A DNA stretch of 63,254 nucleotides, filler included, from Craspedostauros australis (lineage: Eukaryota): NCBI GenBank assembly GCA_030167865.1. It is 8 parts of 8 records of this genome, joined end to end, with 100 filler letters (N's around TTAATTAATTAA, not from the genome) between each part and the next. Parts side by side here need not be neighbours in the genome. Positions count along the whole stretch, not along the records: positions 56,349 to 63,254 come from JALAGF010005852.1; 7 more parts are not named here. The stretch is one strand, 5' to 3'. This document shows, piece after piece, positions 1 to 63,254 of the stretch; position 1 is the stretch's first letter; each line of letters starts with the position of its first letter. The translations under genes were made by a program, and so were the position numbers. The notes under the pieces are model-generated. The model searched no databases, was not told where the DNA came from, and was given only the letters and a program-made list of their open reading frames with translations.

Positions 1-909
1 GAAGAGGTAGATCTCCTTCACTGAAACGAAGCTGGCCGTGGATCCACTGTTGAAGATATGGTTGTTGGTGTGGACTTGAATGGATTCAATGAGTTGCCGT
101 GAGAAGTAAACCTCCAGGATGGTATCAACTGATGGGTTGACACCTCCAACTGACCGGAAGAGTGGCATGTGGGAACTGATGGGGAGTGGCACATAGCCAA
201 CATTTTTGTCGGCTCCATGCACAGGAATGGCTGTGCCATCCGCACCAGTTGCATTGTCATTTGCAATTTCATTGTTGTCCATGATTGTGCCATCTGTAGC
301 AGTTGCTCTGTCAGTAGCCATGGCAGCACCGATGAAAGTGGTGTGATCTGCACCCATTGATCCATCATTGCTGGGTGTGCCATTGTTGCTGGGCATGCCA
401 TCGTTGCTGGGCGTGCCATCGTTGCTGGGCGTGCCATTGTTGCTTGGTGTGCCATCATTGCTTGGTGTGCCATCGTGGCTGGGCATGCCATCGTGGCTGG
501 GCGTGCCATCGTGGCTGGCTGTGCCATCATTGGTGTCATTGGCTGCAATTGTGCCGATTCTCTCATGATGGCTTTTTCGCCTCAACGCAAGTTTGCGTTT
601 GAGGCGGTTGAGGATGCGACTGCTGCGCCTGTTGCTTTCGATTCTGCTTGCGGTGCTGCTGATGGTGGTGGTACCAGCCACGCTGATGCAGGCACTGTTG
701 CCGTTGCATACTCCCTTGCTGCTCACAGTTGGTGCTCCTGCAGAGCGGTTTCCTGTTGCTCCAGTAGTAGCATGAAGCAATTCTTTCCGATTGCCATTGA
801 GGAATACCACAAAGGGTTCGGCACAACTGTAGCTTGCCGCGCCAATTAGGGGAGGCTTGGATGCTTTGACGTGCTTGGATGTGGGAGAGGACGGAGATGA
901 TGTGGGCAT
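1..909 (-). mobile_element. piggyBac-like (DDE_Tnp_1_7-type) transposase, N-terminal part, runs off the window edge
   Basis: Hand translation from ATG at 909 is open to position 1 (303 codons; missing from the ORF track because it has no stop). It ends ILEVYFSRQLIESIQVHTNNHI...VSVKEIYLF, resembling the piggyBac core start F..FF...LI..IV..TN......T..EI..F. Catalytic residues lie outside the window. Confidence 0.55.
364..540 (-). repeat. 18-nt coding tandem repeat, ~9 copies, encoding (N/H)DG(T/M)PS
   Basis: TGCCATCGTTGCTGGGCG-like units; in the 909-1 frame they read DGTASHDGTPSHDGMPSHDGTPSNDGTPSNNGTPSN... Confidence 0.9.
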
Positions 910-2121
910 GGCCGCGGGTGGACGAGATCTGGCTGTGCTTGTGTTGTGATGGGCGATCGATGATGTGGCATCGTTGGAATTGTGATTTCAATTTTGTGAT
1001 CAACAATCGTGACGANNNNNNNNNNNNNNNNNNNNNNNNNNNNNNNNNNNNNNNNNNNNNNNNNNNNNNNNNNNNNNNNNNNNNNNNNNNNNNNNNNNNN
1101 NNNNNNNNNNNNNNNNNNNNNNNNNNNNNNNNNNNNNNNNNNNNNNNNNNNNNNNNNNNNNNNNNNNNNNNNNNGCATCCATGGAGCTGTATGAACACGC
1201 ATGCCAAGTGATGCATGCGAAAACGGCGATCGAGTTGAGAGACGTGAGCGATGTGAGCGATGTGAGCACCGAAAAAATCATTGATGTGTCGCGAAAATCA
1301 GCGATGATGGCCTCGCTGATGAGTTTTCCCGTCAGTCCCGTCGCTGAAAAAACGATTCACGAGTACTTCGGAGGCCGATGGCGACNNNNNNNNNNNNNNN
1401 NNNNNNNNNNNNNNNNNNNNNNNNNNNNNNNNNNNNNNNNNNNGGATTCCGTTGGTACAAGAAAAGTGGAGGGGTACATGTAAAAGTTGCGGTCAAAAAC
1501 GGAATGGGGTGAGAATGAAATTTATATTGGATCGAAGTAATCCCCTAGGTCACGAAGGGATAGTCTATTCTACGCTATGTTTTATCCGTATCCTTGTCCT
1601 CATGCAACAGAGGATAAAGGTCAGCGATTCATTCGACGTCTGGCTTGATTCCAAGAGCGTCTCGCGTCTGTTCCATCGCGTCTGTTCGTGGCGACGAATA
1701 CGGCAGACCATTCCTTGGCAGGGCGTCGGATTCTCCGTGCCGCCACGGAATCGAAACATACCACATCGATGCTGGAGAGATGGCTACAGTGTTTGGTATT
1801 GGTAGAGGGTGGAGGCCTTCCCAGCACTCTACTCGTACTCATGCAGCGTCCGTAATCGTACAAGCTATGGTACAACCTTTGGCATGAGGTGCTTCGCGAC
1901 GCATCTGCCTCCTCTCCGCACGTCTGAATGCGTTCTGCAAAGAAAAATGGAATCGCGGAAAAGTTGGCGCGCAAATTTGGAACCCACAACATCAACACCA
2001 CACCACGTCCAGTTCGTGAGCACACACACACACAACCGCCAAAAGATACTCTGCTCTTGTTTTCTTGCTCTCCTTCATAAATTCCGACGCAGACCGATCC
2101 AGGGCACGACAGACCGGGACG

Positions 2122-3270
2122 ATGAATCCATCCATGAATATCGGAGACGGCGGGCTGGTCCGCCGCAACTCCATCCGACACCAATTCGCAGCTTTGGAAC
2201 GCGACAAGGACGCTTTCCAAAAGGAGATGGACAAGGCAGAGCGGGAGCGACGGTCCATCGAAGGCGTGCTGCGGGAACTGAAGGTGAAGCAGCGCACCTT
2301 GACGCAGCAAAAGCACGCGGCGAAGGAAACGCTCGGCGGTGTTTCGAAGAAGTCTGCTTTCCTGAATCATGAAAAGCGACGGCTGGGCAGAATCATGAAC
2401 AACGAGACCAAGGCTCTCAAAGGTGAGTCGCCGACCCAGCGTGCACGCAGCCAGCAAGCCCACCAAGACACGATCTCTGCTCAGGGCTATCCACTCCCTG
2501 TGTGCTCCTGCTCTTGGTCGACATGCCGGAAAAGTCGAAGGCTCAAACACAACCACCGGGAGTACGTGGCATCGCCATGGTACGAGCACACTCGGCGAGT
2601 TCCCACTTTGGAAGATGTGATGGGTGTGCCATTCATCCGCCTGCCATTCGTCTTGGCTTCTCATAAGTGCTGTTCTCCGCTTTTCTCCATTCCCGATGCT
2701 GTGCTGGCTTCCATCACACGATGCCGCATTGTGCTGCCTATGGCCCACCATACCCCACTCTATGTCCTATTCCCTCGCACAACACTCCACGCATCGCTTG
2801 CCATCGATGCAGACTGCGCGAAGCACTATCAAATGCTCAAGGATGAGATCGCCAAGGATCAGGAGAACTTCGTGACAGATGCGGACAAGCTCAGTGACGA
2901 GTATGCCAAGTGTCTGGAATTGAAAACTGCGATCTTGGCGCGCCCATATCTCTCGGTGAAATCCGTTCAGGATGTCGCAGCAAAGAATGGAAGCTTGTGG
3001 TCTGCGGTACCAAGCTCCCACTCCTTCAACATGTTGAGCGATGCGAACGGGCGACTTGTGCGAGAGGAGCAAGCGCATACTGCCGCCAAGCAACGGCTCG
3101 ATACCCTTCAGTCCATCGCGAACAAGCATATGCCCACGATGACGGAATGGGGACCCGCCAACGTTGAGTGGAATGGTGAGATGGGCGAAGAGTCTCCTCC
3201 CGGACCAGGCGCCGCAGTAGGGAGAGCCAACCTGGACGCATTTTACGGTTCACAACCTGACGACTGCTAA
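2122..3270 (+). CDS. Coiled-coil protein of unknown function, exons 2122-2422 and 2813-3270
   Basis: Heptad-rich sequence (FAALERDKDAFQKEMDKAERERRSIEGVLRELKVKQ). Donor AAAG|GTGAGT at 2423 and acceptor TGCAG| at 2812 define a 390-nt intron whose removal gives ...ALKDCAKHYQMLK. Confidence 0.65.
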   Translation: MNPSMNIGDGGLVRRNSIRHQFAALERDKDAFQKEMDKAERERRSIEGVLRELKVKQRTLTQQKHAAKETLGGVSKKSAFLNHEKRRLGRIMNNETKALKGESPTQRARSQQAHQDTISAQGYPLPVCSCSWSTCRKSRRLKHNHREYVASPWYEHTRRVPTLEDVMGVPFIRLPFVLASHKCCSPLFSIPDAVLASITRCRIVLPMAHHTPLYVLFPRTTLHASLAIDADCAKHYQMLKDEIAKDQENFVTDADKLSDEYAKCLELKTAILARPYLSVKSVQDVAAKNGSLWSAVPSSHSFNMLSDANGRLVREEQAHTAAKQRLDTLQSIANKHMPTMTEWGPANVEWNGEMGEESPPGPGAAVGRANLDAFYGSQPDDC

Positions 3271-3742
3271 TGTATGGCGAATAACGAAGAATGCAGCGCC
3301 GTTTCGATTTGATTCGATTCGTCCAATGCCGACGCGCGAGAGGGGTCATCAGCGCATGCATGCACATCACCTAAATGGCAGCACTTCAAGGATACAGATA
3401 TGTCATTCGACAGAACCATCAACATGCAATGCGCTACAGAGTAATGAGCAACCACCAATCAACAAGCATACGTAGCGCCTCTCTTTGCCAAAAAGCGCGT
3501 ACGAAGATAGGCACCATCCTTCATGTATGCATAAGTTCCTGCTGAACATGTGTTGGCTTATATTGTTTTGCTTTGTTTGGTGGGATTGAACGCTCTGCGT
3601 GCGCTCGTTTTGGTCCCCGAATGCTCGGCTGTATGCTGTATGCTGGGTTCGTCGGTGTGTGCGGGGTGCGCATTTTCATCATCGGTTCTACTCAGCGGCG
3701 AGATGTCTGTAGCGCGCACGAATTGCGCTTGCTTTGCCACAT

Positions 3743-6700
3743 CTAGTCACGCTCGTAGTTCAAGATGGGCGACAACCAGCGCTCGCAGCGGGACAGCTCC
3801 ATCTCCTTGCGCTTTGCGTAGCTCTCAACTTGATCCTTTCCGATCTGCCCAACCGCGAAGTACTCGGATTGTGGATGGGCAAAGACCAGGGCCGAAACGG
3901 AGGCAGCTGGCATCATGCTGAGGGAGTCGCTGAGGTCGATGCCCGCCAGCTCCTTGACTCTGACCAAGTCCCACATGGGGCGCTTTTCGGTGTGATCTGG
4001 CTGGGATGGGTAGCCTGGAGCTGGACGGATACCATCGTACTTGATCTTTAAGAGATCGGCCTCGTCGAGAGACTCACCCTTGGCGTAACCCCACATCTCG
4101 GTACGGATTTCGCGATGGAGGTACTCGGCGAAGGCTTCGACGAAACGATCGGCCAGGGCCTGGGCCATGATCTTGGAGAAGTCGTCGTTGTCGGCCTCGT
4201 ACTTCCGAACAAGGGCGTCGCAGCCGAAGCAAGACACAGCGAAGAAGCCGATGTGGTCCTTGTATCCCTTTGGAGCGATGAAGTCGGCCTGGGACATGTA
4301 CGGGTCATCAGATTCCTTCTCCGCCTGCTGTCGGAGCATGCAGTACTTGGTGGCGATCTTGCCTTGTTCACGGTCTTCTTCGGTGAGGAAGACGTCGACG
4401 TCTTCGCCGTCCTCGCTGCGGTTGGCAGGGTGGAGTCCCACAACTCCCTTCAACGTCAGGGAGCCGTCGGCGATGATCTCCTTCATCATGGCCTGTGCGT
4501 CATCGAAGAGCTTCTTGGCTTCCGAACCGACGGTTGCGTCGTTGAAGATCTTGGGGTAACCACGGTTGGGGTATCGACCACGCAGCTCCCAAGTTTGGAA
4601 GAAGGGGTTCCAGTCCATGTATGGCACAACATCGGCGACCTTGATGTTGTCAATGACAGTGATTCCCAGCTTGGCTGGAACGGGTGCTGGCGGTGCATCA
4701 TCGAAGTCGATCTTGTACTTGTTCTCCTTCGCTTGATCGAAGGTGAGGAAGTGACGGTCTTCCAGTCCAGCGTAGTAGTCTTCTCGCATCTCTTCGTACT
4801 CTTCATCCAACTCGTCGACGAATTCGGCCTTGTTTTCTCCAAGCAACGAGGACACGACTGTGACAGATCTGGATGCATCCAGCACATGAATCACCGGATG
4901 CAGCGAGGTGAAGTAGCTCGGCGCTACCTTGACGGCGGTGTGCATCTTGGAGGTGGTGGCACCACCGATCAGGAGTGGCTGCTTGAAGCCTCCCTTCGAG
5001 AGTTCCTTGGCGACGACCACCATCTCATCGAGCGATGGTGTGATCAACCCGGAGAGACCGATCACGTCAACTTTGTATTCCTTGGCCTTCTCGAGGATCT
5101 TCTCACACGAGACCATGACTCCGATGTCATAAACCTTGAAGTTGTTGCAACCGAGCACGACGGCCACGATGTTCTTTCCAATGTCGTGGACGTCACCCTT
5201 GACGGTTGCCATCAGCACCTTGCCGGCGTAGTTAGAGTCGTCGTTGGCATCGACCGTGCTCGGGTCGATGCCCTCGTCGATCATCTTCTGCTTCTTCTCT
5301 TCCTCCATGAATGGGAGAAGGTAGGCGACGGCCTTCTTCATCACGCGTGCGGACTTGATGACCTGCGGTAAGAACATCTTTCCTGAACCGAAGAGGTCAC
5401 CGACAATGTTCATACCATCCATCAATGGACCTTCGATAACGTCGAGTGGTTTGTCGCATATCTGGCGGGCCTCTTCGACATCGCCATCGACGTACTGCGA
5501 GATACCGTTCACCAGGGCATGTTCCAAGCGCTTGACGGCATCGAAGTCTCTCCAGGATGTCTCCTTGACAGTGACGACGCCTCCCTTCTTCCTTGCTTCG
5601 ATGGCGTCCTTCTCCTTCTTGGTCAGCTCCAACATCTTCTCCGTGGCATCCTCGTTCTTGTTGAAAACGAGGTCCTCGCATGCGGCCTTCAGTTCCGGTT
5701 CGACTTCGCTGAGCGCCAGCATTTCCTTGGCGTTCACGATACCGACGTCCATTCCAGAGTTCAAGATCGCCTCATGCAAGAACACAGCGTGGATGGACTC
5801 GCGGATCTTCGTCACACCACGGAAGCCAAACGAAAGGTTCGAGATACCTCCGCTGATCTTCACGTATGGACATTGCTCCTTGATCACCTTCGTGGCGTTG
5901 ATGAAATCAACGCCGTAGTTCGAGTGCTCCTCCATTCCTGTTCCGATCGTCAACACGTTCGGATCGAAGATGATGTCTTCAGGTGGGAAGCGGACCTTGT
6001 TCACCAGGATGTCATACGAACGCTTGCAGATGCGGATCTTCTCATCCGCAGTGGCGGCCTGACCTTCCTCATCGAAGGCCATCACCACCACTGCTGCTCC
6101 GTGCTTGCGCAGCAGAGTCGCATGCTCCATGAACAGCTCTTCTCCGACCTTCAGGGAGATGGAGTTCACGATGGGCTTGCCCTGGCACCACTTCAGTCCG
6201 GCCATCACGATCTCGAACTTCGATGCGTCGAGCATGAATGGAACCTTCGACACTTCTGGCTCGGTGATGGCGATCTTCACGAACTTCTGCATGGCAGCGA
6301 GTCCATCGAGCATACCATCATCGACGTTGATGTCGATCACGTGGGCTCCATCTTCGACCTGATGCTTGGCGATGTCCATGGCGGTTGCGTAGTCGCCAGC
6401 CATCATCAGCTTCTTGAATCGGATCGATCCAGCGATGTTGCATCGCTCTCCGACGTTCAGGAATGGAAGACCGAGGTGGTTGTGGACGTCATCCACCACA
6501 AGATCCTCAAGACCAGACAGCCACATCTTGGGGCGTCCCACATCTGGGAGCTTGCGGGGCTTGTAGCTCTCGGATGCCTCGCGGATGGCCTTGATGTGTT
6601 CTGGTGTGGATCCGCAGCATCCTCCCACCATGTTCAGCCATCCGTTCTCGAAGAACACACGGTTTCCTTCGGCCATATCGGATGGGGTCTCATCGTATCC

Positions 6701-7413
6701 TCCCATGGCATTTGGAAGACCAGCATTCGAGTACACGTGCATGAAGCACTCCACACACTTGGCCAGTCTCTCCACGAATGGGACCATGTGCTCGGCACCC
6801 AAGGCACAGTTCAAACCAACGCACATGGGCTTGCTGTGGCGGATGGATGCGTAAAACGCCTCTCCGGTCTGTCCGGACAGGGTACGGCCAGATTGATCGA
6901 CGAGGGTTCCAGAGACGAACAGCGGCATGTCGATGCCAGTGATCTCGAGGAACTCTCCCACGGCGTAGACGGCTGCCTTGGCGTTGAGGGTATCGAAGAT
7001 GGTCTCGACCATCAGGATGTCACAACCTCCATCGACCAATCCCACGATCTGTTCGAAGTACGCTTCCACAAGCTCGTCGAAGTCGACGTTGCGAACGGAT
7101 GGATCCTCAACGGATGGCGAGATGGATCCTGTGCGGTTGGTCGGTCCCATGGCTCCCACCACGAAGCGTGGCTTGGTTGGGTCCTTGGCTGTGACTTCGT
7201 CACACACCTCACGAGCGAGACGGGCGGACTCGTAGTTGAGCTCGTATGCGTATGCCTCCATCTCGTAGTCAGCTTGGGCGATGGTGGTGGATGAGAAGGT
7301 GTTGGTTCCGATCAGGTCGGATCCTCCCACCTCGAGGTACTGCTTGTAGATGCCCTGGATGACGTCTGGACGGGTGATGCTGAGCATGTCGTTGTTTCCC
7401 TTGACGTTGCATG
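3743..7413 (-). CDS. METH: Cobalamin-dependent methionine synthase, 5' end cut by contig edge
   Basis: KGNNDML, TNTFS, GLNC, SNAGLPN, GGCCG (Hcy/Zn domain); GERCN, DINVD (folate domain); [11 protein letters not shown] and GLSGLITPS (B12 binding); [12 protein letters not shown] (AdoMet reactivation domain). Confidence 0.97.
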
Positions 7414-7513
7414 NNNNNNNNNNNNNNNNNNNNNNNNNNNNNNNNNNNNNNNNNNNNTTAATTAATTAANNNNNNNNNNNNNNNNNNNNNNNNNNNNNNN
7501 NNNNNNNNNNNNN
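7414..7513. other. Artificial contig spacer (44N-TTAATTAATTAA-44N); same spacer at 11035-11134, 22636-22735, 30903-31002, 35412-35511, 51164-51263 and 56249-56348
   Basis: Identical 100-nt structure with a six-frame-stop 12-mer occurs seven times, and genes are truncated at it. Confidence 0.97.
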
Positions 7514-10500
7514 GTTGTTGATCCGTCATCCCATTGTACAATGACATTGTATCGGGACCCCTTGTAGGTCTTGGCGTTCGGAGCGAGGGGTCCTTCGTGG
7601 CCGATGATGCCTTGGAATCCCCATACTCCGTCTTCGTCGTCTTCGTTGCGTTCGAGCTGCTGTTCGATGATGTCGGACAGCTGGACATAGGAGATGAGTT
7701 CGTTGGTGGCTCCATCGTCGAAGGCGAGCAACATCTTGATTCGCTGGTGGTTCGCAGCATCTGCATCGTTGACGCGTTGGATGACTTCGGCCTTGACTCT
7801 CTGTCCGTCACGGTCGTACAGGAAGGTCTTGCCGATGAGATCCTCTGGCGTGAATCGAGGGATGGAGACTCTTGCCATGTCCGCCGTTCCAGGATCGGAC
7901 TCCGCAGAAGCGAAAAGAACGGCGTCTGCGAGGGAATGGATAACTGGTTGCATTCCATCAGGTATTGGGACGTCGTCGTCAAGCTCCCCATCATCAGGTG
8001 GGTTCGTGTCCGAGCCGTCTTCCTCCCCAACGTCGGCCAGGGGAAAGTCGACACGCAGGTTGCGGGAGCCGTGCTCGTCGGCTGCACGGATCGAGGACCG
8101 TGGGAGGAGCTGTTGGGTGTCATCGTCCAACACCCAGAAGGTCAGTTCGTCACCCTTGTGGAGGCAGGGTCCAGCCCATCTCCCTTTTCGTTCCTTGGAC
8201 TGGCTGGGAAAGCCAGGCTTCTCCACGCGGTAGTACACCGGCTGCCACCATCGGTAGGCAAGGAATTTGCTCACATCGGGACGGTGTCCGTAGGCTGCCT
8301 GCATTGGCGTGACGTTACCCGCTGTGCGTTGAGCCAAGTGGTTGAAGAGCACAATGACATACATGGTGCATATGAGCCAGAAGCGAGCAGGTGTGCCCGT
8401 CCTNNNNNNNNNNNNNNNNNNNNNNCGCTTGATGTCTTGGATACGCCTCTCTGCGGCGTTCTGGTGCTGGTGCTCCGGCTCGCTCTGATGATCAGCGATG
8501 GAGTACTGTCGGAGAATGTCTTGGACCTTGAATCCGATCTCGGATTTCGCGTTATCGGACATCAGGAGGTCAGGAGCTCCATGACGCCGGATGAAGTCTN
8601 NNNNNNNNNNNNNNNNNNNNNNNNNNNNNNNNNNNNNNNNNNNNNNNNNCTCCGATGTCATGGGGAATCCTGCGGTGAAGCGAGAATCCACGGCCACGTA
8701 TACTTGCATCATCGTGCTGCCACCATGGCCTGGTACACCATCGTCGTGTGCAGGTGTGTCAGAGAACAATGTGTCCATGGCAACGGTCTCGTGGAGTCTG
8801 TCCACGTTCGCGGCAGGGAATCTGGTCTTGAAGTGCTTTCTCATGGTGAACCGCTCGGAGGTGCGGTACCATTGGGACGTGCACTTGAGAGTGTCTTGGA
8901 CTCTTCTGGCCGGGATCCATCCGAAGTACGGACGGAGGGCCTCATAGTCGANNNNNNNNNNNNNNNNNNNNNNNNNNNNNNNNNNNNNNNNNNNNNNNNN
9001 NNNNNNNNNNNNNNNNNNNNNNNNNNNNNNNNNNNNNNNNNNNNNNNNNNNNNNNNNNNNNNNNNNNNNNNGCAAAGTGAACTCGTGGTCGAGAGTGGAT
9101 GGGTCCCACTCTTCGTCGGCAGTGAAATCCACGTGAGGGTACGTGTCAATCTCCTTGCGTGTAGGAGGTCTCATGTCCATGTAGGACAGGCCCTGTCGGA
9201 TGGAGAGAGGGATCACATGCCCATCAGGCACGATGATTGTCTGTCTCCCTCCAGGGAGTTCGCGAGGACGCTCGTTGACATCGAGACCGAATGCACCGAG
9301 CTGATTCGTCGAGTGAATCGTCTTGCCCTTGCCATAGAGGGCGTATTGGTGGAACTTCGCGATGATAGGTCCCTCGGTGGACATGACGAGTCCAGCGACC
9401 GTTCCGATGTCCAGATTGACGATTGCGGTGTCTCCAATTCCGCTGATGTCGGCGGTATGGTTGGTACGGCTGATGATAGTCACATCATCGCCTGCCAATC
9501 CTCCATTCGCACCGCTGTCGATCAGGGAACCGGGCTTCGCAACATCGGTCTTGTTGAAGCTGTATTGCAGAACTGTGGCCTGGACAACACAGTAGATCTT
9601 GCCCTGGATGATGACTTCGTCAGAAGTGTTGGTGTTGGTCGTGGCATTGGCCAGCATGCGCTTGATGGCATCGCCGGGGAGTTCGTCAGATCCGGCACTG
9701 CCGGAGGTCGAGGTGGACTTGGCTTGCCCACCACCCCCATTGCCAGTGGTGGATGTCTTGTTGGCCTGTCTGTTCGATGCATCCCTGGTGTACTTGGGAT
9801 CCCAAGTACCCTTGGACTGCATGTGGGCCTTCTTCTGATCCCAGGTCATTTGTTTCCATTCGTTGTCTGGGATTCGCTTGTTCGTGCTCTTGTTCTTGTT
9901 GTTACTTGCGTCCTTGCTTGTGTTGTTGACCCTGCGCTTGGTCTTGTTGCGTGGGACGCGCAGGTCATTGCGCTGTGCGGATCTGCGCACAACACCAAGG
10001 AAGGCATCGAAGTCCAACCTGAAGTTGGTCTTTCCTGTCGCCAACGCCAAGTTGCTCTGGAGAGCATCGGCGTCGTCAAGGGAACAGAAGAGGTCAGCAT
10101 CAGGGGTGATGGCCTCCTTGAGCCACTGGAGCTTCCAATCCTCAGAGACAGGTGCATCCTGGATCTCTTCGAGGTCGTTGATCTTGCTGAGCCAGCTGTT
10201 CACGAAGGCTTCGCGGCTGCTGTTCCANNNNNNNNNNNNNNNNNNNNNNNNNNNNNNNNNNNNNNNNNNNNNNNNNNNNNNNNNNNNNNNNNNNNNNNNN
10301 NNNNNNNNNNNNNNNNNNNNNNNNNNNNNNNNNNNNNNNNNNNNNNNNNNNNNNNNNNNNTGGAGACAGTTGCGGCTCTTCGTGGTCCTGAGACAGTGGG
10401 TCAAGACGTAGAAGAGGAAGGTGCGCTGTTTGTCGAACAGCTCAGACTCGTCTTGGGTTGGGAGGTACTCGGTGTCCACGACGTTCTTCACACCGTGCGC

Positions 10501-11031
10501 TGCAGCGGTGGCTCGGAGACGTCGGTTGAAGACCATGAACTGGTCGTCGCTCTTCAGGATTGGATAGTCACTGAGGTTCCGCTTGATGCCCTTGTCGAAG
10601 GCAGCGGCTCCATCAGAGACAGGTTCAGGAGGTGGTGGTGGTGTCACCATGGACGACATGGTGGGTTCGGGTGTCGGNNTGGAGGCNTCCANGCGNTTCT
10701 TGAGTTCAGCTCTCATGAAGNTCTGGAGCCTNGCAGCATTCAGGTCAAGCCAGACGGAGTCGCCGTCGCCAGCTTGCGCGTCATACCACATTGGGAGTGC
10801 GAGGATCTTGCGAATGTGTAGCGCAGTCAATCGGCATGAGTATGGGTCTCCCGAGGTGGGAGTGAAGTCGCGATGAAGACCGTCGAGGTCTTCCTTGGTG
10901 AGGAAGGTGAGGTCGTCAACATTCTCCACCGCTGCGTCGATGATAACGCAGCGATGGTCGGAGTCGTCGGAGATACCCACGGCCTTGAGGACGTGGTTCA
11001 GTACGGTGATGGGGTCGGTGGGTTCTGTCAT
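7514..11031 (-). mobile_element. Ty1/copia LTR retrotransposon gag-protease-integrase region, diatom CoDi-like; RT not in contig
   Basis: Single ORF with gag-like N-terminus, protease LIDSGANGGLAG, and integrase core (MDTLFSD...SDNAKSE...HQNAAERRIQ). Integrase directly follows protease, which is copia order. Confidence 0.9.
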
Positions 11032-11134
11032 CTTNNNNNNNNNNNNNNNNNNNNNNNNNNNNNNNNNNNNNNNNNNNNTTAATTAATTAANNNNNNNNNN
11101 NNNNNNNNNNNNNNNNNNNNNNNNNNNNNNNNNN

Positions 11135-11676
11135 GTGAAGTACGACAACGAGAAGACCATCTTTATCAACGCCAAGCTACAGACAAGTAACGGTCGCGTG
11201 TACGGAGTCGGAGACTGCTGCTCCGACTTCATGTCCCGCGCCGTCATCCACAACCCCCTGTTCTTGGGCAAGGAGAAGATGTCCAAGCTGCTGATTCCGT
11301 ACACCACATTCACAAGCCAAGAGATCGCGAGCATCGGGCTGTATGGCAAGGATCTGGATGAGCGTGAGATTCCGTGCACCCATCATTGAGAAGCACTTCA
11401 AGGACAACGATTGGGCCATTCTGGATGGCAAGACGAGTCGACAGCAAGGGCATGATCCTCGGTATCTCCGTTGTGGGAGAAGGTGCTGGCAACATGATCT
11501 CCGAAGTCACGCTGGCCATTCAATCTGGCACAAGCATCACCGCGCTATCCGCCGTCATCCATCCTTGTCCGATGACGGCAGAAGTCCTGCGACAGCCGGG
11601 AGACGTCTTCAACAAGGCTCGACTCACGACAACTGTAAAGAAGCTGCTACGCGGTATCGTGAAGCTACAATTCTAA
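11135..11676 (+). pseudogene. Degenerate C-terminal part of a pyridine nucleotide-disulfide oxidoreductase (mercuric reductase/dihydrolipoamide dehydrogenase-like)
   Basis: LQTSNGRVYGVGDC, IPYTTFTSQEIASIGL, GAGNMISEVTLA and VIHPCPMTAE are spread over three frames (shifts near 11380 and 11435). The usual FTH.A segment after GDC and part of the dimerisation domain are missing. Confidence 0.75.
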
Positions 11677-11821
11677 TTGTGGAAATAGGTAGAATGGAAT
11701 GCATGAATCCAACACAACATATCATGCGTACGACTCTCTGACTCAAAGTTACGATGAACGCTGCAGGTTCATTCCATTCTACATTGCATCCCCCTTGCTC
11801 TCACATACCGACGATCGCTGC

Positions 11822-13993
11822 TCACAGCGCATCCAAATCCAACGCCGCCCGCCGCACGGGCTGTTTGGGAACGGCATCCCACGACGCGTTCTTGCCGGGC
11901 AGGTTGGCCTCGTCTTCTTCATCAAAATCGTTGTCGAAACGATTGGCGCTGCCGATGCGTCGCGGTGTCTGCGCCGACTTTTGTCGTCGCGCATGCGCCC
12001 GCGATATCGACGCACCGTTCGTATTGCTGCTGCTGCCGACGCGCTTGAGACCACCGCCGCTGCCGACACGTTTCATGCTATTGCCGCTGCCGACGCGTTT
12101 GAGACCACTGCCGCTGCCGACGCGTTTCATACCGTTATCCGTACTACGCTCGCGCCGCGCGCTGGCGCCTTCACGTCGCCGCGTGGGCCGCGGTTGCTTC
12201 GAAGTGCGTTCGGCATGGCGATGCCGATGCGTTCGCGCTTCGTCGCTCATATTGCGCTGCGGTTCATTGACGCGCCGCCGGCTGACACGATGCGCCGCGG
12301 GGCCGTGCTCGCTGCGCGTCAATTCGTCGCTGCCGTTGCGCCGACCATTGTTCATGATATCGCTGGAGCTGACGGGACGTCGCTGGCTGCTTGGTTTGCG
12401 CGTGGGCTCATCGGCACGTCCCACGAATCGACGTTCGCTTTGCGGGCGTTTGCTGCCGCTGTGATTGCTGCCCGACAGTTCATCGTGTCGCCTTGAGCCG
12501 TGCAGACGGCGACTCGACGATGGACGATCCTCGCGTTCTTTGGAATGGTCGTCGCTCGAGGGCGCGCGCCTCGAACGTCTGCCGACGCTGTGGTTGCTGC
12601 CGGACAGCTCGTCGTGTCCCAGACGGCGCGAACTGCGCGGTCGGCGGGTCGATTTGGCATCCTGATCGCTGGGTCGCCGACCGCCGATGCTGTGATTGCT
12701 CGATGACAATTCATCGACGCGCCTCGAACTGTGCGGACGGCGCGAGGAATGATCGTCGGATGAATTGCTGACGTTGGATCCCAACGTGCGCCTGTGCAAT
12801 CGTCGCGTGCCGTGTTCGCTCTTGGTGAGCTCCGACGATCCGGAACGCCTCGCCGTGCGGCGGTGCGTGGGGGTTGTGTCGTCCGAACCGTTTCTGCGCG
12901 TGTTGCGTGCCCGACGATGCTCGCTGGTGCCCAAGGTATCGCGTGATTTGCCGCGCTTGCGGAGATGGGCGTTCATCATGGGCGAATGGGAGGTTGTCGC
13001 GGGTGCCGTGTTGATGGACATGGTGCCCAGGGATTGTCGACGCCTCGCACGGCCCGGCGGTCGTTGCGGTGGCGGCGTGATTGCGGGTTCGGATGGCGGC
13101 GGAGGAGCGTCATCGTCGACACTGGTGATGTTGGACATGGAGGATCGACGCACGGCTCGACGACCGATGGCCCTGGACCCATGCTCGCTCCTTGCGCCCA
13201 ACGGATCCGCCCGTGGCACATCGCGCCGACGTGACGATAGCTTGTCCCCACGCGCCGATCTTTGCTTGGGGGGATGCGCGTGACTGTGACCGTGCTCGTT
13301 GCTCGCTGGGTCTTCGAATGTGTCCACGCTGGTGCTGCGCTGGTGGCGGCTGCGTCCCTTGTTGGCGATGCCGCCGAATGCCCCGTTGCGAGCTGTGTGC
13401 CTTCCTCTCAACGATCGATTGGGAATGGCGCCGCTCTTGGAGGGCGATCCGCTTCCATCCTGCTTCCTCGTGCGGAGGCGCCGAATGCGATCCAGTTCTT
13501 TCGCTTCGTTGCCGCCCATGTGGTTGCTGCTGTCCATGCCGCTGTGGTCCATTCCGCTGTCGAAGCTGTTGTGATAAAGGCTGCTGTTGTTGTGGTCGCT
13601 GGTGCTGATGGATGCGTTGGTGGATGCATTCATGGATGCATTCATGGACGCCCCACCAGCTCTGCTCTTCGTCGCGCTGCCGCCAGAGTTGATGCTTGCG
13701 ACATGGAGGGATCCTCCTGCGCTGCCGCTCGTCTGGCGGAACATGTTCTCCAACGCACCGCTGTACCGCTTGTTGGGCTTGGCATGGTGGAAGGCATCAT
13801 CGTCGGCGGCCGCGAAGGAGTCATCCAAGTCGCTCTCGCTGTCATAGTCATCGTCGTCGAAGCTGTGCGTCTTCTCGTGCGTCGTGACTTCGTGCGCTTC
13901 CTCGCACTTCTCCGTGAACCAATCATCGAATGCGTCCAACCGCTTGTGCAGCGTATCCGCGTTGAATCCGTCATCGTCGGCCGATGAAGTCAT
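11822..13993 (-). CDS. 723-aa Ser/Arg-rich intrinsically disordered protein
   Basis: Long ATG-initiated ORF with internal repeats DELSxSNHS, SEHG and (M/L)KRVGSG x4; no recognisable domain. Confidence 0.7.
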   Translation of the reverse strand: MTSSADDDGFNADTLHKRLDAFDDWFTEKCEEAHEVTTHEKTHSFDDDDYDSESDLDDSFAAADDDAFHHAKPNKRYSGALENMFRQTSGSAGGSLHVASINSGGSATKSRAGGASMNASMNASTNASISTSDHNNSSLYHNSFDSGMDHSGMDSSNHMGGNEAKELDRIRRLRTRKQDGSGSPSKSGAIPNRSLRGRHTARNGAFGGIANKGRSRHQRSTSVDTFEDPASNEHGHSHAHPPKQRSARGDKLSSRRRDVPRADPLGARSEHGSRAIGRRAVRRSSMSNITSVDDDAPPPPSEPAITPPPQRPPGRARRRQSLGTMSINTAPATTSHSPMMNAHLRKRGKSRDTLGTSEHRRARNTRRNGSDDTTPTHRRTARRSGSSELTKSEHGTRRLHRRTLGSNVSNSSDDHSSRRPHSSRRVDELSSSNHSIGGRRPSDQDAKSTRRPRSSRRLGHDELSGSNHSVGRRSRRAPSSDDHSKEREDRPSSSRRLHGSRRHDELSGSNHSGSKRPQSERRFVGRADEPTRKPSSQRRPVSSSDIMNNGRRNGSDELTRSEHGPAAHRVSRRRVNEPQRNMSDEARTHRHRHAERTSKQPRPTRRREGASARRERSTDNGMKRVGSGSGLKRVGSGNSMKRVGSGGGLKRVGSSSNTNGASISRAHARRQKSAQTPRRIGSANRFDNDFDEEDEANLPGKNASWDAVPKQPVRRAALDLDAL

Positions 13994-14129
13994 GCTTCAA
14001 TATGCTTTGAGTTGTCGTATTCTGTATTATGTGGTGCAATATAGTGCAATATCATACAATATCATATAGTAGAATATAATGGTTGTGGTTGTATAGTATT
14101 CTTTGATACTTGTGCGGAATCAATTGCAA

Positions 14130-14191
14130 TTCAATGAAGTTGGATTCAATGAAGTTGGATTCAATGAAGTTGGATTCAATGAAGTTGGATT
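14130..14191. repeat. 15-bp tandem repeat (TTCAATGAAGTTGGA) x4
   Basis: Four perfect copies ~140 nt upstream of the ATG at 13993. Confidence 0.95.
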
Positions 14192-15213
14192 GTGCACAAC
14201 CTTCCTGACTCTGTGGCAACCAAGCAGGCAGCTCCGAGCAAAGCTCGATCTATGATAGAGAGGCAGAGAGCCAGAGAAGAGCAGAGAGAGAGAAGAGATT
14301 GTGCGACGCCTTCTTTGCAGCAAATCGGAGAAAACGAAAACGAGAAAAAGACTGCGGAGAACCCTTCCTCTCAGCGTTTTCTTGGTGCTGCTTCGAATGG
14401 ATGTGATGGCTGTCTCTTGCTTCCTTGATCCGGCAGATGCAATGAGATGGATGCAATGGATAAGATGAAGTCTCGTATGATGGATGGTATTCTGTGCCTT
14501 TGTATGATGCCACTCGACGCAACGCGACCTCTCCTTGTGATCAGATGACTGTTACTCCACTTCACTTCACTCCAACGTGTTTCCTTCGACGAATCCTCTC
14601 TCACCCACGACGCTCCACTGTCCACGCCCACACCACAACGAGAAGGCAAATCAAGCACGACAAAATAACAACAATCTTTCTCCTCTCTTTTGACGAACAG
14701 ACAGACAGACATGGTAAGCGCATCCGGGTCATTCTCCCAATTGACAAGCCCGTTCGCTCGGACAAATAAGGCGGTCAACCACAAAGCACGCGATAATTCT
14801 TTGTCGACCAGCGGAGAATCCCGCCTTCCTGTGCTTTCATCACGTTTTGGCGAAGTGCGCGTGTGGAATTCTGTGTGCGAATGTTTGGTGGTTGCGTTGG
14901 ATGCGAGCGAATGATGTGGTGATACTCATGCTCTGTGTTGTCTTCATCGTTGTCTCTCTGCAGAGAGAGAGAGAGGGAGTCTATCATACTTCCAAGTTAT
15001 TAATAATAGTATTCCTACTTGATGGCTGCATGGCTGTATAGTGTGGCACTGGCATGTCCTCAACTGACCATGAGACAATCATGTCAGCTGAGCTAATGTT
15101 GGCGATCCATGGTGTGCTGCATTAACTTTTGCGCGCATCCGTGGTCGCATCCATGGTCGCATCTCCTCTCATTCCATTCCATCTCTCGCATCACCGCCGG
15201 CTTCATTTCATAT

Positions 15214-18200
15214 TTATTTGTACACGCCGTAGAATCCATGGACGATGAATCGATCATCGTCTTCATTGTCGGCCTCCTTGCTCTTGGATGATGATGGTGC
15301 TGCCTTCTTCTTGCCGGCCTTGTCTTTGCCGCTGCTGTCCTTGCCGGATTTCTTGCCCTTCTTGCTGGTCTTGCCTCCACCCATCTCAAACGGTGATGCC
15401 CATGCGCCGGCCTTGTTGTAATTCACGGACTTGCGATGCAGCTCGTCTTGATCGATCGGACCGCCCAGCTCGAAGGGAAGGTAACGCTTCAGTCTCGGAT
15501 CGTTCACGTCGTCGACGTCGACGTCGGCGTCGTTGTAGGCGGATGGTGGCAGCGTGCCAACGCCATTTAGTTGGATCTTCTTCCTGCCCTTCATGGCTCG
15601 CTCGGCCAGCGCCGATGCTCCATTCGATACGCTCGGAGGTTTGGCGCTGAACATGCTCTTGCTCTTCTTCGGTTTAGCAGTCTTGCGTGGCGTTGGCCGA
15701 TTGGAGCTGCCGCTGTCTGGCTCAAGCGTTCGGCTCGAGGTCGGCTGAACGGGGACATCGGCGGTGAACATCGAAATGGATTTTGGTTTTTGCTTCAGCT
15801 TCGCGCTGTTGGAGGAAGCGGATTTGGTGCCTGGTCTTGGTCTCGCAGCTTTGGTCGCCTTGCTTGATGGTAACTTTGACTCAGTTTCAGCGCCAGCATT
15901 GGCGTGGTCATTGTCATGCGCAGTCTTCTTTGAAGCTCCATCTGCATCCGCAGGTGNNNNNNNNNNNNNNNNNNNNNNNNNNNNNNNNNNNNNNNNNNNN
16001 NNNNNNGCAGGTGCCTTGCTTGGCCTTGCCTTTGGTTTTGGCTTCGTCTTCTGTTTGGTGCTCGGCTTGCTTGGTGCCTTCGAGGTTTTCGGAGCTGCTG
16101 ATCTCGTCGCCTTTCCACCTTTCTTGCCGTCGCGGTTGGCATCATCGGTACTGCCCTCGTTGTCGCTTGTGATCAACTCATCGCGCCACACTTCCACAGA
16201 CGATCCATCCGATCGGCGTGAGCTGTGGCTGTATTCGGTGTAACTGTAATCACCAGCGCTTGCGCCCCTGCTCTCACAGTCATTGATACTGATACTGCCT
16301 CCATCACTTTGATTGTCTTTCTGGTCGTCATGTTCGCTGCCACTGTCGTGATCTGCGTTGCTACCACCATAATACGAATCAAAGTCGCTGTCATCATGAT
16401 TTCCAGTCGCATCCGCATTCGCATTTGCAGACGCGGTTGGGGCTTTTGGCGTGCCGCCGTTGGGGTTGCGACCCTGCTTGTTCTTGTTTCCGTGTTTATG
16501 CTTGCCGGCATCGACACGTTTGTCATTGCTGTCATCAGGTCCAGCTTCATCGTCTGAGTAATCCGACACCACGCGTCCATCCGGCGGCAATCGATCGGAA
16601 TCGTCGATCAAACCAAAGTCATCAGTCTGATCAGACTTCAAGGTGTCGTTCATGTAATCATCACCGCTATCTGCATCCGTCCGATCCAGCTGTTCCGCGT
16701 CTCTTTCCATTGGAGTGTTTGGACGTTGACGATCAACATGCTTCAAATTGATGATGTTGTTGTCGTTGACACCTTTCTTGCCACCGTTGATGTGCTTCCT
16801 ACCATTTCCAGTGGTGACACCACTGCTGTCACCATGATCGTCACCATTGTTTTTGGCAGTCCTTCGGACGTTTCTGAGCTTCACATTTTCATCGCTGCCA
16901 AGCTCTCGCTGTGGCATCGATTCTCGCCTCCCAATTGTCCTTCCACGACCATCTCGATCTGTCTCTGCAATATCACCACGTCCACCTCTCTTGAAGGGAC
17001 GCAGCTTCTTGCGATCGTCAGACTTCTGGGTGCGTCGGTCGGACATCTTCCCTCTCATGGGTTTGAGCTGAACGAGCATATCTCCTTCAGCGTGCGGTTC
17101 CTTTGGCAGCGAACCGACGCGCATTTGTCGTCGTGACTCCTCTTCCGACCGCAACGACTCACCTGCATCAGGATTGTTTGACTGGCTCTTGGAGGTGGAT
17201 GCGTCCAGTTCGCCTGGATCGCTCTTGCTGCGATCTCTCTTGAAATGACGCAAACGCGGATATCCGTCCATGCCAATTTCGTTGGACGTGCCGATGGCGT
17301 CCAAGGATCGTCGGCGGTTCATCTTCTTGGCTCCGCCGGAAGTCGAGCGGATGGATTCATTCATGACTTCGTCGCCGTAGTCGTCATCTCGCGCGTTGTC
17401 TGCGTACGGATGCAGCCGGTGATCCTCCTCTTCCTCCATGCGGGTGCGCGCCAATTCCGTGCCTTGCGCAGCACGCCGGTGCCGGTTGGAGGACTTGTCG
17501 TCGTTGTCCATGTTCGTGCCGTGACTGCTGGGATGCGGCGAGTCTCCGAAGTAGTGCGAGGAGTCCTCGAGCTCGTCCTCGCCCCTTTCCGACGGGGTGG
17601 CGCCGGATCGGTTGCTCTTCGATGTGCGCCGCAGGTTGATTTCTTGGTGCTCCGGCACGCTGTGATCCCCGATGGAATTACCTCGGCGAAGCAACGTGCT
17701 TCTGCTGCGTCCGCCGCTGCCAACGCCGGGGGTTCCCGCACCGCCGCGACCGAGCCCCCGCTGGCTTGCCTTCATATGCGTCGAATCGTCGATCTCGTCG
17801 TCTCCAAAATCCGAACCGCGGCCCAACCTCGAGCGTTGGTGCTGCCCTCGTGACGACTTGTTCACGTCCGACTTGCCCGGTGGGCTCGCCATGACGAATG
17901 CAGGATCGGAGGCGACGTGTTCTGAATTATCAATGTCGTCTTCGCCCGCATCGGACACTCTGGCGAGCCGCGTCTTGCGCAGCAACAGACGCGAACGACG
18001 TATCGATGCCTGCTCGCGGTCGGGTTGCTTGGATCGTTTCAGATTGAGCGCGTATCCCTTCGTGGACGACACGGGCTTTTTGGAGACGCCGCCGGTCGGC
18101 TTCAACTTGACTTCGCTCGGATGCGCTGGCAGCGTTTTCGGTTGAGGCTGCGCCCTCTTGTTGTGCGGCGCGCCGTCATCCGATTCCTTGCCGAGCATGA

Positions 18201-20117
18201 AGCGCTTCGAGTTGGAGTTGCCGGTGATGTCGGACACCGCCGTGTCCGTGCCGTCGGCCGAGGCGTAGTTGGTGCTGCGACGTGAGTTTCGCGTGGAGTC
18301 GTCGTTGCCCTCCGAGTTGAGCGCATCGTCTTCCACGTAGTCCGATCCGGGCGCTTCCAACGACGAGTCGTCATCCGTCAGCTGATCGAAGCACGGGATG
18401 ATCTCCATGGGAATGCCCAGGCTGCGGTTGCCAGCCTCGGATCCCTTGTCGTTGAATTCTGGGAAATACTCGTCACCCTCGACGATGTCCATGACGTTCG
18501 ATCCGTCCATCGTCATCTCCTCCTCCATTTCCTCGATTTCGCCATCGACGTCGTACACCTTTTGGATCTTCCAGTGCTTGTCCGTCTTGATGGGATCTTC
18601 CTTCTTGTCGTCGTCCGTATCGATTTTGAGCTGCCCGACAGCGTCCGGCACCTTATCGTCGTCAACTTCCGCGTCCTTTTCTTCGTGATCGTCGTCATGG
18701 AACGAGGATGTGAGATCCTCCTTCTGCTTCGTGATCGAGACTTCGAGATTCTGCATGACGGAGGCGTCGTCGGGCACGCAGAGCAGATTGCACAGCGTCA
18801 CCTTCAATTCACGTTCGGGAACGTCGTAGATCGGTTCCGAATTGTCGACGACGACATCGTCCTCCTCCCAAACACGCTTGACGCGCCATCGGCGGTGTTC
18901 GGGGTTGTTGGAAGAGCTGGCACCGGAGCGCGTCAACCAGACGCTCGGGATCTTGAGTCGCTGTGGCGCGGATGGGTCATGCTGATTCTGTGATTTGCGG
19001 ACTTGTTTTGTTTGCGATGCGTCGGCGTCATCGCTGTGCTTGCCTTCTTCTTTGTCTTGGACATCGGCGAGTTCAGCATCCCCGTTGGCCCGGCGGCGAC
19101 GCGTCTTGCCCTTGTCGTCGTCATCGCTGCCGGTCAAACTCACTTCGTAATTTCCGGTCTGCAAAAAGCCGGGCAACGCGCCCGGTTTCATCTTGAACCG
19201 CTTATCCGACGTGATCTTCTCGACCGGCGCATCATGGATATTGGCGACGGCTTCTTCATACTGCCGAAGCAACGTGGCTCGATCGCGCGGACCGACGTAC
19301 CGCACCTTGTAACTGTGCCGCGATGGCTTGTGCTTGCGTGTCGTCGGCGATAAGAATTCATCGTGCAGCATGCTGTGCATCGTATTCTCCATGGGCAAGG
19401 CCTCGTTGGCATCGTGCAACGGTTGCGTGAAGGAGGTCTGATGCTGGCTATCGAGCGTGCGTGTCGGAGAATGGCCAATGCGTCTGGACGATAATCGTTT
19501 GCCGAATTTGCGCTGCGACGGCGTCTTCACGGCGACGCGTGGTTTGGCATTGAGCGGCGAGCCCATGCCGTCCCTGTCGCCGGACATCAGGCGCATGCGG
19601 GGTTGAAAGAGCTTGCCTGCGTTGCGACCAGATGCGTGATCCGCCTTGGGCCGATTGGCCTTGATGAAGACATTGTCGGCACCGCCACCCAACGCGACGG
19701 GCGGCCATCGCTCACGGATGCTCTTGATGATGCGGATGGAAGACGATGGCTTCTTCGGTGATTGCGGCACAGGCGGCTTCTTCTTCGTGATGTCGGGCAA
19801 CAGCGGAGCCTTCGTGACCTTGCGCTTCGGCATGCGCGTGCGCTTGCGCAGGGAGGAATTGGAAGGGCTCTTGGACAGCGCCATGGTGGTTCCGTCGGCG
19901 TGGATCTTGACTTTGATCTCCGCAGTCTTGGGGACGGCCTGTTTGGATGCCTTGCGCGACTTTGTGACCGTCTTGGCTCTTGACTTGGTGGGCGTTGTTG
20001 TTGAATGCGATGGTGGTGGCGGCGGCGGAGGTGCTTTCAATGGCATTTCTCCTATCTCGTGCTCATGTTGGTGGTCGTCCTTGTTTGTGCTGTTGTCGTT
20101 GTCACTGTGCTCTTCGC

Positions 20118-20148
<31 letters not shown>

Positions 20149-21825
20149 GCCATTGTTGTTGCCATTGTTGTTGTTTTTGTTCTTGTGACGGCGATCCTTA
20201 TGATCATGATCATCTTCTTTGGTGTTCGCATTGATGTTGCGGCGTGATGTGTTGCCCGTTCGGCATCCTGACAATCCATGACGGAAGCTGCGTTTCTTGC
20301 GCAGTTCGAATGGCTTGTCCACATCGCCGTCGTCATCGTCGTCATCATCATGTTGTTGGAACATGGAGGGGATGGAACCCGTGCCACGGAACAGGTTGCG
20401 AGCCGACGAGACGAGGGACTTGCCCGAGCCTTGTGGTTGTCGATGCAGTGTGGGTCGTCGTCGTTGGGATGAATTCGGCTCTTCGCTTGGTTGTTGTTGC
20501 TGTTCGGCGTGCGATAACTTTTTGGGAATGACGACGGATGCGGAACGATGCATCTTGTGGCCTCGCTGCTGTTGTTGCTGCTGTTTGGATTCCAGCTGCG
20601 TCTCGTACACGGACAACACCGATCTGGACTTGACTGGTCGACGTCGCCTTGCTGCAGTTTTGGTCGTAGTTTTGTCTGCGACCTTCAATTCCTTGGGTGT
20701 TTCGCCATCGACGTTGGTGCCAACATCAACTTCGTTGTTGTCAGTCTTCGCAGTCGCGGGTACAGTTGTTCCTGTGTTGGCATCGCCCAAAAGATTCCGA
20801 CGGCTGCGTCTCTGTTTGGTTTTGCTCTTCGCGCCACCATTCTGTCTGATGTCCTCATCAGCAACAGCGTTGTTGTCACTGATGTCTGTCTCAGTCGTGT
20901 TGGTACTTGCGACAGGAACATCAGCATCCTGTTGTTTGTCATCGGCTGTTTTATCACCAACTTCTTCATGTGACTTGTCTTGCGTCTTATCCACTTGCTT
21001 GCCCGCCGACTGCGATGCACCTGTGTCATCCGACAGGACATCGTCATAGCTCTTGCTCGATTTCAACACGCTTCGCTTCTTCGTCTTCTTCTTCTTCGTG
21101 TTATGGAACGACGACGACAGCAGATCCGGCGTGTCGTCGTACCAATTGAAGAATGGCGAGCTCGTCGACTTGGACGTGCCGATGAATGACTTGGCCTTGT
21201 CCCGCACGGGTGTTGTGCTCTTCGGTCGTTGCGGTGAATGCGCGTGCATGGACTTGGATTTCGTGTCGACCGATGGCGGCGTGCGCGTCGTCGACGGTTT
21301 GGAAGGTGACAACGTGAACGTCGATTGAAATGCAGGCGGCAAGTTCTTGGGATCCTTGCGTGGCTTCCATCGCTTGCGCACGACGGTGCTCTTGCTTGTG
21401 TCTTGCACAGGCGACGACTTGGTGGCAGCACCATACGTCAATGGCTTGCTCACGGGCGACGACAGCGTCCAAAACAATGACTTCTTTTCGGGTTGCGCCG
21501 ACACGTCCTTCTCGACGACATCCGACATGGCCGCCGTTGTCGATGATGATCGATCGTCGCGCAGATTCGGCTTCGTCGTCGGACTCAGATGCAGTTCGAA
21601 CGATGCGCTCTTGTCGTTGGTCACGCGGCTGGCCTGCGATCTGGATTTGGGACTGCTGTTCTCAATGGATCGTCGGCTGCTGTTGTGGAACGAGGCACGA
21701 AAGGCTGGTGGCAAATGAGGATCGAACTGCTCTTGTGAATTCTGCTGCTGCGAATCATGACCCTTGCCCAACAGCTCGTCGATGCCCAGAGACCGGCTTG
21801 ACGATGGTGCCGTGCTGGAATCCAT
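15214..21825 (-). CDS. ~2200-aa low-complexity/disordered protein
   Basis: 6.6-kb ORF (one internal N gap) with poly-Q/N/D/P tracts, a duplicated motif RWRVKRVWEED / HWKIQKVYDVD and a more complex C-terminus (RYLPFELGGPID). Confidence 0.8.
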
Positions 21826-23147
21826 TGTTGTCGTTGGGCGATGAACGCCTGCGTGTTGGGGAGGGTTGTGCCTCTCCCCAAAAGTCTCGTGGCGCTATCT
21901 GGCAGAGCAGGTCGTACTAGTAAGCGGTGTCGTTGTGCTCACGAACCCTTTCGATCACCCAAACCAAGCAGGTACCCACGCAGGTGACGCAACCAGAGAC
22001 GTCCTTGCTTCACGCACTCGTGTGGTACACTGTGGTATGCTATGGCGCCTGATGTTCGTGGTCGCAACTTGTGCTCAATGTCGCTGTGCGTGGTACGGCT
22101 CGTGGTGTGGCTTGTATGACGACGGTTCGTCCCACTTCAACAATAGGCGCCGAAGGCAACAATCGCAACAAAGTTAAAGACAAGGACGAGGATGGTTGTT
22201 GTCTTGTCTCTCTTGTTGTTCTTGTTCTTGTTGGCGGTGTTGATGTGCAGAACTCGTCCAGTCATGTGCCATTGTCGTGCCACCCTTGATCTATCACAAG
22301 CTTTGTTGTGCTGCCTTCACTCACTGCACCTCTCTCTGTTTCCTGCACAAGCGTTCTTGCTGTTCGTGTTGGGTGATGATGTGAGTCGTTCCCTGGAGAG
22401 GCGCTTTCTGTCCAAATCACTCCAACCGGTTGCTATCTCGTGTGGAGTCCTTGTTTCCAATTCCATCCGAACATGGATGATGTTGTCGTTGAGTACTTTA
22501 AGCCTCAAGTATCTGTCCTACGCCGTGTCCTTCGTTAATTAGGATATTGTCATGGTAGTTCCTTGACATTAATATGGTCTTGGATACGCGACAAGAATAG
22601 GGTCATTGTGACCCCAGCTCCAACAATCAAAATCCNNNNNNNNNNNNNNNNNNNNNNNNNNNNNNNNNNNNNNNNNNNNTTAATTAATTAANNNNNNNNN
22701 NNNNNNNNNNNNNNNNNNNNNNNNNNNNNNNNNNNACTACAAAAGGCGAAGCGAGGATAACCGTGACTCGATCGCACCAATGTCTCGTGACTAAAAACGA
22801 ATCCAGAAAACAGAAATCATGACAGAATTTTGGATCTTTTGCTTTGTGTGAATTATCGGAGCCACGGCAGCAGCAGTGCGGTCAAACGAGTCGGAAACCG
22901 TATCCAATAGACCAGCAAAGAAAACAAACAACAAAAGAGGTCGTCCAAAGCAAACACAGACTTTGGTCATAATCCATCATTAGAACAACTTCATACCTCA
23001 TCACACATCGCTACGTTTCAATAGATCAGACATCTGTGATATTGTGTCGAAATGTCAGCACTGATTAGACCGGCGTAGGCAGTGGTGAGATCGTGGGCTC
23101 TGGTTTGGAGGTAATTGTTAATGTAGTTGTCGATTAGTTGGTTTGAC

Positions 23148-23795
23148 TGTTGGTTGGTGAGTTTGATTGAACTCACGAATTATGAGATGAGGATGAGATG
23201 TTGTTCTGGACTGATTGCAATTTGCAGGGTCAGCAGCATCTCTCGTCTGAACGACCGTGATCTTCATCTTCATTCATTTTGCATTCGTCGTGATGCGCCG
23301 CGTTATCCGCCATGAGCATCATCGACATGCGGTTTGATTCGGTCGCGATGCGCCGTGTTATCGGCCATGAGCATCGTCGACATTCTGTTTGTTTCGGTCG
23401 TGATGTGCCTTGTTTCGGCTCTGAAACATCCTCGACCTTCTGTCTGTATCTCTCGCACTGTCCTGTGTTATTCTGATCTTGGTCTTGCATTGCGATTGTA
23501 CTCCGATATCGTATTCGGTAGGGTTGGTACTTGTCATCCGGATCCACGGTTGATTCGGATGCGTTTTCCGTGTTTTTGTGTTTTCGAGTTTTGGGCTCCC
23601 ACACGATGGGCATTGTTGAAAAATGTGGCGCGCAGTGATATCTTCGATTCGTGGATGTCTCCGTGATCAATCCTCCGTGATCGAAGATTCGCTCCTGACA
23701 CGATCGGGAAATTCCCGTGCCTTAAGGTTGTCAGTCACTGGAATAATCCCACAACATCAAACTCTGTATGCACGCTATCTTGCGAGAAGCCAACA
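23148..23795. mobile_element. Possible solo LTR remnant
   Basis: Ends TGTTGGTT...AAGCCAACA; flanks TGAC/CGAC (one mismatch); non-coding, contains a 55-bp duplication. Confidence 0.25.
23292..23409. repeat. 55-bp imperfect tandem duplication (2 copies plus start of a third)
   Basis: GATGCGCCG(C/T)GTTATC(C/G)GCCATGAGCATC(A/G)TCGACAT... at 23292 and 23347; GATGTGCC at 23402. Confidence 0.85.
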
Positions 23796-25564
23796 CGACA
23801 AGCTCCAGCACAGCTGACACATTCCCATGTTTGCTCCCCAACACTCACTGTGGATGAATCGAGGCCACGAAGACATGATGCAACACGAAGCAAAGCGGAT
23901 TGATGCAGAGATGGAGCAACACAACATGACGTCGTCGAAACGTAACAAAGCACCAACCTCGCCCCATCCTCTCACAATTTAATCTCGCAACCAACCAGCT
24001 CATAAAATTGAACTTCACACAACACAAAGCAAAAGACACAAAACACATCATCATCATCATCATCATCTGTTAGAACGGAATCGTAGATGGGTTGGAGGAT
24101 ACCGCACTGAGAACATAGAGTGATCAGATCTTTGTTGTTGGTGAGGAAAGTGTTGTTTACTGTGTTGTTCGTATGAGTAGGTAGGATGCTGTCAAGCTCA
24201 CAAGATTGTATTCTTGGAACTGTGAGCATGAGAGAGACATGACATGGTCTCATGCAATTGGAAGCAAAATTAGCACGGAGACAACATGATAAATGTGTGT
24301 GTTGCTGCATGAAGTAGAGTTGGCAGAAGTCAATGAACAAAGCACCACGATACCTCATGTTGTGAATTACGTCTTCTCATGATGTTGCTAGTTGTACGAT
24401 CACACAATTGATCGTATTCACTTGAGAAGGTTGTGGTAAGATTCGCACGTGTCGCACCCAAGATCCAAGTCTGTCCTGATTGGGCAGATTGATTCATCTT
24501 GGCAAGAAATCCATTTCCGCGACATTTTGGAAACTGTGAATGACAGGAAAACGGTTCTTGCGACGCAAAATGTGACACAAATTTAACACAACGGATTTTC
24601 GACCAAAAATTTCAGTTCGGAACGGAAAAAGTAAGAAATGTGAAGGTTTCTGATTGGTCGACGGGTGTCGCTGTTGTTAGAGATTTAGCGTGCGCTAATA
24701 TCTGTCAGGAATCGGGTGTTCTGAAACACCGCATTACCGCACCTCCCACGAAAAAGGAGTCGAATGTCATGATATGCTACATTACCGCAACTACCACCTT
24801 TGGATCTTTGTGACAGAGAAATGTGAGCTGCACGTGTTTTCGTGATGGAGAACGCCACGTGCCGAATGCGAACCGGACTATGGTGTCTGTGACCTCAATG
24901 CAGGAATGCGAATCACACGTGTATGTCGCAGGGGGCAGGGATGTTGGAATCGTGACCAACATCACGATACACGCAACTACGGCCCCCATGTCGCATCCAA
25001 TGAGAAAAGAGTACTGGAGGAAGGCCGATGTCACGAAGAGTGAGATGGCCTGTGAACGGATCAGCAATGACAAACCTGCGAAGAACCGATGAAATGATTG
25101 GTGAAGTGATTGGAGAGGTATTGGAGAAGCATCGGAGATTATTGGAGAGGCACCGGAGATGATCGGAGATGTGTGATGATGAGGAGCTGAGAGAGCCCTC
25201 ATCCAAGGTGTTCCTGTGACAAATGGGAGACCATGATCTGATCAAATGAACCAAGCTGTGTGATGCCTACAACTTGGCGATGTCTAAGCCAACAAAACTA
25301 TCAGTGGAGGACAACGTGCTTGAGTGCACAGACATGGGGCACTTGGTGGTGCATGCATGTCCATGATGAATTTGCGATGAATGCAAGATGGATGCCTGCT
25401 AGACCAACAGAGGGACCCATGGAGATCTTGGGAGGAGATCAAACTTGGAAGTTGAGAGCAATGAACAGCTCACAGTTCAGAGAAGTAGATTCTAACAAAC
25501 AACTAGCTTTCTACTATCACCACCACCCCGGATTTCCAATAAATATCATCACCACCACCCAACC

Positions 25565-26368
25565 ATGATCGCAATCAACTCCACAGTCCTTGCATGTGCG
25601 CTCGTCGCCGTGATGCACTTATTGGCAGTCACAGCTTTCGCACCAACCCACGCATTCATCACATCCAAACACCATCAGCAGCAGCAACAACAACAACAAC
25701 AACAACAACTGCTTGCCACGGCCTTCGTTCAGACTGCCACTGTCACTGCCACTGCCATTGCCACCGATACTAGCACCATCAAAGATTCCGCACAGCAGCA
25801 GCTCCAAAAAGCCAAGATGCTGAGACAGCAAGCAGAACAGGCCTCCATCGACCTCAAGTCTCAGCGCCTGCAAAAGAAGATTCAGCAGGATCGCTCCACC
25901 GACGAGCTCATTGAAACCTACTTCTTCGGCATCGATCGATACACGGACAGCTGCTCTCCGGATGATGCTCTTCTCAACCGCCTGCGCGACAGACGCGTGG
26001 GAGTCAGCACCCTCCTGCAGATGGTCGATCGCATCTTCGAACGTGAGATCCTCGCCAACAACAACGACGAGAACATGCTCGATGGATGCATCGAAGCATT
26101 GATCGAGCTGCACGAAGTCTTGGACGAAGAGTTCAACATGCAGCAGCACTGCACCGCATGCGTCGCACATTCCGTGGAGGAGCATTACGGAGCCGGTAAT
26201 GTTTCCCACAAACTCCAGAACCGATTCCAGCAGCTGCAACGCCAGACTCAAGTCGAGACCGAAACGGCCGCGACGAACTCCAGCACAGCGGGAGCATCTG
26301 ACCGTCATCACGATATTGCGCAGACACCAACCGTCTCTGTCCCAGTTACAAGAGCAACACCGTTTTGA
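25565..26368 (+). CDS. Predicted plastid-targeted protein of unknown function (267 aa)
   Basis: Signal peptide ending in ASAFAP-type motif VTA|FAP, followed by poly-Q and a helical region (KAKMLRQQAEQA). Confidence 0.75.
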   Translation: MIAINSTVLACALVAVMHLLAVTAFAPTHAFITSKHHQQQQQQQQQQQLLATAFVQTATVTATAIATDTSTIKDSAQQQLQKAKMLRQQAEQASIDLKSQRLQKKIQQDRSTDELIETYFFGIDRYTDSCSPDDALLNRLRDRRVGVSTLLQMVDRIFEREILANNNDENMLDGCIEALIELHEVLDEEFNMQQHCTACVAHSVEEHYGAGNVSHKLQNRFQQLQRQTQVETETAATNSSTAGASDRHHDIAQTPTVSVPVTRATPF

Positions 26369-26625
26369 ATTCGATCACAGCATCGTTTGCGGTTTCGTTC
26401 GGCGAACCAATTTTCCCTTTCCCCAAACCAAGCCGCCGCAAGCACAAGATACACAGCAGCACCATGTATGGTAGTTGCAGAGTAGAAATGTAAATAGAGC
26501 TCAACTTGTTGTATGTACTCCACTCTACCCTTTGCCACAAGAAAGTATCTGTTCACGTGGTCTCAATAGAGAGAACCAGCTCATCAAAGAAGAGTGCATT
26601 CCATGAACGAATTATTATGCAAGTC

Positions 26626-27391
26626 AGTTGGATTTTTGTGTATCGTTGTGACACGATCCGGAAGGGAAAGTCTAGCCGACTGCCAGTTTCAACAAAGCTG
26701 GGGCTGCAGCTGGCTATGGACGACCGTCTGGGAAGATTGTAGTTGTTGACAATGAGTAGATTAGAGTTGTTGTTCTGATCTTGAGTTGTGCTATTTGTTA
26801 TTTGATAGTCTGCATTGTGAGTTGATCAGTTTGAGATGTAGGATGAAGAAACGATGCTCAGTTGGATAGTGTGGCTCTGCACTGACCATAAAAGGTTCAG
26901 TGCTGAGAACGGACAATCTCTTTCTCTCTTGCTCTCTCTCTGTCTCTCTCTCTCTGCTATCTGTGGCGGATATTCTATGCTCAAGTACAAAGGCTTGACA
27001 TCTTGGTTGAGGTTGTGTTTCGAGAACACAGGTTGTCAGGCAACGGGAATTGGCGTTAGATTCCCTGTTCATGTTGAAGCAGGGAAGATCTCCTTGTTGT
27101 TGTCGAGTTAAGTTGGCAGTTGACATGGCTGACAGTGGGATCGGAGTTAGATGCAACACGATATTTCAGAGGAGCATATAGTTCCCGGAGTGTATTGATC
27201 TTGGTGATTCAAGTGAGTTTTGAATCAGCAGTGATTCGTGAGTGAGAGTGGGAGAAGGAGGGAGAATAGGAGCTTTCCGTATTTGTAGGTGGAAGGTTTC
27301 GCGCCAAAATTTACGCGCCAAAAACAATTTCATGGTGCGACACAGGATGCACTAAGTGGAAAGTAGTCTGTTCTGTAGATGAACTTCAACT
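26626..27391 (-). mobile_element. 766-bp non-coding inserted element, copy A (AGTT...AACT ends, 5-bp TSD AAGTC)
   Basis: AAGTC at 26621-26625 and 27392-27396; ends AGTTGGATTT / GAACTTCAACT; collinear with 32875-33559. Confidence 0.8.
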
Positions 27392-28482
27392 AAGTCCCAT
27401 ACTTCTTGTTGTGTAAGGATGATGGTGGCCACATGGAAGATGAGACGAGGACGACCTCCGACTTGGAGGTCGACTCCAAAGCGTCGCGGCAGAAGGTATC
27501 CCAGGAAATGTCGTCTGTTGACGTCGAATGGAAGTTTGCTCTTGGTGGACACTCTGACACAGACATATCAGGAATGTGGTCTGCAACCTCCTGCAAACAG
27601 ACAGTCACAGTTTCGTATGGTTGGACAGGCTTAATATATGCCGATTCTTTCGCTTGGCAGACGTATCCACAAAGCGAGGATTGCCACTATTTTGCACCCA
27701 GACGTCGTGTTGTTGGAACTCTGGACGAGTGTTTCTATCCTTTACCGGCTGCCTTTTCGCACGATCCCTCGGTCGGCGGCGCCAATCAAAACCACAGCGG
27801 TTCTCCCACCCCATCTTCGCCTCGTTTCGGTGACGACTGATGCTCTTTGCCGCTTTGGGGGGGGGAGTTTTCGCCCCGTGATGATCGCTCCAAACCAAGA
27901 TTTAACCTAACCGAGCAAGGGCAGTTTGTTCGATTGTCCTCCGGACAAGTTGCTGACGCTCTTGGTCACAAGTGAGGGTGGAAACCTCACAAAAAGCCTC
28001 TCCACTGTGCGTCTCGACTCGATCAGCTCCTCCACTGTCGCCAAACACCATCCTCCGGCAGCGCTATCATCGGACCGAGTCGCTGCTGGTGCGAATACAC
28101 AACTTGTTTGCATCCACAGTGACGTCGTGCCCAGCGATAACCGATAATACTGTCTGATCCGTCCTGTCGGGTGCTCGCGGGTGCTCTGCTATGCTCTGTT
28201 GAAGCCAACGCCAAGCTGGATCTCCCCCACCAACCGCAACAACAAATGAGCAGCTCTTTTGGCTGTGACAGATACGAGGACGCACATGGAGTATACTCCC
28301 TATCCGTGCCAACGCATACGTACCCATGCGTAGCCACTCCGTCGTCACACACCACAAGCCCACAACCGGCACCTGCTTTCCCACTTTGCCATGATACCCG
28401 CAAACGTGAGCATACACGCGGATCATCATCACAAGCCACACAATCTCACACCATTCCATCTCAAATCGCACCATCACCAATC

Positions 28483-30902
28483 ATGCCGTTTGTCACCATC
28501 AAACCGCACATCAGCAACGCGAGCACCAGCACCACCAGCACCACCACCACCAGCAACAACATCAAAGCACCCTCTGTTGACCAACGAACAGTGCACTTCG
28601 ATCGCGTGGACGGCTTGGCGCCGTTGCAGAGTGCGAGCCTGGATGACACTGCATCACGTTCATCAAACACAACCATGTCGAACACATGCGAGTCCGCGTT
28701 CCCATCCTCCGAGTTCTCGATGCCATCTTCAAAGGCGCCCACGAAGGACTTCTTCTTTGGACGAGACAAAGAGCTGCAGCATCTCCGTGACATCTGGCGG
28801 CACATCAACGATGGCCAACCCATCTTTCCGGCCGCGTTGGTTTGGGGAACGAGTGGAACCGGAAAGTCGCAGCTGATTGACCATTTCCTGGATCAATCAT
28901 GTTGCACATGCGGGGAAAGACATCATCCAAAGCGAGCGGTACTGCTATCATCAGATCCGCAAGCGGAAGGTCTTCGACAACAGCAGCAACAACAGCAGCA
29001 ACCAACCCGACAGTGCTCATGTTGCTACGTGTTGCGAGGCAAGTACGATGAGTACACCGGCAACAACGATCCCTTTTCCGCCATCATCCAAGCACTGGAT
29101 GACTTCGCAACCCAACTCCAACACGGACCTCCTGAGGAACTTCAACGCATTCAGAAATCAGTACAGAGCGTGTTCTATGCGGATGACAGCGAATCCGATC
29201 TCACCTCCAAACCCACCCAAGATGACTCCGCGAGCCAAACACACGGCAGCATGATGAAGCAAAGCTATGACGCCATGACTGCTTTAATCACAGTCGTCCC
29301 GTCGCTGTCCATTCTATTCTCCGACTCCCCCGGGTCCTCTTCCAGCGTCGTGACGGGCGCCTCGTCCCGCTCGGCACGAGCTCTGCAGAAAGTCGCATCC
29401 AACAGCAACTTCGGCCGTGCTGCTGCAGGTCTCGCTAGGGACGCCGGGTCCGTCTCCACAAATAGCCATGCCATGTCAGATATGGACTTCGGCGGAGATA
29501 CCAGCAACAACGCAACCACAGCTAACTCACAGACCGCATGGAACCGGCTGTGCTACATCTTCATCCAGTTCATGAAGGCCATCTCCACTCCTCAAAGGCC
29601 GGTCTTCCTCTTCCTTGACGATCTGCAGTGGTCATCCGCCGCTGGCTTGGAGCTTCTGGCATCGCTTCTCACGGATACCGATCTTCACAATTTCCTGTTG
29701 CTGGGTGCGATCCGACAGGAAACGGACCCTCACAATCATCAAGCGATGGAGCTGTCACCGTATGCACCCCTGCAAACGTCGTTCTTGGATCGGTTGCTGT
29801 GCGAAGACAACGCCAGGGATGCCCACAATAACTGGAACGGCAACAACGACAGAGACGGCACACTCCTTGAGCAGATCACACTCGGTAATCTGTCGTTGCC
29901 GGACTGCACCCAGTGGCTGTCGCATCTTCTCCATCGCTCCCATCACGACAGCGACCTCAAGTTGCTGGCATCCAAAATCCATGCGAAGACGCACGGCAAC
30001 GTCTACTTCACGCTGCAGGCCATCGAAGAGCTCAAGAGGCGGGACATCGTCATTCACAACCGCACCGCCGATCGATGGGAATGGCATCTGGACTCATCTG
30101 TCAACGATGGTCTTCCCATCGGCGACAACATCGTGGCCATCATCGAGATGCAGCTCAAGGATCAACCGCCTGATCTTCAACATGCGCTGTCAATCGCGGC
30201 TTACATCCGAGCATCCTTCGATTTGGAGGTGCTACAAGCGGTGCTGCAATACATTGATGATCATGGAGGCGTCGACGTTATCTATTCGCAAGCTGACGAG
30301 GCTTCAACGCCAACAAACACGACGACTGCATGGACGACTGATCGACTCTATTCTGTGCTGGAGAAGGCTCTTCTGGAGGGTCTCGTCACCAACTCCATAG
30401 GCGAAAGCAGATACCACTTTGCCCACGATCGTGTGCAACAAGCAGCGCATGGCTTGATTCCATTCGGTGAGGTCCGCAGCAAACTCCGGCTCCAGATCGG
30501 TCGCAGTCTGCTCGAGGTGTACCGAATGTCCACAACTCCGCCAGCCCAAAGCGAGCTTCAAGACCAATCTCCCAAAACGTCAGCAGAAAACGATGACCAG
30601 GACCAACATCGCCAACTAAAGCAACAGCAACAACAGCAGCAGCAACACGAACTCACCATCAGAGACGTCGACAGCTTGCTTTTCATTGCGGCTGATCATC
30701 TCAACAGCGCGCCCACCAAGGACCATCTCTTCCTCCTCCGCTTCAACCTTGAAGTTGGACAGAAGGCACTCCAAATGGCTGCGTTATCGTCGGCTGCTAT
30801 CTATCTGCAGAAGGCCGCCAATGTGCTACCACGCATACGCAGTCCATGGCAGGAACACTACGGAACCTGCCTCACGTTATTCCAGTGCCGGTCTGAGGTG
30901 GA
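28483..30902 (+). CDS. STAND-class/AAA_16-like NTPase, 3' truncated
   Basis: FFGRDKELQHL, Walker A GTSGTGKS, GKYDE..PF, Walker B LFLDDLQW, KTHGNVYF and YHFAHDRVQQAA. This is the motif set of the ATPase module of Ser/Thr kinase-ATPase-histidine kinase proteins. Start codon uncertain. Confidence 0.85.
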
Positions 30903-31002
30903 NNNNNNNNNNNNNNNNNNNNNNNNNNNNNNNNNNNNNNNNNNNNTTAATTAATTAANNNNNNNNNNNNNNNNNNNNNNNNNNNNNNNNNNNNNNNNNN
31001 NN

Positions 31003-31436
31003 CGTGACATCTGGAGAGCAGAAGGACGCCTACTGACGTCGACAGGATGTCATCATGTCACCACGTCGACATCTGTCTCCAAGTCAAAGCAGAAGGTGAA
31101 GATCCGATGACCGAAGGGCATCAGCATCATGGATACGAAAGGTGAACTTCAAATGGCGAGTACTGATGGAGTAGGAGCCAGTACTGAATGAACGGAGTGT
31201 CGAATACGAAGTACGTATTGAACACGGAGTATCGTGTGCGACGAGTATACGATGTTGAGAGAGAGAGAGAATACAGAGAAGAGCGAGAGAGCATCTCGCG
31301 TACCGACTCATAGTCGGAGACTGAATCTACGAAACAGATTGAAGCGCCGAGAGCATCGGGCAAGAGAACGGGCGTACACCGAGAGCATCGGAGTAGCCAA
31401 GTAATGAAATAGCAAACGAACGACTATCAACCAACA
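31003..31436 (+). mobile_element. Possible LTR fragment ending ...CAACCAACA
   Basis: Purine-rich non-coding stretch with duplicated CCGAGAGCATCGG; ends in CA just upstream of the Sola-like frame. Other end not in contig. Confidence 0.3.
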
Positions 31437-31528
31437 CCATCTTCCACGATCGTAGGTTACCGTGCGCGGAACTTGCCAACACACTCCTTCCTGCACCGAC
31501 TATCCAACCAGCAACGAAAGGCAAGCGC

Positions 31529-34500
31529 ATGCAACGCCGCAAGGCTGACAACGACAAAGCCTTCCGCCCCAACGGACGCAAGAAAGTCAAGAGCAGGAAA
31601 TCTAACTCCGGAAGATTCCAACCCAAGCACAACATGAACAAGACAGATGCATTTCAAATCATGTGCGAGGTATTGCAGGAGCTCGGAGTGAAACAACTTG
31701 CAGCTATGCTGGCCAACTTTCCTTGTTGCGGATTTGTATTGGGGCACAAATCCGACAAGCAAGTGTGGAGCAAAGCAAAGAAGATCTTCGTGGTGGCCTC
31801 CAATGCGCTGTGGAAAGCCCTGATTCCGGCAATGAACTTGCCAGTTCCTCAAATGGAACAGGTGGTGACATTCGTGCGCGCGGGGGTAGACTTGCTGCCT
31901 ATCAAGCTGGCTCCCAACCTCTACACGATTTGCCTCGTCGGCAAGAAGAACATTGCACGCACAGCAAGGTGCATTCTCGCCATGTCTGCTTTGCCATGCC
32001 AATGTACTAACCTCCTCTCGCGACACAAGAGCGAACTTCCTGACGTTCAGCGTCTTTGCCTCTTGCCAGAGCAATACACCATCACGCGGGGCCAGCTCCT
32101 CACACTGCGCAACTACTACGAGCTCTTGCGCGAGGGCAACGTGCTTGGTGCTGCTGTTCACGACTATCGCGTCAGCACATACAGCTTGGCCGGCGTCGTG
32201 TCCTTCATCAGCAACACAACCACATACAAGGCAGGCCTTTGTCACAACATCAAGTGGGGAGGGGTGATATTTGAAAACATGCCAGTATTCGAACGTGGCA
32301 GAACGAGTGTGGGCGAGCTGTTCCACATGTACAAGACTACGACGAACAATCCAGTTGGCAAGCCAGCATTCCGAGCAATGACAGGCCTGCTCACACACAG
32401 AGGCAAAGTGATTACTGGTCTCTCCTCTTTTGAAAACTACTTCTGGATGGCAACAAAGACGCTGAAGGAGATGCTCGTGTGCTTGAATACCCTACTCGAG
32501 GATTCATTCAATGGTGATGACGGACATGACGACCTAACCGTGGAGCATATTCAAACCTGTGAGACATTGTTGCGCAATCTGGACCTTGTGATCACATTCC
32601 TCAAGTGGGAGTATACCGTGCCGCACATGCAGATCAAGTGCGAAGAAGACCTGATGCACTGCGCTCATTTCGCCCTTCGCAAGGATTCAAAAATGAAGCA
32701 GGCTATGTCTACACTCAGCACCGAAAACACAACAGCGCCTGCCAGCACCAACACGACATGCGCGGTCATTGATCCTCCTACAGTAACCACAGAGTGTGAT
32801 GCCAACGCCCTTCCTCTCATCGCTCACGATCAACAAGGCAAAGTATGCAACAGATGTGGACAAGTGATGCGATTAGTTGAGATTCAATGAGGGACAGACT
32901 ATTACCGAACACGGTATCAACCCGATGGGAGAAATTCTTGTTTTGGCGCGAAATCCTCCGACTTGATTGACCACCAAATCTTTTCTCCTCCTTTCTCTCC
33001 TCCATTCACGAATCCGTCATGACTCAAACCTGACCGACCTGACTCACACCCCACCTGGGAACTATATGCTCTTCAGATCCTCCTTACTACAACACACCTC
33101 GATTCCTTCATACTGATGACCACCACACTACCACCGTGGTCTCAGCATGCGTATCCAACTTGCTTCAACTCAAGCAATGGAATCCGAGGGTCAGTTTCAG
33201 CCACAGCCACTGCTTCATGATCGTCACCACTGATTGTCATGACCTACACTGCAGTGTAACTACATGTGCGGAGAGCAAAGTACTGTATTGATTGTCTACT
33301 CTGTTGCACTGAATCAAGTGCATCAGTGNNNNNNNNNNCCAAGTTGTGTGGCATCGTTTCTTCACCCTACTAACACCAATAAGCTAACTCATAATAACAG
33401 ACAAGGATTAGCTACAAAGCACTCTACTTCTCATCGTTATACGTTATAACTATTCAAACAGCACACCTCTCTTGAACTGCATCACACGGCTATCCCGAAG
33501 CCGGCAGATTCACGAGGCATTCTCCACCGATTCGCGACGCCTACGCCCGAATCCTAACTCGATTCATGGATGATCGCATCGCACCATTCGTCGAGACGCT
33601 CAAGGCCAATCATCTAAGCGACCACGCAGATGAACTACACACGATGCTGGAAGCGGTACCAGGCTTCAACAACGAGATCACTGCGTACATGGCACACCGA
33701 GTTCGAGCAAAGGTTCAATTNGATCAGATGAACAAGTACAAGGCCAAGATCAACAACAATGATAAGTGTGCCTACGTCGTCATCGACCATAAGCAGAAGA
33801 TTCTGCCGACGGCACAAGGAGAATCGCAGACAGAGTACTGGGGCAAGAAGGGCATGTCGCTGCTTGGTGTCATGATTGTCACTTGCAAAAATNNNNNNNN
33901 NNNNNNNNNNNNNNNNNNNNNNNNNNNNNNNNNNNNNNNNNNGATCACTGCGTACATGGCACACCGAGTTCGAGCAAAGGTTCAATTCGATCAGATGAAC
34001 AAGTACAAGGCCAAGATCAACAACAATGATAAGTGTGCCTACGTCGTCATCGACCATAAGCAGAAGATTCTGCCGACGGCACAAGGAGAATCGCAGACAG
34101 AGTACTGGGGCAAGAAGGGCATGTCGCTGCTTGGTGTCATGATTGTCACTTGCAAAAATGACGAATTCACCTATCGCTTTGTGGACATAATTGTTCATGG
34201 CCGTCCCACCCAAGACACGCTTCAAGTTGGAGGACTACTCAAAATCATCCAGAAGAAGGTACGCGATCTCCTGCCATCAGTGACAGAAATTATCCTGCAG
34301 TCGGACAACGCGGGCTGCTTCGCCAGCCACGAGCACATCGCGCTTGTCTCATCACGGATTAACAAGGACGCGGCAGCCAAAGGGCTTCCCCAATTCATTG
34401 TTTGGATCTATACAGAAGCCCAAACCGGCAAAGGGCGAATCGACACTCACTTCGCCTACTTCACTATCGTACTACGATCCTACATGCAAAACGGTGGCAA

Positions 34501-35376
34501 AATTCAAACCAAACACGAGATCTTCGACGCATTGCAAATGGGAAATATCAGAGGTACTACAACTGTCTTGGTTGACATGTCGGATTTGGAAGTCGCTGTG
34601 TGATTCACAAGACGAATACACACATGAGGTTCCGCGCAAAAGGCATGAATGTGCGATCAACCCACGAGGTCTGGCACGGAAACGGCTACGCAGACTTGCT
34701 TGCGGCTTCAAATGTCACTGCTCCAGTATGTGTGGAGGAAGCTGAATGGGAAGACTATGACGTCATGAATTTCGAGGTTCCCATCATCAACGAACACCAA
34801 TTGACGCAACAACCACTTGCACCAACATCACCAAGGAAGGAGAAAAAGACTCTCAGGTTTGCAAAGAGTGCCACCGAAAGCAAGGCACTGACGTACCTCG
34901 AAGCAATCAACATGGCAGCCTTGGAGACTCCTGACGTAAGTACTGTGCTACAGGACACCACAGCAACAACAGAACACCCGCGATTGGCTGAACCTGGCTG
35001 GGCTGCAAAAGCTGTACGACGAAACGAGCCCATTCGCCCCTGCCTTGTGAACGTGCTGGAAGAGGTTTGCAGAGTGGCATGCGCGGACCCGAAGAACAGA
35101 CCAACAGAGTACGAGGCATACAGGCGGTGCATGGAGACGACCGAAATGAAGACTGACTGGTATGCACGGGTACACGTGAACCCAATGCGAGTGAAGCAGT
35201 ACATGTCCGCGTCCTACCAACGCACGAAACCGAAGGCCGCGAACACTAGTACCCCGGAAATCACGATAAACAAAAAACGCGACAAACACAACGAACACAA
35301 CGAACACCCCACCACCGACGAACGCGGACAGCACCCACACAGAGATCGTGCCTGCACAACACACAACAGCAGATGA
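31529..35376 (+). mobile_element. Sola3-like DDD transposase gene, disrupted by a nested insertion (32875-33559) and a frameshift at ~34600
   Basis: FLKWEY..H...HCAHFAL...CNRC, then DHKQKILP...ESQTEYWGKKG, ILQSDNAGCF and EAQTGKGRIDTH (three catalytic-type Asp motifs). Removing the insertion rejoins the frames (CGQVMRFMDDRI). GCTGTGTGATT at 34595 looks like a 2-nt slip. Superfamily assigned from remembered motifs. Confidence 0.65.
32875..33559 (+). mobile_element. ~685-bp non-coding inserted element, copy B (AGTT...AACT ends, 5-bp TSD CGATT)
   Basis: CGATT at 32870-32874 and 33560-33564; ends AGTTGAGATTC / GAATCCTAACT. Excision restores the host reading frame. Contains a 10-N gap. Confidence 0.85.
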
Positions 35377-35511
35377 GGAGGAAATCGCGCTGCAACAAGA
35401 AGAAAACGAAGNNNNNNNNNNNNNNNNNNNNNNNNNNNNNNNNNNNNNNNNNNNNTTAATTAATTAANNNNNNNNNNNNNNNNNNNNNNNNNNNNNNNNN
35501 NNNNNNNNNNN

Positions 35512-35803
35512 CGCCTTCAGCACTGCCAAGAATCTGAAGGGCAAAGTGATCAAGGTCAAGAAGAGCAAGCAACACAAGCACTCTGCATACAACTCTACTC
35601 TCACACACTTGCGTCAGTGCGCAGAGTGGGGCAATCATACTCTCACAGCGACCTTCCGCCGCCTCCTCACTCCCCTTCCTACTGATAACATCCGACGCGG
35701 CAGGATCATGTGGTCTTCTATCCTTCTCCACAATTGGAAGACCGAGACCTGCGATCGCAATCAGATTCGTACCTACCTCAGGGACGTCTCCTCCAAGCTC
35801 TAG
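35512..35803 (+). mobile_element. PIF/Harbinger (DDE_Tnp_4-like) transposase C-terminus
   Basis: YNSTLTHLRQCAEWGNHTLTATFRRL...LLHNWKTETCDRNQI matches the N......RQ..EWG...L...F.RL...LHN.R.....NQI pattern. Confidence 0.75.
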
Positions 35804-36183
35804 GAGGACTACTTGTAAATAACAGTAATGAACAGTGAAGTTGTAAGNATGAATAGTACTTGTACAGGTGTCACTGTGCACATCAGAAACATAGTCCAAA
35901 TGTTCTTGTCATTGTTCTGCAAAATGCCTGCGTATCAATTTCGAGCGGTGTGCTCCACGCGATTGGATTATGTCATATTTTTCGCCAGGTCTGTTTTGCT
36001 CCTGTATCACGAAATTTGTGTTGGGATTGACATGCGATAAATACACAACGATGTTTATTGTGACATTGGTTTCACAGCAATCACTACAACTGTCACATGC
36101 ATGCATGCATACACAACTTCAGAATGATACTAGAAATGGTGACTATGATGTTTACATGTACTTCTAGGAATAGGAAGGTTGGC

Positions 36184-37377
36184 TTAGTTGTTCTTCATGT
36201 AGTCGAACATGGCATTGAGTTGTTGAGAGAGGCCACCACAAGCGACCTTGAGATCGGAGTTGGCCTCCTTCAACTCTGTGCACGTTTTTTCAAGCATGGC
36301 ACACTTGTTGCCCATGGCATCGAGGCGCTTGTTGTTATCATCAGTGCTGTGGTATGCAGGAGGAGCCTTCATCACACTAATGAGCTCCCCAAGGCACCCT
36401 GAGAGCTTGTTTGACAACTCATTTGTCGAGTTATGCATGTCGAGCATGGTCGATGCCAGCATATCGGCCTTGCGCTTGCGTGGAAGGGGACGAACTGGAG
36501 TTCCTTCAGCAGAGAAGAGACCCGTCGCGATACGGGCCCTGCTGAGCTTGCCAGCCTGCTTCTCGACAAGCTCCGCGATGGAGGCTGCGGTGTTGCCTTC
36601 GACGGTGGTGGCAGTGGTAGCAGCGACGGTGTTGTCCACCTCGTCAGCAATGCGCTCAAACTCCTCATCATTGAGGCCAGAGAATCCGATCGATTCCTTT
36701 GTTCGGATATTCTCATGGATCTGTTGCGCCCACTGCACATCACCAGGGATGTGTGATGATCCGGTTGGCTTGGTGCGAAGCGCAAGCAGATGGAACTTGC
36801 GCTTGCACCCTGTGGCGTTGCGTCGCCACGTAGGGTCGATCCCAACACACTCTGCAACGACTGCGTCCCACATGTCGCGTCCCACAGGGAGGATGCGACC
36901 CACCGTCGCGAGCAAGAGGTGGATTTCTTTGTCGGTCCACTTGGTGGATCCGATCTTTCGACCTTTGGGTCTGGAGAGATCTGCGCTAGCCACAGGCGCT
37001 GTGATGACAATGGGCACATCTGTATTGCCAGACTCACTGGGAGCAGAGCACCAAGAAGATTTGGATGTGATGGGTGCTGTTTGATCGGCCGCTTGCCAGA
37101 GTTGGGCTGCCAGGGTCGACGGTAGAGCAGAGCATCCTGGCCAGAGCTTCTTCTGTGGTGTCATGCGAAGGGAGGCGATGATGTTGCTGCCACGTTCGTC
37201 TTCCACGCCTTCGCAGTGATTGATACCAGCGATGACTCGCTCAAGTGGTGGTACCTCGTTCGGTGGAGCGATGCCAGTGACGAAGACTCGGTAAAACCAA
37301 GCGACATCGTCATGGTAGGAACGGCCTTCGGAGGAAGGACGGAAGAGATCTTCAAAGGAGTATGGTGTTGGCGTCAT
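36184..37377 (-). CDS. Myb/SANT-like (DUF6818-like) protein, probable Harbinger accessory ORF (397 aa)
   Basis: KWTDKEIHLLL...LPVGRDMWDAV...RRNATGCKRKFHLL...KPTG...PGDVQWAQQI, plus NLS-like PRKRK and a C-terminal coiled coil; convergent with the transposase. Confidence 0.75.
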   Translation of the reverse strand: MTPTPYSFEDLFRPSSEGRSYHDDVAWFYRVFVTGIAPPNEVPPLERVIAGINHCEGVEDERGSNIIASLRMTPQKKLWPGCSALPSTLAAQLWQAADQTAPITSKSSWCSAPSESGNTDVPIVITAPVASADLSRPKGRKIGSTKWTDKEIHLLLATVGRILPVGRDMWDAVVAECVGIDPTWRRNATGCKRKFHLLALRTKPTGSSHIPGDVQWAQQIHENIRTKESIGFSGLNDEEFERIADEVDNTVAATTATTVEGNTAASIAELVEKQAGKLSRARIATGLFSAEGTPVRPLPRKRKADMLASTMLDMHNSTNELSNKLSGCLGELISVMKAPPAYHSTDDNNKRLDAMGNKCAMLEKTCTELKEANSDLKVACGGLSQQLNAMFDYMKNN

Positions 37378-38715
37378 GGCGACGATGATGATGAGAGTGG
37401 GTGGGTGGATGGATTGTATGAATGGGTGAATGGATGGATCAGTCGAAGGTGAACGCGAAGTATGTGTCAATTTTCCGGATGTATGGACCGATCGATGCAG
37501 TGCTGTGCTCCGTGGATGGTGGAGCAGATACAGGGAAAGCAAATTGGAGGATGAAGGAAAGCAGACATGCAACGACGATGCGAATTAACCACCACATGAA
37601 GGGGACGGCGATGGACAGAGGAAGAAAGGGCCAGACTGATTCCGCGAAAAGCATGGATGTGGACTTCATGGAGGCAACACAGGACGGTTGTCGACAATTG
37701 GGTCAACAGAACCGCATTTCAAATCCAACGCATCCGCGCTAAGTATATTCAGAATTAAGACCAACAATACATGAAAGATGCAATACATAGACGATCGAAA
37801 GACACCCTGGCGCGTATGGAACGCCAGCAAGTTGGAAGCACATGAAGAACATCTGAAGTAGTTAGGGAAACACCTCAACAATCGGAGGCAAGAAAGCCAT
37901 GAAGAGCACGATGGCGCCAACCGGTAAATCCAGATCGAAACGTGGATAGTATACACGACTCAAAACGATCCATCGAGTCGATGTCCTTAACGGGACTAAG
38001 ATCGTGACTCGGGATAGGGGCGCGCCAGCCTCGCCAGTTATGAAATTATGAGCCACGCAAACACCTCCATTATGACCCTTACAACCACCTCCAGTCGAAA
38101 GAATCAAAAAGAGACAAGACAAAAGCGACAAAGTTCGGGAAGTCCAACACAACACAGAGAACGAAGTCGAAAGCGAAACGGTTTTCACAAATTTTGGGGA
38201 TGTGCGTTGGATGAAGATGTGTCTGTCTCTGTGTACACGAATCGACTCCGATGATCAGCGTGATTGCGCGATATGATTGGCTCATCGAAGATGTTTCTCC
38301 GCGCCCGTCGTGCCAACAACGCGCACAAAGGATGGCTAAATTTGGTGTCCGTTGGGACAGAGGGGTGTGTGGGTTTCTGGTCAGGGTGCGCTGTGGTCAC
38401 AAAATCAGCACCTCTGGCAAATCACAAACCCCACGCAAGACACACACAGCACGCAGCCCACGCAACCACTCACATCAAACAACATCGAGCAACATCGAGC
38501 ACGCTACTCGACTCCACATCAAACAGGTGACCGCAACGCAGAACGGAACGGAGACACAACAATTTGGGGCATCAGATCGATCACAATCAGCAACAGCCAA
38601 ACAGAAGAACAGAGGAGCAAAAGAGCAGAACGCAGAAGATCAGACGAAGAGGCACAGAATCACCAAGACGGCCATCAATACCACTGCCACTGCCGCAACC
38701 AATACGACGACCAAC

Positions 38716-40037
38716 ATGAACAGACTGAACGCAATCGCACTGTTGGTGGCCATGGCAATGATGCTTGCCATCGTGCAGGCATCAGCAACGGAGATGGAGA
38801 TGGAGATCGATGAACAAGGACGGGTTTCAACCCCAAAGCGAAGGCGATTCCGATTGGATGCTGTGAGTGCAAGACATGAGAACAAAGAGGAGGAGGAGAT
38901 GCTGGAGGTGTTGCATGGCAGGCCTGTTTCACAAGCATGCCACAGTTGTGCGGCCGATCGATTGTTTGGTCGTGCGTCATGGAGCCACTGCCGAGACGTC
39001 TATCAAATGGATGAAAAGGAGGAGCTTGCATCGTCCACTGATCCTGCTGAAGTGCATTCGAAGCGCTCTGCCATTCTATGTCTCTCTCTCGCATACGCAC
39101 ACTCACGCAGATATTGTGATGCCAATCTCTCTCTCTTTCTTTCGCAATGGCAATTCCACTCATCGCCATCTCTTCGATTCGCGATCGGCTCTGCGATCTC
39201 ATTCCAACCCATCGTCGACAACAAAGCAGGACCAATTCGTGACCAACAGACAGATGAAGAGGTACGTTCATTCGAGTTGTGCGAGTCATGCGTGCTTGTG
39301 AAAGGATGAAAGAGGAAATACAAGCCACGAGTCATCTATCATTGCGGCGACCCTAATCACCCGGCATGGAGCGCGAGTCGTATGCTCACCCGTCGCCTCT
39401 CCTTCCAACGTTGAATCGTCTCTAACATCCCCTCGATCCACGCTCTCCTCTATTTCGCACGCATGCGATCATTGACTCCATTTCGATTTACAGCACGAAG
39501 GAACCAAAATCCACCAAAGAACCCAAGTCTACCAAGGGACCAGCATCAACAAAGGAACCGACAACCAGCATCAGCGACGATTCTTCATTCTCCACCAAGC
39601 AGCCAAAGAGCACCAGCGACAATTCTTGGTTCTCCACCAAGCAACCAAAATCCACCAAGGAACCAAAATCCACCAAGGAACCGGAATCGACCAAGGAGCC
39701 CAAATCTACCAAGGAACCAAAGTCCACCAAGCTTCCAAAATCAGAGTCGTGGTCAACGAAGGCACCAAAGTCTGACAAGTCCACCAAGACTACCGATACC
39801 AAGACCAGCAAGGTCGACTCAAGCTGGGATGAAAAATCAGATAAGCTGACGAAGAGTCCGGAGGATGAGGCATATTATTCATCCAAGTCGTCCAAGGCAA
39901 GTAAATCCGGCGGTTCCCCAACCAGCCCCACCACCATGGGCTCGGTGACAGATCCTACCGATGCTCCAATGGACGCAGTCACTGTCACTGCTTCGGAGAG
40001 CGTCAGCAAGAGCGGAAAGAGCTCCAAGCGACAGTAG
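38716..40037 (+). CDS. Secreted Lys/Ser/Thr-rich silaffin-like protein, ~240 aa; exons 38716-38862, 39230-39261, 39494-40037
   Basis: Signal peptide MNRLNAIALLVAMAMMLAIVQASA; canonical phase-compatible splice sites (GTGAGT..GCAG, GTACGT..ACAG); mature part STKEPK repeats, YYSSKSSKASKSG and SKSGKSSK. Confidence 0.8.
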
Positions 40038-41759
40038 ACGTAGGCATTTTGGATTCGGACGCGGAATGAAATCCAATGTCCCAATCCAATGGCCAGATCG
40101 GGTACCACACATTCGCCAGCACAGCATCGTGATGAATTGTATTTGTCGCTTGTCGTGAAGTGACGGTGTCCTATCACACAGGTATGAACGTGATTCCCCG
40201 ACGACAGTCCCATCCTTTGCTTCGCCACTCGCAGCGGCGACTCTTCAATCTCATGGATACGTGCGCGCATGAGCGTGTGGGTTCATATGAAATTGCAGGG
40301 TAGCAGCACGCACGCATGTGCATCCATCAATCCGTCAATAGCGGGCGATGCAAATGGAAAGAGAGACCGTCTGAACTCCTGAAGAGCACTCTGAATAACA
40401 GCAACAACACACAACTGATGGATGCTATGTCTCAATGAAAGAAAGAGACACAACTGCGAAGCATTCCAATGCAATGCAAGATCATTTACTGCAGCAGCAG
40501 TATGACCACACCACACCTCCCCTCCAACCAATCCCCCGGACCAACGAATAGCCATGCTTCGCTGTTCGTCACCACGAGCACCCGTGCCATGTGATGGACA
40601 CGCAGAAAGCAACCACATATCAACCACACACACACACACACACACACAAGTATCTCATCAACTGATATGGACAGAAATGATATCCACGTATATATGTACT
40701 TATAACGATAACCCAAAAGAGTAAACCAGTGCTATGACAACAGGCTCACTCTCCCATAACAGCAGCGGCAGCGTTCACACCATCGTTGACAATGGCGGTT
40801 CGTCGACGGTCACTTTGTGGAGGGTTCGATGTGAAATGGACTCCGAATATCATCACTGAGCCTGATTCCTGCCGTTGATGCTATGCATGTGTGCGTATTA
40901 TGGATGGCATGAATGGCAAGGGCACCACGGGCTCACAACCATAGCGGCGAGGTTGCACAGTGAAAAGTGACGATAACAACATGAGAGTGCTCGTGGTCTG
41001 ATGCCGCAGACGATTCTCCTTCCATCTCATTCCTGCAGCCGGCTGCTCTGTTAGACACCACATTCAGCAAGATCAATCAGCAAAATGCGGTGACAAGAAC
41101 GAATGACAAGAACTTGGAAGAGCGCAGCAAGTGATGGTGGTGGCTGAGTTAGGCATACAGCGTGGGCGAGCGAGTATGTCAGAATCTGCAGCCATAGTGG
41201 TAGGTTCATTGCATGCTGCCCTCTCGACGGAAAAGAAACCAGAGTTGTTAGACAACAGGTCTGCATTCAACGGCAAGTCTAAACTGCTGATAGGCGGGAA
41301 TAACGTACGCGGGACTGACAGAAGCGAACCGCTGATGTTTGGACGTCTTGTTTTCTCGTGGGATCTTCTGCATTCGCGAATCTCGTGCCGTGTTTCTGGT
41401 TGGTTGGTTGGTTGGTTGGTTCCGTTCCTCCTCCACAGTGATGGATGGAGAAAGGAACGCGTTGGAGAGAGAAGGAGAACGAGGGAGCACACAGATCATC
41501 GCGGCAGAGCACCACAGGTAACCCCCCTTGCGGAACATTGGCAGCGACCAACCACCTGGAACGACAGCGACAGTACTCGCAGTCGTAACAACTGTAACCA
41601 CAACCTTCCACACTACTCGAGATCATATCTATACTCCCGCTCCACTCCACTCTGCTAGTGAGAACAAGAAGAAGGCTGCGGCGAACGTGTTGATCACCTG
41701 CCTCCCATCAGCGAAGACTTCCCAATTCCCAACTATTCTATTATATAATACATCACATC

Positions 41760-43057
41760 ATGTCAAACGAGAAGAAGGCACTCAAGGTCGTTGTCTTGGG
41801 AGATCCAGGGTGAGTCGGCGGTTGCGATCGCCATAGTTCTGATGGTTGCATTGGCTGTGATTATTGTGATGACTGTGACGACTGTGACGACTATGATGAC
41901 GACGGTTGACACCATGGGAAGCCACGCTGCCATGACTTCAGCAGACATGGGAGCCGTGGCAGCCATGGCAGCAGCAACAGTGTCAGCCACCCAGTGCTGA
42001 ATGTCTTTCTCCAGTGGAGACTTCTTCTTGTCCTTCCCCTCATCTTGTGATTCGTTGCTTCCCTTTCCATATCTTCGATGTCCTCAATGACCCGCACTCT
42101 AACCTTTTAAAATATAATATTTCCAAACAAACAAACAAACAAACAAACCAATGAACGAACGAACGAACAACAACACCATTGGCTCACGGACTCAGCGTCG
42201 GCAAGACATCGCTGATGAATCGGTACGCGACCGGCAAGTACACAGGACAGTACAAGTCGACGATCGGCGCAGATCTCCTGGTGAAGGACAACGTCATAGT
42301 CACCGACACCTACGGACAGCAGCAGCTCGTCAAGCTCCAGATTTGGGACACGGCGGGGCAGGAGCGATTCCAATCGCTCGGCGTTGGGTTCTACCGCGGA
42401 GCGCATGCTTGCCTTCTGGTGTACGACATCACCGATCCGCACTCCCTGGACAGCCTCGATCGGTGGAGAAAGCAATTCATAGAACAGGTGGGAGGTGGCA
42501 TCCAGGGACTGGGTGATGCTACTACCCTCTTTCCCTTTGTCGTTTTGGGCAACAAGGCTGACAAGGTATGTGTGTGTTATGCAAACCATGGTGTTTGCGA
42601 CATTCTCCAAACACTCCTCTGTGCATGAAACACAAATGTATGTACAGCTGGAATCGATGAACATTGGCTCGTTTCTCACCGTGCAGCAACCACCGCTTAC
42701 CATTGTATCACACGAACGCATTGCGTCGCATCAAATCGTATCGTATCGAATCGAATTGCTCCTATCAACAACGATCCGCAGGAATCCGACCGGCTCATCC
42801 CACCAGAACAAGCCCAGGAATGGTGCAGGAGCGCTGCTTCGGCAACCATCGCGGGCTCCCAGCCGCTGCCACACTACATTGCATCTGCGAAGACGTCGGA
42901 GAGCGTGGATGATGCCATGATGGAACTCGCGCGCCGGGCGTTGTCTTACGAAGACTACAAGCGCCGTTCGACACCTCAACTGTTCGTCCCGCCTTCGCAA
43001 ACTGGGACTGTCAAGCTCGGCGAAGGCCATCGGGACGACAAGGAAAAGTGCTGCTGA
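41760..43057 (+). CDS. RAB7: Rab7-like small GTPase; exons 41760-41809, 42196-42565, 42782-43057
   Basis: Spliced: [61 protein letters not shown]-terminal CC prenylation motif. Confidence 0.9.
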
Positions 43058-43916
43058 TGATCATCTTATTGGGAATGGTTGGATCTTGTACAAGCATGTA
43101 TTGTATTAGATTGTGAGCGTGATATGGTGCGACATTGCGTTCTATTGCACGGTGAAGCGTGCATACGTAATTCGAAACAAGGAACAGCATCATCCTCTCA
43201 GCCATCTCAGCATTCCGTGCTGTGCCATCTTGATAGACATCTTCATGGAACGAAAAAGGGACAGGTGGACGGGCCGGTGCATTCCACAATGTCTCATGCA
43301 GAAGACTCGCGTCAAGAATATGCTAGCCTAGAACATGGAACAACACTACATAGAATACAAGACACTTGCTCCGTCTGAAAGGCTCCGTCTGAAAGAGGGC
43401 TGGAATGAAGCGCATTGAATGGCTGACTAACTCACGGAAGCCATTCATTGGCAAGAGAAGACGATACTGGCAAAGAGAACATCGCGATTCTTGAATGACA
43501 GCGACGGCAACGAGTATCATCCAAGATGATCGATGCTCTCGGACAGGCAACTTTGCTCCGCGGTGGTTGACATAGTCGATGGATTATTCAACAAGCATGA
43601 CACTGCGCACTTCATCTGTCAAGGTGCGCTCTTCTCCTGTGTACGTGCGCGCCAGTTCCTTCTGCAACCCATGAGACAGGAGTTCAAACTGATCGTGGTG
43701 CGTACAAACTCCACTTCGTGGATTGCTCCAGGAACATTTGAGCAAACGTACGAGGGCATGTAATTTGCCTCACCATGCCGGGACGATTGCGATACTCTAG
43801 AGAGAACTGGTTGCGCTGTCTCTGACAAAACGGAACTAATTAATGATGAATTGCAGGTACGCGGTTTTCGTTGCCAGTTTCTTTCTTTTTGTTTGGCTCG
43901 TTGGTTGCGTGCATGC

Positions 43917-46900
43917 TTACTCGATCTCCACAAGCAGATCGTCACCCTCAAGCTTGTCGCCCACGTTGACGACAACTCTCTTGACCTTTCCAGACATGGT
44001 GGCTGGGACGGAGGTCTCCATCTTCATGGCCGACAAGGTGGCGACTGTGTCTCCCTCCTTGATCTCGTCACCGGCCTTGACCTTGACGCTGACGACGACA
44101 CCGGGCATTGGACTTCCGACGGATCCTGGGCCACTGGCCTTCTCGCGGACGGCACCGTCCTTCTCGACACTGTTGTCAGTGACTGGCATGTACATCTGCT
44201 CACCGTTGACCTCGAAGATGACCACGCGTGTTCCGTCCTCGCGGACGTTCTGCATGGAAACGAGCTTGACGATAAGGGACTGTCCTCGTCCGACGTTGAG
44301 CTCGACCTCGTCGCCTTCCTTCATTGGGTTGAGGAAGATGTGAGTTGGCAGGCGGCTGACTTCTCCGTAGATGATCTCGTATGCCTTCCAGTCGGCGAAG
44401 ACCTGTGGGTAGAGAGCGAAGGAGAGAAGGTCCTTCTCGGAGATGTTGTTGCTGCCGTACGTCTTTTGCAGACTGGCGCGCTCCTTCTCGAAATCGTAGT
44501 CTGGGATGAAGGATCCAGGGCGTCCCTCGACTGGCTCCAATCCACGTCCGGCAAGGACCTTGGAGCGAAGTGGCTCCGTGAATCCACCTGGTGGAATACC
44601 AATGTCTCCGCGGAGGAAGTTGACGACGGAGTCTGGGAATGCCAACGTCTCGGCCTGCTCCATGATGTCCTTGGCCTCCAGGTTCTGGGCGACCATGAAC
44701 TGGGCCAGGTCACCGACGACCTTGGAGGATGGGGTGACCTTGGGGATATCGCCAAGCACCATGTTGGCCTCGGCATACTTGCGCTTGATCTCTGGCCACT
44801 TTTCGGTGAGTCCGAGCTGCTTGGACTGGAAGAGAAGGTTGGTGTACTGACCACCTGGGATCTCGTGCATGTAGACATCGGAAGATCCGCTGAGCTGACC
44901 GGATTCGAATGGACTGTAGAGAGATCGGACGTTCTCCCAGTACTGCGCGGATGTGATAGAAGTGCGTCAACATATCCGTTTGTTGCCATGTGTATGCGTG
45001 TCGCATAGATCCGCGCCGCAGAGACACGCAAATTAATGGAAGGAAATGGTTGAAGATGAGAAGGAGCATTGTGTGAGATGTCATTATGTGCTGTACCATA
45101 AACGCAGCAAGCACAAACGTGATGAAAGCTAATGCAGAGGTAGCTGGAGTGTGGTCACAGCAAGCAGCAAACAGCCAGACCAACAAAACAAAACGGAGCA
45201 TTGCCGCAGCACTTACGCTGTTCAAGGATCCGACGGACGCCAAGTCAAGGCCAGTGTCGAGGTCGGTTCCCTTCAAGTTGGCAACGATGGCACCGAGGGA
45301 TGGCTGCGAAGTCATTCCGGACATGCCGTCCAGGGCGGCGTCGACGATGTCGGCACCAGCGCGGGCGGCGGCGATCATGGAAGCAACTCCGGCACCGGCG
45401 GTGTCGTGGGTGTGGACGTGGATGGGGGTGTCAGGATGTTCCTCGCGCAGTGCGCTGACGAGCATGGTGGCGGCGGTTGGTGTGAGGAGGCCGGCCATGT
45501 CCTTGATGGCGAGGGAGTGGACTCCCATGCCGACGAGCTCGGAGGCGAGGTTGACGTAGTACTCGAGGTTGTACTTGCCCTTGGATGGGTCGGCGACATC
45601 ACCGGTGTAAGACATGGTACCCTCGACGAAACCGCCGGCGTTTCCGGCAGCATCGACACCGAGCTTGAGGTTTTCGAGGTAGTTGAGGGAGTCGAAGACA
45701 CGGAAGATGTCAACACCGGAGCTCTGTGCCTCCTTGCAGAATTTGTGGACGACGTTGTCGGCGTAGTTGGTGTATCCAACGGCGTTGGCACCGCGGAGGA
45801 GCATCTGGAATGGCACATCTGGGACATCTTCGCGCAGCTTCTCGAGGCGTGCCCATGGGCATTCGTGGAGGAATCGCATGGCGACATCGAAGGTGGCACC
45901 TCCCCACATCTCGAGGGAGAAAGCGTCGGCGAGGACTGTGTTGGTGGCACCGGCGATCTTGACGAGGTCCTTTGTTCGCATGCGCGTGGCAAGGAGCGAC
46001 TGGTGGGCATCGCGCCAGGTGGTGTCGGTGACCATGACTCCCTTGTTGGCACGGACGGCCTTGGCGAGGCCTTCCGGTCCCTGCTCGAGGAGGATGTGGC
46101 GCATGCCGGCCTTCTTTCCGGCCTCGGTTGGCTTGGATGGGATGGCTGGCACCTTGACTTCCTTGATCTTGGTGTTGAGCTTGGTGATGTCCGCACCGAG
46201 AGACTCCGGGTGTCCGTTGACAGCGAGGTTGGCGAGGTATCGCACGAGGTTCTCGTTACGGTTGACGAGCTTTGGATCGGCCTGGAGCTCGTTGGCGAAT
46301 CCCCAGAAGGAGGAGGAGGTCTGCTTGAGCTCTGGGTTTTCGTCGATGAAGGATGTGGTGACTGTTCCGGTCTTGAACTGTGGGTGGGCCATGACGTTGA
46401 GCAGGAATGGGATGTTGGTCTTGACACCGCGGATGCGGCACTCCTGGAGGACACGGTTCATGCGGGCGACGGTTTCTGGGAAGTTGGATCCGCGGGCTGT
46501 GTACTTGACGATCATGGAGTCGAAGTACGGCGTGATGGTCAAACCAGAGTATCCGATACCGTCCATGCGGACACCGTTTCCGGCGGAGTGACGGTAGAGC
46601 GAGAGGGTACCAGTGTCTGGAGCGAAGTCGCGTTCTGGGTTCTCAGTGGTGACACGGCACTGGATGGCAACTCCACTGTTCGTTTCATGGAGAAGTTGTT
46701 GTCGGAAGCGACCATGGTGATTTTGGGACAAGTTGCGGTTTCCAATCATAATCATAATCAGAATGGCAATTTGTTCAATTGCATTGAATTGGATTCAGTC
46801 GGATTGGAGTGTATTGCATTGTATTGCACCAATTGCGTGTCATGGTTTGATTTCATTGTATCGTTGCATTTCATTTCATAGCATCGGTTGTGTACGTGCG

Positions 46901-48796
46901 TGTCACCATGTGGTAATCGATTAAAATACATCATAGCGTTGATTTGTGCAGTGCCATCGATTCATCAATTCGCGAGTGCCGAGCATCAAGTAGAAGATTG
47001 ATGCGTCAATTGACGGAACACCAAGAGTCGGAATGATGGATTGTTGCGCCAGCGCATCAAATTAATGCCGTGCCGCGGATGCATTATTTTCGTCAATTGA
47101 GTCAAATCCATGGAACGGGATGGCATGTTCGTGAAAGCGAGAATGAGTTGCGGTGTGAGATGGATGAATCAAGAACGAAAATAACGAAATCAATCAATTC
47201 AGTCGGAACCAACGATGGTGACGCGAATGACGAATATCGACCGATGAAGACAAGACGGGTGTGACGTACCGTGGGGAGATGTTCTCCTGGATGAGACCAA
47301 CCTCTTCGAGGGAGGCACCGGAGGCGATCTTGATCTGCGCTTGCACGAGATCGATGCCTGTGACTTCCTCCGTGACGGTATGCTCGACCTGGATACGTGG
47401 ATTGACCTCGATGAAGTAGGGGCGCATTTCGGCATCGATGAGGAATTCCACCGTGCCGGCATTCTTGTACTTGGCGGCGGATGTGAGCTTCATGGCGTAG
47501 TCGTGGAGCTGGAAACGTAGCTCATCGGGAAGGGTCCAGGCTGGCGCCATCTCGATGACCTTCTGGTGACGACGCTGGACGGAGCAATCACGCTCCCACA
47601 GGTGGACGACGTTGCCCGTTCCGTCACCGAGGATCTGGACCTCGATGTGGCGTGGCTTGTCGACGAAACGTTCGACGAAGACAGCGCCATCACCGAAACT
47701 GGCGAGGGCCTCGGAGCTGGCGGATTCGTAGAGTGAGACGAGGTCCTCCATTCTGCGGACGACGCGCATTCCCTTTCCTCCTCCACCCATGGCGGCCTGT
47801 GTATATGTTTGCCAATGTGTTTGTGTTTGTGAATATTCACATCATCATTGTTGTTGTTATTGTTGTTGTCATTTGTAGGCATGCCGGTGTTGCCGATGCA
47901 ATTGAGTGTTACAGTCATCAACGATGAATAATGCCGAGCGTCAAATCACCCAAATGCGACGCAGTTGCAGCGTTGCCGAGCGAGAAAGCACAATCAATGA
48001 AAACCGAATTGATGCATGACATGTGAGAGAGTGTGAGTAATAATGAGTAAACAATGAGTGTATAATGAGTGTTCAATTGTGCAAGCACAAGTGCGCAAAT
48101 ACAAACACAGGAGCACCGTCGGAAGGAGTGACGTACCTTGAGGATAACTGGAAGACCGATGCCCTCGACGAACTCGACGACTTCCTCCGCGGTCGCGAGG
48201 GATCCGTCGCTACCTGGGACGACCGGAACACCGGCCTCAATGGCAGCCGCACGGGCGCTGGTCTTGTCGGCAAATCGCTCGAGGTTCTCGACGGTGGGCC
48301 CGACGAAGACGATGCCAGCATCCTGACAGGCCTGCGCGAACTCCGATGACTCTGAGAGGAATCCGTATCCCGGATGGATGGCCTCGACGTCGGCATCCTT
48401 GGCGATTTGGATGATCTGCGGGATGTCCAGGTAGGCGGAGATGGGCGTGGCGCCCTCGTCCTTGTCGAGAAGGAAGGAGCGGTCGGCCACCCAGCGGTGC
48501 TGTCCGTAGCGATCCTCGTGGGAGTAGATGGCCACTGTCCCGGCGTTCATCTCTGTGGCCGCGCGCATGATGCGCACTGCAATTTCCGCGCGGTTGGCCG
48601 CCATGATTTTGGAGAAGACCGGCTTGGCGGAGAATGGATCGGCGGCCGCATCGGTGGTGGTGCCCGTCGTCTCGCTCTCAGTGGCCACGTTGAGGTGGGT
48701 CCTCATGGCAGCGCGGCCTGTGCGAGGAGCGAAGGCTCCCGCGGATGCCGCCAACAGCGCCCATAGCAGGGCGGACGATGATGCAACGACTCTCAT
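43917..48796 (-). CDS. PYC: Plastid-targeted pyruvate carboxylase, ~1223 aa; exons 48796-48137, 47796-47270, 46675-45217, 44942-43917
   Basis: Signal peptide + [75 protein letters not shown], biotin motif AMKM. All three introns are GT-AG and phase-compatible. Confidence 0.97.
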
Positions 48797-50129
48797 CTTG
48801 CTTCTCACTCTGTTTCTGTCTGTTGCTCTGTTTGGATCCTCAGCGGATTGCTCCAATGATTGCTCCAATGATTGGATTACTGGATGAAAATAATGAATAT
48901 AATGAGTGAATATAATGAGTGAATTGGGTGGATCAGTGAATGAGCAGATCAATAGATCGATGAGTGACGGTAATGTGAGGGGTGAAGACACCTGACTCCA
49001 ATTTATGATCTGTGACGATGCCAAACTTCCGACCAAGATGCTGAGCTTCGTGCACTTGTATCCATGACGGGGCTCTCTGTTTTGCAGTTGTGCCTTGTCA
49101 TAGTCATGCACAAAGATGCGCGGTTGCCGCCACCACGCGCATTGTTCTCGGGCGAACAACAAGGTGTCCGATCCTCGACCACCGTCCTTGCAACTGCACA
49201 CCTCACATCAACACGACGGAGAGAGAATTCGCCAGCCAACAAACCTCCTGAATTTTTGGATCCATCACCGTTGTTCTCACAGACAAGTTCGGCAGACAAA
49301 AACAGATGGATCCGGCGGTATCTTGCGATAGCGTCTGACCAACCATCCGATTGGACACGCTGACGTCGATTTGGCATCACGAAACTGCACCTGATTCGGG
49401 AACAATGAGAATTTTGGTCGAGCCGGTCGATGAAAATGAAATTGTCGCATGTGACATCAGTGTGACATAAAATGGCTCGAAAGAGTCACACTGGCGCAAA
49501 TGCGTGACGAATGGCAGAAACCGTCAAATGCGCGAAGATGAAGGGGGAAAATGATCTTGGAGGGAAAGAAGGTGATCCATCACCGCACGAGCACGAAAAC
49601 GGGAACGAGGCACGAGCGTGGTGAGGAGTGTGGTGGGGGGAACCAAGTGCCAAGAGAGCCAAACAGAGAAAGGGAAAGAGAGAGAGAGACAACATCGAAG
49701 TGGAAGGACACCGGATCAGACCCTCTTTGCTTTCCCTTGCTGTGTGTTGTGTCAACTGCATCATCGGATCGAAGAGAGACGTGAAGAAACATCAAGCAGC
49801 ATCAAGCAAGGCCAGGCGCAGCGAAGAGCGACAGGAGGAAGTGAAGGAAGCCATTGCGGAGTGGAGAAAGTTGACACCAGGCCTGAGACATCGACCATCA
49901 GCTGTGTTACAACTACAACTACTCTGGCTGTGTTACAACAGTGCTATTCCCAGTGTCAGGAACAACATCGAGCCACATCTGTGAGGATTCATTGAGTTGC
50001 TCTCAGAGGCATTCAGAGGAATAGACATCCACAAACACCTCTGGAGTGCTCTACTCTACTCTCCTCAAATCTATTGCCACTACGACTACCACCACTGCAA
50101 CTATTCTACAACCTATACAAACACCCACA

Positions 50130-51163
50130 ATGACGAGCATCGTGAGGAGGGCCGCGGGGTATCTGTTCTCTAGCAGCTCTGTCAGCTCGGCCAAGGCTGG
50201 TGCAGCCGGGGAGACGACGCCGTTGGTGTCCAATGGCACCAGATCGGCCAAGGCTGCATCCAACGGGGCCTTGGACGATGGGGGCGCTGCTCTCAGCATC
50301 ATGGAGTCACAGCAGCAGCAGCAGCAGCAGGATGAGCAGATAGCATCGCAGGCGCAGCAGCCTGGACAGAGCTCCAATGGGAAGCAGCCGGCAAAGAAGC
50401 CAAAGAAGGAGGAGCCGGAGGAGGAAGAGGAAGAGGACAGCCTCGCCACGATGCTGGAAAAGGCGCACGAGGTGGTGCATCCCAAGCCAACCAATTCGCC
50501 AAGCGCCATGGAGTACTACTTCCAGAAACCGAGGAATGCCTTCGTGCAAAGGTACTACCGATTCACGGCGACGGCCATCACCCCCATCGTCGCGCTGCAC
50601 AAGAAGCCGGGCACGGGAAACTCGGCCATCGTCACCACCGGCGTCACGGGCCTCCTGCGCAGATCGGGGGTCGTGGCATCGCACGGCACCGACACTTCCG
50701 GCGACTGGATCCTCGTCTCCGTCGGCGGCAGAACGGGATGGGCGCGCAAGAAGAACCCGGGCCAGAGCTTCTCGGGATTCACGCTCGCCAACCGATTCAC
50801 CGCCACGGAAGGATGGATGGGCAACCACACCTTCCTCTGCAAGGGCAAGGTCATGCTCGGCAGCGACGCGCCCAGCCTCATCATCACCAACCTCCTCCTC
50901 GTCGTCGGCATCGCCCTCTTCCACTTGCAGATCCTGCCGCAGCTGCAGCATCTCCAGGACACCGTGGAGCTCGACCGTCTCTGGATACCCGTCAAGTACC
51001 AGTTCTGGCTCTCCATCGGTTTTGGCGCCGTCACCTTGCTCATGCTATGGATCGCCGCCGTTATGGATCCCGGGATCTATCCCGCCGTCTCCTCGCCCAT
51101 CAAGGCGCCCGTGCCTGACGATTGGATTCCATTGGGAGGCCCGCTGGGTTACCGATACTGCAG
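50130..51163 (+). CDS. DHHC palmitoyltransferase (Erf2/ZDHHC9-like), truncated just before the DHHC domain
   Basis: WMGNHTFLCKGKVMLG, two TM helices, DPGIYP, then RYC at the contig end. Confidence 0.75.
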
Positions 51164-51263
51164 NNNNNNNNNNNNNNNNNNNNNNNNNNNNNNNNNNNNN
51201 NNNNNNNTTAATTAATTAANNNNNNNNNNNNNNNNNNNNNNNNNNNNNNNNNNNNNNNNNNNN

Positions 51264-54200
51264 TGTGCCGCGATCGTTGGGATGTTGATGGGTTCTTGGC
51301 GATGAAGATCGCTCCAATGTTGTCCACGCGGACCTTGATCGGTGTCTTCACTGGGACGCCCACACTTTCGAGTAGCTGCACGACGAAGAAGATTTCCTTT
51401 GCNNNNNNNNNNNNNNNNNNNNNNNNNNNNNNNNNNNNNNNNNNNNNNNNNNNNNNNNNNNNNNNNNNNNNNNNNNNNNNNNNNNNNNNNNNNNNNNNNN
51501 NNNNNNNNNNNNNNNNNNNNNNNNNNGTGTTCTTGTCTCCTGCATATTCGCTATCGCAGAAGAGCTCCATGTCCCAGCCGTCATCGTCTGGACGTGCTGG
51601 ATGGATCTTCAATCCATAGTCTTTTGTATCGATCACATACTTGATGATCCGATACATCTCCTTCATTGCAGCCTTGGTGGGCCCGATCAATACCTTGGAG
51701 AGTTCTCTCACAGGGTTTGCGATATCTGGTCGCGAGTGCTTGATGAGGAAGAGTAGCATACCGACGCCTCGGCGATATTCGGCATGTTCTTCCGGTCCGA
51801 CCTTNNNNNNNNNNNNNNNNNNNNNNNNNNNNNNNNNNNNNNNNNNNNNNNNNNNNNNTGTCCCATAGCGTTGCATCTTCTCAACCTTGGTTCCGAACTC
51901 TTCGATGAGGTGTCGGATGAGATGTGGTTGACGCAATGTCGCTCTTGTCTTGTCATGGTTCAGTTCGATGTTGCAGCTGAGGTAGTTGCCGAGTCCGCGC
52001 TCGATTGTCACCTTGAATTTGCTGTCTTGGATATCCTTCAGGAATGTCTCCAGTGCCTTGGAGTCTCCGCAACAGAAGCAATCGTCCACATAGATGGCCA
52101 CGATCATGCTTCCTTTGTTCGTCTTCCTGTAGAACAGGCACGGGTCTGCTGCGCTCTGTTCGAAGTTGATATTCTTGAGGGTNNNNNNNNNNNNNNNNNN
52201 NNNNNNNNNNNNNNNNNNNNNNNNNNNNNNNNNNNNNNNNNNNNNNNNNNNNNNNNNNNNNNNNNNNNNNNNNNNNNNNNNNNNNCAGTTCATGTAGATC
52301 TCCTCGTCGAGGTCTCCATGTAGGAATGCCGTTACGACATCGACGAGTGCGCAGTCCATCTTCTTGATCAACATGATTACCATCATGACCCGATAGGTCA
52401 CGTCATGGATGACGGGTGAGTAATGCTCTTGGAAGTCCACTCCTGCGACTTGTGANNNNNNNNNNNNNNNNNNNNNNNNNNNNNNNNNNNNNNNNNNNNN
52501 NNNNNCACGATCATGCTTCCTTTGTTCGTCTTCCTGTAGAACAGGCACGGGTCTGCTGCGCTCTGTTCGAAGTTGATATTCTTGAGGGTTGACACCAACA
52601 TCTTGAACCATTGCCTGGCGCTCTGCACAAGTCCGTAGATTGGCTTGTGTAGGGTCAGGGCTTCGTCTGGTTGATGATNNNNNNNNNNNNNNCAGTTCAT
52701 GTAGATCTCCTCGTCGAGGTCTCCATGTAGGAATGCCGTTACGACATCGACGAGTGCGCAGTCCATCTTCTTGATCAACATGATTACCATCATGACCCGA
52801 TAGGTCACGTCATGGATGACGGGTGAGTAATGCTCTTGGAAGTCCACTCCTGCGACTTGTGAATAGCCACATGCAACGAGTCGCGCTCGATGTGTGCCAT
52901 CACGCTTCAGCTTGAAGACCCATTTGCACTTGCAGCATCTGCGGCCGCGTGGTATGGCGTCTCGTTTGATCTTGCTGTACACCTTGCGTGTATCCATGGA
53001 GTCGAACTCCTTCTTGATGGCTGCTCAATATCCCTTTCGATGGATGGGATCTGGATGGTTGAAGGCTCCATCGAATGTCGTTGGTTCGATGTGCTTCTCT
53101 GGTTCCTTGTTCTCGTCCTGCATCGAGAATCCGATATCGATCGCTGGTACCTCGGTGATGATTGCGTTCATCCCGTATAGTCCTGTTGTGCTATGATGAG
53201 TGATTTCGATCTCTTCTTCTCCGTCTACGATTTCTTCGTCATCTGTAGATTCGTTGTTGGATTTGTCGGTTATCTCATCGCTCAGTTCGTCACTATCTTC
53301 CTCAGATGATGACTTGCTCTCATAGCCTTCCTCCTTTTGACCTCGTTCGTTGAAGTCTGCGAGCTCACGCAGAGCTCTGGGAATACTCTTCCCTGTAGTT
53401 GGCTTGGGATTAGCTTCTCCCTTCCTGCCTTGTGCTTCGTGACATCGGATTCTCTCCTTTCTGGCTATGTCACGTTTGCTTGGTTTGCTTGGTTTGCTTG
53501 GTGGAGGTCTGGATGGTGTGTCATGTGTAGACCTGGCTGGTGTGTTTGGAGGAATGATGCCTGTGTCATTGTCAGCTTCGTCGCCGGATGGTGTGATCTC
53601 GTCATCCTCATGATTGGATTCGCTCCAATCTTCGTCGTTGTTATGGATTAGTTGGGTTACTGCTCCATCGTCTTCGTCATCCTCATCGTCGCTATCTGAT
53701 AGGATGTGATACTTGTTCGTGTCAGCGAAAGACACTCTCTTCGCTTCCGATGTTAGACGCGTTGCCGTCCTTGGCGTTGCTCCCTTCCGTCCAATGGTTG
53801 TGAAGCCGTCTGCGTCCGTGGTTCCTACTTCGTTGGATATGTTCGGTGCTGGTGCCCAGCCGCGGAATTGTCCGTATGATTGGTTGAGCCATTTGATGTC
53901 ACGTGAACAGATCAGTGACTTGGTTGATGGTCTGTACATGTTGTAGACCCCTGATGCGTGTTGGTGTGCATATCCGATGAACACCATCTCTTCTCCTCTA
54001 TTCTTGAGNTTGGCGGTGATCCCGCCGTAGGTAGTCTTCACAACACCCACCTCTCCAAATGTACGGAGTGCATCCGCATATGGTGGATCGTTGCCGAAGA
54101 ATTGGCGATGTGGTGACTCCTTCTGATTCTTCGCTACGGTGATGTTGGCGATGGCGGTGGCAGTGCTTGCAGCTGCTGCCCACAGGCTGTGCCTGTACTC

Positions 54201-56223
54201 TTCGTCGAGTTGTGCTCCATTGAGCATGGAGCGGATCTTGGTGTAGAGGTACGCGAACTTGCGTTCTACTCTACCGTTCTGTTGCGGCGTGTTCGATGCC
54301 GTGAATTCGAATTTCACGTTNNNNNNNNNATCGATGAGAATATCCTGCATGGATTTGTTCTCTCCGCTGTTGTCTCCTCGGAAGATGATTTGTTGATCAC
54401 CAGTCTGTGACTTGATCGTCTGGACGAATTGTTTGATGTATCCTGGTTGATCACTCTTGTTCTTGAGAAAGAAACTCCAGCAGTGATCCGTGCAGTCGTC
54501 CACAATCAGGGTCCAGTAGCGTTTATCTCCGAAGCTTATGTGTTTAGTGTAACTAATGTCAATGAAGAGACGTTCACCGCTGTGAGTTGCTCTTGGGATT
54601 GTTGCCTTCAAGATGTTCTTCACTCTTGCGTTCGCGACCGCGCAGTCGCGACATACCGGCATTTCACCGATNATCTTCCATCCGNATTGAGCGGCTGTCC
54701 GCTTCATGGTCTTGAGTGGCGCGTGGCCGAGCATTNGATGCAAGTTCACNGCGCTGATCTCCTTGGATGGATTCTTGATGATGGCTGTGCAAGCCTTGTC
54801 GTCGACTGTTGGCATGATGGGATGCATCTGCACTCCCATGATGAACCCGTTGGATGTGGGGAAGACTCGATCGAACATGATCTTCGTTCTGGATCCGTTG
54901 ATGGTGTCCATCAGAATGCCGTTGCTACCAAGCTGGCATCCATTGTACAGAGCCTTGTTCGTTGAGAAAAGGTTCACCACCATTTTCGGTGTGTACTTCA
55001 CATCATCGAGCCGGATGATGTNNNNNNNNNNNNNNNNNNNNNNNNNNNNNNNNNNNNNNNNNNNNNNNNNNGATGAGAATATCCTGCATGGATTTGTTCT
55101 CTCCGCTGTTGTCTCCTCGGAAGATGATTTGTTGATCACCAGTCTGTGACTTGATCGTCTGGACGAATTGTTTGATGTATCCTGGTTGATCACTCTTGTT
55201 CTTGAGAAAGAAACTCCAGCAGTGATCCGTGCAGTCGTCCACNATCAGGGTCCAGTAGCGTTTATCTCCGAAGCTTATGTGTTTAGTGTAACTAATGTCA
55301 ATGAAGAGACGTTCACCNCTGTGAGTTGCTCTTGGGATTGTTGCCTTCAAGATGTTCTTCACTCTTGCGTTCGCGACCGCGCAGTCGCGACATACCGGCA
55401 TTTCACCGATAATCTTCCATCCGCATTGAGCGGCTGTCCGCTTCATGGTCTTGAGTGGCGCGTGGCCGAGCATTTGATGCAAGTTCACCGCGCTGATCTC
55501 CTTGGATGGATTCTTGATGATGGCTGTGCAAGCCTTGTCGTCGACTGTTGGCATGATGGGATGCATCTGCACTCCCNNNNNNNNNNNNNNNNNNNNNNNN
55601 NNNNNNNNNNNNNNNNNNNNNNNNNNNNNNNNNNNNNNNNNNNNNNNNNNNNNNNNNNNNNNNNNNNNNNNNNNNNNNNNNNNNNNNNNNNNNNNNNNNN
55701 NNNNNNNNNNNNNNNNNNNNNNNNNNNNNNNNNNNNNNACATCATCGAGCCGGATGATGTGGCCAGTGTTGTCTCGTTGCTTGACCTTCAAGCGAATGGA
55801 TCCCATTTTGGGAGAGTCCAGCTTTGTGCTATCTCCCACTTGGACGAAGGACTTGATGTGCCGCACGTTGAAGAGAGCGGCGTCCGAAATGACGATATGA
55901 CACGAAGCTCCGCTGTCGGCGAGCCAGGTGTCTTTGTTGACCTTGTCCTTGTATCTGCTACTCAGCTCGTGGAGCTGCTCCACGGCTGCTGCAGCTATCT
56001 CGTCGTCAAAGCTGCCGTCGTCTTCATCTTCGTGGACTCTGTCTTTGTTGTACGGATTGTGATGATCTCCATCATCCATGCCGTCATCGCTTGGTAGTTC
56101 TGCGTAGTCCGATGGAACTGTGCTGTTCTGATGGATTCTGGCCCCTGTGTCGTATGGCGCGACGTGTGGTCGCTCGCGCAAGAGCACACGCATGCATCCT
56201 CCAAGGACGTAGTGTAGATCCAA
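51264..56223 (-). mobile_element. Ty1/copia pol (protease-integrase-RT-RNaseH), fragmentary, with an in-frame stop
   Basis: WLADSGASCH, LHQMLGHA...CRDC, FIDI...GDNSGEN...QQNGRVERK, CKWVFKLK..RARLVACGYSQ, YVDD, SRPDIA, DSEYAGD, VDNIGAI; TGA at 53025-53027 lies in frame between integrase and RT. Confidence 0.93.
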
Positions 56224-56348
56224 TTCTGAGAGTTGATCCTCTTCTGCTNNNNNNNNNNNNNNNNNNNNNNNNNNNNNNNNNNNNNNNNNNNNTTAATTAA
56301 TTAANNNNNNNNNNNNNNNNNNNNNNNNNNNNNNNNNNNNNNNNNNNN

Positions 56349-56855
56349 TGACGAAAGAATCTCGGAATCTTCAGAAACAAATAATCTACCGATCGAGAGG
56401 AATCTAACGTCAGTGGGAACACGAGGAGCAGAGCATGAACGTCAGCAGAGGAGCAAGACCAGATATATATGGATGAGAGGAACCACTTAGGTAAGACGTC
56501 AGGATTAGAGACTGACGCAATCGAGTTCCTGAATCTCTGTCTGACACAACCAAGACCAAATAAGACAACAACACGACNNNNNNNNNNNNNNNNNNNNNNN
56601 NNNNNNNNNNNNNNNNNNNNNNNNNNNNNNNNNNNNNNNNNNNNNNNNNNNNNNNNNNNNNNNNNNNNNNNNNNNNNNNNNNNNNNNNNNNNNNNNNNNN
56701 NNNNNNNNNNNNNNNNNNNNNNNNNNNNNNNNNNNNNNNNNGAGAAAGAGGAATCACCAACCTACAAACCCGGGATAACAGAACAACTAACTTAGTGAAC
56801 CAATTGTAGCCCCACCCGGTCTACATGAGCAACAGGATTGAGACCTGTTTCAACA
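56349..56855 (+). mobile_element. Probable LTR 3' portion abutting the LRR gene
   Basis: Non-coding, A-rich, TATATA at ~56464, ends ...CCTGTTTCAACA directly before LRR coding sequence that lacks an ATG. Confidence 0.45.
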
Positions 56856-59800
56856 GGCGTAGTGTTCTCCCCCAGTGGTGAGAACAGCAGCAGCAACGGC
56901 AACATTGATGGCAGCAGTAGTAATCAGCCCACCGTAAATGGCCCTAGTGATCGAACGTCACAAAATCCGACCCTCAGACCCACAGATACACCGAGTGATC
57001 TACCCTCGTCGAGCCCAACTCATAGACCCACGGATATACCGAGTGATTTACCCTCGTCGAACCCAACGTACAGCTTCGATCAATCGGAAGCTTTCTTCGC
57101 CATTTGGGAGGTGCTCCTGCCCACACTCCAAGAAGAGCCTACCTTCATCGATACAACCATACTCGCCAGCCCAACCAGTACTGCACACCGGACATTGAAC
57201 TGGATGGCAAACAGCAACCACCCAGATCTCACATCAATGATTGCGGAAGATGCACAAGCCAATGTCACGCGCCTATTGGAGTACTATGCAGTGGTGAGCA
57301 TATTCTTTTCACTGCATGGAGCCAAGTGGAACGACAAGATGGGCTTTCTATCAGATGCTGACGTGTGCGACTGGCACTCTTCCTCTGGTGGCGTGGCATG
57401 CAATAATGGCCATGTGGTACAAGTAGCTTTGAGTGACGAAGGCATGCGGGGCACGCTCGATCCAGCCCTGTATCATCTCTCACACCTTGAGAAATGGTCA
57501 ATGAAAATGACTTCCAGCACTCGCGGACAGATCGATGGTATCATCTTCAGTCACATTGGCATGTTGAGTATGCTATCAGAGCTAACTCTTGTGTACATGG
57601 AACTGCGAGGTGCGTTTCCGTCAGAATTGTATCAACTTCCGCAATTGACACATCTTGACCTGAACTCCAACAACTTCGCTGGACCACTTCCTTCTCAGAT
57701 TGGTCGATTGACAGCAATGCGACATCTTGATCTGGATTACAATGACTTCACTGGACAGCTTCCATCCAAAATTGGTCTGCTGACATCATTGGCATGCCTT
57801 GACCTGGATTTCAACGGCTTCACCGGGCAGCTTCCATCCGAAATTGGCCTGCTGACATCATCGGCACGTCTTGGCTTGGATTACAACAACTTCGCTGGAC
57901 CACTTCCTTCTCAGATTGGTCTGCTGACATCATTGGCACATCTTGACCTGGTTTACAACGGCTTCACTGGGCAGCTTCCATCCGAGATTGGCCTGCTGAC
58001 ATCATTGGCACGTCTTGGCCTGGATTACAACGACTTGACAGGACCACTTCCTTCTCAGATTGGTCGATTGACAGCATTGCGACATCTTGACCTGGAGTAC
58101 AACAGCTTCACTGGGCAGCTTCCATCCGAGATTGGCCTGCTGACATCATTGGCACGTCTTCGCCTGGATTCCAACGACTTGACGGGACGGCTTCCATCCG
58201 AAATTGGTCTGCTAACATCATTGGCACGTCTTGACCTGGATTACAACAGCTTCACTGGGCAGTTTCCATCCGAAATTGGTCTATTAGCATCTTTGGCAGG
58301 TCTTGAGCTGGAAGAGAATGACTTGACAGGACGGCTTCCATCCGAAATTGGCCGACTGACAGCGATCACTGGTCTTCGTCTACGAGGGAACGACTTCACT
58401 GGGCGGCTTCCATCCGAGATTGGTCTACTGATAGCATTGTCACGTCTTGACCTGAATCACAACGATTTCACTGGACAGATTCCGTCCGAAATTGGTCAAC
58501 TGACCGCACTCACTACACTTAGTCTACACCGGACCAAAGTCACTGGACCACTTCCATCTCAGATTGGTCAGCTGACAGCTCTCGCCTCTCTTGATCTGGG
58601 ATCTACCGACTTGACTGGACAGCTTCCATCCGAGATTGGTCAACTGACAGCACTCGCCTTTCTTGATCTAGAATGGGCCAAATTCACTGGACAGATTCCA
58701 TCAGAGATTGGTCAACTGACAGCACTGGCACGTCTTGACCTGGGACCTAATGACTTCACTGGACAGATTCCATCAGAGATTGGTCAACTGACAGCACTCA
58801 CCCTTCTTGACTTGGAGACCAACCACTTCACTGGGAGGCTACCATCCGAGGTTGGCCAACTGACAGCGCTGGCACATCTTGATTTGGAATGGACCAAATT
58901 CACTGGACAGCTTCCATCCGAGATTGGTCAGCTAACATCATTGGGACATCTTGACCTGGAACAGGCGCACTTCACTGGGCATCTTCCATCCGAGATTGGT
59001 CAACTGACAGCGCTCACCTTTCTTGACCTGGATTTCACCGATCTGACTGGACAGATTCCATCCGAGATTGGTCAACTGACAGCTCTCGCCTTTCTTGACT
59101 TGGGACCTACTGACTTCACTGGACAGCTTCCATCCGAGATTGGTCAGCTGACAGCACTGGCACGCCTTGATCTGGGGTCTACTGAATTCACTGGGCAGCT
59201 TCCATCCGAGATTGGTAAACTGACAGCTCTCGCTTTTCTTGATTTGGGGCCTACTGACTTCACTGGACAGATTCCATCCGAGATTGGTCAGCTGACAGCT
59301 CTTGCCTTTCTTGACTTGGGACCTACTGACTTCACCGGGCGGCTTCCATCCGAGATTGGTCAGCTGACAGCTCTCGTCTTTCTTGATCTAGGATGGGCAA
59401 AATTCACTGGACAGCTTCCATCCGAGATTGGTCAGTTGACAGCGATCATGGGTCTTCGTGTACGAGGGAACGACTTCACTGGGCGTCTTCCATCCGAGAT
59501 TGGTCAACTGACAGCGCTCACCTCTCTTGACCTGGAGACCAACCACTTCACTTCGCGGCTACCATCCGAGGTTGGTCAACTGACTGCTCTCACATTTCTT
59601 GATTTGGGACCTACCGACTTCACTGGACAGATTCCATCCGAGATTGGTAAACTGACAGCACTCACCTCTCTTGATCTGGAATGGACCAAATTCACTGGGA
59701 GGCTTCCATCCGAGGTTGGTCAACTGACGGCACTCGCACGTCTTGATCTGGAACAGGCGCGCTTCACTGGGCAGTTTCCATCCGAGATTGGTCAGCTAAC

Positions 59801-62361
59801 ATCATTGAGACATCTTGACCTGGAACGGGCGCACTTCACTGGACAGCTTCCACCCGAAATTGGTCAACTGACAGTGCTCACCTCTCTTGATTTGGGGCCT
59901 GCCGACTTCACTGGGCGGCTTCCCTCCGAGATTGGTCAGCTGACAGCTCTCACTATTCTTGATTTGGGGCCTACTGAATTCACTGGGCAGCTTCCATCCG
60001 AGATTGGTCAACTGACAGCATTGAGATATCTTGACCTTGAACAGGCGCACTTCACTGGGCGTCTTCCATCTGAGATTGGTCAACTGACAGCACTCGCCTT
60101 TCTTGACCTGGATTTCACCGATCTCGCTGGACAGCTTCCATCCGAGATTGGTCAACTGACAGCTCTCGCCTTTCTTGATTTGGGACCTACTGACTTCACT
60201 GGGCAGCTTCCATCCGAGATTGGTAAACTGACCGCTCTCACCTTTCTTGATCTGGAATGGACCAAATTCACTGGGCAGCTACCATCCGAGGTTGGTCAGC
60301 TGACAGCACTCACCTCTCTTGACCTGGAGACCAATAACTTCACTGGGTGGCTACCATCCGAGATTGGTCAACTGACAGCATTGGGACATCTTGATCTGGG
60401 GCCTACTGACTTGACTGGACAGATTCCATCCGAGATTGGTAAACTGACGGCTCTCACCTTTCTTGATCTGGGATGGACCAAATTCATAGGGCGGCTACCA
60501 TCCGAGGTTGGTCGACTGACAGCACTCACTTCTCTTGACCTGGAGACCAACAACTTCACTGGGCGGCTACCATCCGAGATTGGTCAACTGACAGCATTGG
60601 GACATCTTGATCTGGGTCCTACTGACTTCACTGGACAGATTCCATCTGAGATTGGTAAACTGACAGCACTCACCTTTCTTGATCTGGAATGGGCAAAATT
60701 CACTGAGCAGCTTCCATTCGAGATTGGTCAGCTGACAGCTCTCACTTTTCTTGATTTGGGACCAACTGACTTCACTGGACAGCTTCCATCCGAGATTGGT
60801 CAACTGACAGCATTGAGACATCTTGACCTGGAACAGGCACACTTCACTGGGCGTCTTCCATCCGAGATTGGTCAGCTGACAGCACTGGCACGTCTTGACC
60901 TGGATTTCACCGATCTCACTGGACAGATTCCATCCAAGATTGGTCAACTGACAGCTCTCGCCTTTCTTGACCTGGGATCAACTGACTTCACTGGACAGCT
61001 TCCATCCGAGATTGGTCAACTGACAGCACTCACCTTTCTTGATCTGGAATGGTCAAAATTCACTGGGCAGCTTCCATCCGAGATTGGTCAGCTGACAGGT
61101 CTCACTTTTCTTGACTTGGGACCTACCGACTTCACGGGTCGTCTTCCATCCNNNNNNNNNNNNNNNNNNNNNNNNNNNNNNNNNNNNNNNNNNNNNNNNN
61201 NAGGCGCACTTCACTGGGCGTCTTCCGCCCGAGATTGGCCAGCTGACAGCACTCACCTTTCTTGACCTGGATTTCACCGATCTCACTGGACAGATTCCAT
61301 CCGAGATTGGTAAACTGACAGCTCTCGCTTTTCTTGATTTGGGGCCTACTGACTTCACTGGACAGCTTCCATCCGAGATTGGTCAACTGACAGCTCTCGC
61401 CTTTCTTGACTTGGGACCAACTGACTTCACTGGGCGGCTTCCATCCGAGATTGGTCAGCTGACAGCACTTACCTTTCTTGATCTGGAATGGACCAAATTC
61501 ACTGGACAGCTTCCATCCGAGATTGGTCAGCTGACAGGTCTCACTTTTCTTGACTTGGGACCTACCGACTTCACGGGTCGTCTTCCATCCGAGATTGGGA
61601 AACTGACAGCGCTCACCTTTCTTGATCTAGAATGGAGCAAATTCACTCGACCGCTTCCAACTCAGGTTGGTCTCCTCGCATCATTGGGAACAGCCAGGAT
61701 CCCCGGAATCTAATTCAGAGCCATTGTCCCAACACAACTGGCTAAGCTTACACAGGTTGACTATATTCGCCTGAAACATAACAACTTCATTGGCGACCTT
61801 GACCCCCTCTTCTGCGCATCTTCATTCTCTTTCAGGTATTTCCGAAGTGACTGCGCAAGCGGTCCGCATGGCGAAGACCCAGAAGTTATCTGCACCTGTT
61901 GCACCTCATGCTTCTACACCAAGTACGAAACGATGGCAGCCCCCAAAAACAGATACGACCGATTCAACGTCAATGTAGGCAACTTATACGAAGATATTCT
62001 CAAAGCAGCGCGATCGCACAAACAATCGCCATTTGCCACGGCCTTCTTCATTTCCATCCTTGTGCGTACCATACCTGTGGAAGACTCTCTCATTTCAACA
62101 CCATTCAACAAACGGGTGCCTACGCTCTTCCCAAAACAAGATGATCTCGCACACAAGCATCAGAGTGTTTGGGGAAGCACAAACAGTGACCATGGTGGGC
62201 TCAAACCAAATGGAATGAAACGACAAGCGTTCCTTGATGATAGTATGGAGCACGTCACAGAATGGTTCGAGTGGGTATACGGCAAATATCCAATAAAGAA
62301 AACATATCAAGTTGATGGTTTCTTCACGAACACATTTCTCTACTTAATTTGTGGAATGTGA
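56856..62361 (+). pseudogene. Giant LRR surface-receptor-like gene (at least 56 x 24-aa units), 5' truncated, in-frame TAA at 61711-61713
   Basis: PT/PS stalk, N-cap (YYAVVSIFFSLHGAKW...VCDW...VAC), LxxLxLxx(N/T)xFTGxLPSEIGxL units from 57648 with a gap at 61152-61201. After the TAA the frame continues through one more LRR, a C-cap (SDC...EVICTCCTSC) and on to 62361. Confidence 0.85.
57648..61680 (+). repeat. 72-nt coding tandem array
   Basis: 49 indel-free units before the gap and 7 after; conserved CTTGAYCTGG, TTCACTGG and CCATCCGAGATTGGTCA blocks. Confidence 0.97.
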
Positions 62362-63254
62362 GTGACAACGGACGAAATAGTTGTAACGGACCCTCTGGGT
62401 CTTGGAGTCGTCGTTGTTGGCTTTCGCTCGTCTTCCTCATCCCATCGCCTCGTGTTCGCGGTCCTGGTGGTGTTTAGGGGGATATCGCATTTCACATTGC
62501 GAGTCCCACGGTACAAAATAACCTGATAATGACATTTTTAGAGGGGCAACATGCGAACTTCCCCCTCGGAAAGTGAAACTCGATTGCGTTTTAGGAGCCA
62601 AAAACANNNNNNNNNNNNNNNNNNNNNNNNNNNNNNNNNNNNNNNNNNNNNNNNNNNNNNNNNNNNNNNNCCAATCATTTCTCTTCATTTGCAGCAATGT
62701 TGAGTCGTCCTTGTCGTGCTGATGATAGTTTTTATGAGATGCTAATGATGATGAAACTAGCATTCCGAATGAGGGGTGCATGGAGCGATAGAGAGTGATT
62801 GCGATGTCGAATATGCTTGTAATCTTCACATATGATATCTGCGCGCAAGTATCAAAGGCCCCCTTCATGATCCAGCTGAGGAATCTTTGCTCATATCCTA
62901 TTTCACCCGATGCAACATCCGCGGCGTGTTCCTGATGCTCTGAGGATTAGTGNAGTCAGATACNACCAGGGACTTCNACCAACGGACATTTTGCATCCTT
63001 TGGAGATCCTGAATGCCATATCAGAAGTCGTTGGTGGTCTCCAATCACCCCAACATGCAATCGCAATAGTTCTGTGTAGACTGGGTGAAGAGCTTCTATT
63101 GGACAACTACAGTGCAGGCATGAGCACCCGGACCCCAGCTAAACAGCAGCGGCACACGCATACATACAAGCATACATACAATGAATGAGCAATCTATGGA
63201 TTCCGTGCTCCCTTCGCGCCAAGCGCGAAGTTGAAAGGAGGCGGAGAAAAGCGC

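What the first reader, a model, noticed from the sequence alone, without database searches (positions are those of the whole stretch)
57648..61680. LRR array assembled combinatorially from a small module vocabulary: candidate diversifying receptor system
Seen: at least 56 units of exactly 72 nt. Variation is concentrated in two slots around LDL. Slot 1 is AF/TF/TS/AR/GH/RH; slot 2 is GPTD/EWTK/EWAK/ETNH/ETNN/EQAH/DFTD/GSTD. The slots reassort (GPTD follows AF, TF and GH; EQAH follows GH, RY and RH; DFTD follows TF, AF and AR), separated by near-invariant DNA blocks. Established: these positions form the ligand-contacting concave face of LRRs, and LRR shuffling diversifies lamprey VLRs and brown-algal ROCO genes. 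Inference: intragenic recombination or conversion generates recognition diversity in an intronless diatom surface receptor.
Basis: partly seen in the sequence, partly recalled or inferred. Interest (0 to 1): 0.78.

Follow-up and report, generated by a model that had tools for sequence, protein, structure and literature searches.

The report
Giant mosaic LRR array, diatom-type membrane protein
This is a real run of about 56 leucine-rich repeats in a probable diatom cell-surface protein gene, and its mix-and-match look fits ordinary block duplication and short sequence exchange in a tandem repeat, not a dedicated diversity-generating system.

Summary
One + strand reading frame carries 49 gap-free 72-nt LRR units (57624-61151). 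A 50-N scaffold gap follows, then a partial unit and 6 more full units (61231-61662). Amino-acid variation sits mainly at unit residues 9-10 and 14-17. These two slots occur in several combinations.

Assortment is not free. The slots are statistically linked: 29 distinct pairs against 34.1±1.6 under random pairing. Unit order shows duplicated 3-5-unit blocks (15 runs against 6.9±2.1; 0 of 500 shuffles). Slot-2 "words" persist across silent changes, which indicates constraint. No repeat cassettes lie elsewhere in the window.

The gene matches a family of about 620-790-residue proteins, likely diatom, with cytoplasmic tail, membrane helix, S/T/P linker, N-cap, 8-13 LRRs and a Cys-rich C-cap. Here the LRR region is expanded to about 57 repeats.

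The gene model is imperfect:
- the 5' exon is missing;
- the array contains a gap in an assembly whose 50-N gaps often flank redundant sequence;
- an in-frame TAA lies before the last LRR and C-cap.

Best reading: an expanded membrane-anchored LRR gene that evolved by unequal crossover plus short-tract conversion. Somatic or programmed diversification is untested and has no support here. Interest is low to moderate.

The parts
56249..56348 (.). Contig join: 44 N, a 12-nt six-frame stop spacer, 44 N. The LRR gene's own contig or scaffold starts at 56349.
   Evidence: The same 44-12-44 pattern occurs 7 times in the window.
56578..56741 (.). 164-N gap upstream of the ORF. The 5' exon or exons (cytoplasmic tail and membrane helix) are not found in the window.
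   Evidence: No helix-like motif appears in six frames.
56857..57062 (+). Probable start of the large exon (acceptor CAG at 56854-56856), followed by a Ser/Thr/Pro-rich linker with a 48-nt repeat.
   Evidence: A contig of run X1 matches from 56854 and is preceded by unrelated letters that encode a hydrophobic stretch (table 7).
57063..57623 (+). N-cap domain (..C.W..GV.C..) plus 2-3 irregular LRRs.
   Evidence: 4720 library proteins at E<=0.001; P0199 37% identity over query 1-185; nearest Atlas clusters are Bacillariophyta; plant LRR receptor ectodomains align from the cap.
57624..58487 (+). Units 1-12: canonical Asn-type 72-nt LRR units.
   Evidence: Residue 16 is N in units 1-12.
58488..61151 (+). 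Units 13-49: 37 units of 72 nt, mostly Thr/Ala-type, built from about 5 slot-2 word classes. This stretch is contiguous with units 1-12.
61152..61201 (.). 50-N scaffold gap inside the array. Its size does not fit the frame or register.
61202..61662 (+). Last 29 nt of a Q-type unit, then units 50-55 (6 x 72 nt).
   Evidence: Unit 54 is identical to unit 49.
61663..61734 (+). Degenerate LRR unit, still in 24-residue register, with an in-frame TAA at 61711-61713 (unit residue 17).
61735..61914 (+). Last LRR (61735-61806) and Cys-rich C-cap (61807-61914: ..FC..DC..C.CC..C), in the same frame as the array.
   Evidence: read by eye; aligns to the C-terminus of P0223, E 2e-08.
61915..62361 (+). Open frame continuing to TGA at 62359-62361. 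It has no family match and its coding status is unknown.
   Evidence: protein 4: 0 families.

Best explanation
The region is the ectodomain-coding part of a gene for a membrane-anchored, kinase-less LRR protein of a family that appears to be diatom. The family layout is: cytoplasmic N-terminus, one membrane helix, S/T/P linker, N-cap, LRRs, Cys-rich C-cap. Here the LRR region has been expanded from the family's usual 8-13 repeats to about 57.

The expansion came from repeated tandem duplication of blocks of 1-5 units (unequal crossover or replication slippage). Short-tract exchange between units (gene conversion, or crossovers inside the conserved 9-nt LDL core) and point mutation then re-paired the two variable slots in some units.

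The small 'vocabulary' reflects a few ancestral unit types that selection has kept. Slot 2 includes the ladder residue 16 and is conserved within types. Slot 1 (residues 9-10, in the beta strand) varies more freely.

Shown here: the array, its periodicity, the block duplications, the partial slot linkage, the mosaic units and the family architecture.
Inferred: the recombination mechanism, the membrane topology, surface exposure, and a binding role (receptor or adhesin). The ligand is unknown.
For: Array and LRR identity.

Predicted fold: an LRR solenoid with strand/helix period 24, mean pLDDT 76.1 and pTM 0.68. Top fold matches are plant peptide-receptor ectodomains. Top PDB sequence matches are GSO1, ERL2, FLS2, MIK2 and BRI1.

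Family:
- The N-cap query finds 4720 library proteins at E<=0.001.
- Among the three nearest full-length matches, P0223 and P0255 carry all five parts: a helix-like hydrophobic segment, S/T/P linker, N-cap, 8-13 LRRs (some Thr-type) and a C-cap; P0199 has the same parts but its C-terminus shows only part of the Cys motif.
- Our post-array sequence aligns to the P0223 C-cap.

Block duplication: there are 15 runs of at least 2 consecutive similar unit pairs against 6.9±2.1 in order shuffles (0 of 500 reach the observed value). The longest run is 5 units, 33-37 ~ 44-48.

Exchange:
- Slot-1 haplogroups that differ at 4 or more bases each occur with G, W and F slot-2 classes.
- Unit 46 is an F-type unit carrying the exact slot-1 12-mer of unit 16.
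- LD falls from r2 0.25 (under 6 nt) to about 0.05 (over 12 nt).
- Framework silent diversity is nearly the same within slot-2 classes (0.267) as between them (0.328).

Partial linkage: MI 2.10 against 1.75±0.10, p about 0.001. There are 29 distinct slot pairs against 34.1±1.6, with 9 of 5000 shuffles at or below 29.

Constraint: framework dN/dS is 0.21. Within-class slot-2 pN/pS is 0.25 at pS 0.35. There is no stop or frameshift across 55 units.
Against: - The gene model is incomplete. No start codon or membrane-helix exon is in the window. An in-frame TAA precedes the last LRR and C-cap.
- The array is interrupted by a gap in a draft assembly. Of the other five 50-N gaps, 3 are flanked by redundant copies of the same sequence. 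The last 84 nt before the LRR gap recur exactly at 61507-61590. Unit order and count across the gap are therefore unsure.
- Single-site four-gamete counts (Rm 19 in 72 nt) are too high to be all recombination. With unit dS about 0.4-0.5, recurrent mutation must contribute.
- For site pairs 9 nt or more apart, LD shows no further decay with distance (355 of 2000 permutations).
- The slot-2 class test is partly circular, because classes were defined by amino-acid similarity.
- No close relative (over 47% identity) was found with which to compare unit order.
- The diatom assignment rests on Atlas cluster taxa and one named Bacillariaceae hit at 43% identity. These are leads, not proof.
Confidence: 0.62

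Rival explanations
1. A dedicated diversifying receptor system: units or half-units are actively reshuffled, somatically or at a high mitotic rate, to generate recognition diversity. This would be functionally like lamprey VLR assembly or the somatic recombination hypothesised for Ectocarpus LRR-ROCO genes.
For: Variation is concentrated on the strand and the loop after it. The slots occur in several combinations. LD is very short-range. Run X1 holds short contigs whose two ends match different units of this array, always offset by whole units once the mis-sized gap is allowed for (tables 5 and 5c). So other module combinations exist somewhere in that data set.
Against: - No donor cassettes lie on either strand anywhere else in the window, although only about 6.9 kb is truly contiguous with the gene.
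- The array is a complete open frame, not an incomplete germline gene.
- Unit order is block-duplicated, not random, and the slots are linked.
- Slot-2 words are conserved across silent changes, and slot dN/dS is 0.60.
- Mean unit identity is only 78%, with framework dS about 0.4. The array is therefore old, not rapidly turned over.
- The X1 joints have 31-46 nt on the shorter side at 90% likeness or more. The tool warns that joints with under 30 nt on the shorter side, or at likeness under 95, often come from repeats or other organisms. These joints are as well explained by paralogues.
Confidence: 0.04
2. Assembly artefact: the mosaic order, or part of the array, is a chimeric path through reads from several paralogues or two haplotypes. 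The segment after the gap may be a redundant or allelic copy of units 45-49, not a further part of the array.
For: - The window is a draft built from contigs joined by stop-codon spacers, with many N runs and single Ns.
- Of the other five 50-N gaps, 3 are flanked by duplicated sequence at 98.8-100% identity.
- The pre-gap contig ends in an 84-nt exact copy of 61507-61590.
- The post-gap unit order (Q,F,G,G,W,G) parallels units 45-49 (Q,F,G,W,G).
- There are 345 repeated 31-mers in the array.
- Tandem repeats are a known source of misassembly (PMC6868369, passages).
Against: - Only 2 exact repeats of 60 nt or more exist in the array (84 and 71 nt), so reads of 100 nt or more can place most units uniquely.
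- The 49-unit stretch is one gap-free piece, and it contains block duplications of its own (33-37 ~ 44-48, 37-39 ~ 40-42).
- The pre- and post-gap overlap is only 86% identical outside the 84 nt, unlike the 98.8-100% redundancy at the other gaps.
- 45 of 125 X1 contigs laid on the region are 99% or more identical to it. That supports the local sequence but not the long-range order.
Confidence: 0.15
3. A recently inactivated pseudogene: an expanded LRR gene that has lost function. Its mosaic would then be a relic without present function.
For: An in-frame TAA at 61711-61713 lies ahead of the conserved last LRR and C-cap. The unspliced reading keeps perfect 24-residue register, so a nonsense change fits better than any frame-keeping GT..AG intron; the three candidates would all break the period. 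No 5' exon was found. One X1 contig at 93% identity reads TAG at the same codon (table 3).
Against: - About 4.0 kb of array has no stop or frameshift, and framework dN/dS is 0.21.
- For a protein anchored at its N-terminus, loss of only the last LRR and cap could still leave an anchored ectodomain.
- The missing 5' exon may simply lie in the 164-N gap or beyond the contig end.
- Run X1 (kind guessed as RNA by the tool) holds identical pieces, for example 57452-57584 with 0 differences (table 8).
Confidence: 0.15

Closest known systems
Diatom transmembrane, kinase-less LRR proteins, e.g. Pseudo-nitzschia multistriata MRP2 and MRM2 (PMC6261938; passages read)
   Same: They have a membrane segment plus an LRR ectodomain and no kinase. 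They are annotated by similarity to plant LRR receptor kinases. The authors propose them as receptors or adhesion molecules, and state that LRR is a common domain in diatom proteomes.
   Different: The nearest library relatives (P0199, P0223, P0255) have 8-13 LRRs, against about 57 here.
Plant LRR receptor-like proteins and receptor kinases, and plant resistance-gene LRRs. Their evolution by unequal crossover, gene conversion and diversifying selection is recalled; the review PMC3645687 was seen only as a search listing.
   Same: They share the 24-residue plant-type LRR, variation at the xxLxLxx strand positions, and evolution by intragenic or intergenic exchange and repeat-number change.
   Different: There is no kinase and no plant LRRNT_2 Pfam hit. 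Most units replace the ladder Asn by Thr or Ala (36 of 42 units are not N). The anchor is probably N-terminal. The variable positions use few words and are not hypervariable. dN/dS is not above 1 overall.
Ectocarpus LRR-ROCO exon shuffling (Zambounis et al. 2012, PMC3341825; abstract and passages read)
   Same: It is also a stramenopile case, with an LRR domain remodelled by shuffling of repeat-sized modules and diversifying selection claimed on the LRRs.
   Different: In Ectocarpus each repeat is its own exon, shuffled exons also lie on the non-coding strand, and the protein is a cytosolic Roc-COR GTPase. Here the array is one uninterrupted frame, no units lie on the other strand, and there is no Roc/COR hit. 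Somatic recombination is only a hypothesis in that paper.
[quoted passage not shown]
   Same: The binding protein is built from LRR modules, with variation on the concave face and a mosaic of module types.
   Different: VLR genes are incomplete in the germline and are completed somatically from flanking cassettes. Here the array is complete in the genome and no cassettes were found. Somatic change was not testable.
Fungal HNWD/NLR repeat domains with concerted evolution and repeat shuffling (Paoletti et al. 2007, PMC1805685; search listing and start of abstract only; details recalled)
   Same: Both involve tandem repeats inside one gene in which unit exchange and a few variable surface positions produce recognition variants.
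   Different: Those repeats are recalled to be nearly identical to one another and under clear positive selection. Here units average 78% identity and only codon 10 shows pN/pS well above 1.

Membership tests
Leucine-rich repeat proteins, plant-specific 24-residue class | Tandem 24-residue units fitting LxxLxLxxNxLxGxIPxxLgxL, recognised by LRR profiles | tested here: met
   55 full units of exactly 24 codons. Pfam LRR_14 E 2.2e-139, LRR_1 E 4.5e-78 and LRR_8 E 5.1e-36 on units 13-49.
Leucine-rich repeat proteins, plant-specific 24-residue class | Conserved Asn at the ladder position (unit residue 16) | tested here: not met
   N is present in units 1-12, but in only 6 of the 42 units numbered 14-55 (T 25, A 9, S 2). 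Relatives P0223 and P0255 also have Thr-type units (by eye).
Leucine-rich repeat proteins, plant-specific 24-residue class | Curved solenoid fold with one beta strand per unit | tested here: met
   AlphaFold2 on units 14-35, single sequence: strand and short helix repeat every 24 residues, mean pLDDT 76.1, pTM 0.68. Foldseek top hits are RGFR1, GSO1, FLS2 and ERL1. This is a prediction only.
Diatom-type membrane LRR family represented by P0199, P0223 and P0255 | N-cap domain homologous over its whole length | tested here: met
   P0199 E 9e-26 with 37% identity over query 1-185; P0223 E 6.7e-24 with 37%; P0255 E 3.9e-22 with 35%.
Diatom-type membrane LRR family represented by P0199, P0223 and P0255 | Last LRR followed by the Cys-rich C-cap (..FC..DC..C.CC..) | tested here: inconclusive
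   The cap is present and aligns to P0223 residues 595-650 (E 2e-08). However, it lies downstream of an in-frame TAA.
Diatom-type membrane LRR family represented by P0199, P0223 and P0255 | N-terminal cytoplasmic region plus a single membrane helix before an S/T/P linker | tested here: inconclusive
   The linker is present, but no helix exon is in the window. One X1 contig joins a hydrophobic stretch to position 56854 (table 7). The helices in the relatives were judged by eye; no predictor was run.
Plant-type LRR receptor kinases | Intracellular protein kinase domain | tested here: not met
   No kinase family appears in any part of the frame from 56838 to 62361.
VLR-like somatic assembly systems | Incomplete germline gene flanked by donor LRR cassettes | tested here: not met
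   The array is an open frame of 49+6 units. The unit profile finds nothing significant outside it on either strand of the window. Only 56349-63254 is contiguous with the gene.
VLR-like somatic assembly systems | Different assembled arrays in different cells of one individual or clone | not testable with these tools
   Only one run with a 0.07 word share was offered, and it is kept as short contigs.
Ectocarpus-type LRR-ROCO exon shuffling | One exon per LRR, with introns between units and a Roc-COR GTPase | tested here: not met
   Units abut without interruption, and there is no Roc or COR Pfam match.

The most novel reading that the evidence does not exclude
Diatoms divide clonally for long periods. 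In them, this very long intron-free LRR array could act as a mitotically unstable recognition cassette. Frequent in-register unequal exchange and short-tract conversion between units would give sister lineages different ectodomains. That would be a population-level, VLR-like surface diversity system in a unicellular alga, for example for mate, bacterial or parasite recognition.
Probability: 0.05. Interest if true: 0.8.

Novelty: new member of a known kind. Interest (0 to 1): 0.3.

Why it matters
Kinase-less membrane LRR proteins are abundant in diatoms but almost uncharacterised. They have been proposed as pheromone receptors, adhesion molecules or environmental sensors (PMC6261938, PMC9054022, PMC7335047; passages read). 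This locus is an unusually large example, with about 57 repeats against 8-13 in its nearest relatives. Its internal structure records how such ectodomains grow and are remodelled: block duplication plus short exchanges, with one variable slot constrained and the other freer. It is a reasonable target for long-read population surveys of repeat-number and repeat-order variation. It does not in itself show a new diversity-generating mechanism.

Tried and rejected
- Whole-genome search: no genome is held for this window, so paralogues could not be counted.
- Close relatives for comparing unit order: two word-index searches with units 13-49 gave only generic LRR proteins. Near-length: 4905 of 8000 scored candidates at E<=1e-10, 120 listed, highest identity 47%. 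Longer: 1191 at E<=1e-30, 120 listed, highest 47%; the diatom-named P0345 reaches 43% and is a different, Asn-type protein.
- The N-cap search against longer proteins gave 2 weak hits.
- Sequencing runs: only one holder was listed, with a 0.07 word share, kept as short contigs, kind guessed as RNA. No RNA holder is on record. Its contigs cannot show long-range order. Bins without cover, and joints with 31-46 nt on the shorter side, are not used as evidence.
- Frame-keeping introns that would remove the TAA: three GT..AG candidates exist (51, 81 and 90 nt). All break the 24-residue period, so I rejected them in favour of a nonsense codon in a degenerate unit.
- Block-haplotype mutual information was saturated by too many haplotypes and was uninformative (second part). 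I replaced it with site-level LD.
- Hudson-Kaplan Rm (19 in 72 nt) is rejected as a count of crossovers, because silent sites are multiply hit.
- Earlier notes of this scan: none for this genome or by sequence. The word search gave LRR arrays in other genomes only.
- Literature searches: none of the listed papers describes an intragenic LRR module mosaic in a diatom. In one search all 12 listed papers had 0 occurrences of 'diatom'. This covers the held library only, and no supplements were opened.

Full report
**1. What is there**

The window is a draft pseudo-scaffold. Seven times it contains 44 N, a 12-nt six-frame stop spacer and 44 N. It also has many other N runs and single Ns. The finding lies in the last piece (56349 to the window end).

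TRF reports a 72-nt period at 57962-61659: 51.3 copies, 72% matches, 1% indels, score 2549. The + strand frame that opens at 56838 can be cut every 72 nt from 57624 into 49 consecutive units, with no indel, stop or frameshift, up to 61151. A run of exactly 50 N follows (61152-61201). After it the same repeat continues in another frame: 29 nt of a unit, then 6 full units (61231-61662). The frame and register need a gap of 43+72k nt, so the 50 N is a placeholder.

Pfam confirms LRRs (LRR_14 E 2.2e-139 on units 13-49). A DNA profile of the units hits every unit and nothing significant elsewhere in the window on either strand.

**2. Anatomy of the units**

Units 1-12 are canonical Asn-type plant-like LRRs (..LDLDYNDFTGQLPS). 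From unit 13 on, the ladder Asn is mostly Thr or Ala: among units 14-55 the residue is T in 25, A in 9, N in 6 and S in 2.

Among those 42 units, amino-acid variation sits at residues 9-10 (slot 1) and 14-17 (slot 2). Nonsynonymous diversity is 0.42 there against 0.08 in the other 18 codons. Residues 2, 4, 7, 18, 21 and 22 vary less. Asp12 is present in 41 of 42 units.

Slot 2 falls into five word classes, with one odd unit:

| Class | Words | Units |
|---|---|---|
| G | GPTD/GSTD-like | 18 |
| W | EWTK/EWAK/EWSK/GW.K | 10 |
| Q | EQAH-like | 5 |
| F | DFTD | 4 |
| N | ETNH/ETNN | 4 |

An AlphaFold2 model of units 14-35 (single sequence, mean pLDDT 76.1, pTM 0.68) shows a 24-residue strand/helix period. 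The strand covers unit residues about 7-12, so slot 1 lies in the strand and slot 2 directly after it. The best fold matches are plant peptide-receptor ectodomains (RGFR1, GSO1, FLS2, ERL1). I did not compute side-chain exposure. That these positions face the concave side follows from established LRR structure.

**3. Do the slots reassort freely?**

No. They are partly linked.
- Slot 1 and slot 2 words share more information than shuffles: 2.10 against 1.75±0.10 bits, p about 0.001.
- The 42 units show 29 distinct slot pairs against 34.1±1.6 under random re-pairing, with 9 of 5000 shuffles at or below 29.

Exchange has nevertheless occurred.
- At DNA level slot 1 has two haplogroups that differ at 4 or more bases, including the silent Leu8 codon. 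Group I occurs with classes G, W, F and N. Group II occurs with G, W, Q and F.
- Unit 46 is an F-type unit whose 12-nt slot-1 block is identical to that of the otherwise different unit 16.
- Site-level LD is high only inside each slot. It falls from r2 0.25 (under 6 nt) to 0.13 (6-11 nt) and about 0.05 beyond, against a null of about 0.024.
- Beyond 9 nt there is no further decay (355 of 2000 permutations). Rm of 19 in 72 nt is too high to be crossovers alone. With silent divergence of 0.4-0.5 between units, recurrent mutation contributes.

**4. Order of units**

The class string is ccccccccccRccGWGNWQFGGGGWRNGWQQGGQFGWNGWNGWGQFGWG-gap-FGGWGW. Here c marks a unit outside the five word classes (units 1-10, 12 and 13) and R marks the two RGND units (11 and 26).

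Consecutive units recur as blocks: 33-37 ~ 44-48 (5 units, 4-7 differences per unit), 37-39 ~ 40-42, 47-49 ~ 52-54, 23-25 ~ 51-53, and 19-21 ~ 34-36 ~ 45-47. There are 15 such runs against 6.9±2.1 when unit order is shuffled (0 of 500). The longest is 5 against a mean of 2.4 (0 of 500). The array therefore grew by duplication of multi-unit blocks, not by drawing modules independently.

Between paired units of these blocks there are 105 differences in 22 pairs: 29 in nt 19-30, 22 in nt 40-51 and 54 in the remaining 48 nt. That is roughly a twofold excess per base in the slots.

**5. Selection**

Framework dN/dS is 0.21. Slot codons give 0.60 overall. Only codon 10 is well above 1 (pN/pS 4.9), and codon 17 is about 1.1.

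Within slot-2 classes the slot-2 codons have pS 0.35 but pN 0.09 (ratio 0.25), so the words are kept across silent change. This test is partly circular, because the classes were defined by residues. Slot 1 is close to neutral (0.83 within classes, 1.18 between). Framework silent diversity is almost the same within classes (0.267) as between them (0.328), so framework and slot 2 are decoupled.

Together this speaks for a constrained scaffold with a few maintained loop types and a freer strand position. It does not speak for hypervariability.

**6. The gene**

Upstream of the array lie an S/T/P-rich stretch and a 187-residue N-cap region. Searched against 1.84 billion representatives, the N-cap finds 4720 proteins at E<=0.001. 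Many hold it several times.

The three matches that cover it fully are P0199, P0223 and P0255 (620-787 aa, 35-37% identity). By eye each has a long N-terminal region, one hydrophobic helix-like segment, an S/T/P linker, the N-cap and 8-13 LRRs (some Thr-type). P0223 and P0255 end in a Cys-rich cap (..FC..DC..C.CC..); the P0199 C-terminus shows only part of that motif.

In the window, the array frame continues after unit 55 through a degenerate unit, a last LRR and exactly such a cap. This aligns to the end of P0223 (E 2e-08). The degenerate unit, however, carries an in-frame TAA (61711-61713) at unit residue 17. The unspliced reading keeps perfect 24-residue register. The three frame-keeping GT..AG candidates would all break it. 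I therefore read this as a nonsense codon: real, allelic or an error.

No start codon or helix exon is in the window. One contig of run X1 matches from 56854, just at a CAG acceptor, and is preceded by letters that encode a hydrophobic stretch (table 7). This hints at a 5' intron and an upstream helix exon, if X1 is RNA, which the tool only guesses. No kinase or Roc/COR domain is present.

Atlas look-alikes of the N-cap are eukaryotic clusters whose commonest phylum is Bacillariophyta (scores 0.96). One named hit is from a Bacillariaceae MAG (43% identity). The diatom origin is thus likely but not proven here.

**7. How far the assembly can be trusted**

Inside the array only two exact repeats reach 60 nt (84 and 71 nt), so reads of 100 nt or more could place most units. 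But 345 31-mers are repeated.

The 84-nt repeat is the very end of the pre-gap piece (61068-61151 = 61507-61590). Elsewhere in the window, 3 of the other five 50-N gaps (33893, 52456, 55022) are flanked by 98.8-100% duplicate sequence, i.e. unmerged overlaps. The other two (8600, 15957) are not. At the LRR gap the flanks are only 86% alike outside the 84 nt, so simple redundancy is unlikely. The post-gap order (Q,F,G,G,W,G) does parallel units 45-49 (Q,F,G,W,G), however.

The safe statement is 49 contiguous units. The remaining 7 and the total depend on the scaffold.

The only public run offered (X1, 0.07 of the sampled words, short contigs) holds 125 pieces that fit the region, 45 of them at 99% or more. 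One is an exact 133-nt piece at 57452-57584. This supports local sequence only.

**8. Interpretation**

The best-supported reading (about 0.6) is an expanded member of a diatom-type family of membrane-anchored, kinase-less LRR proteins. Its ectodomain grew by tandem block duplication and was remodelled by short-tract exchange and point mutation. It probably acts as a surface binding protein, either receptor or adhesin. The ligand is unknown.

Comparable diatom transmembrane LRR proteins have been proposed as pheromone receptors or adhesion molecules (PMC6261938, passages). LRR families are expanded by tandem duplication in Seminavis (PMC7335047, passages) and enriched in the Nitzschia putrida secretome (PMC9054022, passages).

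There are no cassettes, the order is non-random, the words are constrained and the units are old. It could not be tested directly.

Rivals are a partly chimeric assembly (about 0.15) and a recently inactivated gene (about 0.15). Neither is exclusive of the main reading.

**9. Novelty and score**

This is a new, unusually long member of a known kind of protein, shaped by known repeat-evolution processes. Earlier notes of this scan on LRR arrays in other genomes reached similar verdicts; I treat them as unchecked leads.

Interest is 0.3. The locus is a good target for long-read population work, but nothing here would surprise a specialist.

Noticed in passing
window 7414-7513, 11035-11134, 22636-22735, 30903-31002, 35412-35511, 51164-51263, 56249-56348: Seven identical joins (44 N, a 12-nt six-frame stop spacer, 44 N) show that the window is a concatenation of separate contigs. 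Neighbourhood across these joins, for example the retroelement next to the LRR gene, need not be real.
   Followed up: partly
window 33676-34159, 52099-52862, 54333-55576: Three 50-N gaps are flanked by near-identical copies (98.8-100%) of the same sequence. These are probably unmerged contig overlaps that create false tandem duplications.
   Followed up: partly
window 53025-56223 (- strand): Two overlapping ORFs carry the same long peptide. It looks like a retrotransposon integrase core, an identification recalled from its motifs with no family search run. The duplication coincides with the redundant flanks of the 55022-55071 gap.
   Followed up: no
window 3743-7411 (- strand): A complete B12-dependent methionine synthase in one open frame of 1222 residues: S-methyl_trans, Pterin_bind, B12-binding_2, B12-binding and Met_synt_B12.
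   Followed up: no
window 44710-46794 and 47918-49207 (- strand): Pieces of a biotin carboxylase / HMGL-like enzyme (pyruvate-carboxylase-like) split over at least two frames. This suggests introns or frame errors.
   Followed up: no
window 28141-30900 (+ strand): A 920-residue open frame with an AAA_16 / STAND-type NTPase domain (E 7e-23) and no other recognised domain.
   Followed up: no
window 16009-21894 (- strand): A very long open frame (1962 residues after the gap; 2226 in all) with no Pfam match at E<=1e-4.
   Followed up: no
window 59802-60155, 60567-60947, 61053-61358 (- strand): Open frames of 101-126 residues lie antisense to the LRR array. They are a by-product of the repeat lacking stops in a reverse frame.
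   Followed up: no
window 56976-57067: A 48-nt direct repeat (1.9 copies, 90% matches) encodes the Pro/Thr/Ser-rich linker ahead of the N-cap.
   Followed up: no
window 61606-61784: One contig of run X1 matches here with 13 differences in 179 nt and reads TAG where the window has the in-frame TAA. A diverged copy therefore seems to keep a stop at the same codon (tables 3 and 8).
   Followed up: partly
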